From the IMG/VR virus record IMGVR_UViG_3300028197_001695, positions 54,006 to 118,005 of that record: a stretch of DNA of 64,000 nt; one strand, given 5' to 3'. A program made the position numbers and the translations under genes. Below, piece after piece: positions 1 through 64,000 of this stretch. A model generated the notes under the pieces. That model had not been told where the DNA came from. It made no database searches and worked only from the letters and a program-made list of their open reading frames with translations. The first letter of the stretch is position 1. Each line of letters opens with the position of its first letter. The stretch is from a virus.

Positions 1-376
1 TATCTTTGAAATTACCTATGCTTCTATTGCAGTTGTGACACAGCCAACCACGAAATTCTTTTGTTTTATGATCGTGATCACAAACCCAAGGCCCAAGTCT
101 TAATCCACCTTTTCCTTTGACTTCTTCTCCTGTCCCACTGCAAATTGGGCAAGTATGATCTTCTGGAGGGGGAGGAGTGGATATCCGAAGATCTCTCCTT
201 TCTTTCCCTAACCTTTTTTCACACTCTTTGCATTCAGTTCTTCTATAAGCCCCTCTATCACGGAACCTGAACGAGTCTACAGGTCTATGTTTGCCACATT
301 TTTCGCAGAATTTTGTTTCTACATCTGGCTTAACAGAATAAAAACTACGGAAAAACTCCAATTGATCAGAACTCAT
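1..376 (-). CDS. Recombination endonuclease VII-like protein (partial, runs off window; missed by ORF track)
   Basis: Manual translation from ATG at 376: MSSDQLEFF...CEKC...CKEC...CPIC...WVCDHDHKTKEFRGWLCHNCNRSIGNFKD; DHDH-x-RGxLCxxCN-xxG-F-D is the EndoVII signature. Confidence 0.85.
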   Translation of the reverse strand, partial: MSSDQLEFFRSFYSVKPDVETKFCEKCGKHRPVDSFRFRDRGAYRRTECKECEKRLGKERRDLRISTPPPPEDHTCPICSGTGEEVKGKGGLRLGPWVCDHDHKTKEFRGWLCHNCNRSIGNFKD

Positions 377-385
377 TGCATTATT

Positions 386-742
386 CTATATCTTCACCCA
401 GTTCTTATCAAGAGACAATTTAAATGAACCTAAGTGTTTTTGGCCCCATTCTTCTGGTTTAATCATAGATAATACATTCTTACCCCGAATCTCATATAAA
501 TAATAAGTTTCTCCTACTATTGGCTCGAAATTAAATTCTGCTTCATATATTATCCTATCCCAGTTGTATTGATCTATTACTCTATCATACTCTTCTTTTA
601 GCTGTATCAGCTTCTGCTGAGTGTCTCTCTCTATACTAGAAATCCCCTGCGACTTGAATGAAGTAAGGTCATTCTTGATTATCGGAGGAGATAAAGTAGA
701 GACTGGATATGATAGAAAAGCTGAACCAGTTACATCGTTCAT
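386..742 (-). CDS. DUF2452-like hypothetical protein
   Basis: FNFEPIVGETYYLYE motif recalled from DUF2452 proteins. Confidence 0.55.
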   Translation of the reverse strand: MNDVTGSAFLSYPVSTLSPPIIKNDLTSFKSQGISSIERDTQQKLIQLKEEYDRVIDQYNWDRIIYEAEFNFEPIVGETYYLYEIRGKNVLSMIKPEEWGQKHLGSFKLSLDKNWVKI

Positions 743-752
743 TCCTTATTAA

Positions 753-1583
753 TTATTTTAATTTACAAAAACATCTTGATAGACCTTCTTCAATTGACAC
801 CAAGGGCTTAAAACCTAAATCTTTTTTTGTCTCAGTTATATCTGCCAAAGAGTGCCTTACATCCCCTTCTCTCTTCGGAGAGTTCTCCCATTTAACATTA
901 TGCCTTTGATTTATAAAATCTCTTATGTAATTCATTGAGACCGATTCTCCAGAGCCTACATCATAAACCTTACCCCCAAACCAATCTTCTGATTCCATAG
1001 CGCAAATATTTGCTAAAACAATATCTTCAACATGAACAAGGTCACGAGTTTGCTCCCCATCTCCATCCATACGCAAAGGCTTTCCTTCTTGTATCATTTC
1101 CATCCATGCACCAATCGCTGTTGAATAAGATCCACTATAGCTTTGGTCTTCAGAGTAAGCGTTAAAGTAACGAAGACAAACTGTATCTAAACCATATAAT
1201 TGAGAAAATAACTTACATTCCATTTCTGAAACTAACTTATGTAGTCCATAAGGAGAACAAGAAACACCATCTCTATTGCCATTTGCAGCACTTGAAGAAC
1301 TAAAAATAACACGCTTTACATCATGATTTGTCGCCCACTCCAAAAGTGTCGAAGTCACAAGAACATTTTGTTTCATTGTGTAAGACGGATTACGAACAGA
1401 AAACTCAACTCTTGGCTCAGCAGCAAGGTGGAAGACATAATCAAAATCTTCATCAGGTAAGCAATGAAGGACATCTTCATTATCTTTTTTGTCTATACCT
1501 CGCACATCATGACCCAAAGATTTTAATTTATGAAATATGTGACCTCCAATATACCCTTTATGACCAGTTACTAATATCTTCAT
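753..1583 (-). CDS. NAD-dependent epimerase/dehydratase (extended SDR)
   Basis: TGHKGYIG Rossmann motif, FSSSS, YGLHK (YxxxK), LRYFN, RDLVHVED. Confidence 0.9.
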   Translation of the reverse strand: MKILVTGHKGYIGGHIFHKLKSLGHDVRGIDKKDNEDVLHCLPDEDFDYVFHLAAEPRVEFSVRNPSYTMKQNVLVTSTLLEWATNHDVKRVIFSSSSAANGNRDGVSCSPYGLHKLVSEMECKLFSQLYGLDTVCLRYFNAYSEDQSYSGSYSTAIGAWMEMIQEGKPLRMDGDGEQTRDLVHVEDIVLANICAMESEDWFGGKVYDVGSGESVSMNYIRDFINQRHNVKWENSPKREGDVRHSLADITETKKDLGFKPLVSIEEGLSRCFCKLK

Positions 1584-1607
1584 GATTACTCTAATAAATA
1601 TAAAAAT

Positions 1608-2207
1608 TTAAATCGGCCAAGAAAATCCTTTTTCTACATCAATCTTAACTCCAAAAACCCTAGATCTCCATAATACCGATCCAACCTGTGCATCTTCAAA
1701 AATACAATAATCCTCTTTAAGTCCATGATTTGCTACAATAGAAGCCGCTCTTTTGGATAAAAAATACGCTCCTCCCATACAATAGATTACTCTTGGGACA
1801 AAAAACTTCACGTCATTTAATTCTTCACTTTCACATTTCCCGAAATGCCAATCAGAACTGTAATCACCTCGAACTAAGAGGCCAGAATAATCATTTTTTG
1901 AAGCGTCTTTAACAATTTTGTCGAAACCATCTAAGAAAACTACATCGTCATCTGTTTTCAGGAGTAAGTCGAAATCTTTATTTTCAACCGCCCACTTTAC
2001 AGCCATCATGCTTTTTACACTTAGACTTTCATAATTATCTGGGCAAGGCAAATAAACTACTTTCCCTTTAACCAAAGGAGAGGACAATGAAGGATCACCA
2101 ATGAAATACATGTGGTCTCCAAGCCTAGAAGTATCTTGAGACAACATTTTGTGCCTATACTTCTCACAAGATAAAATTATTGTAAATAATCGGTCCTTTG
2201 GTTCCAT
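1608..2207 (-). CDS. GT31/galactosyltransferase-like glycosyltransferase
   Basis: LLKTDDDV, YCMGGAYFLS and FEDAQVG motifs. Confidence 0.75.
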   Translation of the reverse strand: MEPKDRLFTIILSCEKYRHKMLSQDTSRLGDHMYFIGDPSLSSPLVKGKVVYLPCPDNYESLSVKSMMAVKWAVENKDFDLLLKTDDDVVFLDGFDKIVKDASKNDYSGLLVRGDYSSDWHFGKCESEELNDVKFFVPRVIYCMGGAYFLSKRAASIVANHGLKEDYCIFEDAQVGSVLWRSRVFGVKIDVEKGFSWPI

Positions 2208-2209
2208 TA

Positions 2210-3472
2210 TTAAAATTTAAGCTTAATCGCTCTGGAAGTCCCTGCTAGCCCAAGGAAAACTTCTTTGCCTTTAACTGTAGCGCAAGTAGAGTAACCAGTT
2301 CCAAGACTCATTATCCCAGAACCCTCTTTTGCTGTTGGCCAACCATCCATAAACTGATACTCATAGTCTTCCCATTGGATCTCCTGAGTGAGAGGATTAA
2401 CCCTAAAACATTTAGTATCTCCCCAGAATGCGCTGTAAAGCCAACCATCAGGGGCGAGGTAACCGTGGAAGTTTTTATTTTTATTGGCTACCTTCAAGTA
2501 TCCTTCTGGCAAGTCTATCTCTTCATAACTATCATCAGCACAATTAATAATTAAAATCTTTTTGCCCGTCCTTGGTAAACAAAATACCTTATTAACACTC
2601 TTGACATATGTAGCCCCAACATACTTAACACTAAATCCAGAAACCCCAGATTTAATAGGATCACCTTCTAACAAGAAAGAATTACCATTCTTATCTATCT
2701 TGAGAATTTTGCTTCCTAAAGCTGGTGGCATATAAATGTTTCCATCTGGATCTGCTGCTGCTCCCCACACATGACTAAAGAATCCTATTTGTGGAGGAGT
2801 GAATGAACCAATCTCACCCGTTTTAGTATCCAAGGTATAAATTTTTAATGTCTTTGTATAAGATGGCATATAAATAATACCATTTGCTCCCTCTGCTCCA
2901 GATCTAACTTGAGGACAAGAGCTAAATTTCTTTTCTAAAGTAATCTCTCCCGTTGACCTTTTTAACTTAGCTATAGAAGTCGAATACGCTGGTAAAAAAT
3001 AAGTATAGCCATCAGAAGCTTCTACATTACCTATAAAGCCATGACTACCTTGAAGGTTTCTCTTAATAGAATCAGTAAGAGTATCTGTCTCAATATACAT
3101 ATCGGACTTATAGCCTAACGAATGGATAACCCCGCTGTCATCCATCGCCATCGTGCGAGTCTTTGTCAGATTACCTCTGATCTCGCCTTTTAAATATTCC
3201 AGCTTTGGCCAAGATGTTTTTGATGAATCTAAAAAAAAACCTTCCGCACTCGACTCCGCACTCGACTCCGCACTCGACTCCGCACTCGACTCCGCACTCG
3301 ACTCCGCACTGGTTTCCCAAGGTGGTTCAGAACTTGATTCAGCACTAGAAACTTCCGCCTCAGCACTAGAAATAAGCTCAGAGCTTGATAAGTGATTTTT
3401 TAATTGTTTTAATTGATCCACTGAAGTCTCTAATGAGTCAATTACTGAGGAGATTTGGTCTGAAGTTTTCAT
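2210..3472 (-). CDS. Beta-propeller-like protein with N-terminal coiled coil and SSAE repeat linker (start revised to ATG 3472)
   Basis: Recurring DGxIYxP blades (DGYTYFLP, NGIIYMP, DGNIYMPP, DGWLYSA); promoter directly upstream of ATG 3472. Confidence 0.6.
   Translation of the reverse strand: MKTSDQISSVIDSLETSVDQLKQLKNHLSSSELISSAEAEVSSAESSSEPPWETSAESSAESSAESSAESSAESSAEGFFLDSSKTSWPKLEYLKGEIRGNLTKTRTMAMDDSGVIHSLGYKSDMYIETDTLTDSIKRNLQGSHGFIGNVEASDGYTYFLPAYSTSIAKLKRSTGEITLEKKFSSCPQVRSGAEGANGIIYMPSYTKTLKIYTLDTKTGEIGSFTPPQIGFFSHVWGAAADPDGNIYMPPALGSKILKIDKNGNSFLLEGDPIKSGVSGFSVKYVGATYVKSVNKVFCLPRTGKKILIINCADDSYEEIDLPEGYLKVANKNKNFHGYLAPDGWLYSAFWGDTKCFRVNPLTQEIQWEDYEYQFMDGWPTAKEGSGIMSLGTGYSTCATVKGKEVFLGLAGTSRAIKLKF
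3243..3310. repeat. Perfect 12-bp tandem repeat (TCCGCACTCGAC) x5.7 encoding SSAE
   Basis: Read directly from sequence. Confidence 0.95.
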
Positions 3473-3480
3473 GCTAACAT

Positions 3481-3509
3481 ATTCTAACAAAAGTTCGTGC
3501 AATTGTCAA
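3481..3509 (-). promoter_or_regulatory. sigma70-like promoter
   Basis: TTGACA-17-TAGAAT, 8 nt before ATG 3472. Confidence 0.8.
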
Positions 3510-3519
3510 GTTAATTCGT

Positions 3520-3595
3520 TGGTGCGCCCGACCGGACTTGAACCGATAACCAAGGGTTTATGAGACCCCTGCTCTAACCATTGAGCTACAGGCGC
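3520..3595 (-). tRNA. tRNA with CAT anticodon, probably tRNA-Ile2 (lysidine); CCA encoded
   Basis: Cloverleaf GCGCCTG..GCTCAATGGTTAGAGC..GGGGT-CTCATAA-ACCCT..GTTCAAGT..CGGGCGCACCA; C4-G69 and C5-G68 pairs match the known TilS determinants. Confidence 0.9.
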
Positions 3596-3617
3596 ATTAT
3601 CATTCTGTCTAGTGATT

Positions 3618-4241
3618 TTATTCACCAAATTTATAATTAAAATGTTTTATATCATCTCGATACACTTTCGAGATAATATCCCTAGTCTCATCATCATAAT
3701 ACTCTGTGTAATGCCTATGATTACTTTTATTGACATGAGGCAAGTCTTGCTTGGGTATTCCAATATCCTTGCAAATAAAATTAAAATCTTCCTGCAAACT
3801 TTCTATTTTACCCACAAAATCCATTTTTAATTCACCCTTGACGCTTAAAAAACTGTATTGTGTTTTTAAATGAGGCATTTCAACATCAGGTTTTTGAGTT
3901 TGATAGAAGTATGTTTGAGGTTCTGAAACTTTAATTAAAAAATCCTTAAAGCTCATGTCATTGTCCTGTATCTTCCGACAAGCGTCCTTGTCCCAAAAAT
4001 AGTGTTGATGATCAGGTCTCATCTGTTCCCAATAAGTATAAACGCTTAGCATACGAGACCAAGGATTTCTCACTATGGAATAGTACTTATAAGAATTAGA
4101 ATTAAAAATATAATTATGATAATTCTCCAAGGTTGCATGGGAGTTGCCCCGCCAACAATTAAAATTGTTACATTTTGTGATTGATGAACCTCCACATTTT
4201 GGGATATGTACAAACACAAATTTTTTAGTTTTGTTGATCAT
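3618..4241 (-). CDS. Sulfotransferase family 2 protein
   Basis: FVFVHIPKCGGSSI (5'-PSB loop), VRNPWSRMLSVY (3'-PB), DFVGKIESLQEDF. Confidence 0.85.
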   Translation of the reverse strand: MINKTKKFVFVHIPKCGGSSITKCNNFNCWRGNSHATLENYHNYIFNSNSYKYYSIVRNPWSRMLSVYTYWEQMRPDHQHYFWDKDACRKIQDNDMSFKDFLIKVSEPQTYFYQTQKPDVEMPHLKTQYSFLSVKGELKMDFVGKIESLQEDFNFICKDIGIPKQDLPHVNKSNHRHYTEYYDDETRDIISKVYRDDIKHFNYKFGE

Positions 4242-4264
4242 GTTTCTATTCCGAAAATAAAAAA

Positions 4265-4363
4265 TTAAAATGTATCAAAAATATCTTCCAATAAACCAAG
4301 GCGATACATCATGAATAATATTACGCCAATAAATATTGCTAAAACAAGTTCGCTTTTGTTCAT
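4265..4363 (-). CDS. Small single-TM protein (32 aa, below ORF-track cutoff)
   Basis: MNKSELVLAIFIGVILFMMYRLGLLEDIFDTF; start overlaps the upstream stop and it fills the gap. Confidence 0.6.
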   Translation of the reverse strand: MNKSELVLAIFIGVILFMMYRLGLLEDIFDTF

Positions 4364-4602
4364 GACTCTCTTACCCTAACTACTTCTTTCTTGACATTCT
4401 TAAAGTCTTTGTCGTATCTATCTGACCAGTGAGGGTCTTTAGCTTGTAGAACCTGTTCATATTCCTTGTCGATAAGTTGATTCTGGACCTGCCTCTCTAT
4501 CCAGCTTGGAGGATTCAGAATTTGATTTAAATCAAGATCTGATTCTTCGCCAAACATGGACTTCTTGAGCTTATGCAAGAGTAATTCAAATTTATTTTTC
4601 AT
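4360..4602 (-). CDS. Hypothetical protein
   Basis: ORF in operon tiling. Confidence 0.6.
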   Translation of the reverse strand: MKNKFELLLHKLKKSMFGEESDLDLNQILNPPSWIERQVQNQLIDKEYEQVLQAKDPHWSDRYDKDFKNVKKEVVRVRES

Positions 4603-4603
4603 T

Positions 4604-4767
4604 TTACCAATGTCTAATTGTATTTGCGATAATGAAACCGCAAGTTGTAATATGGATTAACCACCAAAAAGTTCTAATGACTGCTGCAATATCTGCTTCT
4701 GTACCATCATCTGAGATTTTTTGGCCCATTGTCCTAGCCCATATTCTCCAAATTTTTTTTTATTCAT
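4604..4767 (-). pseudogene. Small conserved-looking phage membrane protein gene frameshifted at an A9 tract (or slippage-dependent)
   Basis: ATG 4767 is out of frame with IWRIWARTMGQKISDDGTEADIAAVIRTFWWL...TIRHW*; span is 164 nt, one base short of an intact ORF. Confidence 0.5.
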
Positions 4768-4779
4768 AACTTACCCAAA

Positions 4780-4983
4780 TTAATAACCTTCAATAATATT
4801 ATTAATTGTTTCAACTACTTCATTATGATGAGCGATAGTCTCTACTTTCTTTTCGATTTCTACACCCAGATCAGGATGTTCTCCGATAGCTACTTGATGA
4901 TTCAAATAGGTTTCCAGATCTGCTCTGGCGATATCTCCAAGAGCTTCGTGTTTTTTCTTAATTGCTTTTAAATGTGCATTCAT
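4780..4983 (-). CDS. Hypothetical phage protein
   Basis: VAIGEHPDL motif recalled from aquatic phage small proteins. Confidence 0.6.
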   Translation of the reverse strand: MNAHLKAIKKKHEALGDIARADLETYLNHQVAIGEHPDLGVEIEKKVETIAHHNEVVETINNIIEGY

Positions 4984-5005
4984 ATTATTTTTTTAATAGT
5001 TTTAA

Positions 5006-5088
5006 TAGCTCTGGAGGGGATCGAACCCTCACGATCTAGGATCAACGGATTTTAAATCCGCAGCGTCTACCAATTCCGCCACAGAGCC
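5006..5088 (-). tRNA. tRNA-Leu(TAA)
   Basis: GGCTCTG..GGCGGAATTGGTAGACGC..GCGGA-TTTAAAA-TCCGT, long variable arm, GGTTCGATCCC; no encoded CCA. Confidence 0.92.
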
Positions 5089-5093
5089 TAAAT

Positions 5094-5513
5094 TTACTTA
5101 GCTGATACTACAATATATTCGTGATTGTCTTTATAGCTGTGAGCATAGTCGATGCAATCCTTGAAGTCTCCATGATAATCAATGAAAGAAGCATCGACCA
5201 CAAAGAACTTGCCATCTGGGAGAGGATAATTCTCTGCACCTTTCGCTAAGTGAGTCGAAGAGATCCTCCAACCAGATCCATCTTTCTTGACTAAGCTCTT
5301 AAATCGTTTCATCTCAGAAGGGTGATCATCTTCTTCGAAGTGACTGAGCATCTTCTCAAGCTGGAACTTAGTGAGAGAAACACAAGCCTCAATTTTTTCT
5401 GGATGAACAATCTCCTTTTCGATCTTGGTTTGAATTATCGGATCTTTAAAGCAATGCCAAGTTGCCAAAGCCCAAAGAGGAATTGATGTAGCTAGGAATA
5501 ATTTCGTTCTCAT
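5094..5513 (-). CDS. Hypothetical protein with N-terminal hydrophobic segment
   Basis: ORF; MRTKLFLATSIPLWALATW. Confidence 0.6.
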   Translation of the reverse strand: MRTKLFLATSIPLWALATWHCFKDPIIQTKIEKEIVHPEKIEACVSLTKFQLEKMLSHFEEDDHPSEMKRFKSLVKKDGSGWRISSTHLAKGAENYPLPDGKFFVVDASFIDYHGDFKDCIDYAHSYKDNHEYIVVSAK

Positions 5514-5722
5514 TTTCTTTTTTCAGTAATTTCATTCGGGAATACTTCTGCCTCTGACCCATCTCGGAACATAGCTAATACTTTCCCTTTACATTGAATA
5601 GCATTTTGCTTCGCCATCTCCAAGCAATTAATGGAGGGATTCACTTTCTCAAGGTCAGTTGAATACCCGCCCATCCAATCGCCCTTACGACTGTAAACAT
5701 TATATGTTTTGACTTCAGACAT
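5510..5722 (-). CDS. Hypothetical protein
   Basis: ORF overlapping its neighbours. Confidence 0.6.
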   Translation of the reverse strand: MSEVKTYNVYSRKGDWMGGYSTDLEKVNPSINCLEMAKQNAIQCKGKVLAMFRDGSEAEVFPNEITEKRK

Positions 5723-5940
5723 TATGCTTCTAGCTTGATGTCAATCTTCGACGCTTCCTCTGTGGGAGTTTCGCTGCTGGTAACTACTGCACTAGGAGCA
5801 GAGTCGATAACAATATCAAGCTTCTCCAACCACACCCTAGAGACAGGGATTGATTGTCTCCGACCGAATAGGTCATTAAGTTGCTCAAGAGTAAGATTCA
5901 CGAATGATGTGCCACCTTTGGGTCTTCCACGTTTTGCCAT
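5722..5940 (-). CDS. Hypothetical protein with AT-hook-like N-terminus
   Basis: KRGRPKGG motif. Confidence 0.55.
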   Translation of the reverse strand: MAKRGRPKGGTSFVNLTLEQLNDLFGRRQSIPVSRVWLEKLDIVIDSAPSAVVTSSETPTEEASKIDIKLEA

Positions 5941-5975
5941 TGTATTAGTTTGTTAGTTTTTTTTGTTGGTTGAAA

Positions 5976-6173
5976 TTAGTATCCGCATTTTGAAACAACT
6001 GCGGAAGCTTCTCTGGAAAGAACCTCAAGAGTATCGTCATAGTCAATTGCCTCTACCTCTTTGAGAGCTTTCTCCAAGCCACCAATGAGTTCCCAAAGGT
6101 CATCCGCTTTGATCTTGTCGCCGTTGACTGTGATGTCGATCTTAGAAAAGTCGAAGTCTTGTTCGTTGTTCAT
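5976..6173 (-). CDS. Hypothetical acidic protein
   Basis: ORF with its own promoter. Confidence 0.6.
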   Translation of the reverse strand: MNNEQDFDFSKIDITVNGDKIKADDLWELIGGLEKALKEVEAIDYDDTLEVLSREASAVVSKCGY

Positions 6174-6179
6174 GCCGCT

Positions 6180-6207
6180 ATAATACTGCTTTTTGGATTA
6201 AGGTCAA
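6180..6207 (-). promoter_or_regulatory. sigma70-like leaderless promoter
   Basis: TTGACC-16-TATTAT-6 nt-ATG(6173). Confidence 0.7.
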
Positions 6208-6218
6208 GTTTTTTTTCA

Positions 6219-7151
6219 TTAAATTGTTTGAGCAAGTGCCATACCTTCTCTAGTGAGTTTTCTCTTGACATCTATTTCCATGAGGTTCTTCCTAACTAAG
6301 ATCTGCTCGTAGTCTCTCTGAATAGCTTGCTTCTGGTAACCAGTGACAGAGCAGAGTCCATTGAGCGTCATCGCTCCCCTATCCCTCAGAGTCTTCACGA
6401 TCTGAATCTCAGAGTTTGATAAGCCCATCGGATTAACCCCCATAGCCTTACAGAACTCAGACCAGAGGGTCTTAGTGAAGACTTTCATCTTAGTGGCGGA
6501 AGCATACGTCTGAACGTCCTGAGCCTTGACTACAGCGTCTCTCGGATTGCCCCTCAATACAGAAACGATCTCTGTCTTCGCATTAGGGTCGATCTGCACC
6601 TCCCCTTCTAGATTAGACTCAAAGATTTTGTAAAGCTCTTCACCAGAGTAATCTTCAAAAGAAATATCTCTAAGTCTATCTCTAAGTGGCTCGCAAAGCT
6701 TTTCTTGATTTGTTGTCGCCATGCAAAGTGAAAGCTTCGAAAAGTCAAAGGTGAATGTCCCCTCCTCTGTAGTAACAGTTCGAACTGGATTTTTATCCAC
6801 GTTCAGTGCTGTCAAGAAAATCTCTTGTAAGTCTTTGGGAATATTGTGTCCCTCATCAATAAAAAGAAAGGCACTATGCTCAACCCACAATGGGTAAACC
6901 TGCTCAAAGAACGCACGAGCGTTTCTGATTGTCTTGCCGTTAATCTCAAGCATTGGAGGACGAGTGCCATCTGGACGCTGAAGAGCTTCGCGGAACTTAC
7001 GAGCAAAGAAAGTTTTGCCTCCACCCTTCTGGGTAGTGAGGTTGATAAACGGCAAACGGTTTGTCTCCTTGTAAGAGTCAATGAACACACTCAAAGTGCG
7101 CTTGACTGATTCTTGTCCAATGGCTTCTTCGAATACCTTGTTGATTTCCAT
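6219..7151 (-). CDS. ruvB: Holliday junction branch-migration AAA+ ATPase, RuvB-like
   Basis: IGQESVK, Walker A GGGKT, LFIDEGH, FSLCMATT, PLRDR, GNPRDA, C-terminal winged helix GLSNSEIQIVKTL. Confidence 0.85.
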   Translation of the reverse strand: MEINKVFEEAIGQESVKRTLSVFIDSYKETNRLPFINLTTQKGGGKTFFARKFREALQRPDGTRPPMLEINGKTIRNARAFFEQVYPLWVEHSAFLFIDEGHNIPKDLQEIFLTALNVDKNPVRTVTTEEGTFTFDFSKLSLCMATTNQEKLCEPLRDRLRDISFEDYSGEELYKIFESNLEGEVQIDPNAKTEIVSVLRGNPRDAVVKAQDVQTYASATKMKVFTKTLWSEFCKAMGVNPMGLSNSEIQIVKTLRDRGAMTLNGLCSVTGYQKQAIQRDYEQILVRKNLMEIDVKRKLTREGMALAQTI

Positions 7152-7157
7152 GTCCGA

Positions 7158-7185
7158 AGAATATCACCATTCTCAGACGAGTCAA
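7158..7185 (-). promoter_or_regulatory. sigma70-like leaderless promoter
   Basis: TTGACT-16-TATTCT-6 nt-ATG(7151). Confidence 0.7.
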
Positions 7186-7204
7186 CCCCTTTCTGATTAA
7201 AAAA

Positions 7205-7498
7205 TCACTTTTTTCTCAAATCTTTGTGCTTCAATACCCAAGGAATTACTAAATTTTCTACACATCGGACATAAGCTTCTTCATCATTATTCTCCATGAA
7301 GGCTATCCCTGTCATCTCAAAAATTATGTGGGTGACTTCGTGAACAAGCGTCCACCAGTGCTGCTCTGGATCTTTGAGGCATTTTTTATTCAATTTAATT
7401 AGCTTATCATCCATGAAGCATTCACCCCAATCCTCCATTTCCTCATAAACAATTTTTATTTTTACATTTAAAACCTCAACAAAAGAAAGCCTCTTCAT
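7205..7498 (-). CDS. Small HExxH metallopeptidase-like phage protein
   Basis: WGEC...TLVHEVTHIIFE. Confidence 0.6.
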   Translation of the reverse strand: MKRLSFVEVLNVKIKIVYEEMEDWGECFMDDKLIKLNKKCLKDPEQHWWTLVHEVTHIIFEMTGIAFMENNDEEAYVRCVENLVIPWVLKHKDLRKK

Positions 7499-7507
7499 CT
7501 TAAATAA

Positions 7508-7513
7508 TTACAC
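7508..7513 (-). promoter_or_regulatory. GTGTAA motif (putative late promoter)
   Basis: 9 nt before ATG 7498. Confidence 0.55.
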
Positions 7514-7540
7514 TTTGATCTTGACTAAGAACGAAAAACA

Positions 7541-7774
7541 TTGAAAATATTATTGATGACCTCACAAGAAAAATTACAAGCATTAGATAAAGCTAAGATA
7601 GAAATGGGCAGATTAAAAAAAGCTCAAGCTAATCTCTACGCAGAAACCAAAGAAAAATTAGAATTAACTGACAAGTATGATCGTAGTCTTTGGGACTTTC
7701 TCGTGATTGGACTGCAATTTGCTAGAGGTGAGATTGAGGTAGCCTTACACACAAATGAGGGAAAAGATGCTTGA
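7541..7774 (+). CDS. Hypothetical protein
   Basis: ORF. Confidence 0.5.
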   Translation: MKILLMTSQEKLQALDKAKIEMGRLKKAQANLYAETKEKLELTDKYDRSLWDFLVIGLQFARGEIEVALHTNEGKDA

Positions 7775-7798
7775 CTTCAATTTTTAAGCGTTTAAATT
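7771..7798 (+). promoter_or_regulatory. sigma70-like promoter
   Basis: TTGACT-16-TAAATT, 9 nt before ATG 7808. Confidence 0.5.
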
Positions 7799-7807
7799 AG
7801 CCCAGAC

Positions 7808-8305
7808 ATGAATATATTCTGCTTAGACAAAGACCCCGAAATTGCTGCTCGTCAGCATTGCGACAAACACTGTGTCAAGATGATTCTTGAATGTAGCCAA
7901 CTTCTCTGCACGACATTTTGGATGCAGGATCTTGAAGCACCATATAAGAAGACTCACTACAACCATCCCTCTGCGATCTGGGCTAGAGAGTCTCGTGGTA
8001 ACTTTGAGTGGCTCGTTCAGCATACAGCATCTTTACTTAACGAATATACTAGAAGGTATGGTAAACGTCATAAAAGCACAGATACTTTGATTTGGATTCT
8101 GGAGAACAAACATCGCTTACACTTCGACAAGCAAGAGCAGACAGAATTTGCTGTAGCTATTGCTCAAGACCAAAGGTGTAGAGAGCTTCCGAACTTTGAG
8201 ACACTTTCTGTTGTCGAAAAGTATCGAGAGTATTATAATCACGATAAGTCTTATATGGCAAAATGGCAACACAGTGAAACTCCGAAGTGGTATACTGTAA
8301 AATAA
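7808..8305 (+). CDS. Pyrimidine-dimer DNA glycosylase / endonuclease V-like protein
   Basis: MNIFCLDKDP..HCDKHCVKMILE..YKKTHYNHPSAIW..YTRRYGKRHKS. Confidence 0.8.
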   Translation: MNIFCLDKDPEIAARQHCDKHCVKMILECSQLLCTTFWMQDLEAPYKKTHYNHPSAIWARESRGNFEWLVQHTASLLNEYTRRYGKRHKSTDTLIWILENKHRLHFDKQEQTEFAVAIAQDQRCRELPNFETLSVVEKYREYYNHDKSYMAKWQHSETPKWYTVK

Positions 8306-8317
8306 AAAATATTTTAA

Positions 8318-8809
8318 TTGATAATGATTAACGAAGAAATAAAAGATCTGGGGGAGCAAAGACAAAACGCTCACCCTAATGGAACACCGAGGTATTATGA
8401 TGACCCAAACATCGAAGATACGATTGGAGTAAGAGGAGAAGCTGCTTTCGCCAAAAGATACGATTTAAATATCGACAAAAGAATTCTCCCAGAGGGAGAT
8501 GACCACATTGATTTTATTGTAGAAATAAATAATCAAAAAGTATCTATTGACATTAAGACTGCTCAAAAAGCCTACAATCTTCTAATTAAAGAATGGGAAA
8601 TCGATAAATGCTCAGACATCCTCGTCTTAGCTGAATATACAAATGGGAAAATTAATTTCCTTGGGTGGGAGACTAAAGAAATTATGAAACTCATGCCTAA
8701 GAAAGTTTTTTCTAGACTTAATATAAAAAACTATTATAGAAATAGAAACGATTTAAGACCAATGTCTCAACTAGATAAACTAATCCCAACCCCATCATTT
8801 TTAATATGA
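8318..8809 (+). CDS. Putative PD-(D/E)XK-fold nuclease
   Basis: GEAAFAK...DHIDF...IDIKT motif spacing. Confidence 0.5.
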   Translation: MIMINEEIKDLGEQRQNAHPNGTPRYYDDPNIEDTIGVRGEAAFAKRYDLNIDKRILPEGDDHIDFIVEINNQKVSIDIKTAQKAYNLLIKEWEIDKCSDILVLAEYTNGKINFLGWETKEIMKLMPKKVFSRLNIKNYYRNRNDLRPMSQLDKLIPTPSFLI

Positions 8810-9051
8810 GAGAAAAATTTGAGAACTGTTTAATAATAATTGGATCAATTGTAATAGGAATACCTCTTGGTATTATAGTCGGTTTGGTTTGTTGGTTTAA
8901 ATTCCCATTCCAAATATATTGGGCAGCAAGAGCGAACTTATCTTTACAAAGAATCGAGCGAGCAAAAGAAGGAATAAAAAAACACGAAACTGTAGATATC
9001 TGGGAGAACCACATGAAGAAAATGGAAGAAAAAAAATCTTATGACAACTGA
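8806..9051 (+). CDS. Small membrane protein
   Basis: Hydrophobic N-terminus LIIIGSIVIGIPLGIIVGLVCW. Confidence 0.6.
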   Translation: MREKFENCLIIIGSIVIGIPLGIIVGLVCWFKFPFQIYWAARANLSLQRIERAKEGIKKHETVDIWENHMKKMEEKKSYDN

Positions 9052-9373
9052 AGAACTATTAGAACTACATAAAGATACCTGCGATACTTGCAGGGATATT
9101 ATGAGGCGGAAAAATAACGATTATACTGGTGGAGAAAAATCCACTGATCCTTTCGCCAATTTTAACGCTGCGTCTGTGCTTGGCATTGATCCAGTACAAG
9201 GCTTACTACTTAGAGTAATCGATAAAATTCAAAGAATTAGGTCTTTTACAAACGATAAAGAATTAAAGGTAGCAAATGAAAGTGTTGAAGATGCTTGTGA
9301 TGATATCGTAAATTACGCGATATTAGCCAAGGCAATGCTTATGGAGCAAAGAAGCTGCCCAGAAATTAAGTAA
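9041..9373 (+). CDS. DUF1599/nucleotide-modification-associated alpha-helical domain protein
   Basis: RKNNDY..DPFANF..RVIDKIQRI..ESVEDACDDIVNYAIL. Confidence 0.7.
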   Translation: MTTEELLELHKDTCDTCRDIMRRKNNDYTGGEKSTDPFANFNAASVLGIDPVQGLLLRVIDKIQRIRSFTNDKELKVANESVEDACDDIVNYAILAKAMLMEQRSCPEIK

Positions 9374-9400
9374 AAACGATTAAAAATTCACCCCTCATCA

Positions 9401-9428
9401 ACCTACTCCTACGGGAGTGGGTTTTTTT
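9401..9428 (+). terminator. Intrinsic terminator
   Basis: ACCTACTCC-TACG-GGAGTGGGT followed by a T run. Confidence 0.85.
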
Positions 9429-9434
9429 GTGTAA
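9429..9434 (+). promoter_or_regulatory. GTGTAA motif (putative late promoter)
   Basis: 8 nt before ATG 9443, immediately after the terminator. Confidence 0.65.
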
Positions 9435-9442
9435 CATAAGGT

Positions 9443-10315
9443 ATGCCTTCTGTAACGAGAGTCCACTCCCATGAGAGTCAAATATATATTGATAATACTT
9501 TGATAAAAGGAGTTCAATCTTTTAGCTACGACAATCCAAAAAATGTTCAAGAGCTAAGGCGACTTGGGTCTTACAAACAAGAAGATTATATTTTAACAGC
9601 AGATCAACCTATTGATACTTCTATAGATTTTATAGTTAATGATCATGTTCTAGACAAGGATGGGAACTACTTGAAGTTTTTGAGTTCAGATGAGTCTAGT
9701 ATAAAACTAAAAGATGCTACTGCTGAAACCACTTTCAATAAAGCAAATCTCACAAACTTTTCATTGGATTTTACCGTCGGAGAATTCGCTATAGGCAAAT
9801 ATGGATATCAGTGTGATTCCTTGTCTGTAGATTCGTCAGAGTCATATGAAGATGCAGATATAGATTCTTCTAAAATAAATATTTTCCGCCCACAAGATAT
9901 AACTCTTACCACAAGCCTAGCTGAAGGAATAAATTCTACAGACTATCCCATTCAATCTGCTTCCATTTCCGTAGGTATAGAGAGAAGACCCACAATCAGA
10001 GTCGGAGAACGAGGAGCGAAAAGAAGATACCCTGTATTACCAGCACAAGGATCTTTAAATATATCTATTCTTAAAAATAAAGTTGAAGAGACTTTAGATT
10101 TATCAAGCTTAGTCGCTAAAAAAGGAAACTTTACTTTTGTAATATCAGAGACTGCTTTGGGTTCTGCTTCTACAAATCCAAATTTAAATATAAAAGTTCA
10201 CAATTGTTTCTTAAATTCTGTAAGCCATTCTCATTCTTTAGACGATAATGCACTATTGGAATTTTCTTATACATTTCCGATTTCAAACGATGCCATCGAA
10301 TATTATTTTTCGTAA
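9443..10315 (+). CDS. Putative tail tube-like structural protein
   Basis: Beta-rich; IKGVQSFSYD..ELRRLG pattern with a second similar half; resemblance only. Confidence 0.45.
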   Translation: MPSVTRVHSHESQIYIDNTLIKGVQSFSYDNPKNVQELRRLGSYKQEDYILTADQPIDTSIDFIVNDHVLDKDGNYLKFLSSDESSIKLKDATAETTFNKANLTNFSLDFTVGEFAIGKYGYQCDSLSVDSSESYEDADIDSSKINIFRPQDITLTTSLAEGINSTDYPIQSASISVGIERRPTIRVGERGAKRRYPVLPAQGSLNISILKNKVEETLDLSSLVAKKGNFTFVISETALGSASTNPNLNIKVHNCFLNSVSHSHSLDDNALLEFSYTFPISNDAIEYYFS

Positions 10316-10370
10316 GCCAATTCGCCCCCTCCTTATTTGGCAAAATCCTGTTTAAACTTGGGACTTTTTA

Positions 10371-10376
10371 GTGTAA
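10371..10376 (+). promoter_or_regulatory. GTGTAA motif (putative late promoter)
   Basis: 8 nt before ATG 10385. Confidence 0.65.
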
Positions 10377-10384
10377 AATATAAT

Positions 10385-10912
10385 ATGCCATTGCCAACGC
10401 CCAATAATGGAGAAAAAAAATCTAAATTTGTCAGCCGCTGCATCATAGATCTTTCAGACAAAAAAGAATTTAAGGATGACAAACAAAGATCCGCTGTTTG
10501 TTATTCTCAATTTGAGAAAGCTGAAAGCAAAGCTTCTGTGATTATTAGCGACCCGCTAAATGAAGAGGACTGTATCTTATTTTTTTCCAAAGCATCTCCT
10601 GATGTAAAAAAACATTACTTCAAAACAAAAGAAGAAGCGATGAAGGATGCTGAAAAGATGGGACTCAAAGGTATCCACCCTCACGAAACAAAAGATGGCA
10701 AGACTTTATATATGGCTGGACCAGATCATGAAACATTTATGAAGCGTCATGACGAGATCCTAAAAGAAAAAGAGAAATCTGATAGTAGTCTCTGGGAGAA
10801 TATAAGAAAGAAAAAAGAAAGAATCAAGAGGGGTTCTGGAGAGAAGATGAAGAAAAAGGGTGATAAAGGAGCACCAACATCTGATCAAATAGAAAAAGCG
10901 AAAGGGAAATAA
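10385..10912 (+). CDS. Basic mosaic phage protein (start revised to ATG 10385)
   Basis: LPTP..EKKSKFVSRC and LWENIRKKKERIKRGSGEKMKKKGDKGAP micro-motifs recalled from aquatic phages. Confidence 0.65.
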   Translation: MPLPTPNNGEKKSKFVSRCIIDLSDKKEFKDDKQRSAVCYSQFEKAESKASVIISDPLNEEDCILFFSKASPDVKKHYFKTKEEAMKDAEKMGLKGIHPHETKDGKTLYMAGPDHETFMKRHDEILKEKEKSDSSLWENIRKKKERIKRGSGEKMKKKGDKGAPTSDQIEKAKGK

Positions 10913-10933
10913 TCTAGCGTCTTTAATTGACAA

Positions 10934-11185
10934 CTAGAAAGACTGCTTTCTTAAGGTCTTAAAGATATCATAAAGGCACTGATCCTTTTTAGTAGCTTCT
11001 CTAACCTTATTCTTTAATTCAAAAGAATGTGAGGTATGGGCTATCTCTCTTTTAATGACCCAACCATCTTCAATAAAATAATCTGTATCCCATTTAAATA
11101 TCTCTGAAATATAATCCAAAGCAATCAAATGTCTCTGAGCTTCTGAGATCTCAATCTCTACTGTTTGCTTACCTGTTATTTTCAT
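10934..11185 (-). CDS. Hypothetical protein
   Basis: ORF preceded by GTGTAA at 11195-11200 (9 nt spacing). Confidence 0.6.
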   Translation of the reverse strand: MKITGKQTVEIEISEAQRHLIALDYISEIFKWDTDYFIEDGWVIKREIAHTSHSFELKNKVREATKKDQCLYDIFKTLRKQSF

Positions 11186-11208
11186 GAACTTTTATTACAC
11201 TATTTATT

Positions 11209-11472
11209 TTAAAATTCAAAAAATGATTCTTCAATTCCACCCATAATATTGTCCTCGTTTACTGGACATTCGCTCAGAATATCACATAACATTTCATTTT
11301 CCTCTTCTGTAGGTTGTTCGGAGTCATTAAGTATCTTCTGAAATCTTTCTATAGAACCAAAGTTATCAATAATATCTCCGTCCTCCAACTCATAAGTGCG
11401 AACTTGCTGAAGTGAGCGAAGTTCAATCTTTTTTATTTCCATAATCTTTAAATTAAGGAGAGGGTTACTCAA
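11209..11472 (-). CDS. Hypothetical acidic protein
   Basis: ORF. Confidence 0.55.
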   Translation of the reverse strand: MSNPLLNLKIMEIKKIELRSLQQVRTYELEDGDIIDNFGSIERFQKILNDSEQPTEEENEMLCDILSECPVNEDNIMGGIEESFFEF

Positions 11473-11899
11473 GAATTATTTCACCAGAGAAGACTTTTTT
11501 CCCTAGCTCATTCCCTCCCTCTATCCTATTACCATTTGATAAAAAAGCTCTAAATCTGCGGAACTTCTTTCCGTTTTCCCAGATAAGAGACATTTGTTTC
11601 TCTCCGTTCGGATACCAACTGTCGAAAGGACCGTGGAGCTTACCTTTGTAAACCCCAGCCTTTGCCATCATCGCTCCATTGATGTAGTATCTTACAGAAG
11701 TGCCAGAGAATTTATCCTTTTCTGCCATATTAATAGAAGTATAAAAAGTATTTGTATCTATGTCAATAAATAACTCCTCCGCTTTTACTGTTGGGCCTTC
11801 TGGATAATCTGCACCTCTATTGACATACGCCTCTACTCCATATTTAAATAATAGAGATAGAATTAAACAGGCGAATGATATTTTTAATAATTTGTTCAT
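11465..11899 (-). CDS. Exported MORN-variant repeat protein
   Basis: N-terminal signal/TM segment; GKLHGPFDSWYPNGEK repeat. Confidence 0.65.
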   Translation of the reverse strand: MNKLLKISFACLILSLLFKYGVEAYVNRGADYPEGPTVKAEELFIDIDTNTFYTSINMAEKDKFSGTSVRYYINGAMMAKAGVYKGKLHGPFDSWYPNGEKQMSLIWENGKKFRRFRAFLSNGNRIEGGNELGKKVFSGEIILE

Positions 11900-11902
11900 A
11901 CT

Positions 11903-12520
11903 TTAATAACCCCAACTATTTAAGGTGTGCTGAAAAGGATTATCCTTTATACCCTTAACCAAGTCAAGCATTTTCTCTGCTATTTCTTTAATTTCTTTTT
12001 GAGCGTGTTCACTTTTGCGTAATTTAATAAAGTTTGCAAAGCTACGCATGTTAAATTGTACATCGGCTTGAATGCGACTATTATAGGTCTTAAAGAAACG
12101 TGCAGATTCTTTTGCTCGTTTGCGACCCAACTCTGGTTCAAGATCAGCAAGACATTTATGGTAAAGTCTATTACCGTCTTCAGTATATTGTTTCAATTGT
12201 TGTTGCCAGAAATCTGGCCAATCATCAGGGATAAAAGTTTTATCCTCTTTCAATTCTTTGTATCGCGCCGATTCTGCATTAAGCGAAGATAATCTATGCT
12301 TAAGTAAATGAATATGACTGGCAATATCACAATCAACAAGAAAATGAATGCTACCTTTTTCAAAGGGTGTTTCATGTCCGTGGCTCCAAAGCATGTTGAT
12401 GAGCTTCGGAATTCTCTCTCTTTTCTTTTCATCTAGGTCTCTCGAAGTCGATGTCCAAGCACTACAAGCAATAACTTCATCACTACCATAGTGTCCTAAT
12501 AATTCTACTGTATTTTCCAT
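11903..12520 (-). CDS. thyX: FAD-dependent thymidylate synthase
   Basis: GHETPFE, KHRLSSLNAESARY (RHRxxSxNxxSxRY variant), RAKESARF, AQKEI. Confidence 0.92.
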   Translation of the reverse strand: MENTVELLGHYGSDEVIACSAWTSTSRDLDEKKRERIPKLINMLWSHGHETPFEKGSIHFLVDCDIASHIHLLKHRLSSLNAESARYKELKEDKTFIPDDWPDFWQQQLKQYTEDGNRLYHKCLADLEPELGRKRAKESARFFKTYNSRIQADVQFNMRSFANFIKLRKSEHAQKEIKEIAEKMLDLVKGIKDNPFQHTLNSWGY

Positions 12521-12530
12521 TTTTTTTCAA

Positions 12531-13301
12531 TTAAAAAGTCGAAGGATCTGCCATCACAAAAGTAGAAGGCACGATCTTCCTGACAAAGAGATACCCATTT
12601 TTACGATAAGTGTCAACCATTCCTTCACTAATTTTCTTAAAAGCTCTTGGATTCCTGTCTGCATTGCCAGTCGGATCTTTCCTTATACTCCAATCAGAAT
12701 AAGTTGTAGCTTGCCCCATGTCAAAATCCATCCCCAGCTCTTTAGCTATCGCCCAAAAATAAAACTCATCAGCGAAAATAACCTTATTCTTCACAAAATA
12801 CTTAGACCAATGATCAAAAGTTTCTACAAACTTAATGACATCTTCTCTACGACAAGCAAAAAATTGACAAACTGCGTTATACTTATCGAACTTGTAATCT
12901 TTGACTCCCTCCTTTAAAACTTTCTGACTTTTTACTTTCGTGTGAAAGCTAAAGTGTTTCGCAAAAGTCATTTTTTTATACCTTTTTTTAATCAGATTTA
13001 CTGTAGAGTCTAAATCATACAAAGGAAAATGAGAATCGCTAATCAAAGTAAAGTATTCGTTTGATTCATCTTCCAAAGCTGCTTTCATTAATTCTATAGT
13101 AGCTTCAACTAATGAGAAGTGACCCCAAGCTGTTGGGACAGTATTTTCTATATGATAGTCAGAGAAAAGACTTGGGGCATCAAACTTCGGATGTAAATAC
13201 AAATTAAATGTATCTTTACTACCACCGTCGATAAATTTTTTCCAAATATTATTTTGGGTAAATGAATTTATAGTTAGATTTAAGAAAGCGACTTTTCCCA
13301 T
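12531..13301 (-). CDS. GT14/Core-2/I-branching-like glycosyltransferase
   Basis: KVAFLNL, TAWGHFSLVEA, YFTLISDSHFPL, ADEFYF, YLFVRK. Confidence 0.75.
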   Translation of the reverse strand: MGKVAFLNLTINSFTQNNIWKKFIDGGSKDTFNLYLHPKFDAPSLFSDYHIENTVPTAWGHFSLVEATIELMKAALEDESNEYFTLISDSHFPLYDLDSTVNLIKKRYKKMTFAKHFSFHTKVKSQKVLKEGVKDYKFDKYNAVCQFFACRREDVIKFVETFDHWSKYFVKNKVIFADEFYFWAIAKELGMDFDMGQATTYSDWSIRKDPTGNADRNPRAFKKISEGMVDTYRKNGYLFVRKIVPSTFVMADPSTF

Positions 13302-13348
13302 TTATTTAATGATTCTAGTGTATTATAATTATATAACTCAATTATACT

Positions 13349-13705
13349 ATGGATAATTTCGGAAATCCCTTACAAAGTCAGGCTAGCATCAATGATGCTG
13401 GAGAAATGGAAGTCACCATCGCTAAGAAGTATTCTCAAGCAGAGGCTGGAGTTTACAAGTCTTACATGAGCATGTGCGCGATGGAAGATAAAACATTTAC
13501 AGATACTGCTGGGATGGGAGACAAAGAGACTTATAGTGCTTGTGCAGTACAATATGGTAAAATGCGAGCTATGATGATGGACGATAGCAAGGGAGAACTT
13601 ACCGAAAAGCAAAAGAAGCTTCCTCCTGCACTCCGGAATAAAATCATCGAAAAGATGAAAAAAGAGGGAAAGAACAAGGAAGAAGAGAAAGAAGAAAAAG
13701 AATAA
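13349..13705 (+). CDS. Hypothetical phage protein
   Basis: LTEKQKKLPPAL motif; GTGTAT 25 nt upstream (13318-13323). Confidence 0.6.
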   Translation: MDNFGNPLQSQASINDAGEMEVTIAKKYSQAEAGVYKSYMSMCAMEDKTFTDTAGMGDKETYSACAVQYGKMRAMMMDDSKGELTEKQKKLPPALRNKIIEKMKKEGKNKEEEKEEKE

Positions 13706-13740
13706 TTGATTTTTATATATTTTTTCTATAAAATCTTTTA

Positions 13741-14040
13741 GTGAAAACGATTGTTAAAAAGAAATTAGAAATCGAAACCAAAAGGCATGATTTCGATAAC
13801 GAATTTGCTTACATCGAAACGTGGCATAATACTCAACTAAAAGATTGTTTTTTCGCAGAAAAACAATTCCTCTGGCCTGATGGGAGCCTGAAGGCTGGAG
13901 GTAAAAAATATTTTTTAGGTAGAAACCCAGACTGGCCCGAAAAAGAAATTCAATGTATTAACTACAATAATTTCAATCACTTTGATCATCTTTACCATTT
14001 GGGAGAAAATGGAGAGGTCATAAACATTCTTCATATATGA
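13741..14040 (+). CDS. Hypothetical protein
   Basis: ORF. Confidence 0.5.
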   Translation: MKTIVKKKLEIETKRHDFDNEFAYIETWHNTQLKDCFFAEKQFLWPDGSLKAGGKKYFLGRNPDWPEKEIQCINYNNFNHFDHLYHLGENGEVINILHI

Positions 14041-14708
14041 GCGACACATTCCATATACTGTCTACTCCACCAGACAGTCCAGCATTTGACTTTCAGGCTA
14101 CGCCTTTTATGCCCAAAATAGAGTTTACTGGCCTCAGCTCCGATGCACAGAAACAATATGAAGTAAAATTTAATAAAGCTTTTATTTTTGATTATGCTTC
14201 GGCGGGTAAAAGGATTGAAGTTACTGGATTAACACAGGAGATTGATGATGGTTCAGAATCTTTTAGCCTAAAAATTGAATTCAATCATCAAGATGGAGCA
14301 ATTTTAAACGCAGGAATTGAGAAGGGCGCAGGAGGTAGCTCCACATTTGAAAACCTTACAGCTCAAAGCGATATAGTCGGAGAAGAAACGTTCCCAATCG
14401 ACCCAGCCGAATATCGTTTAGAATTAGCTGAATTTAGTGCTGGGAACCTTTCACAATTATACATAAGAGAAAACATCCACTTACATCTCAGGGGTCATTA
14501 CCAAAAGTTTGACGAATTTCAAACTTCAGAAAACGCGGTTGGAGTCGGTCATGGGGTTATGGACCCGCTTAATTCTAGCTTTGCTAATGGCAATATCCAA
14601 TATAGAGCAATAGCGGAAGACCCAAGAGAAAATAATGACTTAGAAATACGAACAGATGGAAATAATATTTACTTCTTCGTTGAGGGAGAATCCTCCGGAT
14701 CTTCTTAA
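14037..14708 (+). CDS. Hypothetical protein (possibly structural)
   Basis: ORF overlapping the upstream stop. Confidence 0.55.
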   Translation: MSDTFHILSTPPDSPAFDFQATPFMPKIEFTGLSSDAQKQYEVKFNKAFIFDYASAGKRIEVTGLTQEIDDGSESFSLKIEFNHQDGAILNAGIEKGAGGSSTFENLTAQSDIVGEETFPIDPAEYRLELAEFSAGNLSQLYIRENIHLHLRGHYQKFDEFQTSENAVGVGHGVMDPLNSSFANGNIQYRAIAEDPRENNDLEIRTDGNNIYFFVEGESSGSS

Positions 14709-15013
14709 AAATAAAGTTCATCAAAGAACCTATTTCCATTGTAAGCTTTGTCATCAATCCAAAAGTCATATGCTGGTTTATCTGTCCTTAACTCAGTATA
14801 TTTGACTCCCCACTCTTCAAGCTGCTTTTTTGTAAACTCTAACCAATCTTTCCCCGAGTTCGCTCCTCTTGCAGTCCAATAGGTAATTCTATTACCACCA
14901 TCAAATAAGCTATTAAAATACTCAATACGAGTTCTCATAGGTCGAGCTAATTCATATTTGCCCCGACTATCTGTACAAATAGTCCCATCAATGTCTACAA
15001 TAAAAGTTCTCAT
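14705..15013 (-). CDS. Small HAD phosphatase (capsule-biosynthesis phosphatase-like)
   Basis: DIDGTIC motif I, WTARG motif II, KP..DFWIDDK motifs III/IV. Confidence 0.8.
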   Translation of the reverse strand: MRTFIVDIDGTICTDSRGKYELARPMRTRIEYFNSLFDGGNRITYWTARGANSGKDWLEFTKKQLEEWGVKYTELRTDKPAYDFWIDDKAYNGNRFFDELYF

Positions 15014-15486
15014 AATTTTTTAATTTTTCCAATAATTTTTGTCGCACTTATATCTTCAGAAAAAGGAATGAAACGCACCTCTGTTTGACCACAGGATGCC
15101 TTCTCAGCAGGGTTTAGGGTTGCAACGCTATAGTCTCCACCTTTATACCAACGAGAGGGCTTAAAGTGTCTTAGGTAGCCAGAAACCGTTGGTTCATTAA
15201 ACACAAAAACATAATCAACACACTCATTACAAGCCACAAGAAAGGCTCTCTGTTCTTGACTAATAATGGGTCTTTCTTGGCCTTTATTCTCCCTAACACT
15301 TTCATCTCCATTCACGCCAACAACTAAACTGTAATCACAAGGTAAATCTTCCTTGATTGATTTTAGAAGGTCTGCGTGACCTGCATGAAATAAGTCAAAG
15401 CAACCGTTTGTAAAAGCCATCTTTTCCATCCCCATCGAGAAGCGGTGCATGATCGTAGATGTATCAACTATTTTAGGGTGATTCAT
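15010..15486 (-). CDS. Heptose-1-phosphate adenylyltransferase (HldE/RfaE domain II, stand-alone)
   Basis: FTNGCFDLFHAGH, VGVNGDESVRENKGQERPI, KGGDY, SATKII. Confidence 0.85.
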   Translation of the reverse strand: MNHPKIVDTSTIMHRFSMGMEKMAFTNGCFDLFHAGHADLLKSIKEDLPCDYSLVVGVNGDESVRENKGQERPIISQEQRAFLVACNECVDYVFVFNEPTVSGYLRHFKPSRWYKGGDYSVATLNPAEKASCGQTEVRFIPFSEDISATKIIGKIKKL

Positions 15487-16229
15487 ATTGTTGCTGTCCC
15501 AGCTTTACTGACAACAATGCTACAGCAAGTCTGAGCGTAGTCAATAGCTGAATCCATGTCTTGATTAAATAAATAATTAGTCGCGAAAGCAGTAAGGAAA
15601 GTATCTCCAGCACCACTCACATCCCTTACTTGAGCCACAGATTTTAAAGGGTATTTCTTTCCCCTGAACCTACACCCGTTACTCCCTAAAGTAACAATGA
15701 GGTTTTCCATCCCTATACCTTTAAATCCATTCTCCTTATATTCCTTTTCGTTAATTTTGATAAAATCAAACGAATTGGCCCATTTAGGGTTATATTTCTT
15801 TTTTGTATCTAAGAAAGACAATTGAGAGTTATCTGCAATATATTTTAAATCTCTGTCTGTCAGGTATCCCTTGTTATAATCAGAAACTATTACAGCGTCA
15901 TAAGACCACACGCTTGCTTCGCGCAACTTTAATTTATTAATCTCTTCATACTCATCTGAATCAACCCGCAAAAACATTTGATTAGAATTGGAGTCAATGT
16001 ATCTAACCTTCGCTCCAGTGCTTTGATTGCTTTTAATATCTACTTCTGCTTTTTCGCCTAAATTGTTAAGGCAAGCAAGAACATTTCTATGGACGTTTGA
16101 AGCCATACCCATGAAAGTAACTGAGTTCTCCTGCTTGAAAACAGGAACTGGAGCTTCTGGGCATAATCTATCAGCAGACCCATAAGTAAAAATATCTAAG
16201 CAGGACTCTCCGATAATTAATATTTTCAT
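15483..16229 (-). CDS. Heptose-7-phosphate kinase (HldE/RfaE domain I, PfkB family)
   Basis: IGESCLD, RLCPEAPVPV, VSDYNKGYL, DVSGAGDTF. Confidence 0.88.
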   Translation of the reverse strand: MKILIIGESCLDIFTYGSADRLCPEAPVPVFKQENSVTFMGMASNVHRNVLACLNNLGEKAEVDIKSNQSTGAKVRYIDSNSNQMFLRVDSDEYEEINKLKLREASVWSYDAVIVSDYNKGYLTDRDLKYIADNSQLSFLDTKKKYNPKWANSFDFIKINEKEYKENGFKGIGMENLIVTLGSNGCRFRGKKYPLKSVAQVRDVSGAGDTFLTAFATNYLFNQDMDSAIDYAQTCCSIVVSKAGTATI

Positions 16230-16600
16230 TTTTGTGAATCTCCTTTTTGGATTCTATAAGAATCATATTCAAAATGTTGAGTGCTAACTTCAAAAACTTT
16301 AGAATCCTCTAGAGCTATAAGCTTGTGAGGAATACATGGTCGCAAATGAACAGTGTCCCCCTCATTTAATTCAACAACCTTGTCTCCTGCATCACTCAAG
16401 TCATAATACTTCAAAAGCAATGCTCCTTCTATAACAGCCCAAGTTTCCTCTTTCTTGATATGATAATGCATAGAAAATTCAGCCCCCTTGTTGAACTTCA
16501 AAATCTTACCACAATACAAGTCATTATTTGTGATCCAAACTTCTTCCCCCCATCCTTTAGGGTGTTTTTGGACTTTTGAAAATACAGGCTCTAACTTCAT
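16226..16600 (-). CDS. Cupin (sugar isomerase/epimerase-like)
   Basis: KGWGEEVW, FSMHYHIKKEETW, PHKL. Confidence 0.75.
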   Translation of the reverse strand: MKLEPVFSKVQKHPKGWGEEVWITNNDLYCGKILKFNKGAEFSMHYHIKKEETWAVIEGALLLKYYDLSDAGDKVVELNEGDTVHLRPCIPHKLIALEDSKVFEVSTQHFEYDSYRIQKGDSQK

Positions 16601-16606
16601 TGACTA

Positions 16607-16634
16607 ATTTTAGCTAGAATACATGAAAATTCAA
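16607..16634 (-). promoter_or_regulatory. sigma70-like leaderless promoter for the heptose operon
   Basis: TTGAAT-16-TAAAAT-6 nt-ATG(16600). Confidence 0.65.
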
Positions 16635-16645
16635 GAGCTAATAAT

Positions 16646-16674
16646 AAAAAAACCGTCCTTGCGGGACGGTTTTT
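16646..16674. terminator. Bidirectional intrinsic terminator
   Basis: AAAAAAACCGTCC-TTGCG-GGACGGTTTTT. Confidence 0.85.
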
Positions 16675-16692
16675 AAATGATTTAAATTTGTT

Positions 16693-16806
16693 TTATTTTT
16701 CTTTTCGCTCTTCTTCAGCTTTTCTCTTTTCTTTAGCTTCGACTTGATGAGCGATAGCAAAGTAACAGAAAAAAGATGTAATAGCGGATATAAGAATTAA
16801 CTTCAT
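16693..16806 (-). CDS. Small membrane/exported peptide (37 aa, below cutoff)
   Basis: MKLILISAITSFFCYFAIAHQVEAKEKRKAEEERKEK. Confidence 0.55.
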   Translation of the reverse strand: MKLILISAITSFFCYFAIAHQVEAKEKRKAEEERKEK

Positions 16807-16838
16807 TGCTTAATTACTAAAATTAAGACATGACGCTC

Positions 16839-17033
16839 TTATTTTTTATCTCCCTTGTCTTTCGCTTTACCAATATTGACACTAAGGAAGTCAACGAGCT
16901 TGTATGCTTTAGCAAGGATAGTTCCTTCTTTGGGGGTGGGAGTTAAAGCTGCGAATGCGCTAGCAGCTGCGATAACAGCACAAGCCCAATTAAACCACGC
17001 TTGACCTTCGACGAATTGAATAAGTGTTTCCAT
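16839..17033 (-). CDS. Small membrane protein, holin-like
   Basis: One TM + ALTPTPK + basic tail; GTGTAA 25 nt upstream (17059-17064). Confidence 0.5.
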   Translation of the reverse strand: METLIQFVEGQAWFNWACAVIAAASAFAALTPTPKEGTILAKAYKLVDFLSVNIGKAKDKGDKK

Positions 17034-17083
17034 AGCAATATTTTGTTTCTACAGCTTATTACACTAAACGAAAAAACAGGGAA

Positions 17084-17212
17084 TTATCTGCCCTGCCCTC
17101 TATAGGGCTTTTTGTAGTTTTTGGAGCTTTTAATCTTAGAAGTCTTGCTTTTAGCATGTATGCCTTTACGTCTAATCTTCTTTTTTGCTTCGTAAGTATT
17201 TAATTTTTTCAT
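17084..17212 (-). CDS. Small very basic phage peptide ending YRGQGR (42 aa, below cutoff)
   Basis: MKKLNTYEAKKKIRRKGIHAKSKTSKIKSSKNYKKPYRGQGR; TAATG coupling to the upstream gene. Confidence 0.7.
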   Translation of the reverse strand: MKKLNTYEAKKKIRRKGIHAKSKTSKIKSSKNYKKPYRGQGR

Positions 17213-17631
17213 TACTGATCCTTTACAAATTGTCCATCTACCATCTTGCCAGTACGACTCTTAATTACATCATAAGCTACCCTTAAACATTCTGTTGTAT
17301 CAAAGCCAACCATTTTAGCCAGCAAAACAATAGTGACCAGCATATCCCCAATCCCGTCCTTGACTTCTGAGAGAATATCCTCTTCGTTTGAGGTTGGCAT
17401 CCCAAGGTCTTCCATGAGATCTCGCTGATAACTAAAATCATTTAACTTTTCTAAAGCTTCTCTTGTTTCATCAAGCTCTTCTTGCGTTTTATCTAGTTGG
17501 CGTAGTGGGGTAGAGGATTCTAAAATCCCTTTGTTTCCTCCCCACTCAATCACTAATTTACTTAGTTCTTCGTATTTCATAGATTCTTCTCTCTCCAGCA
17601 TTTTGTTGAATGCGTTTTCAAAAGGTCTCAT
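17212..17631 (-). CDS. MazG-like nucleotide pyrophosphohydrolase
   Basis: QLDKTQEELDE..KDGIGDMLVT..CLRVAYDVIKSRTGKMVDGQFVK. Confidence 0.8.
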   Translation of the reverse strand: MRPFENAFNKMLEREESMKYEELSKLVIEWGGNKGILESSTPLRQLDKTQEELDETREALEKLNDFSYQRDLMEDLGMPTSNEEDILSEVKDGIGDMLVTIVLLAKMVGFDTTECLRVAYDVIKSRTGKMVDGQFVKDQ

Positions 17632-17924
17632 AGATTTACCATTTTAGGAGCAATCTCCTCAATTTCCTCACACAATCTTAAAATTTCAGAGGTCTGCATA
17701 TTGAGTGCCTTTGTTTTTAATTTAAACATTTCATTGTAGAAACGTTGATAATCCTCTAATTGATAGATATACTCTTGACCAGCAATCTTAAGGATAAAGT
17801 CTCCATATGTTTCATATAACATTGGGTCAATGCATTTTTCAATTGGATCATAGGAAGCATTCCCTACAACGTAATCAAAAATGTCGTGACGATCCACATT
17901 AATATTCATTATTTCTTGACTCAT
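17628..17924 (-). CDS. Hypothetical protein
   Basis: ORF. Confidence 0.55.
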   Translation of the reverse strand: MSQEIMNINVDRHDIFDYVVGNASYDPIEKCIDPMLYETYGDFILKIAGQEYIYQLEDYQRFYNEMFKLKTKALNMQTSEILRLCEEIEEIAPKMVNL

Positions 17925-17933
17925 AATCGTAAT

Positions 17934-17968
17934 AGCGAGTCCACCGATAGATAAGAGGTGAACCCGCT
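17934..17968 (-). other. RNA hairpin after the endolysin gene
   Basis: AGCGGGUUCACC-11 nt-GGUGGACUCGCU pairs fully (with G-U) only on the minus strand; no U tract. Confidence 0.45.
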
Positions 17969-17987
17969 TTTTTCTATAAACTGGATT

Positions 17988-18620
17988 TTAAAGCTCTTTA
18001 ATCCGATTGATAACCATTTGATAAGTCTCGTCTGAAGGATCGTTCTTTCTATTAGGCGCAATCATTTTATGCGTTAAAATATTTTCAATCCCAAAATCAA
18101 ATTTGTCCATAAGGTATTTGCATTTCTTAGCAGCGGAATCGATTTCAGCCGCACTGGGTGTTCGTTTGTTAGTGTCTCCATAGAAAGAGATCCCGACACT
18201 ATGAGCATTTAAACCGCTCACCCCTTTCCAAGAAGATCTCCCTGCATGCCAAGCTCTTTTTTTATCATAGACGAACTGTGTGCGAGATCCATCAGCCGCA
18301 ATAAGATAGTGATAACTAACCTTTGATTCAGCCTTCAAAATCCATGAACGAGTCCCATCATGACTTCCGCTGCTATGATGCAAAATCACATACTCCGGTT
18401 TAATCGTCCCAGACTGGTTTGGAGAAGCTTTGTAAACTTCAGGATAATCATCTTTAAGTTCTTCTACTGGTGGCTCTGGCTTTTCTGGTTCACCTTTTTC
18501 ATCGTGAACCAACTGCTCCCAAATCATTTTCCATGTAGCAGGTCCATCAATTCCGTCAGCGGTCAAGCCAAGCTTGCCTTGAACTTCTTTGACAATTTGA
18601 GTTTTAGCAGAAAAGCGCAT
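17988..18620 (-). CDS. Endolysin: peptidoglycan-binding domain + N-acetylmuramoyl-L-alanine amidase (Amidase_2)
   Basis: LGLTADGIDGPAT; ILHHS, SYHYLI, AWHAG, SVGISF, HKMIAPNRKNDP. Confidence 0.88.
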   Translation of the reverse strand: MRFSAKTQIVKEVQGKLGLTADGIDGPATWKMIWEQLVHDEKGEPEKPEPPVEELKDDYPEVYKASPNQSGTIKPEYVILHHSSGSHDGTRSWILKAESKVSYHYLIAADGSRTQFVYDKKRAWHAGRSSWKGVSGLNAHSVGISFYGDTNKRTPSAAEIDSAAKKCKYLMDKFDFGIENILTHKMIAPNRKNDPSDETYQMVINRIKEL

Positions 18621-18622
18621 CT

Positions 18623-18823
18623 TTATTCGCCTTCAGGTAGAACTTCGGCTTCAGCCTCTGGTTGGGGCAACTGAGATTTTGCTTGCTCTTGGATTTTGGT
18701 AGCAAGGAAAGAACCTGCTTCAGCGATCTGAAGTCCTTGAGCTTTTACAGCGACATCAATAATCTGGAGAAGAGCATTTGCCTCGTTTTCTTGTAAGGTG
18801 ATTTTAATTTCATTCATATGCAC
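18623..18823 (-). CDS. Hypothetical phage protein
   Basis: LLQIIDVAVKAQGL motif recalled from phage small proteins. Confidence 0.6.
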   Translation of the reverse strand: MHMNEIKITLQENEANALLQIIDVAVKAQGLQIAEAGSFLATKIQEQAKSQLPQPEAEAEVLPEGE

Positions 18824-18858
18824 CTGATTATCGACACAGCGAAGAATAATTCAACAAA

Positions 18859-19845
18859 TTAACATCTAAATTTCAAAAAAACATGCTTAACCGCCATCCA
18901 CATGTCCAGATATTTATACTTAGCTAATCTACCCAGAAACACAGTATCCTTTTCTTCTCTAGCTAATCCATCATATCTTAAATACATCTCTTGGCCTTCT
19001 CCCCAAGGGATAGGATAGAATGGAATATCTCCTTCCTCCATACTTTTCGGGTATTCTCGGGTAATTATAGTCTCTCCTGAGTGATTGGAACTAAAATAAG
19101 AATGATCATACTGTCTAGTCCATTTATTTTTCTTACTGCATTCGTTGTAAACAAGTGTGTCTTGCTTATCCATTGTTGAGTAATGCTCTAGCTTTAAAGA
19201 CCTGTAAGGCAATTGCCCAAAACAATAATTAAAATACTGATCTATCCTACCTGTATAAATAACTTTATCGTAATCCTCCCCCCTCCATTCTTCCTGCCCC
19301 GCATTTAAAACAACTTCTATCCCATCTAACATTTTTTCGAACATTTTTGTGTATCCTTCTTTTGGTACACACTGATATTTTTGGCCTTCAAACCAAGTTG
19401 GACTTTCTGAGTTCTTGGTCTTTGGGATTCTGTTCGTGATTGTTTTAGGAATCTTCCTGAAATCTACTCCCCATTGTTTCTCACTGTAGTCTTTAAAAAT
19501 GTATTTTTTAATCTCTTCTTGAGAGAGTGTCCTGCCTATAGCTGCCTCACAACCTTTGTCGTGGTATGGTAGAGGAATATCCCCGATCTGGGTTTTGCCA
19601 ATTGGCTTATACTTCAGATCAATCCACTCTGTGTACCGTGATAGAAACTCAAAAACTTCTTCATCATCCGTATGGAAAATATGTGGGCCATACTTGTGGA
19701 AGTGAAGACCTTCAATGTCAACATCATAACAGTTACCCCCAATGTGATTACGGGATTCAAAAATTTTAACTTCATGGCCTTTATCTTTAAGTAAACGAGC
19801 AGAAGTTATCCCACTCAAACCACAACCAACAATAGCAAACTTCAT
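18859..19845 (-). CDS. glf: UDP-galactopyranose mutase
   Basis: IVGCGLSG, HIGGNCYD, HKYGPHIFHT, KQWG, PFYPIP, FLGRLAKYKYLDM. Confidence 0.93.
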   Translation of the reverse strand: MKFAIVGCGLSGITSARLLKDKGHEVKIFESRNHIGGNCYDVDIEGLHFHKYGPHIFHTDDEEVFEFLSRYTEWIDLKYKPIGKTQIGDIPLPYHDKGCEAAIGRTLSQEEIKKYIFKDYSEKQWGVDFRKIPKTITNRIPKTKNSESPTWFEGQKYQCVPKEGYTKMFEKMLDGIEVVLNAGQEEWRGEDYDKVIYTGRIDQYFNYCFGQLPYRSLKLEHYSTMDKQDTLVYNECSKKNKWTRQYDHSYFSSNHSGETIITREYPKSMEEGDIPFYPIPWGEGQEMYLRYDGLAREEKDTVFLGRLAKYKYLDMWMAVKHVFLKFRC

Positions 19846-20627
19846 ATGTTAAAATGTAATCTCATGCTCTTGCTAATTTCTTGAGAGTACTTCAAATTAG
19901 CTTTACCTGAGACTTGTTCATTATGAGAGCAGTTATATATGGCTGCTCTAAAATCAATATTCCCACCTTCATATCCTTTGTAATTAAAATATCTCCAAGA
20001 AAACGCATGAGATCCTATGACTTTTATTAAATAATATTTTTGTGTAGATCTAATTATACTACTCTGGGATGAACTTAGATTGATGTTTCTAAAATCGATT
20101 TCTTTTTTGAGCATACTTGCTTTAGTTATATTACATGTCCCGCATTTTCTATTAAAATCATTAATATACTTCAACGTATCATCAATACCCATCCTGATAC
20201 CCTTATCGATTCTCAAAAAATCTTTATTCGAATTATGAATAGTTCTAACTAGATCTCTATGTACGAAGTCATCCGCATCAACAAACATAACATAATTATC
20301 ATTGTTAACCTCACTTAAAGCTAAAATATACTTAGTGCCTTTATCTAATCTAGCTTGGTATATCCCATTTTCGACACTTACTTGAGTGCCTATCTGCCAA
20401 TTATTTGAAGGCGTAGGAGGCAACCAATTTACTTCTATAAACTTTACATTTTTAATCTTTTTGTTTTCTGTAAAGGTGTTTAATGTTTTATTCGAAACTA
20501 CTATTACTTCAAACCTATCATCAAGCTGACCACAAACCGAACCCAAAGTCTTTTCTAATAAATCCCAAGTATCATTATATGAATGACAGTTCTCGTAATG
20601 TTTAACAGCTATAATAAAAGTAACCAT
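19842..20627 (-). CDS. GT-A fold glycosyltransferase
   Basis: TLGSVCGQLD, DKGTK, YVMFVDADD. Confidence 0.7.
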   Translation of the reverse strand: MVTFIIAVKHYENCHSYNDTWDLLEKTLGSVCGQLDDRFEVIVVSNKTLNTFTENKKIKNVKFIEVNWLPPTPSNNWQIGTQVSVENGIYQARLDKGTKYILALSEVNNDNYVMFVDADDFVHRDLVRTIHNSNKDFLRIDKGIRMGIDDTLKYINDFNRKCGTCNITKASMLKKEIDFRNINLSSSQSSIIRSTQKYYLIKVIGSHAFSWRYFNYKGYEGGNIDFRAAIYNCSHNEQVSGKANLKYSQEISKSMRLHFNI

Positions 20628-21181
20628 TATTCCCCAAATTTATAACCAAAATATTCGATGTCTTTTGCATATTTTTCTGCAACAATTTGTTTTGTTTCTT
20701 CATCGTAGTATTCGGTGTAATGCTTATGTTTTGTTTTGTTTACGTGAGGAAGTTTTTGTTGCGGAACTCTAATTTTGTCGCAAATAGTATTAAAGTCTTC
20801 CTGAAGATTTTCAAACCTACCAATAAAATCGACTAAGCATTCGTCACCTTCAAATAACCAATTATGCTGTAATTTATGTTTCGCAGGAAATGGATTTAAT
20901 AAAAAATCCAAGAAGCTCAAGCCTTTAGCACTTTCTATATATCCATGTTGAGTATTATCTTTAACTCTAAAGAAATACTGAGACAGTAATTTATCCCAAG
21001 GATTACGTATAATAGAGAATTTGAAATAAGTATTAAATGCCTTAGGCTCATACTTTTTGTACCACCAAGCCCGGTGATGCTTCTGCGGAGGATTCTCAGC
21101 GTTCACTAGAAGCTTAGTAATACTAGTACCACCAGTTTTGTTTATGTGTATAAAGATAAACTTATTTTTGCGACACATCAT
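20627..21181 (-). CDS. Sulfotransferase family 2 protein
   Basis: FIFIHINKTGGTSI, IRNPWDKLLSQY, DFIGRFENLQEDF. Confidence 0.88.
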   Translation of the reverse strand: MMCRKNKFIFIHINKTGGTSITKLLVNAENPPQKHHRAWWYKKYEPKAFNTYFKFSIIRNPWDKLLSQYFFRVKDNTQHGYIESAKGLSFLDFLLNPFPAKHKLQHNWLFEGDECLVDFIGRFENLQEDFNTICDKIRVPQQKLPHVNKTKHKHYTEYYDEETKQIVAEKYAKDIEYFGYKFGE

Positions 21182-21184
21182 AAT

Positions 21185-21778
21185 TTATTCTCCAAATCTA
21201 TATTTAAATGTATCTATATCTTCTTCAAAGCTTCTCGCAATAATCTTAATTGATTGATCATCATAGTACTCAGTGTAATGAGCGTGTTTGGTTTTGTTCA
21301 CATGAGGAAGTTTTACTTTAGAATAATCAATTTGATCACATATTAAATCGAAATCATTTTGAAAATTTTCAAACCTGCCCACAAAATCTGTTTTAATTGA
21401 TCCATTTACAGTGATAAATTCCAATTGAGGATAAAAGAACACCCACTGCTGCCAAACCTCTTTTGCCAATAAAAAATCCTTGAATTCTGGATATTCTTTT
21501 TTAATCACTAATGTCTTGAGTCTATCATAAAAAGGTATCCCCCCTCTTTTAAGATATTCATAAGCACTTACAAACTTATCCCAAGGATTCCTAACAAACG
21601 CAAATTTAAATAAATCCTCTACCGCTAATTTAGGGCAATAGTCATTAGATTTAAAACCTAATTTAGATATTCCATAGTGGTCATGTGTTGTGATATTGAA
21701 AACCTTTTTAATAGATCTCCCTCCACATTTTGGGATATGAACAAAGACGAATTTATTTTTATGATCTACAAAAGGCAT
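21185..21778 (-). CDS. Sulfotransferase family 2 protein
   Basis: FVFVHIPKCGGRSI, VRNPWDKFVSAY, DFVGRFEN. Confidence 0.88.
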   Translation of the reverse strand: MPFVDHKNKFVFVHIPKCGGRSIKKVFNITTHDHYGISKLGFKSNDYCPKLAVEDLFKFAFVRNPWDKFVSAYEYLKRGGIPFYDRLKTLVIKKEYPEFKDFLLAKEVWQQWVFFYPQLEFITVNGSIKTDFVGRFENFQNDFDLICDQIDYSKVKLPHVNKTKHAHYTEYYDDQSIKIIARSFEEDIDTFKYRFGE

Positions 21779-22508
21779 TTTCTAAAGATTGATAAGGGCA
21801 TTCTTGTTCATTAAAGTCATTCCAGATATATCGCATATCTTTGATATGCACAGTGATAAGATCTTCCTTCACATTAATTGACTTTTGATTTTTTTTCATT
21901 GTGTCATGATTAAAAGAATACATTGTTTCGGGGTTAACAATATATATTTTATCATTTTCTTTATTAGCCGCTTTCAGTTTTTTATTTAAACGATAACACA
22001 TGTGCGACAATGCTATGTCAGAATGGCTTTGAAAACTTCTATCTTCTTTCCATCCATTTTCTATTACAAATTTCTGGATCAATTTAAAAGTTTTATTGTT
22101 CATTAAAATACCAGCCCCTCCGAATATACCGACACTATCTTTATAAAGCTGAGAGCAATATATTCTTAAATTATCTTCGGGTAATTTACTTATAAATGAA
22201 TTTAAATTCTCAGTGTGTATAAAAGTATCATCGTCACAAATTATGTGCCAATCAGCATCACACCAATCTTGCTTAAATACTGATTCTATTTTTTCGATAC
22301 AAGAATGGTAGTCATCAAGATCACAAACCTTTATTACTGGAAGTTCGTCAATTAGTTCAAAGCCTCCAAGAAGATAGAAATTATCTCCACAGTCTTTAAT
22401 CCTTTTTATGACTGTATTATACAATGGTTTAGTCCTCTTCTCGTGAAGAGGTTTGCATACCATAAAATAATAATTAATCACCTTCGACTTCTTCTGCATT
22501 TTCTTCAA
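21759..22508 (-). CDS. Fringe/GT31-like glycosyltransferase
   Basis: WHIICDDDTFIHTENL, GGAGILM, SDIAL. Confidence 0.7.
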   Translation of the reverse strand: MKKMQKKSKVINYYFMVCKPLHEKRTKPLYNTVIKRIKDCGDNFYLLGGFELIDELPVIKVCDLDDYHSCIEKIESVFKQDWCDADWHIICDDDTFIHTENLNSFISKLPEDNLRIYCSQLYKDSVGIFGGAGILMNNKTFKLIQKFVIENGWKEDRSFQSHSDIALSHMCYRLNKKLKAANKENDKIYIVNPETMYSFNHDTMKKNQKSINVKEDLITVHIKDMRYIWNDFNEQECPYQSLENAFCRS

Positions 22509-22818
22509 CAGGGGCCATTTCTAATATTCCTTCTTTATAGTATGATTCAATAGCTGGTATCGCATCAAATACAGATTGCATCGCAGCAGCTGCTTCTGGA
22601 ACGTTAGCTATAATTTCCCAAAAGTCTAAGTCCAGTCGTTCTGAATTTTCAAGATTTGGGTCTTCATCAGAATCTGAATCAAATGCAGTAAGATTCAAGC
22701 TCATATAACCATCTGAGGCATTAGGAGCATTAACGATGAGTTCTGATAACCATGTATGCGGAAGAGATTTCTCTCCTTGCGCTGGTATCACTAATGGGGT
22801 TTCTTTTTTAATTGGCAT
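22474..22818 (-). CDS. Small acidic protein downstream of the tail fibre (fibre accessory-like)
   Basis: Position and composition only. Confidence 0.45.
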   Translation of the reverse strand: MPIKKETPLVIPAQGEKSLPHTWLSELIVNAPNASDGYMSLNLTAFDSDSDEDPNLENSERLDLDFWEIIANVPEAAAAMQSVFDAIPAIESYYKEGILEMAPVEENAEEVEGD

Positions 22819-22849
22819 ATCTTTATTTTTGTTTTATTGAAATTATTTA

Positions 22850-25800
22850 TTAACCTGCTCTCCAAGAATAACCGTCAGAGTATACTGGGACTACATAACT
22901 ACCATTTGTACTTACAACAGATCCGTGAGAAGTCGCTAAAGGATAGAAGCTGTAAGCAAACGCTCTTTGACCTGCTGGAGAAGCAGATGGGAGCTGGCTT
23001 GCGTTGTATACTGTCTGGTGAATAGTCCCGCTCACATCAAGAGCAGTACTTGGGCTAGTGACACCGATTCCTAATTTAGTGTTAGTGAAGTAGCTCTTGT
23101 CCTTTCCCACAACTAATACTTTATTTCCGCCAGCCGCAGTAGTGCTGCCGTAATTGAACATGGCAACAAGTTGATTAGTACTTGAGTTTGCAGACTGAAC
23201 ATAAAGCACCGCATTGGCATTGCTGTTTCGAGTGAGTAAATTATAATCAGTATTGCTGGTGTCAGTTCTAAAGAAGTTAGCAGTAGCACTCCCTGTGACA
23301 TCAATACCAGAAGTATTAACCCTAAATCTTTCTGATCCGTTTACTACCGATCTAAAGTAAGAGTTGTTTGACCATTGGACATAATCATTACTATCGTAAC
23401 CAATGTAGCTAATACTATCTCTGAGGTCAGTCTCTAATTGGAATTGAGTCCCGCTAAGATCTAGACCTCTACCTGCTGAGTATGTTGTATTGGTATCAGT
23501 ATTTGTATCCGTCCAAGGGACATTGACATACATCTTTTCAGATGTAACTTCGACAGGGTAGTTCTTACCACTTTCACTATACCCAATCTTGAAACCACCT
23601 CTAGTAGAAGAAGATCCAGCAGGTAGCGAATAGTTGTTCGCACCACTGGCAACATTAATAAATGATCTCACCGCTGCGGCAGTTCCGTGGCGAATATAAC
23701 CATCGTTACCCGTTTCAACACAAATTTGAGTAACACCACTGGAAACAGTGTTCGGTGTAGTGTTAAAGTAGTTAGCAAAAATATAACCAGAACTGTGTCG
23801 TTTAACGATGGTGTTATTACTAGCACTAGAAGAAATAGTATCTGTTATACTAAATGTAGTCCCTGATAATGATAATCCAGTTCCAGCCGAATAGGTTGTA
23901 TTGGTATCGGTGTTAGTATCTACCCAAGGTACGTTAACAAACATCTTCTCAGAAGAATCAAGTTCAACAGGATAATTCTTACCGCTTTCGGCAAACCCAA
24001 TCTTAACTCCACCCCGTGTCGAACTAGAAGAAAGTGGTAGTGAATAAGCAGAAGGAATCGTAGGTTTATTAGTTAGATTATTATAACTAATATTGATGTT
24101 TGATGAACCATCAAAACTCGTTCCAGCAATCGTTCTCCCGGTTGCTAATTGTGTTGCTGTAGATGCGTTTCCTGTTAAAGCTCCCGTCACATTCCCATGA
24201 AATCTCCCATCATTAGCAATATAAGATACATCACTTGAATTTCTTCTAAACTGTACAATTCTATTTGATGATGAATCAGAAACTATATACCATCTGTTTG
24301 AGTGGTATTGTATTTTACCAGCACCTCCCGGATTACCTGTCCAGTTTGAAGAGGCTGAAGATAAAATCGAAGAGTTGGTTATGTTAATTGCTCCCTGACC
24401 AAAAGTAAAGTTGATAGCACCTGAAACAGTATCATTCGCATTGCTCCTTAAGAATGATGATGAATCAATGCCATCAAGTAGATTAGAATCTGCTGCTTTA
24501 CCTGATGTTGTTAAGTAACCAGCACCGTTGGTGAGTTGGTTGTTATTGGTTATGTAGTTAGCATTTGTAGCTCCAGTGTAACCAAGATTAGCGAGTGTGA
24601 GTGTGCGCGTAGAGTGTGATTGGATCACACCATCTGTCATATTCAACTGATCTACAACCGTAGCACCAGACGTATTGATGTCAGAATCGGTTCCGATGAT
24701 CGTGTTACCGCTTGAAGTAACATAACCAGCACCGTTGGAAAGCTGGTTGTTGTTGGTAGGAATCGTGGGCTTATTAGTTAGGTTATTGTAACTAATATTA
24801 ATGTTAGCCGATCCATTGAAACTCGTTCCAGCAATCGTCCTTGCAGTCGTAAGTGTGTCCGCATTTGGATGGTAGTTGTCATTGAACATCCGATACTGGG
24901 TCTGAAGTCCATCACCGTATATTTTTCCAGTAGTGGCAATCCCCCCATTCTCAATATTATCAAGATCTATCTTGCCCTGCTCACTAGCTCCAGACCAGTT
25001 ACTTATCAGACTCGGAGCAGAAGAGTCTGCTAACCAGTCTACTAATTCCCACCCGCTGTTTTGTGCGTTACCCCCTACAATAGCGACATTGACTCCATTC
25101 GTGCTACTATCAATATAAACTTGGATAGCTGCCCCATCATAAGTGCCGTTTTCTTTAATCCTTACATACCTAAATACATGTGTGCCATAACTTGAATTAC
25201 CAAGAACTGTTATGCTGTTTGAATCATTCTGTCCGTAGTGATGTGCTGCATTAAAAATTACCGATTGATGTCTACTACTTGCGGTATCCCAAATTTGAAA
25301 TTCTCCAAAAGCCCTATCCCCAGTGTTTTGAGCAATGGTATACCAACCAACAGGCAAGTTCCCTGCTGATTGAGCGTTGATATAACCTCTCTTAAAGAAG
25401 GTCTGCACTTCACTCTCCGTATAGTAACGACTATCTAAATTAGTGCTGCCGAGCGAAGTGATATGCCCATAAGTATCAAGAGTAACATCTTGAATTACCG
25501 TACCACTACTATTGTTTACCGATCCTTGGGATGAAGTATCATTGTGAGTAAATGTAGTTCCTGATAAAAATAAACCAGCTCCAGCAGAGTAAGTTGTGTT
25601 CGTAGTAACATAACCAGCACCGTTGGTAAGCTGGTTGTTATTGGTAATGTAGTTAGCATTTGTAGCTCCGGTGTAACCAAGATTCGCAAGAGTTAAGTTA
25701 CGAGTAGAGTGTGATGTTATCACACCGTCTGTCATCACTAACTGGTCTAAAACCGCTGCACCAGATGTGTTAATATCAGAATCGGTTCCGATAATGGTAT

Positions 25801-27373
25801 TACCACTTGAGGTTACATAACCAGCAGAAGCGTGGTTACCCCAACCAAAAGCGGTCTCCGCAGAAGTCCCTTGGTTTGCCGTAGCGAAAGCTGAAGCGTG
25901 ATTACCATCAAGTAGATCAGCATCTAAACCTGTGCCAGTGCCATCAACAGTTTTAATTGCTGTTAGTATTTCAGCGGCTGTCTGGTCGTTGGTGTAACCG
26001 TTAGGGTTGCTCGCAGCGTAGGCTCCAATGTCACTAAGAACTTGAGAACCAGTTCTATATTTAATCACCCCAGAGTCTGATACTAAAAACTTGTCTAGGT
26101 CGCTTGTTGCGTTAGAAATTGTATTCAATGTAAGTCCTGTAGACTGTAAAGTAGCAGCTAAATTCGCATTTACTGAACCTGCGTAAAACTTGATTGAGTT
26201 TCTCCCATAGATACTCATTCTGTCGTTATCACCAAAACTATCCCAATTACCTTCAGTTATACCAAGTGGAGCAGAAGTAGTAGTATCTCCAAAGTGTAAT
26301 TCACCTCCTTGACACATTCTAATTCTTTTTATAGCACCTGTGCTATATGTTCCTATTTCTGTTGTATTAGAACTGTTTCCAGCAATATTGCCATTGACTT
26401 TGAATGTTCCTGCTATCTCTAAGTTACCAGTTGTAGCATTCAAAGACATTTTTGATGTGGCAGTTGCTCCACCACCGCCAGAGCCACCAGTTTCCCAGTT
26501 CCAACCATAAGTTGCTACACCTTCCATCCTTGAACGCAATGCCCAACTTGTGACTCCAGCTAATCCCGTTGGGGCTGTTAAGTTCCCATTTGGTCCGCAA
26601 CCTGTGACCCCTGCCGCAGCCATGTAATCTTGCCAGTTGTAGTATGATTCATTATACCAAGTGATTCCAGTTCTTGCCGTTGATGCCCTCAATAAAGACA
26701 ATCCAAAGGCTTTAATCGAAGCCGTGCCATCTCTTTTTACAATACTATTATCTACAGCACCTTCTTCTGCGTTGTAGCCATCAAGTAGATTAGAATCTGC
26801 TGCTTTTTCTGATGAACCCAACTTACCATTTAATGCAGACTGCAAACCATCAACATTAGAGATAACGTGATTATGTGAATCGTCAGCAACCGTAACTGAA
26901 ATTGATGTTGTTCCTGATCCACTTACATCACCGCTTAATGTGATAGTTTGGTTCCCAGTTAAAAATGAAGTGCTATTAAATGCATTTGAACCAAGCTCTC
27001 TTGTACCAACAACATTGCTTCCATTAACAACCAGCGCAGTAGCTTCTGAACTTTGATTGGATAAACCAGTTAATGTTAAATTAGGAGCAGAGAATCTCTG
27101 GTTAGATGTCCAAGAATCTGTCGAGTTGATCCAGTTAATCGTCTTATCACTGGCTCCTTTCAAGGTAATACCACCACCATCTGCCGTGCTATCACTAGGA
27201 GATGATACATCACCAATGATTATATTCTTATCCTCAACTAATAGGTTAGCTGTATCAATAGTCGTAGTAGTACCATTGATATTCAGGTTGCCTCCTATAG
27301 TAACATCTCCATTACTTTCGTAAGTATTAGAGGTGTGTGTTAGTTGTCTTTTTGATGAAGTTACTGTTGCCAT
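22850..27373 (-). CDS. Long tail fibre / virion fibre protein (1507 aa)
   Basis: G/S/T/N-rich; DADLLDG, DSNLLDG, TARTIAG and TTYSAG fibre motifs; internal duplications. Confidence 0.8.
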   Translation of the reverse strand: MATVTSSKRQLTHTSNTYESNGDVTIGGNLNINGTTTTIDTANLLVEDKNIIIGDVSSPSDSTADGGGITLKGASDKTINWINSTDSWTSNQRFSAPNLTLTGLSNQSSEATALVVNGSNVVGTRELGSNAFNSTSFLTGNQTITLSGDVSGSGTTSISVTVADDSHNHVISNVDGLQSALNGKLGSSEKAADSNLLDGYNAEEGAVDNSIVKRDGTASIKAFGLSLLRASTARTGITWYNESYYNWQDYMAAAGVTGCGPNGNLTAPTGLAGVTSWALRSRMEGVATYGWNWETGGSGGGGATATSKMSLNATTGNLEIAGTFKVNGNIAGNSSNTTEIGTYSTGAIKRIRMCQGGELHFGDTTTSAPLGITEGNWDSFGDNDRMSIYGRNSIKFYAGSVNANLAATLQSTGLTLNTISNATSDLDKFLVSDSGVIKYRTGSQVLSDIGAYAASNPNGYTNDQTAAEILTAIKTVDGTGTGLDADLLDGNHASAFATANQGTSAETAFGWGNHASAGYVTSSGNTIIGTDSDINTSGAAVLDQLVMTDGVITSHSTRNLTLANLGYTGATNANYITNNNQLTNGAGYVTTNTTYSAGAGLFLSGTTFTHNDTSSQGSVNNSSGTVIQDVTLDTYGHITSLGSTNLDSRYYTESEVQTFFKRGYINAQSAGNLPVGWYTIAQNTGDRAFGEFQIWDTASSRHQSVIFNAAHHYGQNDSNSITVLGNSSYGTHVFRYVRIKENGTYDGAAIQVYIDSSTNGVNVAIVGGNAQNSGWELVDWLADSSAPSLISNWSGASEQGKIDLDNIENGGIATTGKIYGDGLQTQYRMFNDNYHPNADTLTTARTIAGTSFNGSANINISYNNLTNKPTIPTNNNQLSNGAGYVTSSGNTIIGTDSDINTSGATVVDQLNMTDGVIQSHSTRTLTLANLGYTGATNANYITNNNQLTNGAGYLTTSGKAADSNLLDGIDSSSFLRSNANDTVSGAINFTFGQGAINITNSSILSSASSNWTGNPGGAGKIQYHSNRWYIVSDSSSNRIVQFRRNSSDVSYIANDGRFHGNVTGALTGNASTATQLATGRTIAGTSFDGSSNINISYNNLTNKPTIPSAYSLPLSSSSTRGGVKIGFAESGKNYPVELDSSEKMFVNVPWVDTNTDTNTTYSAGTGLSLSGTTFSITDTISSSASNNTIVKRHSSGYIFANYFNTTPNTVSSGVTQICVETGNDGYIRHGTAAAVRSFINVASGANNYSLPAGSSSTRGGFKIGYSESGKNYPVEVTSEKMYVNVPWTDTNTDTNTTYSAGRGLDLSGTQFQLETDLRDSISYIGYDSNDYVQWSNNSYFRSVVNGSERFRVNTSGIDVTGSATANFFRTDTSNTDYNLLTRNSNANAVLYVQSANSSTNQLVAMFNYGSTTAAGGNKVLVVGKDKSYFTNTKLGIGVTSPSTALDVSGTIHQTVYNASQLPSASPAGQRAFAYSFYPLATSHGSVVSTNGSYVVPVYSDGYSWRAG
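24516..25826. repeat. Diverged ~216-bp direct repeat pair in the fibre gene (24516-24731 and 25611-25826)
   Basis: Both encode YVTSSGNTIIGTDSDINTSG...NNNQLTNGAGY; differences mostly synonymous. Confidence 0.85.
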
Positions 27374-27377
27374 GATA

Positions 27378-29126
27378 TTAGTGTCTTAGCCTTTTTCTAT
27401 TTATCTTAAATTTAATGTTGGAGTCTTTTGCTACTGCGTGGAGTGAACCATAAAAAATCTTAAGAGGACCATCTCCTCCATTACCACTATAATAAGGTAC
27501 TTTGTCTGGTTGTCCATTAGCAGAAAATTTAACCCTTAATTGTGTCCCGCTTGTAGAGAAGACGTGAGTGTCGGTAGAATCTTTATCGTATGTTTCCCAA
27601 GTGCTTCCATTATTATTAGATACATATATTGTTAATGTTGTTGAACTAGGGATACCAAAACTAATTCCTTGTGGCAACGAAACGTGATCAATATTAGCAC
27701 TGTTCGCCAAAGTGAATGTTCCAAATACAACTTCCCAACTTCCTTTTAATTCAAATGGCTTTGCGCTTTCAGGCCATATGTGAAATTGGTGACCATCTGC
27801 TCCCCCGTAACCCATTTTAACCCAATGCTTAGTTCCATTAGCGGATTCCATTAGAACAGCTGGACAACCATAGTCTATGTATAATGATCGACCTCTCCCG
27901 TTAGATGTATCTTCTGTGACTGAAGAATAATCATCAATAGCTACAGGAACATTATTATCCGTGTCGATCCAACCGCCAACATCACACCTACCTCTATCTG
28001 GATGTATCGAAACAAAATTAGGATATGATGGAATCTTATCCATAGGAACGCCACTTGTTTTTTGATACTTTGTGCCTAATCGATTTAAAGGGTTTGTTGA
28101 AAAATAAGTAATTGAGGGGATATTCGCATGGATCGTAGGAGCAGAACCAGTAAAACATGGAGTAATGTCAATATCATTAAACCTATTGCTGTGACCTATC
28201 CACATTCTATTCGGCGCATTAGCAGGATCTGGTATATACATACCCATATCATGCGACCCAGTTCCTTGACCAGCATCACCCAAATCGCACCACAGTAATT
28301 CTGGCGAAGATGTACTAGCATCAAGCACCACAATAAAACTCCCGTTATAATAAGCAAAATAGTACACTCTATCGTTCACTTCATCGTAACATAGTGTGTA
28401 CCTATAACCATCACGATCAATATTTGCACTACCACTATATAAATCAGCAGTGCCAGAACTATTCCCCAAAACTTCTTCAACCCCAGTATTAAGATTACGA
28501 CGAAGTGCTCTTCTGTAATGACGAGCGTCATACTCTCCTACATAAATCCACTCACCTGCTGCTACCAACCCACTGGTGTAGTATAACCCAGAACTAGAAA
28601 TATTTAAATCGCTGCTTCCTGCACCGCCAATAAATCTTTGAGGGTTAGAGTGCGTTGGTCTTGCATCTTTAACGAATGTAGTCCCACCATTAGTGCATCC
28701 ACTATAATCAAATGTAGTATATCCGTCCACATTATATGTCATCACTACACCCAACTTATTTGTGGTATCAATCGCGACACTTTGAAGATGGTTGTATGTG
28801 CTACTAGAATCTCTGTATAAAAAATTAGCATCATAAAATAAACGTGTCATTGACCCATCATTATTCAAACGCCTTACTGCAAATCCATCACCCCAACCAA
28901 CAGTAAATAAAAGATCCCCATCAATTTCGTATCCATTAGGAAATCCGATAACTCTATCTCCTCCATCGTAATCACCCGACCCACTACGCACAGTAGCATT
29001 TGATATACCTCCTTTATATTGAGGAAATATAGCAAAGTTTCCGTTACTACCAGAGTCAGTAATGATAGCTCCGCTATGAGATATAATATTAGATCTCGTA
29101 ATATTACCTTTTGTCAGTTTACTCAT
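27378..29126 (-). CDS. Putative virion-associated protein of unknown function (582 aa)
   Basis: Between fibre genes; C-terminal VSNNNGSTWE..QLRVKF motif seen in virion proteins. Confidence 0.5.
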   Translation of the reverse strand: MSKLTKGNITRSNIISHSGAIITDSGSNGNFAIFPQYKGGISNATVRSGSGDYDGGDRVIGFPNGYEIDGDLLFTVGWGDGFAVRRLNNDGSMTRLFYDANFLYRDSSSTYNHLQSVAIDTTNKLGVVMTYNVDGYTTFDYSGCTNGGTTFVKDARPTHSNPQRFIGGAGSSDLNISSSGLYYTSGLVAAGEWIYVGEYDARHYRRALRRNLNTGVEEVLGNSSGTADLYSGSANIDRDGYRYTLCYDEVNDRVYYFAYYNGSFIVVLDASTSSPELLWCDLGDAGQGTGSHDMGMYIPDPANAPNRMWIGHSNRFNDIDITPCFTGSAPTIHANIPSITYFSTNPLNRLGTKYQKTSGVPMDKIPSYPNFVSIHPDRGRCDVGGWIDTDNNVPVAIDDYSSVTEDTSNGRGRSLYIDYGCPAVLMESANGTKHWVKMGYGGADGHQFHIWPESAKPFELKGSWEVVFGTFTLANSANIDHVSLPQGISFGIPSSTTLTIYVSNNNGSTWETYDKDSTDTHVFSTSGTQLRVKFSANGQPDKVPYYSGNGGDGPLKIFYGSLHAVAKDSNIKFKINRKRLRH

Positions 29127-29277
29127 CAGTCAATTCTTCCACTTTTTGTTCGGCTATTTCTTTAGCTTTTGTTAATAGACGAATAAGTACGTCGTCTTCA
29201 TCTCTCTCAATTTCTAGATTTAAATCTTCTATTCTTTGATCTAAGACCCACTGCCAGTATTCCAAATCGTCTTCCAT
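29119..29277 (-). CDS. Small acidic protein (52 aa, below cutoff)
   Basis: MEDDLEYWQWVLDQRIEDLNLEIERDEDDVLIRLLTKAKEIAEQKVEELTDE; fills the gap. Confidence 0.65.
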   Translation of the reverse strand: MEDDLEYWQWVLDQRIEDLNLEIERDEDDVLIRLLTKAKEIAEQKVEELTDE

Positions 29278-29278
29278 C

Positions 29279-32200
29279 TTATGCTATAGTTGTTTCTACC
29301 CAAAATTGGTGGAAGTTGCTATTATTAGTTCCGCTAATCTGATACATATAGTTTGTATTCATTCCAGAATAAATTAAAGATGCTGAACTCCTACTTAAGC
29401 TGCCTTGTGTTGCATGCTCGTGTTTATAAACATTATATGCTGTAACAAATCTTGCATTAGCACTTGGTGGATTCCATTGTACATAGTATGCATTGTTAAG
29501 GTTTACTACACTCATTGTCGTAGGTTCAGCAGAAGAAACTGCATAAGCAATACTCGCTGTAGTAGCACTTGATAGAATACCATATTTCATTGCATATACA
29601 CGATATGCTTGTGTACCTGTTTCATCAAATGCATTATCAATAATGCTCATTGAAGCAGCAAAGTCATCAGGTGGTACAATAGAAATCAAACCATAATCAC
29701 TTCCATCAATTGAACTATAAACAAGATAAGCATCAATATTTGAAGTAGTAGATGCTGCAAACGTAACCTCTACTGTATTCCCGACAATCGCTGCTGATGC
29801 GCTTGCTGGTGCGTTAGGTGCAGAGATGCCAAGATTCGCCGCAGTTAGTGTCCTTGTAGCAACTGTGCCATTAGCATCTGTAACATGACCCAAACTGTTA
29901 GTTGTAACATTGAAATCAAGATCAGAGATAACCGTTGCTCCTGTAAGCGCACCAGTATCAATATTAATATCATCGCCAGCATGTGTTGGGTGAGTATAAA
30001 CTGTATTCGTATCTGTTGGAGTAGCCCAAGTAAATGTACCATCACCATCACTTCGCAAGAACTGAGATGTGCTTCCATTCCCACTAACACTAAGTTCACT
30101 TGCTCTAACGGCGTTAGCTGCAATCTCACTGGCTCCAACTGCGTCAGTCGCAATTTCACTTGATCCAACTGAATTAGCTGCGAGAGCTGTTGCGATACTA
30201 ACATTGGCAGAACCGTTAAAGTTAACGTTCCCCGTAACATCTCCAGATAATGCGATGTTTCTTGTGGTAGTAAGTATATCCGCATTCGGGTGATAACCAT
30301 CATGGAAAATTGAATAACCATCTATTTGATGAGATGGGTTTGATGAAAAACCGGAAACACTTGAGACAGAAGCAGGAGCGATCATTTGCATCGCATTAGT
30401 CGTATCACTAGTAGCTAATCGTCCTGTAAAGTAATGCCCAGATGTTTCGTAATACGCATCTGGGTTTGTGATTTTTAATGCGATGAAAGAATTTGAACTG
30501 TAGGTAAGAGTAACTAACTCATAACTAGGAGAACTACCTCCTGCTGTACCAATTGAACGACAAGTTCCTGCGGGGTTTGTTCCAGTACCTGCTGAAACAA
30601 CTATATCTACTGAGCAAGCGTGTCTTAATCCGCTTGTCCTGTCCATAGTGACAGTACCATTGACATCATTATATGGTGCATTTCGGCATAACAATAAGTA
30701 TGCAGTAGTAGAATTACTAACGCCTTCATCAACTGTAACGTCAAACCTCTTAAATACAACATGGTCCTGCTGCAATGCAATATGAGAGCTTGCACCAGAG
30801 AAGGTTAATGTCCCAGCCATTGTATCATTAGCATCACTTCTTAAGAATTGTGTGCTATCATAACCATCTAACGTACCAGCATTACCTCCATTAGCAGATG
30901 TAATATACCCTTGAGATTTAACATAAGCGGTTGTCGCTATCTTAGTGCTGTTTTCGTTAGAACTCTGTGTGGTTGCTGTAGGATTTCCTGTGAGAGCAGC
31001 GTTCGTAAACATCGTAGCCTTGCTCTCGTTTGTAACACTACCTAGGCCAACGTGAGCTTTAGTCACACCACCAACGGTCCCCGTAAATGTAGGACTAGTG
31101 AACATCGTAGCCTTACTCTCATTAGTGACATTGCCTAAACCAACATCACCTTTTACTAAACTTACGACACCGCTCTTACCCGCCACTGAAGTGACTAAAT
31201 TGGTATCATCAAGAAGATCTCCAAGATCTAATGTAAACGTAGTCGAATCGTCCCTTGTAAATGTAACAATGCCATTACCACTATTTAAAGAACCAGAAGC
31301 TATAGATCTAGAATCTTCATCTAAGTAAGCCGCTAAAGAAATACTATTGGCTGTACCACTTTCATTTGTATAAACCAAAGAGCCAGAAGTTAATGCTAAA
31401 CTCGTTACTGTTTCTGAACTTACGTAAGTGGTACTATCTACACTACCATCAGCTTTGAGAAATTGTGATGAAGTCCCTCCTGATTTTATAAGTGATGTCG
31501 CAGTAACTGAACCTGCAAAGGTTGCGTTTTGTGAAGTGTCTAGATGTAATGCTCTAACACCACCTGACCACAAGTTTGTGTCTTGAGTATTGTATATATT
31601 AAATGATTGAGCTGCCCCACCTGTTTGCGTTCTAGTCGAGCTATTCCTCCATATTTCTGCATTACCTGTGTCATTAACCCATTTTCTAGAAACATAAGCG
31701 GCACTTCCTGCGTTAGAGTTTGTTTGAGTATTAAAACCTCCACTGTTAACGTTAGTATCAAAAGTAGCAGCACCGTTTATATCTAAACTAGTAGCAGTAA
31801 CTGAACCTGCAAAAGTTGCATTACCAGAACTGTTTATAGTTAATCTATCAGCTCCATTTGTACCTAGTAAAATTGATTGATTTGATGGTTTTATTTTTAT
31901 CCAACTATAATTACCCGCTCCCGATGCTCTAGCTTGGAATCTCATGTCTGATAACACATCTGTGATACCAACTCTTTCCATGTAAAAACCATTACTATCA
32001 TCGTTTGAATAAATAAAACTATTTCCAGTTGTAGCCCATTTAAAACTTCCATTAACCGTTACATCACCTGCAAAAGTTGATGCTCCTGTTCCTGAGCATT
32101 GTATAACTCCTCCAACAGAGACTATCCCCGTGTTGGGGTTTAATGCGAGATTCGTTCCAGAAGGGGTCAATATTTGACCTCCACCAACAGTTACATTACC

Positions 32201-34783
32201 TGAAGCAACTGTATCACCAGTAGAACTAATAGTTAAAGCAGTACCGTCTACTGAGTTAATAAACTGGAATCCGTTACCTGTTAATCCAGTAGTGGCTTTC
32301 CATGTTCCACCATAGTTTCTAAATTCACCACCACTACTTGAATAAAGATTTAAAAAAGAAACTATTCCAGTATTATTAAATTGTGCTCTAAGCGTACCTC
32401 CAGTCGTGACACCTAACGCATCAGCACCAATTCTATAAATTCCAGTATCTGTATCGCCAGCAAATGTTAAGGAAGGTGAAGCAGCGGAACCAACAGGAAT
32501 CGAAACTCTCTCGCTAAACGTCCAAGCATCCGTAGAATTAACCCAGTTGATTGTTTTATCAGTCGCACCTTTGAGTGTGATACCACCACCGTCAGCAGTC
32601 GCGTCAGTCGGTGTTGCAACAGTTCCTAACTCAATGTTTTTATCATCAACCTGAACTGTCGTACTGTTAATCGTTGACGTTGTGCCATTGACTGTGAGGT
32701 TTCCACCTATAACTAAATCGCCTGTAGCATCTACCCTGCCATCATTTCTGATACTAAATAAACTAGCAGAAGCGGAATCTCTGGCGACAAAAGCGTTAGC
32801 CGTTGTGTCAGCGGTAGAACCTTTTAGTTCTAATTTAGCACTTGGACTAGTTGTTCCTATACCAACTTCACCAGAAGAAGTAATACGCATTCTTTCATCA
32901 ACACCTGCATTATTAGAAAACCTCCAATCATTTCGACATTCAAGTTCTGCTTCTCCCGTACTATCTTTAAATCTTACAGTTACAGCGGTATCAGTTGATT
33001 CAAATATAGTGTTAGCGTTTGATGTCCCAGAATTTACGTGAAGTTTTCTATCTGGACTCGTTGTTCCTATACCAACGTCACCAGAAGAGTCAAACACCAC
33101 CTGATTTGCTGCTGTACCTGTGGCTGCTGGTCTAAAATATAATTTTCCTCCAGAAGAGTTGATCCAATATTTATTAGCATTGTTTTCAGTAAATCTTATA
33201 TATTGACCTTTACCAGAATGACTATCAATGTATAATGAAGAATGATTATCTGTTGATTCTATTCTCGCTCCAGAATCACCACTGAATAAAACATGTAGAG
33301 GTTGACTTGGATTAGTTGTCCCTATACCAACGTTACCTCCTGCTTCTACAGTCATTTTCGTGGACTGTGCTGCGCCTGTTGCGCCTGTATCAATTCTTAA
33401 ATCACCACCATCAATACTTCTTAAAACGGCAACTCCATTACTTCCCGTATTTCTTTGTAAAGCGATAAAAGGCTCCACGTTGGCTGAAGTCCTTACTATT
33501 ATACCATCTGAACCCGAGGATTGCACATGGAGTCTGGCAGCTGGACTAGTTGTTCCTATACCTACATTACCAGAAGAATTGATGCGAACTGACTCAGAAC
33601 CATTTGTCAAGAAAGCGTGGGTGCTAGCATCTTGAGAGACTAGTAACCATTGTTTATCATCTGTTCCTATGTACAGACTTTTATCATTATCTGTTGTAGG
33701 TCTGATATACGAAAACCCTCTAGACATATAAAGCCCATAACCATTGATTTCAGTATAAGTGTTGTCATTATGATAAAAACGACTTGATGTATCAGTTGTC
33801 CCGTCTCCCACCTGAAAGTTTACAGAAGGACTAGTTGTTCCTATACCAACGTTACCGTCAGCAGCGATAAGCATTGCTTGGGCGTTGTTACCAGCTAAGA
33901 ATCTAATTTTACCTGATGCTGTGGTAGTCGCTATATCAAAAGTATTAGTTGTAGTAAAACCTAAATACCCTGCTCTAGAAGTGTTGTTGCTTGCATAGTA
34001 TTGTTGGTAAGCTCTAATATCATTTGCATTCGTAGTAGCAGTATCTGTGAATCTTAAGCATTCATCATTGGATGTCGCTACGTTTAATATAGCTGCTGGA
34101 TTAGTTGTTCCTATACCAACGTTGCCGTTAGTATGAATTCTCATCCTTTCAGCATAAGAACCCCCACCCATAAACTTAACTGGACCTCCGCCTGACCAGC
34201 CGAATTCTAATTGATTACCACTATTGACTCTTGCAATTGTTCTTATATTTGAACTATTATCTTTAGAACGTAATTCAATACCATTATTAAGAAGTATATG
34301 TCCTGTCATATTACCACCTGCCAGTGGTAGTTTAGTATTGTCAGTTGATGAGGATAAACCTGTTAGGTTACTACCATCACCATGAAAGGCAGTAGCAGTT
34401 ACAGCACCTGCGAAAGTTGCCGCTTCGCTACTACCATTACCAAGTCGTAATATTTCTGAACCTAAATGTACAAACTGAAAACCATCTCCTACTGAGCTGT
34501 GATCTCGAAATCTTCCAACAAGACCGTTACCATCTATTCTTAGGCGTTCATTGAATACATCAATCTCTCTAATGTATAGCGTCCTAAAATCTTTAGAATT
34601 CGTGGTTCCCAAGTCTACTTCGTTATCCGCATCTGGTATTATGTGATTTCCGACAGTCAATCCGTTAAATGTCGGAGAATGTGTGGTATTTAACTGTAAA
34701 TCATCCAGAACTTCAGAAGTCTTTAAAGATTCGAAGGTGGTTTGGTTATTGGTTCCTGTTGTTCCTACGAAATACTCAGACAT
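29279..34783 (-). CDS. Giant tail fibre-like protein (1834 aa) with six G(N/D/E)VGIGTTxP repeats and a C-terminal Fn3-like region
   Basis: Repeats read from the translation; GTGTAA at 34805-34810. Confidence 0.8.
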   Translation of the reverse strand: MSEYFVGTTGTNNQTTFESLKTSEVLDDLQLNTTHSPTFNGLTVGNHIIPDADNEVDLGTTNSKDFRTLYIREIDVFNERLRIDGNGLVGRFRDHSSVGDGFQFVHLGSEILRLGNGSSEAATFAGAVTATAFHGDGSNLTGLSSSTDNTKLPLAGGNMTGHILLNNGIELRSKDNSSNIRTIARVNSGNQLEFGWSGGGPVKFMGGGSYAERMRIHTNGNVGIGTTNPAAILNVATSNDECLRFTDTATTNANDIRAYQQYYASNNTSRAGYLGFTTTNTFDIATTTASGKIRFLAGNNAQAMLIAADGNVGIGTTSPSVNFQVGDGTTDTSSRFYHNDNTYTEINGYGLYMSRGFSYIRPTTDNDKSLYIGTDDKQWLLVSQDASTHAFLTNGSESVRINSSGNVGIGTTSPAARLHVQSSGSDGIIVRTSANVEPFIALQRNTGSNGVAVLRSIDGGDLRIDTGATGAAQSTKMTVEAGGNVGIGTTNPSQPLHVLFSGDSGARIESTDNHSSLYIDSHSGKGQYIRFTENNANKYWINSSGGKLYFRPAATGTAANQVVFDSSGDVGIGTTSPDRKLHVNSGTSNANTIFESTDTAVTVRFKDSTGEAELECRNDWRFSNNAGVDERMRITSSGEVGIGTTSPSAKLELKGSTADTTANAFVARDSASASLFSIRNDGRVDATGDLVIGGNLTVNGTTSTINSTTVQVDDKNIELGTVATPTDATADGGGITLKGATDKTINWVNSTDAWTFSERVSIPVGSAASPSLTFAGDTDTGIYRIGADALGVTTGGTLRAQFNNTGIVSFLNLYSSSGGEFRNYGGTWKATTGLTGNGFQFINSVDGTALTISSTGDTVASGNVTVGGGQILTPSGTNLALNPNTGIVSVGGVIQCSGTGASTFAGDVTVNGSFKWATTGNSFIYSNDDSNGFYMERVGITDVLSDMRFQARASGAGNYSWIKIKPSNQSILLGTNGADRLTINSSGNATFAGSVTATSLDINGAATFDTNVNSGGFNTQTNSNAGSAAYVSRKWVNDTGNAEIWRNSSTRTQTGGAAQSFNIYNTQDTNLWSGGVRALHLDTSQNATFAGSVTATSLIKSGGTSSQFLKADGSVDSTTYVSSETVTSLALTSGSLVYTNESGTANSISLAAYLDEDSRSIASGSLNSGNGIVTFTRDDSTTFTLDLGDLLDDTNLVTSVAGKSGVVSLVKGDVGLGNVTNESKATMFTSPTFTGTVGGVTKAHVGLGSVTNESKATMFTNAALTGNPTATTQSSNENSTKIATTAYVKSQGYITSANGGNAGTLDGYDSTQFLRSDANDTMAGTLTFSGASSHIALQQDHVVFKRFDVTVDEGVSNSTTAYLLLCRNAPYNDVNGTVTMDRTSGLRHACSVDIVVSAGTGTNPAGTCRSIGTAGGSSPSYELVTLTYSSNSFIALKITNPDAYYETSGHYFTGRLATSDTTNAMQMIAPASVSSVSGFSSNPSHQIDGYSIFHDGYHPNADILTTTRNIALSGDVTGNVNFNGSANVSIATALAANSVGSSEIATDAVGASEIAANAVRASELSVSGNGSTSQFLRSDGDGTFTWATPTDTNTVYTHPTHAGDDINIDTGALTGATVISDLDFNVTTNSLGHVTDANGTVATRTLTAANLGISAPNAPASASAAIVGNTVEVTFAASTTSNIDAYLVYSSIDGSDYGLISIVPPDDFAASMSIIDNAFDETGTQAYRVYAMKYGILSSATTASIAYAVSSAEPTTMSVVNLNNAYYVQWNPPSANARFVTAYNVYKHEHATQGSLSRSSASLIYSGMNTNYMYQISGTNNSNFHQFWVETTIA

Positions 34784-34829
34784 ATCAACGAATTATACAT
34801 TCTGTTACACTATTTCACCACAAATGCAG

Positions 34830-34867
34830 AAAAAAAAACCTGCCTCAACGTTAATCGAGGCAGGTTT
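34830..34867 (-). terminator. Intrinsic terminator
   Basis: AAACCTGCCTC-10 nt-GAGGCAGGTTT followed by a U tract on the minus strand. Confidence 0.85.
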
Positions 34868-34884
34868 AATATTTATTTTCTGTA

Positions 34885-36699
34885 TTAGGACGCGTCTTCG
34901 ATCCAGTTATAATTAATTGTAGCAGAAGTAACTAAATTAGTTTGAGACCAAACGTTATTGATTTTTAATCCATTCCCATTCACACTTACGGATAATTCAG
35001 AAGAACTAGCCGCAGCATTTGAACCTTGGAAAGTGTTCGTAACAAAAGATTGCAACATATTTGTACTATCTGAATCTCTACGGATTGCTCCTTGAATTTT
35101 CCACATAGAAACATGATTTCCATTGTCAGAATCTTGGTCTGTTCTGACTGATTGAACAACACCTTCAAAAGCGACAGTCGTCTTATCATTCAAGTCCATT
35201 GCGTTTCCATTTGCCGCACCACTTGTAGTAATGCCGTAAGCACCTGTACCACGAAGTATAATGATACCACCCTTTGTTACCAAGTTTGTCTCTGCGCTAT
35301 TATCAGAACCAAGTTCAATCTCATCAAGATGGCCTTGGTCTGAGGATGTGCCAAGACTTGTTGTGTTTCCAAGAGCAACTGCTCCACCTCCAGCAATCCC
35401 GGACCCAGCAGTAATTGTAATACTACTATTGGAAAGTTTGCTGTTCGCAATCGAACCTGCTAACTGAGTATTAGTGATTGTGCCAACAAGTGCCGTTGTA
35501 GGATAATTGGTAGCATCCGAAAGATCGAAAGCTGGAGTAGCGTCTGACCCACCCAATGATAGAGCAACTCCACCGTAAGAAACAGAACTATTAACAAACT
35601 TTGAGTTAGCAATAGACCCTGCCAACATGTCATTTTCAACAGCTCCATTTGCAATTGTCGCAGTCAGAGTCCCAGTCATATCTGCGTTAAAATCGACATG
35701 TCCTTGTAAATCTCCACCTAACTCTATCCTAGAGTCTGCTACCCAAGATGATGCCGTAGAAGCATTACCAACAATATCAGCAGCAATGTCTATGCTATTA
35801 GTTTTCCAACGATTGTTTGTACCATCAAAAGTAAATTCAGCAATGTTCGCAGCTCCAGTTCCATCAATGATAATACCTCCACCATCAGCAGACGCTGCAT
35901 TAGGCGCACCAGTACCAAGAACTAAGCTAAGATCATCAATTTGGACGCTTGTAGAATTAATGGTCGTTGTTGTGCCATCAACCTGAAGGTCTCCAGCGAT
36001 AATAACCTTACCTGATGCACCAGCAGCGTCTGGATCAATCGTGATTGTAGCTGGACCTGTAATACTACCACCACCAACACGAATATCACCAACAGTAATA
36101 TCATTGCTTGTAACAGCATTAACGTCAGTAACAGCATCGAAAGTAGGAACGCCTGAAACAGCTTGAAGATCGTCAATCTGATTTTCCAAATAACCAGTAG
36201 CAGTCCTTAAAGTTACAAGTTCAGCATCATTACCAGTAATATTAGTATTTAAAACACCAGTAGCAGTCCTTAAGGTTGCTAATTCAGTATCATTAGTGGC
36301 AATCCGACCATTTAAAATACCAGTGAGAACGTTAACCTCTGTTCTAGGATAATAAATAGTATCTAAATTTATAGAACTAACAGCTGTTGCAACAACGTGA
36401 CCATCTGCATCAAGGTCTACAGTGATATTATTTAGGACAGAACCACTTGCATTTGTTGTAACTTCAATGTCAGAACCCGGAGTTATATCTACGTGATTCG
36501 TTAAAGCAGCCAAAACACCCGACATGTCGTAGATAGCATTTTGAGAGGCTCCAATATCAGTAACGCCATTTGCAATAGAGTTTTGTATTGCTGTCCCCCT
36601 TACATCTCCAGTGAAGGTTGATATATCCGTCAGGCTTCCTGTTCGAAAGTCTACCTGAGTGCCGTTAAGTTCGCCTTTATAAATTAAATTCGTCGCCAT
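34885..36699 (-). CDS. Virion fibre/structural protein (604 aa)
   Basis: Shares the TTINSTxVQxDD..DGGG module with the other fibres; GTGTAA at 36723-36728. Confidence 0.7.
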   Translation of the reverse strand: MATNLIYKGELNGTQVDFRTGSLTDISTFTGDVRGTAIQNSIANGVTDIGASQNAIYDMSGVLAALTNHVDITPGSDIEVTTNASGSVLNNITVDLDADGHVVATAVSSINLDTIYYPRTEVNVLTGILNGRIATNDTELATLRTATGVLNTNITGNDAELVTLRTATGYLENQIDDLQAVSGVPTFDAVTDVNAVTSNDITVGDIRVGGGSITGPATITIDPDAAGASGKVIIAGDLQVDGTTTTINSTSVQIDDLSLVLGTGAPNAASADGGGIIIDGTGAANIAEFTFDGTNNRWKTNSIDIAADIVGNASTASSWVADSRIELGGDLQGHVDFNADMTGTLTATIANGAVENDMLAGSIANSKFVNSSVSYGGVALSLGGSDATPAFDLSDATNYPTTALVGTITNTQLAGSIANSKLSNSSITITAGSGIAGGGAVALGNTTSLGTSSDQGHLDEIELGSDNSAETNLVTKGGIIILRGTGAYGITTSGAANGNAMDLNDKTTVAFEGVVQSVRTDQDSDNGNHVSMWKIQGAIRRDSDSTNMLQSFVTNTFQGSNAAASSSELSVSVNGNGLKINNVWSQTNLVTSATINYNWIEDAS

Positions 36700-36749
36700 G
36701 ATGAGTAACTAGTTAAATCTAGTTACACAATAAAGGGGGAATCAGAAAA

Positions 36750-37289
36750 TTAATATTTTAATTGAGTTAAGTCAATTTTACCTAGCCAGCGAATATTTGT
36801 CTCAGATTTTCCTGTCGCAAAGAATTTTAAAGAACCATTTGAAGCACTTACTGAAAACTGAACATCTCCCACGCCTATTCCATCGTGAATAATATGATTA
36901 TGGGGTTCTCCCAATATTTCTACAGAGTTCGCACTAGATCCTCTCTTAGCACCGCCATTAACATGCATAACAGCAGTATCACCATTCTCTGCTCTTGCTA
37001 TAAACTGACAACAAAAAAAGTAAGAAGTATTATCTTCTAAGACAAACCTCGCATTAGAACCATCTAAAAACAACTCAGTCTCAGAATCATCTGTAGAACT
37101 ACCACGAAGTAAAAAAAAGCAGGTCTGGGCATCCCCAGCGGTAGAGAAAAAACCATTAGAAATAATAAACTGGCTCTGCTGAGAGTTAATACTCGGATTC
37201 TCAGAACCACCACCAAAAATAGCTTTTGAGACATTCTCAGAATTAAGAGTCTCTACAACTAAATTTTTTAATTTTATTTCTAGTGCCAT
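36750..37289 (-). CDS. Putative virion structural protein
   Basis: LLRGSSTDDSETELF domain resembling the C-terminus of 34885-36699. Confidence 0.55.
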   Translation of the reverse strand: MALEIKLKNLVVETLNSENVSKAIFGGGSENPSINSQQSQFIISNGFFSTAGDAQTCFFLLRGSSTDDSETELFLDGSNARFVLEDNTSYFFCCQFIARAENGDTAVMHVNGGAKRGSSANSVEILGEPHNHIIHDGIGVGDVQFSVSASNGSLKFFATGKSETNIRWLGKIDLTQLKY

Positions 37290-38512
37290 TATGTATTCGG
37301 AATTGATCTCGTTTGCAGCACGTAACCTGTACCTATATTATCTGAAAATTCTACAAAGAATCCAGTAGTAGTTATGTCTCTCACTGCTAAAAAGTAAGTT
37401 CTTTCTCCTCCACTTGGTAGCTGTAATTCACATTGAACCATTGGCGCAGAAGAAAATGCAGTGCTGAATTCTATTCCTGTCTCATCTATACCAGAAGGTA
37501 AAACTGTATCAAATCTCTGGCTAGTTTCTTGAGATTGGACCCAAGTTCTCGTAGCCACCGTCTCTCCACCCATAGTTATGTCTTCTGCTACCGCTAAATT
37601 ACCTGTTGGCACATCTACCCCACTTGCAAAATCAATTGTCAACCCATGATCCGAGAAAGAAGTTTTACTTCTACCTACTTTTCCGTCAGCTAGAACCATT
37701 GAACCTTCATGTATAGCCCTACCTCCTCTTCCAGCCATAACCGTGGAAAAAGACCCACTAGCAAAATTATTAACACCACCAACTACAATAGCATTAGAAG
37801 CATCCTGAATGTTGTTGTTCTCACCACCTAAAATTATAGAGTGATCAGGTGCTATAGTACCACTAGTGATATTACTACTTTGTCCACCAACAATAACCGC
37901 ATTAGAGGCTCCTAAGATGTCATTATCATAACCTCCATCCACTAAAGAAGCTGTAGACTGCTTAATAGAATGAGCTGTACCACCATTGATTGTGTTATAT
38001 CCAAGACCACCATTTTCAATTAAGTTAGATCTACCACCAATAATAACAGAATAATCATCACCACTAATAATATTTAACTCCCCTCCTGCTATAATATCGT
38101 AATCACCAAAAATTTGGTTGCCACTACCAAGTATGGCAGCAGAATATAGTGAGTTTACTGCGTTGTCTCCAATGATAAGAGCTTCAGCATCAATATAAAG
38201 CTTTCTCTCTGAACCATCAAGATCACCAGTTACAGATATGTCTTGTCCACCAGCATTAATTATATAACCAGAAGCAAAAGTTTTAACACCACTAATGGTT
38301 TCTTCTCCTGTGATATTTACGAAGGCATCTGGGTTACCACCTATTTGATTATACTGATCTAATGTTAAGTGATAATATTCGCCTGTATCACCACCTTGAA
38401 TACCCACAAGTGAATTGTGAGATGTACCACCAACACCTAAATTTAAACCTGTCGAAGAGGATATCGACAGGTCTACATTGGGAGTCTCTGTGACTGTTAC
38501 ATTAATGCTCAT
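37289..38512 (-). CDS. Putative virion fibre protein with Gly-rich GG-x-N repeats
   Basis: GGELN, GGRSN, GGYDN, GGENN repeats (beta-helix/roll-like). Confidence 0.6.
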   Translation of the reverse strand: MSINVTVTETPNVDLSISSSTGLNLGVGGTSHNSLVGIQGGDTGEYYHLTLDQYNQIGGNPDAFVNITGEETISGVKTFASGYIINAGGQDISVTGDLDGSERKLYIDAEALIIGDNAVNSLYSAAILGSGNQIFGDYDIIAGGELNIISGDDYSVIIGGRSNLIENGGLGYNTINGGTAHSIKQSTASLVDGGYDNDILGASNAVIVGGQSSNITSGTIAPDHSIILGGENNNIQDASNAIVVGGVNNFASGSFSTVMAGRGGRAIHEGSMVLADGKVGRSKTSFSDHGLTIDFASGVDVPTGNLAVAEDITMGGETVATRTWVQSQETSQRFDTVLPSGIDETGIEFSTAFSSAPMVQCELQLPSGGERTYFLAVRDITTTGFFVEFSDNIGTGYVLQTRSIPNT

Positions 38513-38856
38513 GGAAGAGGAACGGAGGTTCCGCTAATAGTTGCCATTCCATATAACAACCTGTCAACACAACCATCAGATTTGATTAAAAATATATCGT
38601 AAGAACTATAAGCTGGCTCCATAGCTTGAGTATCAGAACTACTCAAAGACATTTTGGCAGCACCATTAACAGCATCAGTTTCAGAATAAGTGAAAGTTGC
38701 TTGAACCGCTTGATCATAATCACGATAAATCACTCCAGTCAAATAAACCTGATCTGTCCTTAAATCATAGGCCGTATTAGAGTCATCCTTTAAAGTTAAA
38801 GGAATGTCGAGACAAGCACCCTGCTCAATAACGATATCATATTTTGTCCCAGCCAT
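38509..38856 (-). CDS. BppU-N-like virion/baseplate protein
   Basis: YDIVIEQGA..SLSSSDT..YDIFL..DRLLYG pattern; GTGTAA 9 nt upstream (38866-38871). Confidence 0.55.
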   Translation of the reverse strand: MAGTKYDIVIEQGACLDIPLTLKDDSNTAYDLRTDQVYLTGVIYRDYDQAVQATFTYSETDAVNGAAKMSLSSSDTQAMEPAYSSYDIFLIKSDGCVDRLLYGMATISGTSVPLP

Positions 38857-38878
38857 TGTTTTATGTTACACTAATTAT

Positions 38879-39193
38879 CTATTTTTTTAAGAATTTATCA
38901 GGATTCTTTTCAAACTTCTTCGCTAATGCAATTACCCCGTTTATTATCTCTGGAGCTACTACTCCAACAATACCGTAAGAAATAGCCTTAATAAAATCAC
39001 TTATGGGAGCATCTTGCAAAACGAACCATAGAATTCCTGATAGGATAGCCGCAGCTACAACATTCCTCAAAAAAGACTTCACTGAAACATTGCCTTTGTA
39101 TGTCAGCATACGAGCAATCATGCCAGATGCACCAATTACAGGGATAACCCACCCACCATCTAAAAATTCTCTTATTAGATTTTTAAAATCCAT
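38879..39193 (-). CDS. Multi-TM membrane protein, holin-like (start revised to ATG 39193)
   Basis: About 3 hydrophobic segments and a basic C-terminus; GTGTAA 10 nt upstream (39204-39209). Confidence 0.55.
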   Translation of the reverse strand: MDFKNLIREFLDGGWVIPVIGASGMIARMLTYKGNVSVKSFLRNVVAAAILSGILWFVLQDAPISDFIKAISYGIVGVVAPEIINGVIALAKKFEKNPDKFLKK

Positions 39194-39241
39194 GTAAAAT
39201 ACATTACACCAAAAAATGTTTTTTGTGTATCTTATTTTAAG

Positions 39242-40462
39242 ATGGGTAAACATCGGAAAGACCTTACGGAAGCGAAAGCTTTTGCTGAAAAATATTGTAA
39301 TCCAGAAGATAGTAAAATCATCTCTGACTTAGACCGTCATGCAAGAGAAACAGCATGGGCTTTATTACAAAAAATTAAGCATTTAGAACAAAACTCTTGT
39401 GTTTGTGACGAGTGTGGTTCTGAAGTAGAAGACGAACCGGAAGAAGAGGTTAAAGTTGAAAAAAATAAAAACCAAGAAGTGAAGGCTGAAACCCCTGAAA
39501 CTTCTACTATGGACAAGCTATCTGAAATAGCTGAAAAGAATAAAGATATTTTAGATAAAGCTGCGAAAGGCACAGCGGCTGTAGCAGCGGCTGGAGCGAC
39601 AACTCAAACCGCAAGTGCAGCTACTGGGTTAACTGCTTTTGTACAAGAAACAGTTCAAAAAGTAGGGGCAATTGGAATGGCTGGCACTATGTCTATAGGT
39701 AGTGGAGCCTACTTCCAAGCAAAAACCACCAAAGAAAAGGGGACTGAGATAGCTGTCGTAGCAGAGCAAGAACATAACGTATTTTCAAATTTAAATGACT
39801 TTACTGAGACAACAATCGGATTCCAACCTTTTGGTGGTGTTACCGAAGCTATTGTAGAATATGCCGAAAAAGGTTATGGAGATGTTGTGGGTACGTCTGA
39901 AGAAGGCTACGAAGGAGGAGAAGGTGAAGAATCTGGTGGCGAAGAGGGAGAGGGCGAATCGTCAAATGAAGAAGCTTCTAACGAGGGAGAAGGAAATGAA
40001 GGCGAACCTACAGAAGAAAACAATGAAGAAGGAGAAGGAGAAGGGGAAGGAAAGGCCGTTAAAGAAGAAGAATCTGTAGAAACCGAAGAGGAGACAGAAG
40101 AAGAAAACGAAGGGGAAGAGACTGAAGAATCAGAAGAGGAATCTGAAGAAGAAGGAGAAGAGGAGGAACCCAAAGAAGAGGAGTCCGAAGAGGAATCCGA
40201 AGAGGAATCCGAAGGGGAATCCAAAGAAGAGACCGAAGAAGAGACCGAAGAGGAGGAGTCTGAAGATGAGGGAGAAGAAGTGGAGGAAGAATCTGAAGAG
40301 GGTGAGCCTGAAGAAAAAGAGGAGACTGAAGAACAGTCGGAAGAGGGCGAAAAGAAAAAAACAGATATTGAGAATTCAGAAGAAACATTCGAACTAGAAG
40401 AAGATGATCAAGTCACTCAAGTCCCTGATGTGATTAAACTCCCTAACATGATAAGAAAATAA
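39242..40462 (+). CDS. Protein with CxCxxC motif, Ala/Gly hydrophobic segment and very Glu-rich C-terminal half
   Basis: Translation; GTGTAT 11 nt upstream (39225-39230). Confidence 0.75.
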   Translation: MGKHRKDLTEAKAFAEKYCNPEDSKIISDLDRHARETAWALLQKIKHLEQNSCVCDECGSEVEDEPEEEVKVEKNKNQEVKAETPETSTMDKLSEIAEKNKDILDKAAKGTAAVAAAGATTQTASAATGLTAFVQETVQKVGAIGMAGTMSIGSGAYFQAKTTKEKGTEIAVVAEQEHNVFSNLNDFTETTIGFQPFGGVTEAIVEYAEKGYGDVVGTSEEGYEGGEGEESGGEEGEGESSNEEASNEGEGNEGEPTEENNEEGEGEGEGKAVKEEESVETEEETEEENEGEETEESEEESEEEGEEEEPKEEESEEESEEESEGESKEETEEETEEEESEDEGEEVEEESEEGEPEEKEETEEQSEEGEKKKTDIENSEETFELEEDDQVTQVPDVIKLPNMIRK

Positions 40463-40467
40463 TTATT

Positions 40468-40659
40468 ATGGAAGATTTATTTGAAAAAATACTCGCTCCT
40501 TACATGGGGTCAATGCCTGAGTTCATTATTTCTATCTTGGGTTTGCTAGGGACTCTTTCTTATATTGTCCCTGAAAATAGTAAGCTGGGTAGGTTATTAG
40601 GTAAGTTGACGGGGAATCTAACTAAACTTAAAAACTTTATACTAAAAAAGAAGAAATGA
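40468..40659 (+). CDS. Small single-TM protein with Lys-rich tail
   Basis: FIISILGLLGTLSYIV; KKKK C-terminus. Confidence 0.65.
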   Translation: MEDLFEKILAPYMGSMPEFIISILGLLGTLSYIVPENSKLGRLLGKLTGNLTKLKNFILKKKK

Positions 40660-41489
40660 AGCGCACACTCATAACTTTACTCTCAATTATTTCCGTAGCT
40701 AAATCTGCTATTATTACCTCTGTAGAAGGAAATGTATTCCTAATCAACCCTACAGAAAACCCTAATATCAACCCTGTAGTCAATATCCAAAGACCCATCC
40801 AGATCAGCAATGAGGAAGTTGTAGATATAACTGAAAGCGAAGATAAAAAAGAAGATTCAATTATTCCTTGGGATGCAGACGAAGAGGAAATTTATGATTT
40901 TTATGATGCTCCTAATTGGGATTTTTCAGAATCAGACTTGAAAGAGTTAGATCGAGATTCTGCTATCACTAGCATATTGACTATAACAGATGCCTTAATA
41001 CTTGAAGACAGTCCCTCTTATTCAAATATCGAGATTGGAGATGGGTTTTCAGTAACATTAAAGTCTACAGATTTTACTTTTCAAAAAAGCAATGGTTTCA
41101 CTGGAGTAAATGATGATGATAATGTATATTCAGTTTTAAATATAACTGAAGGGTCTAGTATGTATGCCATGTTTACTTCAATTGGTCTAAAGGTAAATGT
41201 AGATTCAACTAGCAGTTTGACTCTACGGGGAGTTGGAGACCCAATCAATAGTCAAATAGAAAGATCTATCGTTAATTTGTCTCCAAACGCGCAGCTCACT
41301 CTAGATTCAATAGAGGAGTTTTCAGAACAGGGTGATGATATTTATTTGAATGGCGTATCGTTCTCCCAAAACCCTTCTATCTTGAAATTTAATGGAACTA
41401 CTGCGACCGCTATTCCAGAAGCTTACTCAGCCCTGCTAAATGCTTTGCCTATAATTTTACTTTTAAGACGGAGGAATAGATTTAATTAA
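40656..41489 (+). CDS. Secreted protein with PEP-CTERM-like C-terminal sorting signal
   Basis: Signal peptide MKRTLITLLSIISVAKSA; C-terminus AIPEAYSALLNALPIILLLRRRNRFN (IPEx + hydrophobic helix + RRR). Confidence 0.75.
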   Translation: MKRTLITLLSIISVAKSAIITSVEGNVFLINPTENPNINPVVNIQRPIQISNEEVVDITESEDKKEDSIIPWDADEEEIYDFYDAPNWDFSESDLKELDRDSAITSILTITDALILEDSPSYSNIEIGDGFSVTLKSTDFTFQKSNGFTGVNDDDNVYSVLNITEGSSMYAMFTSIGLKVNVDSTSSLTLRGVGDPINSQIERSIVNLSPNAQLTLDSIEEFSEQGDDIYLNGVSFSQNPSILKFNGTTATAIPEAYSALLNALPIILLLRRRNRFN

Positions 41490-41734
41490 TCAAAAAGTTC
41501 TCTCTCTAGTTTCCTGAAGCGAGCATCTGAATGCCAAACCTCATCTATCTGAGGGGTGTAAACCCCTTCTTCAGTCTGAATCGGTTGACCCGCCTTGAGC
41601 TTTAATGAAGACGGTTGATATATGTTCAAAGTCGTCGTTTTCGGATTTGAGACGCTTCCGCAAGAGGTCAGCCCGATCAGAGGAGTTACTATCGCCAGCA
41701 GCCCGTAATTCTTCAATTTCGTTAATGAGTTCAT
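41486..41734 (-). CDS. Small lipoprotein (o-spanin/Rz1-like candidate)
   Basis: Basic N-terminus, hydrophobic core, lipobox LTSC; starts inside the upstream ORF in another frame. Confidence 0.6.
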   Translation of the reverse strand: MNSLTKLKNYGLLAIVTPLIGLTSCGSVSNPKTTTLNIYQPSSLKLKAGQPIQTEEGVYTPQIDEVWHSDARFRKLERELFD

Positions 41735-41837
41735 TTTTTATGTTTCTATGTTGATTTTTTATTTCAAAAAAAGCCAATCTATTCCTTAATTCAAGGTAAA
41801 GCTGTAGGCTCTTAGCTAGAGTTTTAATTAAAGACAT
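41571..41837 (-). CDS. Helical coiled-coil protein overlapping the lipoprotein gene (Rz-like candidate; start revised to ATG 41837)
   Basis: MSLIKTLAKSLQLYLELRN..., 164-nt overlap with 41486-41734. Confidence 0.5.
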   Translation of the reverse strand: MSLIKTLAKSLQLYLELRNRLAFFEIKNQHRNIKNELINEIEELRAAGDSNSSDRADLLRKRLKSENDDFEHISTVFIKAQGGSTDSD

Positions 41838-41847
41838 TATTCTTATT

Positions 41848-42648
41848 CTATATACACTCCAAAACCTGTTTCCACTCCATATCTCCAATCACAGACGTTA
41901 ACTTTGTGATATCTGCTTGAGTGAATTTTTGATATTGCCCTTTTAGTTTTTCTGGCATCGCGATCTGTTTCACTTTCGCTCCAGAGTTTTCTGCCATTTT
42001 ATCAGCAATAGCTTTAAAAGATATGGAATTGCCAGTACCAACATTGAAGATACCAGAATTATCATGATGGAGCATCCTATAATGCACCTCACAAATATCT
42101 TCCACATGGACAAAGTCTCTACTTGCTTTTCCTCTAAATACTTTGATCTCCCCATTTTCTTGAACTTCGTTAATGAATTTTGTAATAGGGCTAGCTTGAT
42201 CCCCTTTATGCTCTTCATGAGGTCCATACACATTAAAGTAACGGAACCCTTGATAGGGATGTTGCTCGTTCAAAAGCCAATTGTCAAACATATATTTACT
42301 ATACGCATAAGGGCTAAGAGGAACACAAAATTGATCTTCTTTAAAAGAGTCTGCTATGCCATATACCGAAGCACTGCTAGCGTATTGGAATTTAATGTCC
42401 ATATTGGCGCATAGCTGGTAAAGAGTGCCAGAGAATATAAAATTTTCATTTAATATCTTTTTTAAGTCGGTTTCTGTGGTGCTTGAATTAGCTCCAAGGT
42501 GAATAACCGCATCAATACCACTCAGAGGAGGTAAACTATTTCCAAACTTAATATCGTAAGGAATGACCTCTATTCCTCTTTTCTCAAGATAAGGACAAAG
42601 GTTCTTGCCAATAAAACCTTCGCTACCAGTAACTAATACCCTTCTCAC
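41848..42648 (-). CDS. hldD: ADP-L-glycero-D-manno-heptose 6-epimerase
   Basis: TGSEGFIG, HLGANSSTTE, YASSASVYG, PLSPYAYSK, FRYFNVYGPHEEHKGDQAS, YQKFTQADI. Confidence 0.88.
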   Translation of the reverse strand: MRRVLVTGSEGFIGKNLCPYLEKRGIEVIPYDIKFGNSLPPLSGIDAVIHLGANSSTTETDLKKILNENFIFSGTLYQLCANMDIKFQYASSASVYGIADSFKEDQFCVPLSPYAYSKYMFDNWLLNEQHPYQGFRYFNVYGPHEEHKGDQASPITKFINEVQENGEIKVFRGKASRDFVHVEDICEVHYRMLHHDNSGIFNVGTGNSISFKAIADKMAENSGAKVKQIAMPEKLKGQYQKFTQADITKLTSVIGDMEWKQVLECI

Positions 42649-42654
42649 AAAGGT

Positions 42655-42660
42655 ATTATA
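42655..42660 (-). promoter_or_regulatory. -10 box TATAAT 6 nt before GTG start of hldD
   Basis: Sequence; no clear -35 box. Confidence 0.5.
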
Positions 42661-43632
42661 TTAGAGATCGCCTTCGTCTTCTACAATTTCTTTTACTGAT
42701 TCTAAAAATGGATGTCCGTTCAACAAATCTTGATGCTCTGCAAAAGACTCATCGTCCCAGCACCACCGAGAGAATTCTTCGTTATCGTCCCAAGCGACAA
42801 CTTCTTCAGAAGCCATTGAACTGACAGGCTTTTTAGACCAGAATTTACAACTCCAGTAGCGGGGAGTAGTTTTGTCTTTAGCTGTGTCGCACTTATGACG
42901 AGCGCGGAAATTTCTGCGACGAGCTGGGTCATCACGCTTAATCTCCATATTAGGGTCACCAAATTTAACCATAATAACATTGCCAGTTTTGGGACTTTTC
43001 ACATAAACGCCAAACTTCTTTTTGCCATCCTTTAAGCGGAAAGGCTTATTTAAAGTTTTTTTCTCCGCTTCTGTATACTCAAGATCTTCGATCTCTTGAG
43101 TTGATTCTTCTAAAGCATCAACTCTTTGAAGATCGAAACGAGCTAAAGCAAAATCTAATTCATCAAAGTATACAAAAGCCAGACCTTGTTCTTCTAGGTG
43201 ATATTCCTCTGAACCCTTAGCGACATCTTGATCTGCTGCACGGTAAGACTTCTTAACTTTGCCTCCACTCACCATTTTTAAAAACATATTCACCCTAGCC
43301 ATCGCCCACTGACCTCTGGTCTTTCCAACACGATGACTAGAGCTAAATGCTCCCGCGCCTCTACGGTATATTTTTTTAAGTTGTGTAAGAGAAACTTTTT
43401 TAGAATGCTTCTCGTTGTGCTCCTTAACTTTATTTTTCAGAGCAGTCACTATTTTTTCTGAAAAAGCTATTTTCTTCCCGTCTTTCCCTGCGCTGCCTTT
43501 CTTGTTCTTACTAGAACCTTCTTTCCGCTCATCAGGCTTCGCTGGAGTTTGCGCTCCACTTTTAGGCCCAGATCGTTTAGCAGCTTGGGAATTTAGAAAT
43601 TCTTTAGCTTCTTTAGAAAAATCGTATTCCAT
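42661..43632 (-). CDS. Mosaic conserved phage protein
   Basis: LKKIYRRGAGAF..QWAMARVNMF and LNKPFR..KKFGVYVK..KFGDPNM..RRNFRARHKC..RYWSC domains recalled from aquatic phages; GTGTAA 9 nt upstream (43642-43647). Confidence 0.7.
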   Translation of the reverse strand: MEYDFSKEAKEFLNSQAAKRSGPKSGAQTPAKPDERKEGSSKNKKGSAGKDGKKIAFSEKIVTALKNKVKEHNEKHSKKVSLTQLKKIYRRGAGAFSSSHRVGKTRGQWAMARVNMFLKMVSGGKVKKSYRAADQDVAKGSEEYHLEEQGLAFVYFDELDFALARFDLQRVDALEESTQEIEDLEYTEAEKKTLNKPFRLKDGKKKFGVYVKSPKTGNVIMVKFGDPNMEIKRDDPARRRNFRARHKCDTAKDKTTPRYWSCKFWSKKPVSSMASEEVVAWDDNEEFSRWCWDDESFAEHQDLLNGHPFLESVKEIVEDEGDL

Positions 43633-43641
43633 CAAATGATG

Positions 43642-43830
43642 TTACACTTCTTTCTGAAAAACTTCTTTATAACTTTCAAGTTTTTCTTCTTCACTCATAT
43701 TTTCAAGCTTCCGATCAACCTCTTCTCTAACCAAAGTTGAGATTATGTCGATCAACTCTGCAAAAGTTAAGTTACTTGTAATATGATTTACAAGTGCTTC
43801 ATGAAGCTCTTGTTCCTGCTCTGAAGACAT
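43642..43830 (-). CDS. Hypothetical acidic protein
   Basis: ORF coupled to upstream stop. Confidence 0.55.
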   Translation of the reverse strand: MSSEQEQELHEALVNHITSNLTFAELIDIISTLVREEVDRKLENMSEEEKLESYKEVFQKEV

Positions 43831-44036
43831 TATTTCTGCAAAGCTTTACTCTTATAAATGCGAAGGTCTGGCTGAGTATCTTTCTCTTTAAATTTATTCT
43901 TAAAGATTACAATTTCAACTTTTTCCTCTCCGATTGTAAGATTGCCAGAATAAAAGGGCTTTTCGCCACCTTTACGCCATAAGGCTCCGATTTCACGCTC
44001 TGACCATTCACTGTTTGTTTTATTTTCTTCGTTCAT
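43830..44036 (-). CDS. Small DUF736-like / putative ssDNA-binding protein
   Basis: IGALW..FYSG..IFKNK..QPDLRI. Confidence 0.55.
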   Translation of the reverse strand: MNEENKTNSEWSEREIGALWRKGGEKPFYSGNLTIGEEKVEIVIFKNKFKEKDTQPDLRIYKSKALQK

Positions 44037-44182
44037 AAACTAATATAAGATTTAATTAAATGTTTTTTGTTGTGAGGGAGCTTAGTGTAGCGTTTTTTAA
44101 GACGCTTGTAAACTCTTTTCATAATTGGATCTGCTCGAAATGAAATCAAGCTTCTCAAATACCTTGATGTAGATCCGCTCAT
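44033..44182 (-). CDS. Small basic protein (49 aa, below cutoff)
   Basis: MSGSTSRYLRSLISFRADPIMKRVYKRLKKRYTKLPHNKKHLIKSYISL; TAATG and ATGA overlaps at both ends. Confidence 0.6.
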   Translation of the reverse strand: MSGSTSRYLRSLISFRADPIMKRVYKRLKKRYTKLPHNKKHLIKSYISL

Positions 44183-44394
44183 TAATTACTTGAATTAACT
44201 GAAGCCAAACTTGTTTTCGCTAAACGACGATTAAAACGAGCATTACGATCAAAAATGGTAATGTAGTCGTTTGTCTCTCCAAGGAACTGAGCATTCAGGG
44301 TTTCTCCTTGAGTCGTTTGAAGACCGAAGAACCGACCACGGGTTGCACGGATAAGTTTTAGAGCAGTTTTCTGCTTAGTATTTAATTTCATCAT
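44182..44394 (-). CDS. Hypothetical protein
   Basis: ORF with its own promoter. Confidence 0.6.
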   Translation of the reverse strand: MMKLNTKQKTALKLIRATRGRFFGLQTTQGETLNAQFLGETNDYITIFDRNARFNRRLAKTSLASVNSSN

Positions 44395-44400
44395 CGCGTT

Positions 44401-44428
44401 ATTGTAAGGGGAAATCTAGTTTTGTCAA
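44401..44428 (-). promoter_or_regulatory. sigma70-like leaderless promoter
   Basis: TTGACA-16-TACAAT-6 nt-ATG(44394). Confidence 0.8.
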
Positions 44429-46725
44429 CTAAGAAAACCCATTTCATCTAAATTTATTTTAGAGGCGTTTCCCGTCAACTCTTGACATATAAACTTATTA
44501 ATCTGGTCCTCGAAACGATCTTGGAAATCAACTAGGTTCTTAGAAGAACGAGCGAATTTCTTTAGAAAACTTAGTGTAAATAATACCTCTATATCGCTCA
44601 ATCTCAAATCTTCATTGATCTTCTGTATCTTATGATAAAGAATTCTAAATATGTCCTTTTTGCGAGCTTCATTTAATACTAAATTACAGTCAACTAGAGA
44701 TAATAATTCTTTAAAAATAGACGAGGTTGGAGACTCCTTGTCAGAGTTAAACCCCATTGATGAAGTGTCCTCTACTCCGCTAGTCACAAAAATTTTGACA
44801 TTAGAAAAGTCAGCTATATCTCCATTAGCCATTTGCAACTTCCCGTCCTTTAGTATTTGAGCAAATAAACTCTTAACAGACAAATGTAGCTTGTGGAAAT
44901 CGTCAATAATAATGACACTATTAGGATAGATATTAATCTTCTCACATAAAGAAGTGTTATTCATTATCTCTGGTAAGATTTTAAACTTAGCGAACTCATC
45001 TGAAAAATGAACTCCGCTGTAGCTTAAGATATTCACGCCACTCTTTTCCAGAGAGTCCTTCAAAGTCGAACAGAAAAAACTTTTGCCACTAGACTCAACT
45101 CCTGTAATACAATAAATGCTGGGAGCTGACCCTTTTTTATATATTCCATAATTAGATAGAGATATGGATTCGATAAGAGAATCAATAATTCTATTATTGC
45201 CTATAAACTTTTTCTTTAAACTCTCAGAGAGATCAGATAAAATTTTTGGCTTCCTCAGAGGGTTCTCCTTCTTTGAGAAGAAATCTTTAAGATGCTTCAT
45301 CCTAACTTCTGGAACTTCATCCTCCTTGTCTTCAGACCAGTCTGATAATTTTTCTGTTACAAATGATAATAATGATTCTGTCGAGGTTATATCTACATCG
45401 TTATCTTTTATTTGTTCTTGCAACTCTTTAAATGAAGTATCATTGCCCCAGTGGGAAACTTTCGCTTGCGCTCCACAATGATCAATTACGTCAATTGCTT
45501 TGTCTGGATAAAATTTATTTGGAAGATATTTTTCACAAAAAACAATAACATTGTCAATAAAGTTTTGAGTATAATTAACATTATGGAAGTCTTCGTAATA
45601 AGAGGTTATAGTAGGTAAAATTTCCTTCATCTGAAATTTAGAAGGCTCTTTGATAATAACCCTTTCAAAACGACGATCTAAAGCAGAGTCTTTTTTAATA
45701 GTGTTTGTATACTCGTTTATTGTAGTGGCTCCAATACAACTAATTGTGCCACGAGCAAGCTCTGGCTTGAGTATATTAGAAGCTTCTAGGGAGTTTTCTG
45801 TAGTTCCTCCAGCACCAACAAGAGTATGGACCTCGTCTATGAATAGAATAATATTTTCATACTTCTTAACTTCATCTACAAACTTCTCCAGCCTCTCTTC
45901 AAACTGACCACGATACTGTGTTCCAGCGACCATACTAGACAAACTAAGAGAGTAGATAACTTTATTCGCGATAAGCTCTGGAGCTTCACCATTTACAATT
46001 TTGGAAGCTAGACCCTCAATCAAAGAAGTTTTACCAGTTCCCGCTGGTCCCACTAAAATTGCGTTTGGCTTCTTCTTTCTGCAAAGAATAGTCGCTATCT
46101 CTGATATTTTGTCATCAAAGTCTACTATTTTATCAAATTCATGACGGGAGGCTTTTAAGTTTAAGTTTTCTGCGAACTGATCAAGGATTGGGTTTTCATC
46201 AAACATCCCAATCCATTTGCCAACTATATCCATAGAAATATCATCAGCAAAAGAATACTCTGATTCTCCCTCTGGTGCTACTTCTTCTTCGTCTTTTATA
46301 AAACGAGTTATAGACTCCACCATTAGATCTCTATCTTGTTCCTCAAGAACCCCAGAGAAAGCCTTCGGAGTGAACCCTTCACTCAAGAAACAAAGCAAAA
46401 TAGCTTCTGTGCTAACGTAATCTAATTCAAACAGCTCCTTCTGAATAAACTTACATTCATTTAGTAATTTATTTAATTTAGTGGAATATTTAGTAGAAAC
46501 AATTTTGTTAGACTTCTTCTTCTCGATGACCTTTTTAGATGCAATAAACAAAGCTTCCCTACAAAAAGATTCTTCAAGAAATTTCTCACAAGACAAGCTT
46601 AGGTCACTAATAAATGAATGAAAAAAAACATCTATATCAACCTTATTTCTCCCAAGGAATTCGTTTAAATCTTGAGCACCCTTAAGGATGCACTTTAATT
46701 GTGGAGTAAGTGGTAAGTCGTTCAT
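44425..46725 (-). CDS. clpC: ClpA/ClpC-type Hsp100 AAA+ unfoldase
   Basis: Clp-N-like region, GPAGTGKT, AGTQYRGQFEER, LFIDEVH, DSALDRRF, PDKAID, second NBD GVESSGKS, MGF loop. Confidence 0.85.
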   Translation of the reverse strand: MNDLPLTPQLKCILKGAQDLNEFLGRNKVDIDVFFHSFISDLSLSCEKFLEESFCREALFIASKKVIEKKKSNKIVSTKYSTKLNKLLNECKFIQKELFELDYVSTEAILLCFLSEGFTPKAFSGVLEEQDRDLMVESITRFIKDEEEVAPEGESEYSFADDISMDIVGKWIGMFDENPILDQFAENLNLKASRHEFDKIVDFDDKISEIATILCRKKKPNAILVGPAGTGKTSLIEGLASKIVNGEAPELIANKVIYSLSLSSMVAGTQYRGQFEERLEKFVDEVKKYENIILFIDEVHTLVGAGGTTENSLEASNILKPELARGTISCIGATTINEYTNTIKKDSALDRRFERVIIKEPSKFQMKEILPTITSYYEDFHNVNYTQNFIDNVIVFCEKYLPNKFYPDKAIDVIDHCGAQAKVSHWGNDTSFKELQEQIKDNDVDITSTESLLSFVTEKLSDWSEDKEDEVPEVRMKHLKDFFSKKENPLRKPKILSDLSESLKKKFIGNNRIIDSLIESISLSNYGIYKKGSAPSIYCITGVESSGKSFFCSTLKDSLEKSGVNILSYSGVHFSDEFAKFKILPEIMNNTSLCEKINIYPNSVIIIDDFHKLHLSVKSLFAQILKDGKLQMANGDIADFSNVKIFVTSGVEDTSSMGFNSDKESPTSSIFKELLSLVDCNLVLNEARKKDIFRILYHKIQKINEDLRLSDIEVLFTLSFLKKFARSSKNLVDFQDRFEDQINKFICQELTGNASKINLDEMGFLS

Positions 46726-49283
46726 TTTTTATTCAGATCTCTAAGCTTCATCATGATTTTAGTATCAATCACCCTAGCCGAAGTTATAAAACTACTACCA
46801 CGGCCTTTACTAGCATTCAAGATCAAAATGCACTCTTTCGATATTTTATATTGTGAAAGGAAGTCTGAAAGAGTATTAGATCTAGAATTATCCATCATTA
46901 AAAATTTAGATGAGCCTGTATTGTCTGAAACATTAATCATCATATACTTATTACCGCTTTGAGAGATATTTGTGAAGAAATCTTTTACTTGGCAAGCTAC
47001 CTTGAAACTCGTTCTTTCTGAGATCTCATCTATTTCTCTTAGACTACTCATGGAACCGAATTCATCTTCAAAGCAGTCTCTCAAATCGAAAGAGTAACTA
47101 TAACCCAATAAAGTATTTTCATACCACCAATTACAAAACTTCTGGAATGGCTTATTCTTGTCGAAGATCTCTTTGTAATTCTTAAAATTTTTCTTAAAGG
47201 TATTAAACCTAGATTCTTTCATTATTGGGCGACCATCATCAGCAATAGCGTTCACCCTTATCACTTCCGATATTGCTTTTAAAACATCATCACCAAACCT
47301 CTCTTTAAATAGATTAAAATTTCTCTTCTCCCTGTCTGTCAATATGTTGAAAGCTTGAGCCTCTAAAACTAACCTGCCTCTTTTTTCTGTAGACTCGTCC
47401 ATAGATCCAGCTTGAATCAAAGCAGCTAGCACTGAGATATTAATTCCACAATTTTTAGCTGCCATGAATACATCATATTTGCTTTCAAACCCGTCTGACC
47501 CTTTGAAAGATAAAAGACCTTCTTTAGATTTAGAAGAAATACCTTTGATTCCATTAAGGCCATATCTAATGTTGTCACCTTCAATAGAAAAGTCCATTTT
47601 TGATTTAAATAGGCTTGGAGGTAATAATCGAACACCAAAGTAATCTAACTCTTGATGGACAGAAGCAACAACTTCAAGAGGCTCTGGGTCAAACTCAGAA
47701 GACTCAAGGACAGACAAGAAGAACTCTCTAGGATATTTGTACTTCAAATAAACTGTCTTAGCTGCCAATTCAGCATAAGCGAAACTGTGAGACTTGTTGA
47801 ATGAGTAGTCAGCAGAAGCTTGTAGGGCAGTCCAGTAGAAATCACTGATCTGACTATCTAAACCTAGAGCTTGTGCAGCATCATAAATTCTATCTTTCCA
47901 CTTCGGCATTTCCTCAACCTTCTTCTTACCAACAATGCGACGAAGAGTTTCTGCCTCTTCTAGAGTCAAACCGAAAACCTTGTTAGCAATCTGCATCAAC
48001 TGCTCTTGATACAAGATAACGTTTTTAGACCAAGATAGGATTTCATCTAGCTCTTTATGAAGGTTGCTTGATTGAGGGGCTTGTTTCTGTCGGACATATT
48101 CGTCAACAAATTGTAAAGCCCCCGGTCTAGCAAGAGCTACAACGTCAGAAAGTTCATTGAGATTGTCAGGCTTTACGTCTTGGCAAACCCTGAAGTTTGT
48201 ATCTGCTGAAATCTGGAAGAGACCTTCTGGATGATTATAGGTTTGAAGCTTCTCATATATGAATGGGTCATTAGGGTCTATTTCATCTATGCCAATGCCA
48301 ATCTTGTCGCAAGTCCTGTGAGCGATTGTTAATGTCCTAAGACCAAGAATATCGAACTTAACCATGAGGTCAGCAACATCGTGCATATTGTAACCTGTTA
48401 CTAAGTCTCCATCTTTAGTTTTTTGAAGAGGCACAACATCTCCTATTGATTGAGAGCAAATAGCAATGCCAGATGGATGGACTCCTGTGTTTTTAATTAG
48501 ATTCTCAATCTTCTTCGCATTAATAAAAGTCCTACTATGTTTTTTAGCCCAATTGTCGAGCTTCTCATTCTCTTCTCTCGCATTATCTAAAGAAGATACT
48601 TTGCCATGAAGTTTCGGAATCATGTCACTAACTGAATTAGCTTGGTCCTCTTTGGCTTCATCAAAATACTTGGTAGCCTCTCTAATGCAAAGCTTCGAAC
48701 TAAAAGTGTTGAAGGTTAAAATTTTTGCTGTCCTGCCCTTATGTTTTTCTTCAATGTATTGAATGACTCTCTGTCTTTGCTCATAACTGATATCTGAGTC
48801 AACATCAGGAAGTAGACTGCCAACAAGAAACTCTTTATTTCGTTTGTCGTAAACTTTTTTAGCACGACTCTTTGATACAAAACGTTCAAAGAACAAATTG
48901 TGAGGAATGGGATCAATATTAGTAACCCTAAGCAAATACAAAACTAAAGATCCAGCAGCAGAACCACGACCTGCTCCGGTGGGAATACTATTTTCATGGC
49001 AAAAGTTTAAAACATCCCAATTTAACAAAATATAATCTGTAAATCCAAGCTCTTCAAAAGTCTCTAGCTCTTGTTTGGCACGATCAAAATATTCTTTTTT
49101 ATTCTCATACTTTGTAATTCCTTTGTCCCGCAATCCTTTGCGGGTAAGCTCATACATAATTTCTTTAGTGGAGCTTTCTTCGCCAAGCCCAATACTCCTC
49201 AATACAGCTTCGCTGACAGAAGTCTTAGGTAATTCAACGCCAATAGGCTCACAATCGTCGTAAACAGAAAAATCTTTAAACAT
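46722..49283 (-). CDS. dnaE: DNA polymerase III alpha catalytic part (no PHP domain)
   Basis: GAGRGSAAGS, LFFERF, PDVDSD, GVHPSG, KFDILGLRTL, YSFNKSH, C-terminal OB fold. Confidence 0.93.
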   Translation of the reverse strand: MFKDFSVYDDCEPIGVELPKTSVSEAVLRSIGLGEESSTKEIMYELTRKGLRDKGITKYENKKEYFDRAKQELETFEELGFTDYILLNWDVLNFCHENSIPTGAGRGSAAGSLVLYLLRVTNIDPIPHNLFFERFVSKSRAKKVYDKRNKEFLVGSLLPDVDSDISYEQRQRVIQYIEEKHKGRTAKILTFNTFSSKLCIREATKYFDEAKEDQANSVSDMIPKLHGKVSSLDNAREENEKLDNWAKKHSRTFINAKKIENLIKNTGVHPSGIAICSQSIGDVVPLQKTKDGDLVTGYNMHDVADLMVKFDILGLRTLTIAHRTCDKIGIGIDEIDPNDPFIYEKLQTYNHPEGLFQISADTNFRVCQDVKPDNLNELSDVVALARPGALQFVDEYVRQKQAPQSSNLHKELDEILSWSKNVILYQEQLMQIANKVFGLTLEEAETLRRIVGKKKVEEMPKWKDRIYDAAQALGLDSQISDFYWTALQASADYSFNKSHSFAYAELAAKTVYLKYKYPREFFLSVLESSEFDPEPLEVVASVHQELDYFGVRLLPPSLFKSKMDFSIEGDNIRYGLNGIKGISSKSKEGLLSFKGSDGFESKYDVFMAAKNCGINISVLAALIQAGSMDESTEKRGRLVLEAQAFNILTDREKRNFNLFKERFGDDVLKAISEVIRVNAIADDGRPIMKESRFNTFKKNFKNYKEIFDKNKPFQKFCNWWYENTLLGYSYSFDLRDCFEDEFGSMSSLREIDEISERTSFKVACQVKDFFTNISQSGNKYMMINVSDNTGSSKFLMMDNSRSNTLSDFLSQYKISKECILILNASKGRGSSFITSARVIDTKIMMKLRDLNKK

Positions 49284-49897
49284 TACAAATTCATTTCTTT
49301 TTTAAGTGCAGAAAAAACCTTGAAGCACATCTTATTATCATATAAGGCATCATGCAACTTCTCTTCTTCAAACTCTATGCCAAAGAATTTAAGCAATTGG
49401 TTTTGAGAAACTCTCGACTTGAGGGATCGGTCATGGATTATCTTATACTGCCAACTCAACAAATCTTTCTTGGGCTTGTCGAGATCTTCTCTGTAAGCCT
49501 TGCCGAAGGCTCTAGTGTCATAAATTCGATTAAGATACGAATAATCAGGAGTTTCCCCCAACAACCTTTGCATGCAAGCCACCATGTAGACATCAAAGCC
49601 CAAAAGGTTCTGACCAACAATTTTATATTCTGGGTTAAATAAATCAACTTTAAAATCAGCCCAAACTTTCTTCAAAGGCTCCTTCCTCTCGTTATACTTA
49701 TCCCAACTGAAGCCTGTCAAATGCTCCACTTTTTTATTAATTTGTAGGTCTTTATGGCTAATATATCTATCGTTCTCTTTAATGACTCTATTGCCTTGGC
49801 AAATCAACCATGAAACTTGCCAAGTACGAGAAGAGTGCAAATTAAGACCCTCAGTCTCCGTGTCAAAGACTAAATATTTTTGATTATGTGGTAGCAT
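49283..49897 (-). CDS. DEDDh 3'-5' exonuclease (Pol III epsilon-like)
   Basis: FDTETEG, GQNLLGFD, LHDALYD. Confidence 0.88.
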   Translation of the reverse strand: MLPHNQKYLVFDTETEGLNLHSSRTWQVSWLICQGNRVIKENDRYISHKDLQINKKVEHLTGFSWDKYNERKEPLKKVWADFKVDLFNPEYKIVGQNLLGFDVYMVACMQRLLGETPDYSYLNRIYDTRAFGKAYREDLDKPKKDLLSWQYKIIHDRSLKSRVSQNQLLKFFGIEFEEEKLHDALYDNKMCFKVFSALKKEMNL

Positions 49898-50585
49898 CTT
49901 TATAAGACTCCCAACAGAACTCGTCTGAGCAGAAGTGATTTAAGTTTGGGTTTTGGAAGGTTGGAGTCCTACCTCCAGATCTATTACAAGCTGCTTTATA
50001 CATTTGTAAAGCAGCAAAGTCATCTTTGTCACGATGAAGTATCGTCTTAACAGTTTGAGTCTTAACATCAAGACTGTCAATAATAGATTTAATTTGGAAA
50101 TCAAAGGGGTGATTATTATCTTCGATAAAGTAAACCGGATCTAAGTCTTTAATATCTATGTGAGATAAGCCAAAATGAAATAAATTATTAAAGATATAAG
50201 AGTCGTAGAATGGGACGCACACTTTTAGATTCTTAAAATCAATTTTGTTATACTCAGATAAAATCAAAGAATTTCGGTCATTCAAAGAGGCGTTAGAATA
50301 CATCCTTTTCAAATCTCGTATTCCTTCGTTGTTTTTCGCAAAAAGAGCTAGCTTGCTAGGTTTTTCGCTGTAGTCCCCCTCTGTATTAAGAACAGATATC
50401 TTTAATCCAAAAACAAATGGAACCTCCTCCTCTTGAAAGAGCTTGTTAAATACTCTAAACCCATAAAAAGTGTCTTCAAGTAAAACAACCTTTCCTAATT
50501 GGTCGGTTTTAGCTATATCCAATATTTTCTCTGCGGTGAGAATAGACTTACCTACACTAAACTGACTCTTAAAAAGAGGGATCAT
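49884..50585 (-). CDS. Stand-alone PHP domain of Pol III alpha (metal ligands degenerate)
   Basis: FKSQFSVGKSIL..LEDTFYG..LALFAKNNEG aligns by eye with the DnaE N-terminus but lacks the HxH and TDH histidines. Confidence 0.75.
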   Translation of the reverse strand: MIPLFKSQFSVGKSILTAEKILDIAKTDQLGKVVLLEDTFYGFRVFNKLFQEEEVPFVFGLKISVLNTEGDYSEKPSKLALFAKNNEGIRDLKRMYSNASLNDRNSLILSEYNKIDFKNLKVCVPFYDSYIFNNLFHFGLSHIDIKDLDPVYFIEDNNHPFDFQIKSIIDSLDVKTQTVKTILHRDKDDFAALQMYKAACNRSGGRTPTFQNPNLNHFCSDEFCWESYKDATT

Positions 50586-50591
50586 GCAGGA

Positions 50592-50620
50592 ATTCTAAAG
50601 AAGATCACTCGTGTTGTCAA
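50592..50620 (-). promoter_or_regulatory. sigma70-like leaderless promoter for the polymerase operon
   Basis: TTGACA-17-TAGAAT-6 nt-ATG(50585). Confidence 0.8.
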
Positions 50621-51641
50621 ACGAAAAAGACGGGCAACCAGAATATTTTTTCTTCTCAATATGAGTCCCTACTCCTTCGTCGAGCATAACTTGTAAATTT
50701 TCTTTAACGTAAGACGACTTAATGAACTTGTCTTTTTCTCCAAGCAAATGGTAATACTCAAATGGAAACTTGAATGGACAGTGCCACATTAAATCTCCGT
50801 TCTTTTTTAATTGTCCTACGCGAGTAGCTCTGCCACAAACAATTTTACCAGCAAACCCTTCTTCCTTCGCTGGATACCCCTTATCCCAAGCAAGGCCACT
50901 AACCGCAGTATTGTGATTGAAATTATTGATTACCTGTTGAACATCAGTCAAAAAATATTCAAAACCTTCTAAGTCTAGTTCATCTAACGGCTCCATAGCC
51001 ATAAGACCTTCCCCGTTCAAGTCGAACTTTAAGAATAAGAACTCCATGCGTCTCTTCAAGTATTCTGGATACAAGTATTTAACAGCAAGACAATACATGT
51101 AATCCTGCATGTTGTCTGTATACTCCTTACCTTCAAAGATACTTTTTGAGGTTTTGAAATCTCGGATTATAGCTGTTTTTTTTCTTTTAAATAAAAATAG
51201 TTTATCTATAAAGCCTAGTATCCGATAATCCTTATCGCCTTCATTTACAGAGATGTCGAAATCTTTCTCAGAGATAGCTTCTGTAGGCTTCCCCTCTGTG
51301 TCCCCAAAGAAATCAAAATTCAGACCCTCAACTGTCATCTTGTTGATTAGGTCCATATTCTCAAAGTCGTCTATCTCATACTTTTTAGCGTAAGCTTCTA
51401 TCATCCTCTTAATCGGAGGACTAACATTTATATCTTGAGCTTTGATAATCGCTGTATAATGCTTCCTGTGTTTAGGATTACCTAAGTTCTCAAAAACAGC
51501 ATGGCAGATTGTCCCACGCAAAGATCCATGATTAGATTTATCTGGTAAGCGCAGATGATACTTGGCCCAATATTGCCAAGTACAAGTTTGCATTGTTTTT
51601 ATGCGAGAGGCTGAGAGAGGCTTATTTTTAGATTTCTCCAT
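50595..51641 (-). CDS. PD-(D/E)XK nuclease (RecB/AddB-like) (start revised)
   Basis: LSASRIKT..C.WQY, GTICHAVFE, GFIDKL..IRDFKTSK, C..CPF. Confidence 0.82.
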   Translation of the reverse strand: MEKSKNKPLSASRIKTMQTCTWQYWAKYHLRLPDKSNHGSLRGTICHAVFENLGNPKHRKHYTAIIKAQDINVSPPIKRMIEAYAKKYEIDDFENMDLINKMTVEGLNFDFFGDTEGKPTEAISEKDFDISVNEGDKDYRILGFIDKLFLFKRKKTAIIRDFKTSKSIFEGKEYTDNMQDYMYCLAVKYLYPEYLKRRMEFLFLKFDLNGEGLMAMEPLDELDLEGFEYFLTDVQQVINNFNHNTAVSGLAWDKGYPAKEEGFAGKIVCGRATRVGQLKKNGDLMWHCPFKFPFEYYHLLGEKDKFIKSSYVKENLQVMLDEGVGTHIEKKKYSGCPSFSFDNTSDLL

Positions 51642-52677
51642 AATGGAAGTCGTATTTTTTTTCAAACTTCCGTAAATTGGAAGTGAATGTTTTATTGACC
51701 CCACGTTTATTCATCTCTTTAGCGAAATCAATAACGTTAGCCATCGATTCATTATGTTTAACTGAGTCGCAATATTCAACATATTTATCTATTTGACCTT
51801 TATCCATGTCTCCAAAATCATTCTCTGGAGGAGGGGAAAAGAATACTTTGTCAAAATCAATTTGATCGCAGAGTTTAAATATAGACTTTATTGAGCCTTC
51901 AAATCCCCTGTTCGAACCTGAATTAAAATCATTATTAAACGCAATGATAATTTTATCTAAAGGTAAACTATGAAGTTTAGAAATGAACTTTGGTGAAACG
52001 TTCAAGCCGAAAGAAACAAGTACATTCTTAATCCCAGCGTTAAATAAAGAAATGCAATCTCCAATAGATTCTACCACATATACGCAACGATGTTCTTCAA
52101 TCGCATCAGCGACATCATTTATACTATAATAAGGATAAAACCAATCAGAACACCTCCCATTGTGTAGCCATTTGGGTCTAGGGTCATCTGTTACCTTACG
52201 ACCTGAAAACCCGTGTATCTTACCATCAGAGCGCATAATAGGGAATATAACTCTCTGATACATTTTGCCAGACATAGCTAATCCACATTTAAATTTTTTA
52301 AGAGTATCTTCTGAGATCCCTCTGTTAAAATAAAAATCATAATGAGGCAATAGTCTATTTAAACAAGTATCTGGGTATGTTTTCTCCTCACTCAAAAGAT
52401 GCTTTTTTCTGGCACGTTCATATATATTTACACCATCCGTCTTCAAATAAGAATTTAAAACATTCTTATCATTTGTATTAAGAGTTTTTTGGAGTAAGGC
52501 TTTAAAAGGAAGAAAAATAGAATCCTCTACATAGTCTTTCCAAACTCCAGTGTCTTTATAAATTTGAAGGGCCGTAGTATTACTCCCAGACCTGTAGACT
52601 GCGCTAGTTCTCCAATAAGAACCATGATCTTTGAGTTTATACCCTAAGTCCTCCAAAATAGATCTGTAATCAGTCAT
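51628..52677 (-). CDS. dnaG: DnaG-like TOPRIM primase
   Basis: RVIFPI..GFSGRKV..PKWLH, VVESIGD, IIIAFNND; located next to the helicase. Confidence 0.8.
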   Translation of the reverse strand: MTDYRSILEDLGYKLKDHGSYWRTSAVYRSGSNTTALQIYKDTGVWKDYVEDSIFLPFKALLQKTLNTNDKNVLNSYLKTDGVNIYERARKKHLLSEEKTYPDTCLNRLLPHYDFYFNRGISEDTLKKFKCGLAMSGKMYQRVIFPIMRSDGKIHGFSGRKVTDDPRPKWLHNGRCSDWFYPYYSINDVADAIEEHRCVYVVESIGDCISLFNAGIKNVLVSFGLNVSPKFISKLHSLPLDKIIIAFNNDFNSGSNRGFEGSIKSIFKLCDQIDFDKVFFSPPPENDFGDMDKGQIDKYVEYCDSVKHNESMANVIDFAKEMNKRGVNKTFTSNLRKFEKKYDFHYGEI

Positions 52678-54221
52678 TGCGAAAGAACCATTGGAATATC
52701 GTCATTGCCCTCGTTGGTCTCTAGCGAAACATCAACGTTATTAACAGAGTTTACAATATCTTGAAGGTCTCCTCTTTCTTCGATTCTAAAATTTTGAATA
52801 TTCAAGTTTATAAAGTTCTTTCGGTTAGAACCATCTGGCATCTCAACAGCATTGATAGCACGGAGAGCGTCTTTGCCTAAGTGTCGAGCCTTAAGGTTTA
52901 CTAGCTTATGAGTACCGAATCGATCTCCATCTTGGTGAATTTCATCTGCAACCTTTGTCCTCAACAAAAACAAATGAGAGCAGAATTGAGTAATGCCATC
53001 AGAAAGTGAAACAACGCTTTCATCGTCAACAATAGAGTCTGCGTTACGGTTACTAGTAATTCCAAGTCTATTCGCTTGAACAGAAGTCATCATTGACACG
53101 CAAGGCTTCCCATCAAAACACAAGTCTCTGTGAATAGTCTGCTTGAACAAATGAACCATCGAGGCTACTTGCTGCCAACCTTCATTCTTACCAAGGTTAT
53201 TGAAGTCTGTCTTAATGTAATCAAAACTAAAAATCATTCTGTTACCCCTGCCAACTTTAGAGTAGTAATACCTTTTTAGATAAGAGCACATCTCTTCCGC
53301 AGACATGCCAGCAACATTCACATAATAAAACTGCATATTGCCAGCCTTAATCTTATCCCAAGTTCTACGTACCCTCGCCACAACCTCTTCAACAGACCAG
53401 TCCTTATAGCTAGAAGTTCTCCACTTTCCACTTTGTAGGAGGTAAACGGGGATACCACTCATCGCAGAACATTGACGGAAAGTAAGCTCTTCTTCACTCA
53501 TCTCCCCATTGTCAAAGTGTAAGACGGGGATGTTATATTTAGCTCCAGTTCTTGTAGTATAGTCCATGCAGAACTGAGTTTTTCCCACGCCAGAACGAGC
53601 TACAATAACAGAGATATTACCCTCAAGAAGAAGAGATCCGTAAATCTCGTTTATTCTTTCGTGTGGACCCATTAATCCAGATTCTTCAACAGGATTATTC
53701 CCTCTATCTTCCACTAAATCTTCCATCATGTCAAAAAGATTAACTGGTCCATCGTCAGAGAACTCAAACTCTTTGATATTTTTATTATAGATTTCGTCAG
53801 CTTTATCTATAATTTCTGAATATTTTATGTCAGGATCGACCTTTTTAACATAAGAGGCTACGTCCCTTGCGGAGCGATAAATCTCTCTACGCGCAGAGAA
53901 CTTTTTCAATTCCTTTACCGAAGAAATAAATATATCTTCTGTTATCTTATGATAGACAAGGGAGCGAATATATTCTGGGAGATCAATACTATCTGGGAAA
54001 CTGACCTTGAGCTGTTCTAACCTTGGTATGAGGATGGTGTCATCTATAGTCTCTGTGTTATTCAGAGCATTTCGGATGAGCTTGAAGATAGATAGATTTA
54101 CAACAGAATCATCGCTAAAGAAATCTTTTTCATTTAAGAACACTGAAACTTCAGCCCACTTGTGAGGGTGCTGGAGAAGACCTTTCAAAACTGTCTTCTC
54201 TAAGTCTAAGCTAGCTATCAT
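52674..54221 (-). CDS. dnaB: Replicative DnaB-like helicase
   Basis: ARSGVGKT, GEMSEEEL, FDYIK, QANR. Confidence 0.88.
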   Translation of the reverse strand: MIASLDLEKTVLKGLLQHPHKWAEVSVFLNEKDFFSDDSVVNLSIFKLIRNALNNTETIDDTILIPRLEQLKVSFPDSIDLPEYIRSLVYHKITEDIFISSVKELKKFSARREIYRSARDVASYVKKVDPDIKYSEIIDKADEIYNKNIKEFEFSDDGPVNLFDMMEDLVEDRGNNPVEESGLMGPHERINEIYGSLLLEGNISVIVARSGVGKTQFCMDYTTRTGAKYNIPVLHFDNGEMSEEELTFRQCSAMSGIPVYLLQSGKWRTSSYKDWSVEEVVARVRRTWDKIKAGNMQFYYVNVAGMSAEEMCSYLKRYYYSKVGRGNRMIFSFDYIKTDFNNLGKNEGWQQVASMVHLFKQTIHRDLCFDGKPCVSMMTSVQANRLGITSNRNADSIVDDESVVSLSDGITQFCSHLFLLRTKVADEIHQDGDRFGTHKLVNLKARHLGKDALRAINAVEMPDGSNRKNFINLNIQNFRIEERGDLQDIVNSVNNVDVSLETNEGNDDIPMVLSQ

Positions 54222-54439
54222 TCGCCCACCTCCTGCTGTTGGAATATTTCAACCAATTTAGTGAGAGCCATGTCAACACAAGCATTGTCTGTTTTACTGG
54301 AGAAGGTAGGATGGCCTGATTCATTTATGTAAAATAAAAAGAATCCTTTGTTTCCTCCACTAGGAGAACCAGTACAGTCGAACAATTTAGTAAGGATGCT
54401 TTGAGGTAAAGTATTTTCTGTTTTATCAAAAAGATTCAT
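54218..54439 (-). CDS. Hypothetical protein
   Basis: ORF with overlaps at both ends. Confidence 0.6.
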   Translation of the reverse strand: MNLFDKTENTLPQSILTKLFDCTGSPSGGNKGFFLFYINESGHPTFSSKTDNACVDMALTKLVEIFQQQEVGE

Positions 54440-54843
54440 ATTACGTCTAACTCGTTTAGTAGATCTTCATTCAGAGTATCTTTCTCTAGTATTCTTACAA
54501 GTCTAATTTTGTTAATATCGCAAAAATATTCCTTTTTCTCGTCTCTTTGCAATTGTGACAGAAAATTCTGCCTTGAGTTTGAGTGAAAAAATTTATTAAA
54601 TTTGTAATGCTGGTTGCCATCAACTTCTATTGCAAGTTTTTTATTCGCGTTATAAAAGTCTATAGTCATTCTAGTTCCAAGAACAGGGAACTCTTCAAAA
54701 ACTACATCTGAAATCCAGTGTGAGTATAAAAGGTCTTTTACTTTTTTTTGGATCTTACTCCGACACTTTTTATCCCAGTCAATTAAATATTTCGATGAGT
54801 TTTTTAGCTTCTGTTCACGACCAGTTGTCGTAAGAAAAATCAT
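54436..54843 (-). CDS. DUF559/Vsr-like endonuclease
   Basis: IDFY..LAIEVDGNQHY..DEKK..IRLVRI. Confidence 0.75.
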   Translation of the reverse strand: MIFLTTTGREQKLKNSSKYLIDWDKKCRSKIQKKVKDLLYSHWISDVVFEEFPVLGTRMTIDFYNANKKLAIEVDGNQHYKFNKFFHSNSRQNFLSQLQRDEKKEYFCDINKIRLVRILEKDTLNEDLLNELDVI

Positions 54844-55967
54844 ACAAAAATATTCTCAGCAATAAATAAGTGCATCCCCTTAGTGATTTCCTCACTGTTC
54901 TCTAAAAGGTCATACAGAGCTTTCATCCCCTGATACTTCTCTTGAACTTCGACTCCCCTATCAGCAAGATACTTGATAAGTTCAGCATCAATCTTAAACC
55001 AAGAAGCAGACTTCTCAATAAAGTTCCACATTAAAAGCATCTCAATGATCTCACGCTCAATCCAAATAGACTTACCATCAGATCGACCATGCTTGATTGG
55101 GTAACGAATACGCATACCAGTACTTTCATTCGTAGACTTCTGAATATGAACTTTCGCGTAATGACCTATAATAGAATTCTCTGGGCTTGGCCTTGCCTTT
55201 TGATCTTGTAGAATTAGATCAGATTGGTTTCTTCTTTCGAAGTTTATAATCCAGTCTGGATAGTGAAGAGCTGCATTGCCACCGCTAGAATTAGTTTGGT
55301 TGTTTGGATCACTAGGAGCATATTGATTAGTCTTTATAGTTGACCGAACCTGAGAGACCATAATACACATATGACCAAATTTACCCATTCCAAGACTAAC
55401 TCGCTTTAAGAAATCTGAAGTAAGAGATGCACCTGCTGCAACTTTTGCTGCATCACTGGTAGTCTTCTCTAGATCAGATTTAGGAAGCAAGCCATCCATA
55501 CTGTCGATGACAATGCAAAATTTTTCTCTATCTGGATTATTTCTTAGTAATTCTCTAAGACCATCAAAAACTGTGTCGTAAATGTGACACTCCCAAACAA
55601 GGCAAGTGCCTAAATCCCAGTCTTCTGGGTCAGTCACAAATTTCAATCCAGAACGCTTTTGGATGTCTGCTGATAAACGACCCTCCGCTTTGATATAAAG
55701 ACCCTTGGTCTTCTCTACCGTCTCAAGCATATTCTTCATAACATGAAGAGCTTCATTTGTTTTACCACCCTCGTTACAACCAATGAAACGCTGGAGTCCA
55801 GCTCCAAGACCTCCACCCACAAACTGATCTAGAATTAGGGAGCCAGTCGAAACTATGTAAGGCTTTGCAGTCTCTTCATAGTTGTAGTGGAATTCTTTAT
55901 TACTCTTAAAAAACTTCGACATAAATTGCGAAGTCCCAACTTTTTCTTTTGCACTTTTCTTACTCAT
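54840..55967 (-). CDS. recA: RecA/UvsX-like recombinase
   Basis: STGSLILD, GCNEGGKT, IVIDSMD, VSQVR, SSGGNAALH. Confidence 0.85.
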   Translation of the reverse strand: MSKKSAKEKVGTSQFMSKFFKSNKEFHYNYEETAKPYIVSTGSLILDQFVGGGLGAGLQRFIGCNEGGKTNEALHVMKNMLETVEKTKGLYIKAEGRLSADIQKRSGLKFVTDPEDWDLGTCLVWECHIYDTVFDGLRELLRNNPDREKFCIVIDSMDGLLPKSDLEKTTSDAAKVAAGASLTSDFLKRVSLGMGKFGHMCIMVSQVRSTIKTNQYAPSDPNNQTNSSGGNAALHYPDWIINFERRNQSDLILQDQKARPSPENSIIGHYAKVHIQKSTNESTGMRIRYPIKHGRSDGKSIWIEREIIEMLLMWNFIEKSASWFKIDAELIKYLADRGVEVQEKYQGMKALYDLLENSEEITKGMHLFIAENIFV

Positions 55968-56406
55968 CTAAAAAATCTCTCAGGGTTTTTCTTTTTTCGA
56001 TCAATCTATCTTCTCCGAATTTGAGCTTGTGGTCAACCATTTTCTCGGAGTTTTTTGGCTTGTAGTAAAATTCCCTGTGTTTTTTATCTAAGTATACTAA
56101 TCCCTCCTTGGTCAAGAAATATTTTATTGACCCATTAAACTTAAATGGAGGCTTGACCTTTAATAAAAAGTCAACGTCATTTTCAAAACGCTTAAACAGC
56201 TTTGTAGCTGCGATCATATCCAGTTTGTAATTAATAGAAGGCTGATCATTCAGCATCTTCCTTATAAACTGTTGCCTCTCTTTAAAGTAAGAAGGTTTTT
56301 TGGCTGTTTTTTTTTGATTTTTAAAACTAAACCCGCATTCACAAACTAGAGAACGAGCAGAGCATAAGGCAGAACATTTTGGACATTCTTTTTTACCCTT
56401 TGGCAT
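55960..56406 (-). CDS. Zinc-ribbon protein
   Basis: CPKC..CSAR..CECG. Confidence 0.6.
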   Translation of the reverse strand: MPKGKKECPKCSALCSARSLVCECGFSFKNQKKTAKKPSYFKERQQFIRKMLNDQPSINYKLDMIAATKLFKRFENDVDFLLKVKPPFKFNGSIKYFLTKEGLVYLDKKHREFYYKPKNSEKMVDHKLKFGEDRLIEKRKTLRDFLDE

Positions 56407-56415
56407 AAATCAATC

Positions 56416-57444
56416 CTAACATGAATTAATATCGTTTGCAAGCATTTTTCTCACAAGACCAATAAAGTTTGTCTTAGGCTTCCAGCCCAAGTCCCTCCTA
56501 GCATCTGAAGAGTCTCCCCAAAGCACCTCTACTTCAGCAGGTCTATAGAATTCTGGGTTAATCTGCATCAAAATCCTACCTTCATGCACATACTGCTCAT
56601 CTACACCCTTACCAACCCACTTGCACTTTTCTACAGCAAAGCCAGCAAAATTAAACGCTTGTTCTACAAATTCCCTAATAGTATGAGTTTCATTTGAAGA
56701 AAGGACGTACTCTCTAGGAGCTTCTTGATTCAACATTAACCAAACACCTTCTACAAAGTCTTCCGCATCACTCCAATCTCTTTTCGAATCAATATTCCCC
56801 AACTCAAGAGGTTTAAAATCATTTAAAATATACTCATTTTTAATGCGAGCCACATTCTTTGTTATCTTACGAGTGACGAACTCTTCTCCACGACGAGTAC
56901 CTTCATGATTAAACAACCAACCTTGAATAGCGTAAAGGTCGTAAGAATCTCTCCATACTTTTACCATGTGCCTCGCACTAGCCTTAGAAACACCGTAGGG
57001 GCTTCTTGGGCGCAAAGGGTGAAGCTCTGACTGGGGAGAGTATAAAACGTCTCCAAACTCTTCTGAAGAGCCAGCATTGTAGTAGCGGCAATTAGGACAA
57101 TGTTTCCTTATAGCCTCTAGTTGATAAAGAACAGCCATTGCGTTTGTCTCCATATGATTAACTGGCATCTTCCAACTCACACCAACAAAAGAATTAGCAG
57201 CGAAATTGATGAAGTAATCTGGCTTGTGCTCTGCTATCACCAGCTCTGTATTAGTTTGATCAGCGACATCTAAGTCAATAAGTTTGAATCGAGGATTGTC
57301 TATTAGATGAGCAATATTATCGTGGTTTTTTACACTTAATCTGCGGACACCAGCTACAATAGTATGCTCAGTATTCTTTAAGAGATAATCTGCCATAAAA
57401 CTACCGTCTTGACCTGTTACCCCTGTAATAATAATCTTTTTCAT
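56416..57444 (-). CDS. gmd: GDP-mannose 4,6-dehydratase (start revised to ATG 57444)
   Basis: ITGVTGQDGS, AGSSEEFG, PRSPYGVSK, FNHEGTRRGEEFVTRKIT, RDWSDAED, YRPAEVE. Confidence 0.93.
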   Translation of the reverse strand: MKKIIITGVTGQDGSFMADYLLKNTEHTIVAGVRRLSVKNHDNIAHLIDNPRFKLIDLDVADQTNTELVIAEHKPDYFINFAANSFVGVSWKMPVNHMETNAMAVLYQLEAIRKHCPNCRYYNAGSSEEFGDVLYSPQSELHPLRPRSPYGVSKASARHMVKVWRDSYDLYAIQGWLFNHEGTRRGEEFVTRKITKNVARIKNEYILNDFKPLELGNIDSKRDWSDAEDFVEGVWLMLNQEAPREYVLSSNETHTIREFVEQAFNFAGFAVEKCKWVGKGVDEQYVHEGRILMQINPEFYRPAEVEVLWGDSSDARRDLGWKPKTNFIGLVRKMLANDINSC

Positions 57445-57854
57445 ATGATATAGTCGCTGCAAACCCCAAAGCAATCGTAATATTTAGACCGCCAGTTTCT
57501 ATCATTATCTACTATAATAGATTTATCGACAACAGGTTTATTGGGGAATGTCCAAATAAAACCTTTAGACGTTAAGGTGTAACTATCAGAATCATGCCAA
57601 AAATAATTTACATTGCTTGAGCAATACTGTAGAGCTTCTGCATTTTTACAATGAACCCAAAGACCTTCTTGATCTAGAAACGCAGGATGAATAATATACT
57701 CTGGGATATCATGACCCAGAAAAAGTTTACCAAATTCGTACCACAGATCTATTTCACAATCATACCCTAAACTTAGAACTTTTTTTATTTGTTCTGGATG
57801 GTTTTCTAAATCAGATGGGCCATTTAGATTACCTCTATGGGAAATAACCTTCAT
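57441..57854 (-). CDS. PLC/GDPD-like phosphodiesterase-fold protein
   Basis: ISHRGNLNG, CEIDLW, LGHD, WVHCKN, GVCSDY. Confidence 0.7.
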   Translation of the reverse strand: MKVISHRGNLNGPSDLENHPEQIKKVLSLGYDCEIDLWYEFGKLFLGHDIPEYIIHPAFLDQEGLWVHCKNAEALQYCSSNVNYFWHDSDSYTLTSKGFIWTFPNKPVVDKSIIVDNDRNWRSKYYDCFGVCSDYII

Positions 57855-58177
57855 TATCCTACTAAATACTTATCCGCAGTATTCGAAGAAGTCCTTATCA
57901 CAATCAAATGAGTATCTTCGTGAAATTTAGACTCTGATACCATATAAGGATCAATCACGAAAACCTCCCCTTCTATAAACCTTTCTCCATTTATCTCTAC
58001 ATCACCCTTTGTGACAACATTAATCTCTGTGCTTAATTTATGATAATGGTTCTGAGTTTCACAACCCTTATCATACTTATGGTAGCCAACTTCAAAGTCT
58101 TGAGTTTTAAAAATGGAAGGCTCAAAGTTTCCAACCAACCACCCATTAACCATATCACCCAACTTATATTTTTTCAT
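57854..58177 (-). CDS. Cupin-like protein (start revised)
   Basis: GWLVGNFEP, HYHKLSTE. Confidence 0.65.
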   Translation of the reverse strand: MKKYKLGDMVNGWLVGNFEPSIFKTQDFEVGYHKYDKGCETQNHYHKLSTEINVVTKGDVEINGERFIEGEVFVIDPYMVSESKFHEDTHLIVIRTSSNTADKYLVG

Positions 58178-59339
58178 TGAATTCAGCTTTAGTGATTCTC
58201 GGGATATGCCTACCCCCGTCAAAAGAGGTTCTTTCCCAGATATCTACCATGTTTGAAAGCATGCTTGCATCAACAACTCTAGATGGTACTGAAAAATAAT
58301 TAGCACAATTATGTTTTATCGAATATTCTGCTGCGTATTCGTCGTAAACAACAGCGGCTCTTACACCTTTATTTTTACTACCCGCTATATTGACTCCTTG
58401 CCCAGTCCTACAAAAAGCTATAACATGATCACTGAACCCTCTATTTAGAGCATCTATAGCTTGCCCAACATAATCATTGTAATCACAATCTTTATCGACA
58501 AAAGTTCCATAATCAACGTAACGGAGACCTCTTTCAGTTAAGATTTTACAAGCTTCATTTTTTAAGTCAAACCCAGAATGGTCAGCGCATATTGCTATTG
58601 GCTTATCTCCAAATTTAACTAAGGAGTGAGTTAAATAAAACTCTAATTCTTCTGGAGTCCCCATCAAGTGCATCTTATTAACCTCATTTATATTTACCTT
58701 AGCCCCATCTTTAATCATAAGGTTATAAAGAGGACAGATGTAAAACTCTCCACGAGTCATAATTTCCTGATCAATCATTTGTTCTGCATACTTCACGAAT
58801 GAAGCCCCACTACCAAATGTGTAAACGCCAACCGCCGCATTCTCACTGATAACTTCTTTTTCCGCTGTTTTTGTAACGAAACCCTCGTCATTTAATTTGG
58901 CATAACTATAACCATTATTATTACTCTTGAATGTAAGAATCGTTCCATCTACATCTGGTTCTATATCAGTTGGATCAAAAAAATCTTCGAAGTAAACATC
59001 CAATGTGTAAATCATTAATGGATTATCATTATTTATATAATTCTTCGCCATTAAACAAGTTTCTACCGAACCTCTTGTTACATGATCTAGAATAATTAAC
59101 TTTATGTCTTCTCCATACTTTTGTTTTAAAATCTTATCTAAAGAGTAATCATTAACGTGGTCTCTCCGCAAACAAAAAATTAAATTACACCGATCTTTAT
59201 TTAAAATTGAACTTAAACTAAGATCAATCATTTGAGTATCACCAACCATAATTAATTGTTTAGGCATCACGTAACCCTCATCAACAAATCTTTGCCCCCT
59301 CCCGGCGATAGGTATTAATATGTTTGTTTTATTTTTCAT
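58164..59339 (-). CDS. Sugar nucleotidyltransferase fused to RpiB-type sugar-phosphate isomerase
   Basis: N-term IPIAGRGQRF..PKQL..AEK..AAVGVY..EFY; C-term ADHSGFDLK..DY..CRTGQGVNIAGSK..GVRAA..HNCAN..FDGGRH. Confidence 0.85.
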   Translation of the reverse strand: MKNKTNILIPIAGRGQRFVDEGYVMPKQLIMVGDTQMIDLSLSSILNKDRCNLIFCLRRDHVNDYSLDKILKQKYGEDIKLIILDHVTRGSVETCLMAKNYINNDNPLMIYTLDVYFEDFFDPTDIEPDVDGTILTFKSNNNGYSYAKLNDEGFVTKTAEKEVISENAAVGVYTFGSGASFVKYAEQMIDQEIMTRGEFYICPLYNLMIKDGAKVNINEVNKMHLMGTPEELEFYLTHSLVKFGDKPIAICADHSGFDLKNEACKILTERGLRYVDYGTFVDKDCDYNDYVGQAIDALNRGFSDHVIAFCRTGQGVNIAGSKNKGVRAAVVYDEYAAEYSIKHNCANYFSVPSRVVDASMLSNMVDIWERTSFDGGRHIPRITKAEFNEKI

Positions 59340-60021
59340 TTTTTGATTTGATTAGATTAAATGTTTTTTTATGGCTGTCACTTATTATTTTTTCTAAACT
59401 AACACCTTTGCTATCAATTAAATAACTTATAACAGCGGCTGCAAACATATCGCCCGCTCCAAGTATATTCGCATCAGTTAAAGTTTTTTCAATTTCCGTT
59501 TCAAAAAAATCTCCGTTTTTTCTGTAGAAATAACTCCCGTGAGAGTGGTGAACCAAAATGTCCCCTTTGACAAGTTTTTTCAATTCTTCCACAGGCAACC
59601 ATAAATCGTCATCAGAAATAAATAACAAATCCACATACTTTAATAACTCAACGTCTTTTAAGCTTAAACCAGCGCAAATATCCGCAGATACAAATTTACT
59701 TTTGGTAGCAACCTCTGAGATAAATCCAGTCTCCTTTAATTGATTTAAATATAAAACATGAGACCAGTCTGAATTATGTATGAATGGAATTCTTTTCTTC
59801 AAAGAAAGAGATGCTTTAGAAGATCTTCTACTCTTATCCGTATCAACGTAAATTAAAGCTTCTCCTATTTCAGTAGGCTCTACATGAACTTTATGATTAC
59901 ACACTTGTATCAGAGCATCCCAAACATTAGCTAATCCACCAACAGTTTCATGGATCTTGATCCCATCGAAAATAGTATCATGTGTCAGATGGCCATATAA
60001 GCTTATTTCAAAATTTTTCAT
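59329..60021 (-). CDS. PfkB-family sugar kinase
   Basis: GGLANV, ILGAGDMFAA. Confidence 0.75.
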   Translation of the reverse strand: MKNFEISLYGHLTHDTIFDGIKIHETVGGLANVWDALIQVCNHKVHVEPTEIGEALIYVDTDKSRRSSKASLSLKKRIPFIHNSDWSHVLYLNQLKETGFISEVATKSKFVSADICAGLSLKDVELLKYVDLLFISDDDLWLPVEELKKLVKGDILVHHSHGSYFYRKNGDFFETEIEKTLTDANILGAGDMFAAAVISYLIDSKGVSLEKIISDSHKKTFNLIKSKNEK

Positions 60022-60532
60022 CTTTATCTAAAGCTAAGAAATCATTTAGTAAGAATTTTTTTACAAGACCCCTAGAAGAGCATACGTTATACAATTCGTC
60101 TAAAACATTTTCTCCCCCTTTGCTATGAAGGGTATTCTGATTACCACAAATATCTCTTATCTCGGAAACAGCGTCTTTAGGGCAAAATTTATAAGAAACT
60201 CTTTCCATTATGGGAGCGTCAAATATATCATCTCCTATAAAACACATTGAATCTTCTGTAACGGAGTATTTATTCTTAAATTCAGATATAAAAGAAGACT
60301 TGCATTTATCGCGAGCATAATAAAAATCTAAATTTCTATTTAAAGCGATAGACTCATTGATATTCTTATCTCCTGATAAAAATATAACCCTACAAGAAGA
60401 AGCTTTAAACTTTTTAATTGCAGAAAAATCCTTGTCACAAAAGGTCTTATACTTAGCTAACCCAGTGTCATCATAATACTTTTTACCGTCAGTCAACACT
60501 CCGTCTACATCCAATATCAAAAGCTTTATCAT
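60008..60532 (-). CDS. KdsC/YrbI-like HAD phosphatase (start revised)
   Basis: LDVDGVLTDG, FLSGD, FIGDDIFD, GGENV. Confidence 0.82.
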   Translation of the reverse strand: MIKLLILDVDGVLTDGKKYYDDTGLAKYKTFCDKDFSAIKKFKASSCRVIFLSGDKNINESIALNRNLDFYYARDKCKSSFISEFKNKYSVTEDSMCFIGDDIFDAPIMERVSYKFCPKDAVSEIRDICGNQNTLHSKGGENVLDELYNVCSSRGLVKKFLLNDFLALDKDEKF

Positions 60533-60533
60533 T

Positions 60534-61199
60534 TTATCTTTTTGGGAAGGCTTCATTGCCATCAATTGTTATATGAGCGTTTTCAGACATGTCGCAATTA
60601 TACCTAATGCAATGGATATCTAAAGAGTCCTTTACTAAGTCTACATTAATAAAACTCATCTTGTCAACCATTTCCTCATAAGTCCACCCGTTTTTTTTCA
60701 TTATGTTATAACATAATTGTTTTTCTGGTTGATTAAAATCAGGACCAACTTGACGGTAAGACCATAAATCTAAAGCGTAATCAAGCCCACTAAATGTAAC
60801 GAAATCATGCATCTCATGTATGCTTGGTTTGTAATTGAGATACGAGCATAAAGAATCCTCCTTTATCATTTTTTCAAAAGCCATACGGATAACTCCTTTT
60901 TGATTTGTCCATAATAAATCACCTCTAACTTTAACTATCCAAGGTTTATTTATTGCACGAATACCTGCCTCAGAACTCATGCATTGTAAATTTATATTAT
61001 TATAACCCTTAAACGATGGGGTTGTATTTAAAATAATAGGGACTTGCTTGGCAACCTCTTTTATATTCTCTATTGGCTCATTATCCCAAGTAGACCAAAC
61101 GTAAGAAAAGCTCTGGTCTAAGTTAGATAAAACCCTTTCGTAGTTATTCGTTGGTCCTTGGATAACTATTCCGACATCATTTAAATCAAAGTCCCTCAT
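60534..61199 (-). CDS. WavE-like glycan biosynthesis protein
   Basis: IVIQGP, STW, NINLQ..G, VKVRGD, PEKQL. Confidence 0.55.
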   Translation of the reverse strand: MRDFDLNDVGIVIQGPTNNYERVLSNLDQSFSYVWSTWDNEPIENIKEVAKQVPIILNTTPSFKGYNNINLQCMSSEAGIRAINKPWIVKVRGDLLWTNQKGVIRMAFEKMIKEDSLCSYLNYKPSIHEMHDFVTFSGLDYALDLWSYRQVGPDFNQPEKQLCYNIMKKNGWTYEEMVDKMSFINVDLVKDSLDIHCIRYNCDMSENAHITIDGNEAFPKR

Positions 61200-61801
61200 A
61201 TCTTGTCGTATAATTGATTTTGTTTTTTTTGTTTATCTATATCTTTAACGTGAAGAATACTAAACATGGGGTCTATTTGAGATTGCCCACCAGAGCGAAA
61301 CCCCTTTGGGATTTCATGCACCTTACCCTCCCACCTAATGTGGCCTTGAGTGGACATAAATCTTAATTGATAGTCAGGATAACCTTCCCAACCCATATCA
61401 TTAATTTGCCAATTAAAATTTTTAATATCTTTTTCTGTAGCACCTCTAACTACATTAATCCGAGGAACAGCAAATAAATCATATTGACATGACTTAGCTA
61501 CATTCCTAATTAAATTCAAAAGGGTAAATGGAATTTGCTCATCAGCATCTATTTGGAATAAAAAGGGCTTGGTAGCATATTTAAATAATTCGTTCTTAAA
61601 TTCTGCAAAATCATTTTGAAAATCAAAATACTTTAAAGTTAATCCAACATATCCGCAAAAATCTTGTATTTCCTTCGTTACTTTGTTTTTATCTGCTAAG
61701 ACAATAACCTCCTCTTCTGGTAAAATATAAGGTTCAAGTGAATTAATTAATCTTTTAAATTCAAAAAACTCGTCTGCTACAGTTATTCCATAAGTAATCA
61801 T
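61196..61801 (-). CDS. GT2-like glycosyltransferase
   Basis: DFAEFKN, FQIDADE, PRIN, YPDYQ, WEGKVHE. Confidence 0.8.
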   Translation of the reverse strand: MITYGITVADEFFEFKRLINSLEPYILPEEEVIVLADKNKVTKEIQDFCGYVGLTLKYFDFQNDFAEFKNELFKYATKPFLFQIDADEQIPFTLLNLIRNVAKSCQYDLFAVPRINVVRGATEKDIKNFNWQINDMGWEGYPDYQLRFMSTQGHIRWEGKVHEIPKGFRSGGQSQIDPMFSILHVKDIDKQKKQNQLYDKI

Positions 61802-61815
61802 GATACTTGGTGACT

Positions 61816-62475
61816 CTAATCAATATACTTTTTATTTATAAAAATTAAATCAGCTTCCGGGCAAGATACCAAAGAGCAATCATTTTCATGAATCAACTCA
61901 AACCCTAAATCGTTTAAGGCTTTAATATCTTGGTCTTTATTTGTCTGACCTTCATACATCATTTCGATATCTGTTGAAGACACACAAGACTCCATTTGTA
62001 TAAAAACAGTTTTTTGTAACCAGTCTCCAGCACTCAAGATACAATCTAAATCATTTCCTTGTGCATCCACTTTTATATAATCAACTCTATCAAAATCCGT
62101 TTTATCTAAAATTGATTTTAAAGTAACACAATCAACTTGTATTTCTCCAGTTTTTGAAATATTGCGCGGTGCATACCAACCATCTCTTGACCTATCCCTT
62201 ACTAAATTTTCTAATTTCATTTTTAATAGGGAATTACAACCCGCTTCATCATAAGTGTTGAAATTAGCCTTCCCTGTTTTTGTAGAAATTGCAGCCTGAA
62301 TGAATTTATTGCAAGCGTTCGTTTCATAATTTATTGGATCTATTCCAATTGTATAAAACTTCTTGCCTCGCATCTTAAATAAAAACTGGCGTATAAAACC
62401 ACCTCTATGATGACCAATGTCAACAACATTCAATAAATCTCTTTCTTCTAATACTGTAGATATTAAATTTTCCAT
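61816..62475 (-). CDS. FkbM-family methyltransferase
   Basis: VDIGHHRG, IDP, IKVDAQGNDL. Confidence 0.8.
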   Translation of the reverse strand: MENLISTVLEERDLLNVVDIGHHRGGFIRQFLFKMRGKKFYTIGIDPINYETNACNKFIQAAISTKTGKANFNTYDEAGCNSLLKMKLENLVRDRSRDGWYAPRNISKTGEIQVDCVTLKSILDKTDFDRVDYIKVDAQGNDLDCILSAGDWLQKTVFIQMESCVSSTDIEMMYEGQTNKDQDIKALNDLGFELIHENDCSLVSCPEADLIFINKKYID

Positions 62476-62489
62476 AATGTTTCAAATAA

Positions 62490-63152
62490 CTAAATTTTAA
62501 GTGCTCCCCAAATTCCGAAAAGATAAGAAAACTTACTAAATTTATCGCTGTCCCTAATTTCTTCATTTACAGCCTGAGCTAGTCCTTCAAAACCTGCATT
62601 TTCTATCTTAGGATCTGGATAGTCATGGCCAAAAATAATTCCACCTGATTTTAATTTAGGAGTCCACGATAGTATATCTAATTTCACGTTCTCGTAATCA
62701 TGTTCTGCGTCAATAAAAATTAGATCAAGAGAATTATCTTCAAAATCTTTGGCCGCATCTGCTGAATATTTTTCTATAACGGAGATAGAATCTAAAATAC
62801 CACTATCTTTTAAATTCTTCTCGAAATCCGCTCTTGTGGAGGCTCCTTGCAAAGAGTCTTTGTGCTCTGCTGATCCTAAAAAGGGGTCTACACAAAATAG
62901 TTCAAATTGATCTTTTGGTATATTGGATTTGAAAGCGTAAGTGGCTCTACCTTTCCAGCATCCAACTTCAATAGCCTTACCTTCAAGAGTGGAGAAGATA
63001 ACCCACATCAATGGAATTTGATAACCACATAACCAACCTTCAATCTTATTGGTTTCGTCAATAAGATTTTTTATGAAGTTCGGGTTGATTCTATTTAATA
63101 AATTTTGGTATTTTTTGAATATACCAAGATCTCTTTCTAATAGTTCACTCAT
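62490..63152 (-). CDS. Class I SAM methyltransferase (Methyltransf_24-like)
   Basis: IEVGCWKGRAT, VDPF, LIFIDAEHDY, GIIFGHDY. Confidence 0.85.
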   Translation of the reverse strand: MSELLERDLGIFKKYQNLLNRINPNFIKNLIDETNKIEGWLCGYQIPLMWVIFSTLEGKAIEVGCWKGRATYAFKSNIPKDQFELFCVDPFLGSAEHKDSLQGASTRADFEKNLKDSGILDSISVIEKYSADAAKDFEDNSLDLIFIDAEHDYENVKLDILSWTPKLKSGGIIFGHDYPDPKIENAGFEGLAQAVNEEIRDSDKFSKFSYLFGIWGALKI

Positions 63153-63189
63153 AAAAAACTCCTTCTAGGTAAGCACGACCTAGAAGGAG
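63153..63189 (-). terminator. Intrinsic terminator whose 3' arm is the Shine-Dalgarno of the next gene
   Basis: CTCCTTCTAGGT-7 nt-ACCTAGAAGGAG-TTTTTT-ATG(63152). Confidence 0.8.
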
Positions 63190-63211
63190 CGATATAAGTC
63201 ACCTCAAAGCT

Positions 63212-63637
63212 TTACTTAACTTTGATCATTATATCTTTCTGTTCCTCTTTCTCAAGAGGTATTTTGATTCTCAATAGGCCATTTTTATATTCTGCCTCAA
63301 TGGAATCCTTATCAACGTTCTGGTGCAAGGTGAAGTGCTTCTTGACAGAGCGTCGAGATATTTTTCTATGGTAGAATTCAGCATCATCATCTTTTTGCTG
63401 AGATCCCGCCTCAATCTTTAAGGTTTGGCCAGATACAGATACAGAAATATCTTCCTGATCTAATCCAACCAATGCAAACTCAAGAATAAAATCATCATCC
63501 TTGTCTTTATAAGCATCAAAAGGCTCTGAGCCTGAATAAAATGGAGTGTTAGCTTGATTAGCTAACGATTGCATACGCTTAAAGATATCTCCCTCGAAAA
63601 CCAAGGGAGCCAACATTTTGTTTATCATCATTGTCAT
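63212..63637 (-). CDS. Small heat-shock protein Hsp20 (start probably 63637)
   Basis: EFALVGLDQEDI..LKI..HRKISRRS..F.L..A.YKNGLLRI. Confidence 0.88.
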   Translation of the reverse strand: MTMMINKMLAPLVFEGDIFKRMQSLANQANTPFYSGSEPFDAYKDKDDDFILEFALVGLDQEDISVSVSGQTLKIEAGSQQKDDDAEFYHRKISRRSVKKHFTLHQNVDKDSIEAEYKNGLLRIKIPLEKEEQKDIMIKVK

Positions 63638-63717
63638 ACTACTATTTTTAGTTAGTTTTTGTTTTTCTAGCCCCAATTTGGGTACTGGAAATTCTCAGAC
63701 AATAGAGATATACTAAA

Positions 63718-63819
63718 TTAATCCTCGTCGAATTGTGCTTCGTCGATACGATCTAGTATAAATGCTATTGTTTCATCGAGTTCTACCTCGTCTGTTAAAT
63801 TAATTTCTGGTTCGGTCAT
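63718..63819 (-). CDS. Small acidic peptide (33 aa, below cutoff)
   Basis: MTEPEINLTDEVELDETIAFILDRIDEAQFDED; GTGTAT 11 nt upstream. Confidence 0.5.
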   Translation of the reverse strand: MTEPEINLTDEVELDETIAFILDRIDEAQFDED

Positions 63820-63857
63820 AGTGCATGTATATACACAAACGAAACCCTTGGGGAATT

Positions 63858-64000
63858 TTACCCCTCACAAGATTTACATTCCATCAAAGACCTTGATAGT
63901 TCTTGGCTTGGATTAGCGCTCCTTTGGTAATACAAACCTTTCACTCCATTCTCCCAAGCGAAAATCATAAGTTGATTAACTTCTTTCATTGGGGTCTTTG
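63858..64000 (-). CDS. nrdA: Ribonucleotide reductase alpha subunit, 3' end (partial; missed by ORF track)
   Basis: KEVNQLMIFAWENGVKGLYYQRS...CKSCEG*: GxKxLYY plus C-terminal CxxC. Confidence 0.85.
   Translation of the reverse strand, partial: KTPMKEVNQLMIFAWENGVKGLYYQRSANPSQELSRSLMECKSCEG

Follow-up and report, generated by a model that had tools for sequence, protein, structure and literature searches.

The last gene of a tight three-gene operon (A-B-C) on the plus strand of a large marine phage, represented by a 118-kb IMG/VR record, encodes a predicted secreted protein. Judging from its sequence, this gene would derive from a cellular one, for a small secreted PEP-CTERM-class protein with a beta-helix whose family is paralogous in marine Akkermansiaceae, and would now reside in the phage. 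The overall best explanation of the locus, which takes this descent and an exosortase-sorting mechanism jointly and to which we give about an even chance, is that the host-derived C protein is sorted by the exosortase of the host and alters the surface of the infected cell. C is a diverged copy of an exosortase-sorted family, so that the infected cell probably receives a protein of the phage's own in or on its envelope, even though one of the three signature residues of the sorting tag has been lost.

Architecture and fold of C

Gene C (40656-41489, plus strand) encodes 277 amino acids, predicted to form a secreted beta-helix protein with a PEP-CTERM-derived tail. Residues 1-20 (40656-40715, plus strand) form a predicted Sec-type signal peptide consisting of MKR, a hydrophobic core and AKS-A; the call was made by inspection, by hydropathy (1.97) and by alignment with the signal peptides of the cellular homologues. 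They are followed by an Asn/Pro/Glu-rich insertion (residues 21-68; 40716-40859, plus strand), delimited by alignment and predicted to be disordered (pLDDT 36-46). This insertion is missing from the cellular homologues and from a 227-aa metagenomic form that groups with the phage clade. When the IMG/VR viral contigs were searched with this shorter form (P0121), only the 277-aa type was returned.

Residues 69-250 (40860-41405, plus strand) are predicted with a pLDDT above 90 to form a right-handed parallel beta-helix domain. Its best structural neighbours by VIA-align were the beta-helices of adhesins or autotransporter passengers (Z 8-9.6), and the model is that of a short adhesin-like beta-helix. 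Tapirin (4wa0), TibA (4q1q), Ag43 (7kob) and Pet (4om9) share this fold. Against adhesin and autotransporter structures 120-133 residues were aligned at 3.0-3.7 Å rmsd with Z scores of 6.5-9.6, values which are common among beta-solenoids and indicate the fold only. In contrast to these proteins, to which it has no sequence relationship, C lacks a beta-barrel translocator and its domain is much shorter. Foldseek searches of the PDB and BFVD gave no match at E ≤ 0.001.

The C-terminal residues 251-277 (41406-41486, plus strand) make up a tripartite tail of T-A-I-P-E, 15 hydrophobic residues (A256-L270) and RRRNRFN, the helix of which has a Kyte-Doolittle 19-residue mean of 1.64. A sequence-only reading of the window (the whole 64,000-nucleotide stretch of DNA analysed here) had described C as a protein with both a Sec signal peptide and a tripartite C-terminal end, and the signal-like helix, the tail helix and the terminal basic cluster bear out both elements. 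Among the 208 ORFs of at least 60 aa in the 118-kb record, C is the only one to end in a hydrophobic stretch followed by a basic cluster.

Cellular homologues and candidate hosts

A phmmer search with C against 1.84 billion representative proteins returned 61 relatives. The homology extends over residues 70-275 of C, tail included, to cellular proteins of about 230 aa, with E values down to 1e-65 and identities up to 57-59%. Most of the relatives are about 210-250 aa long, begin with a signal peptide and end in the canonical [VI]PEP-helix-RRRK. At the curated cut-offs of 20.7 bits for PF07589 and 16 bits for TIGR02595, six and seven, respectively, of the ten relatives scanned passed. The tail of C had been read beforehand as a derivative of the PEP-CTERM signal, and its homology, through the tail, to proteins that pass these models upholds that assignment. 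The cellular family itself is unnamed (OUV09725.1 and MDB4687671.1 are examples), and NCBI lists the relatives as PEP-CTERM proteins in metagenome-assembled genomes (MAGs) of marine Akkermansiaceae and Verrucomicrobiaceae, on contigs of up to 591 kb. The earlier guess of Verrucomicrobia was therefore right as far as the cellular relatives of C are concerned. Two other searches with C gave no match: a tblastn search of the GenBank phage collection and a first search of genome contigs.

The phage copies form one clade (support 100) nested within a cellular clade (support 98-99). The closest cellular copies, with 57-59% identity, read VVPEL and were found at four loci (L050-L053) in the genomes of four Akkermansiaceae species; in three of these genomes the chromosomal context is conserved, with neighbours taken for groEL and dnaK on the basis of size and end sequences. 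A grouping of the phage copies with the PEL-tailed clade was not rejected by the AU test (p 0.17). These PEL-tailed proteins resemble C in that the second Pro is missing and TIGR02595 misses them; unlike C, they are cellular, have no N-terminal insertion, and retain a Gly/Ala/Leu helix, RRRK and a fixed Leu. A phage copy that bears IPEP sits inside the phage clade and not at its base.

An exosortase was sought in the window and in the whole 118-kb phage record and none was found, which extends to the entire record an absence that the sequence-only reading had reported for the window. All ten tested Akkermansiaceae genomes with cellular homologues encode an exosortase, as do the genomes with PEL-tailed homologues, and a TIGR02595 scan of five Akkermansiaceae genomes gave 12-22 matches in each. 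These genomes are candidate hosts only. A homologue was present in 35 of the 301 Akkermansiaceae genomes sampled, and the homologue loci of the candidate genomes have a GC content of 48-54%, against 37% in the phage. The relationship offers a sequence-based lead to Akkermansiaceae (Verrucomicrobiota) as the host of an abundant, uncultured marine phage lineage of about 100-120 kb.

Compared with the PEP-CTERM/exosortase (EpsH, Xrt) system, C has the same tripartite tail in register, namely a Thr/Ala-rich run, [VI]-P-E, a helix of about 15 residues and an Arg/Lys cluster, while the sorting enzyme is encoded elsewhere, by the cell. Compared with the cellular family, C is encoded by a virulent-type phage, has a replaced second Pro and an Ile/Leu/Ser-rich helix, carries 48 disordered residues after the signal peptide, and lies in an operon with the phage-only genes A and B.

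Divergence of and selection on the tail

Neither PF07589 nor TIGR02595 matched C at E ≤ 10, whether the whole protein or its last 30 or 40 residues were searched, so the check by HMM that had been proposed for the C-terminus failed even on the tail alone. A six-frame search of the 118-kb record with PF07589 was also without a match, and Pfam, NCBIfam and PHROGs returned no PEP-CTERM or other sorting-signal match for A, B or C. Against a profile of the family's own cellular tails, the tail of C scored 4.2 bits, and the median for the phage copies was -3.6. The second Pro of C is replaced, and its helix is rich in Ile, Leu and Ser, so that the curated models miss it; curated sorting-signal models can overlook tails that are diverged yet homologous. 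Two phage copies that retain IPEP gave sub-threshold local matches to PEP-CTERM-class models (E 6e-6 to 0.13), and a cellular protein with a PES tail (P0132) still passes TIGR02595.

The Pro-Glu-Pro tripeptide is nearly invariant in PEP-CTERM proteins (Haft 2006, PMC1569441). C reads I-P-E-A at this point, the PEA variant that had been noticed in the sequence-only reading, and lacks the complete tripeptide. The third PEP position is hypervariable in the phage copies, with A, T, S, V, I, F or M in 118 of 120 proteins, and Pro occurs there in only two of 33 viral loci. Several other sequence features of the class are present in C. P254 and E255 are invariant alignment columns matching the P and E of PEP, and IPE is retained in 119 of the 120 proteins. 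The hydrophobic stretch of about 14 residues is there, with its length and hydrophobicity kept in the relatives; the basic region (RRRNR, then FN) has counterparts in the K/R clusters of the relatives; a signal peptide is recognisable on inspection; and the alignments of C reach residue 273-275 with partners that pass both models. The composition of the helix has shifted from the cellular Gly/Ala/Leu to Ile/Leu/Ser/Phe in the phage.

More than 150 phage copies retain G-x-T-x-T-A-I-P-E, the helix and the basic cluster, with synonymous codon changes; in 26 genes, such changes touched the codons for Gly, both Thr, Ala, Ile and Glu in the motif and never altered an amino acid. Purifying selection acts on the signal peptide, the beta-helix domain, T-A-I-P-E, the helix and the basic cluster.

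Proposed sorting of C by the host

According to the preferred explanation, C would be exported by Sec during infection, and its C-terminal helix would lodge in the inner membrane, oriented so that the basic cluster faces the cytoplasm and Pro-Glu lies on the periplasmic side. C would then be recognised by the exosortase of the host, like the host paralogues, and be passed to the cell surface or the exopolysaccharide layer, where the adhesin-like beta-helix would alter the surface of the infected cell. This could mask or replace a host surface protein, bring about superinfection exclusion or change aggregation. The relaxed second-Pro site would leave recognition resting on [TA]-A-I-P-E plus the helix, and A and B may be co-expressed partners of C. 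If so, the locus is further evidence that phages use secreted proteins derived from their hosts to change the surface of the cells they infect. One source (10.64898/2026.09.15.751708) mentions in passing a PEP-CTERM-domain protein in a Dehalococcoides viral element.

As the second Pro varies within the phage clade, exosortase recognition of C can only be inferred, and with the loss of this residue such recognition could have been lost. No experiment in the literature searched defines the residues that an exosortase needs. The PEP-CTERM/exosortase pathway is still poorly characterised by experiment, and the natural series of tails on one passenger (IPEP, IPEA, IPET, IPEV and others) constitutes a set of substrates with which these needs could be defined.

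It is possible, if rather doubtful, that C is no longer an exosortase substrate and is a plain tail-anchored protein of the inner membrane, working tethered in the periplasm and perhaps acting with B and with the products of two neighbouring genes, a 124-aa membrane protein and a lipoprotein. The hypervariable site of the lost second Pro, the failure of the HMMs and the changed helix are what such a protein might be expected to display, and small membrane and lipoprotein genes that travel with the cassette surround it. A plain anchor would, however, have no need of the strict G-x-T-x-T-A-I-P-E outside the helix, kept through synonymous changes, and the chromosomal PEL-tailed homologues persist in exosortase-positive genomes.

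Genes B and A

Gene B (40468-40659, plus strand) encodes a predicted single-pass membrane protein of 63 aa, and its stop codon is overlapped by the start of gene C as ATGA. The small transmembrane protein expected in second position is thus present, with one membrane-type helix (Kyte-Doolittle 1.72), an acidic N-terminal end and a Lys-rich C-terminal end. An invariant Met-Pro-Glu (P17-E18) stands directly before the helix and Val-Pro-Glu directly after it. Most related phages have this protein at 90-100% identity. Pfam, NCBIfam and PHROGs assigned it to no family, no sorting-signal model matched it, and in the ESM Atlas it gave only viral hypothetical clusters with non-significant scores.

These features bear on an unlikely alternative in which C, and possibly B, are poor or dead-end substrates that block the exosortase as decoys and cut the display of host PEP-CTERM proteins; with less of the host proteins displayed, phage receptors for example, progeny would be protected or other phages excluded. 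In C it is precisely the putative processing site that is free to vary, whereas the recognition residues beside it never change, and B, translationally coupled to C and highly conserved, has the same predicted topology, with its invariant P17-E18 before the helix and Lys-rich end. The proposal is nevertheless purely inferential and the likeness of B was noticed post hoc; no sorting-signal model recognises B, and to judge from the PEL and PES variants found in cells, PE-x tails seem to be normal substrates. In a broader and equally improbable form, the whole A-B-C operon would be a phage device acting on the exosortase, with C as a pseudo-substrate whose cleavage site is deliberately relaxed and B as a free-standing mini-protein of Pro-Glu, helix and basic end in the same membrane topology. 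The two would occupy or re-programme the enzyme, which would keep host PEP-CTERM proteins (candidate receptors) from the surface and/or put the phage beta-helix protein there instead, possibly decorated by phage sugar pathways. If true, the phage would have a counter-measure or an exclusion system directed at a protein-sorting enzyme.

Gene A (39242-40462, plus strand) encodes 406 aa, of which 136 are Asp or Glu (one third), with 93 Glu in a tail of 177 residues. The description of its product as hyper-acidic therefore stands, while the hydrophobic segment also attributed to it does not amount to a clear membrane helix: the Kyte-Doolittle 19-residue mean peaks at only 0.86, so the segment is better regarded as an Ala/Gly/Thr-rich stretch. 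The N-terminal part is conserved, with Cys19, Cys53, Cys55 and Cys58, as is a Gly/Ala-rich core (residues about 140-217); the Glu-rich tail varies in length and has a conserved ELEEDDQVTQVP-like motif at its end. All 83 homologues of A are uncharacterised, and each comes from a marine metagenome or a phage-sized contig. Searches of Pfam and NCBIfam assigned A to no family, and the AlphaFold model of residues 1-230 was unusable (pLDDT 42). Neither A nor B was found beside the cellular homologues of C when sought there, and there was no sign that A or B exports C.

Genomic context of the cassette

The operon is bordered by minus-strand genes on either side. It is headed by a GTGTAT motif (39226-39231, plus strand), read directly 10 nt 5' of the gene A ATG and of putative role; the plus-strand three-gene unit in a minus-strand region, as first described, is thus in place with its leading motif. 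A mirror motif, GTGTAA (39210-39205, minus strand), precedes the likely start (ATG 39193) of the divergent gene. A sigma-70-like promoter was sought on the plus strand of the locus and none was found.

The divergent neighbour (38879-39253, minus strand; probable true start ATG 39193) encodes the small membrane protein of 124 aa, with two hydrophobic peaks and a Lys-rich C-terminal end, and usually accompanies the cassette. The convergent neighbour (41486-41734, minus strand) encodes an 82-aa lipoprotein with the lipobox LTSC and is overlapped in another frame by an ORF of about 88-105 aa (41571-41888, minus strand); this pair, too, usually accompanies the cassette. From this arrangement one might propose a lysis or envelope-disruption module made up of a holin-like 124-aa protein, B and a spanin-like lipoprotein pair, with C included. 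The small membrane proteins do have basic C-terminal ends, and the overlap of the lipoprotein gene with an upstream ORF in another frame recalls overlapped spanins. We consider this very unlikely, however: neither the 124-aa protein nor the lipoprotein has a family in Pfam, NCBIfam or PHROGs, no endolysin, holin or spanin match was obtained there for these two proteins or for A, B and C, the ORF at 41571-41888 is without a membrane helix (maximum hydropathy 0.70), and C is homologous to host surface proteins and not to lysis proteins.

The sugar-rich context noted in the sequence-only reading was partly substantiated, as ten of 20 sampled ORFs have sugar-nucleotide, glycosyltransferase or methyltransferase domains; its total of about 24 such genes is that reading's own count. 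No link was found between the phage sugar genes and C, and the suggestion that the host is re-coated with a phage glycoprotein is speculation.

Among related phages A, B and C are always contiguous. That the cassette arose as a chimera of the assembly, or is captured host DNA in decay, for which one might cite a phage-type copy (P0090) on a 69-kb contig filed under an Akkermansiaceae MAG, is hardly credible and was ruled out as far as the present data reach, given that the GC content of the region equals that of the rest of the phage (37%), phage genes flank it, the gene order is the same in at least 30 IMG/VR contigs, marine metagenomes from six or more studies contain a near-identical stretch, and more than 150 copies of C, with 70-100% identity, are intact and bear signatures of purifying selection.

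Contigs in RNA libraries can derive from DNA, and as such do not show transcription, its strand or its level. The metatranscriptome contigs span parts of B, C and the lipoprotein region. A weak hint that the cassette is possibly transcribed comes from short gene C contigs in two metatranscriptome libraries, two of these contigs being identical to the window.

Organization and distribution of the cassette

Three plus-strand ORFs, A (39242-40462, 406 aa), B (40468-40659, 63 aa) and C (40656-41489, 277 aa), are flanked by minus-strand genes, as the sequence-only reading had described, and the GTGTAT that it placed at their head lies 10 nt 5' of the ATG of A. Because A and B are separated by only 5 nt and C starts within the stop codon of B (ATGA), the three genes form an operon. 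Upstream lie structural-protein genes, with weak PHROG matches, and downstream a nucleotide-sugar epimerase, a ClpB-like ATPase and DNA polymerase III alpha. At about 38% GC, the cassette matches the remainder of the phage, whose record spans 118,005 bp, of which the window covers bases 54006-118005, with a CheckV completeness of 89%.

A-B-C is contiguous in every locus spanning all three genes, and the flanks vary between related phages, with the structural block, a heptose operon and a lipoprotein pair swapping places. When five viral loci (L003, L004, L015, L024 and L026) were compared with window 2210-46725, the heptose operon was found directly upstream of A-B-C in L003 and L015, and the lipoprotein pair upstream of A in L026. 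The cassette therefore sits in a rearranging region while remaining itself intact. The C gene was found in 36 IMG/VR loci, 169 close homologues (74-87% identity) were found in marine metagenomes, and at least six studies yielded marine or seawater metagenomes with a near-identical copy of the 3.9-kb stretch. B and C also appear as short contigs in two metatranscriptome libraries, and two contigs in one such library are identical to the window, contigs from RNA libraries being no proof of transcription.

Proteins A and B

Protein A had been described as hyper-acidic with a hydrophobic segment. The acidity is evident (one third Asp/Glu), but the segment peaks at only 0.86 (Kyte-Doolittle, 19-residue window) and so is not a clear membrane helix. 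Its family of 83 uncharacterised homologues has an invariant Gly-rich core (M-S-I-G-S-G-A-Y-F-Q-A-K) and conserved Cys19, Cys53, Cys55 and Cys58, which may bind metal. The Glu-rich tail is nearly missing in some phages and reaches about 170 residues in others; despite this variable length, it terminates in a ELEEDDQVTQVP-like motif that is conserved. The predicted structure of A was unusable.

B is indeed a small transmembrane protein with one helix (hydropathy 1.72). It is more conserved than either neighbour (90-100% identity in most phages), including phages in which C identity is 76-85%. An acidic N-terminal end is followed by an invariant Met-Pro-Glu right before the helix, a Val-Pro-Glu right after it and a Lys-rich end. 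In this free-standing layout of Pro-Glu, helix and basic residues B resembles the tail of C, and by the positive-inside rule it is predicted to share the topology of a PEP-CTERM tail; this likeness, noticed post hoc, is a lead only. That C, perhaps together with B, acts as a decoy for exosortase, the enzyme of PEP-CTERM sorting, seems improbable to us. No relatives of A or B were found beside the cellular C homologues in the loci examined.

Identity of the C tail

Both ends of C are as previously read, with a signal-peptide-like N-terminus (1.97) and, just before the terminal RRRNRFN, a C-terminal helix (1.64). Of the 208 ORFs of 60 aa or longer in the full record, C alone ends in a hydrophobic stretch and a basic cluster. 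The proposed HMM check was negative: PF07589 and TIGR02595 were silent at E<=10 on whole C and on its last 40 and last 30 residues, and a six-frame search of the whole record gave no PEP-CTERM match. The PEP-CTERM claim thus fails on the protein's own sequence under the curated models, but homology places the tail amongst PEP-CTERM proteins.

An exhaustive phmmer search recovered 61 relatives of C. Outside the phage clade most are 210-250 aa long, with a signal peptide and the start motif I/V-V/I-W-T-G; in NCBI these are named as PEP-CTERM proteins of Akkermansiaceae or assigned to Verrucomicrobiaceae TMED86, on contigs of up to 591 kb. The cellular relatives have canonical ends (e.g., TAIPEPSS...LALILRRRK), with alignments reaching C residue 273-275, and of ten relatives scanned six passed PF07589 and seven TIGR02595. 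P254 and E255 of C, two of the five invariant columns in a 30-sequence alignment, match the P and E of PEP. Against a profile built solely from 40 canonical tails of C's own family, the window tail scored 4.2 bits (reached by 4 of 2000 shuffles) and the phage median was -3.6 bits; the tail is therefore a diverged derivative, recognised by ancestry and not by its own sequence.

IPE is kept in 119 of 120 proteins, mostly as T-A-I-P-E, and the site of the second Pro of PEP is occupied by A, T, S, V, I, F or M. Next come 15-17 hydrophobic residues and then a Lys/Arg cluster. Across 26 full genes the motif residues Gly, Thr, Thr, Ala, Ile and Glu are fixed with synonymously differing codons, and the site after the motif Glu carries eight different residues. 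Only two viral loci, L026 and L035, read IPEP; both gave sub-threshold local matches to PEP-CTERM-class models (XDP1, 20-26 bits), as did L035 to TIGR02595 (13.2 bits). The main rival to sorting of C by exosortase, a tail now serving only as a membrane anchor with its helix and basic cluster retained, we hold to be the less likely of the two.

Origin of C

A C homologue was found in 35 of 301 sampled genomes from the family of one homologue-bearing genome. The best four genomic homologues share 57-59% identity with C and, with tails reading VVPEL...LLGRRRK, they too lack the second Pro. The closest cellular homologues, whose Pro-Glu-Leu tail is likewise missed by TIGR02595, lie in Akkermansiaceae loci L060 (9439-10185, minus strand), L061 (9631-10317, plus strand) and L062 (9684-10370, plus strand). 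Judging from gene sizes and end sequences, they presumably adjoin groEL and dnaK; on the other side are genes for large secreted proteins of 1302 and 727 aa. This context is the same in three Akkermansiaceae genomes, and these are ordinary chromosomal genes.

In the trees, all phage copies and a 227-aa metagenomic form make up a single long-stemmed clade (support 100), nested within a cellular clade (support 98-99); the Pro-Glu-Leu group may be the sister of the phage clade (AU p 0.17). In the phage copies the signal peptide is followed by 48 inserted residues, predicted to be disordered and absent from the cellular proteins. It is established that a PEP-CTERM beta-helix protein of Akkermansiaceae has a descendant in this phage lineage, kept under purifying selection with its export signal and a modified sorting tail.

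Predicted fold of C

The AlphaFold model from a 30-row alignment (mean pLDDT 80; >90 for residues 70-250) consists of successive short strands, with the C-terminal helix last. Foldseek returned nothing significant with this model, and the best VIA-align neighbours were right-handed beta-helices, namely tapirin (Z 9.6), the TibA passenger (Z 8.8) and Awp1 (Z 8.8), with Pet (Z 8.6) and Ag43 (Z 6.5) also found. The model supports an adhesin-like beta-solenoid fold for C, function apart. TibA is a beta-helix adhesin heptosylated by TibC. The nucleotide-sugar epimerase (41848-42648, minus strand) lies two genes from C; similar heptosylation of C is a lead only, since no heptosyltransferase was identified. 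Other candidate ADP-heptose pathway genes were noted at 14705-16634.

Host exosortase and possible role

No exosortase was found in the window, as previously noted, nor in the whole phage record. Gene phylogeny and one MAG assignment (P0090, a phage-type C copy filed under an Akkermansiaceae MAG) point to an Akkermansiaceae host, and all ten Akkermansiaceae genomes tested encode an exosortase above the Pfam cut-off. In one genome it is flanked by 392-aa and 265-aa ORFs, which by their look we take to be a putative glycosyltransferase and an EpsI-type gene. TIGR02595 hits numbered 12-22 per genome in the five genomes scanned, at a stringent genome-wide E-value. Akkermansia muciniphila is reported to carry an EpsH-like gene and 23 PEP-CTERM proteins, of which nine were detected by mass spectrometry (PMC4960237).

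C would be exported by Sec, anchored by its C-terminus, handed to the host exosortase and then displayed on the surface; we consider this the likeliest route, at about an even chance. The phage has many sugar genes, but none of the results ties them to C; that they glycosylate it to re-coat the cell is a speculation of the sequence-only reading. The literature searched yielded only a PEP-CTERM-domain protein in a viral element, mentioned in passing; the present case is marked by its Verrucomicrobial source, a PE-x tail (the second Pro replaced) missed by the models, and a fixed three-gene operon.

Genome setting and neighbouring genes

At 37%, the phage GC is far below the 48-54% measured where the homologues lie. 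Differences of this kind are not unusual when a large virulent phage brings its own replisome, e.g., T4 and E. coli. The minus-strand region 44425-55967 encodes a ClpB-like double AAA ATPase, DNA polymerase III alpha, a PD-(D/E)XK nuclease, a DnaG-like primase, a DnaB-like helicase and a RecA-like protein, a set consistent with a virulent lifestyle and a GC far from that of the putative host.

The divergent neighbour of A (38879-39253, minus strand, likely start 39193) encodes a small membrane protein whose hydropathy peaks twice and whose C-terminal end is rich in Lys; it is holin-like in shape, with no family match. In the 48-bp spacer between them, GTGTAA (minus) and GTGTAT (plus) each stand about 10-11 nt before a start codon. 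On the other side of the cassette (41486-41888, minus strand), the gene for an 82-aa lipoprotein (lipobox LTSC) begins inside an upstream ORF of about 88-105 aa and shares the 3' half of that ORF in a different frame. The pair is conserved and in most cases accompanies the cassette; the arrangement is like that of overlapped spanins, except that the upstream ORF lacks a membrane helix. Two minus-strand tRNA genes, Met (CAT) and Leu (TAA), lie at 3520-3595 and 5006-5088.
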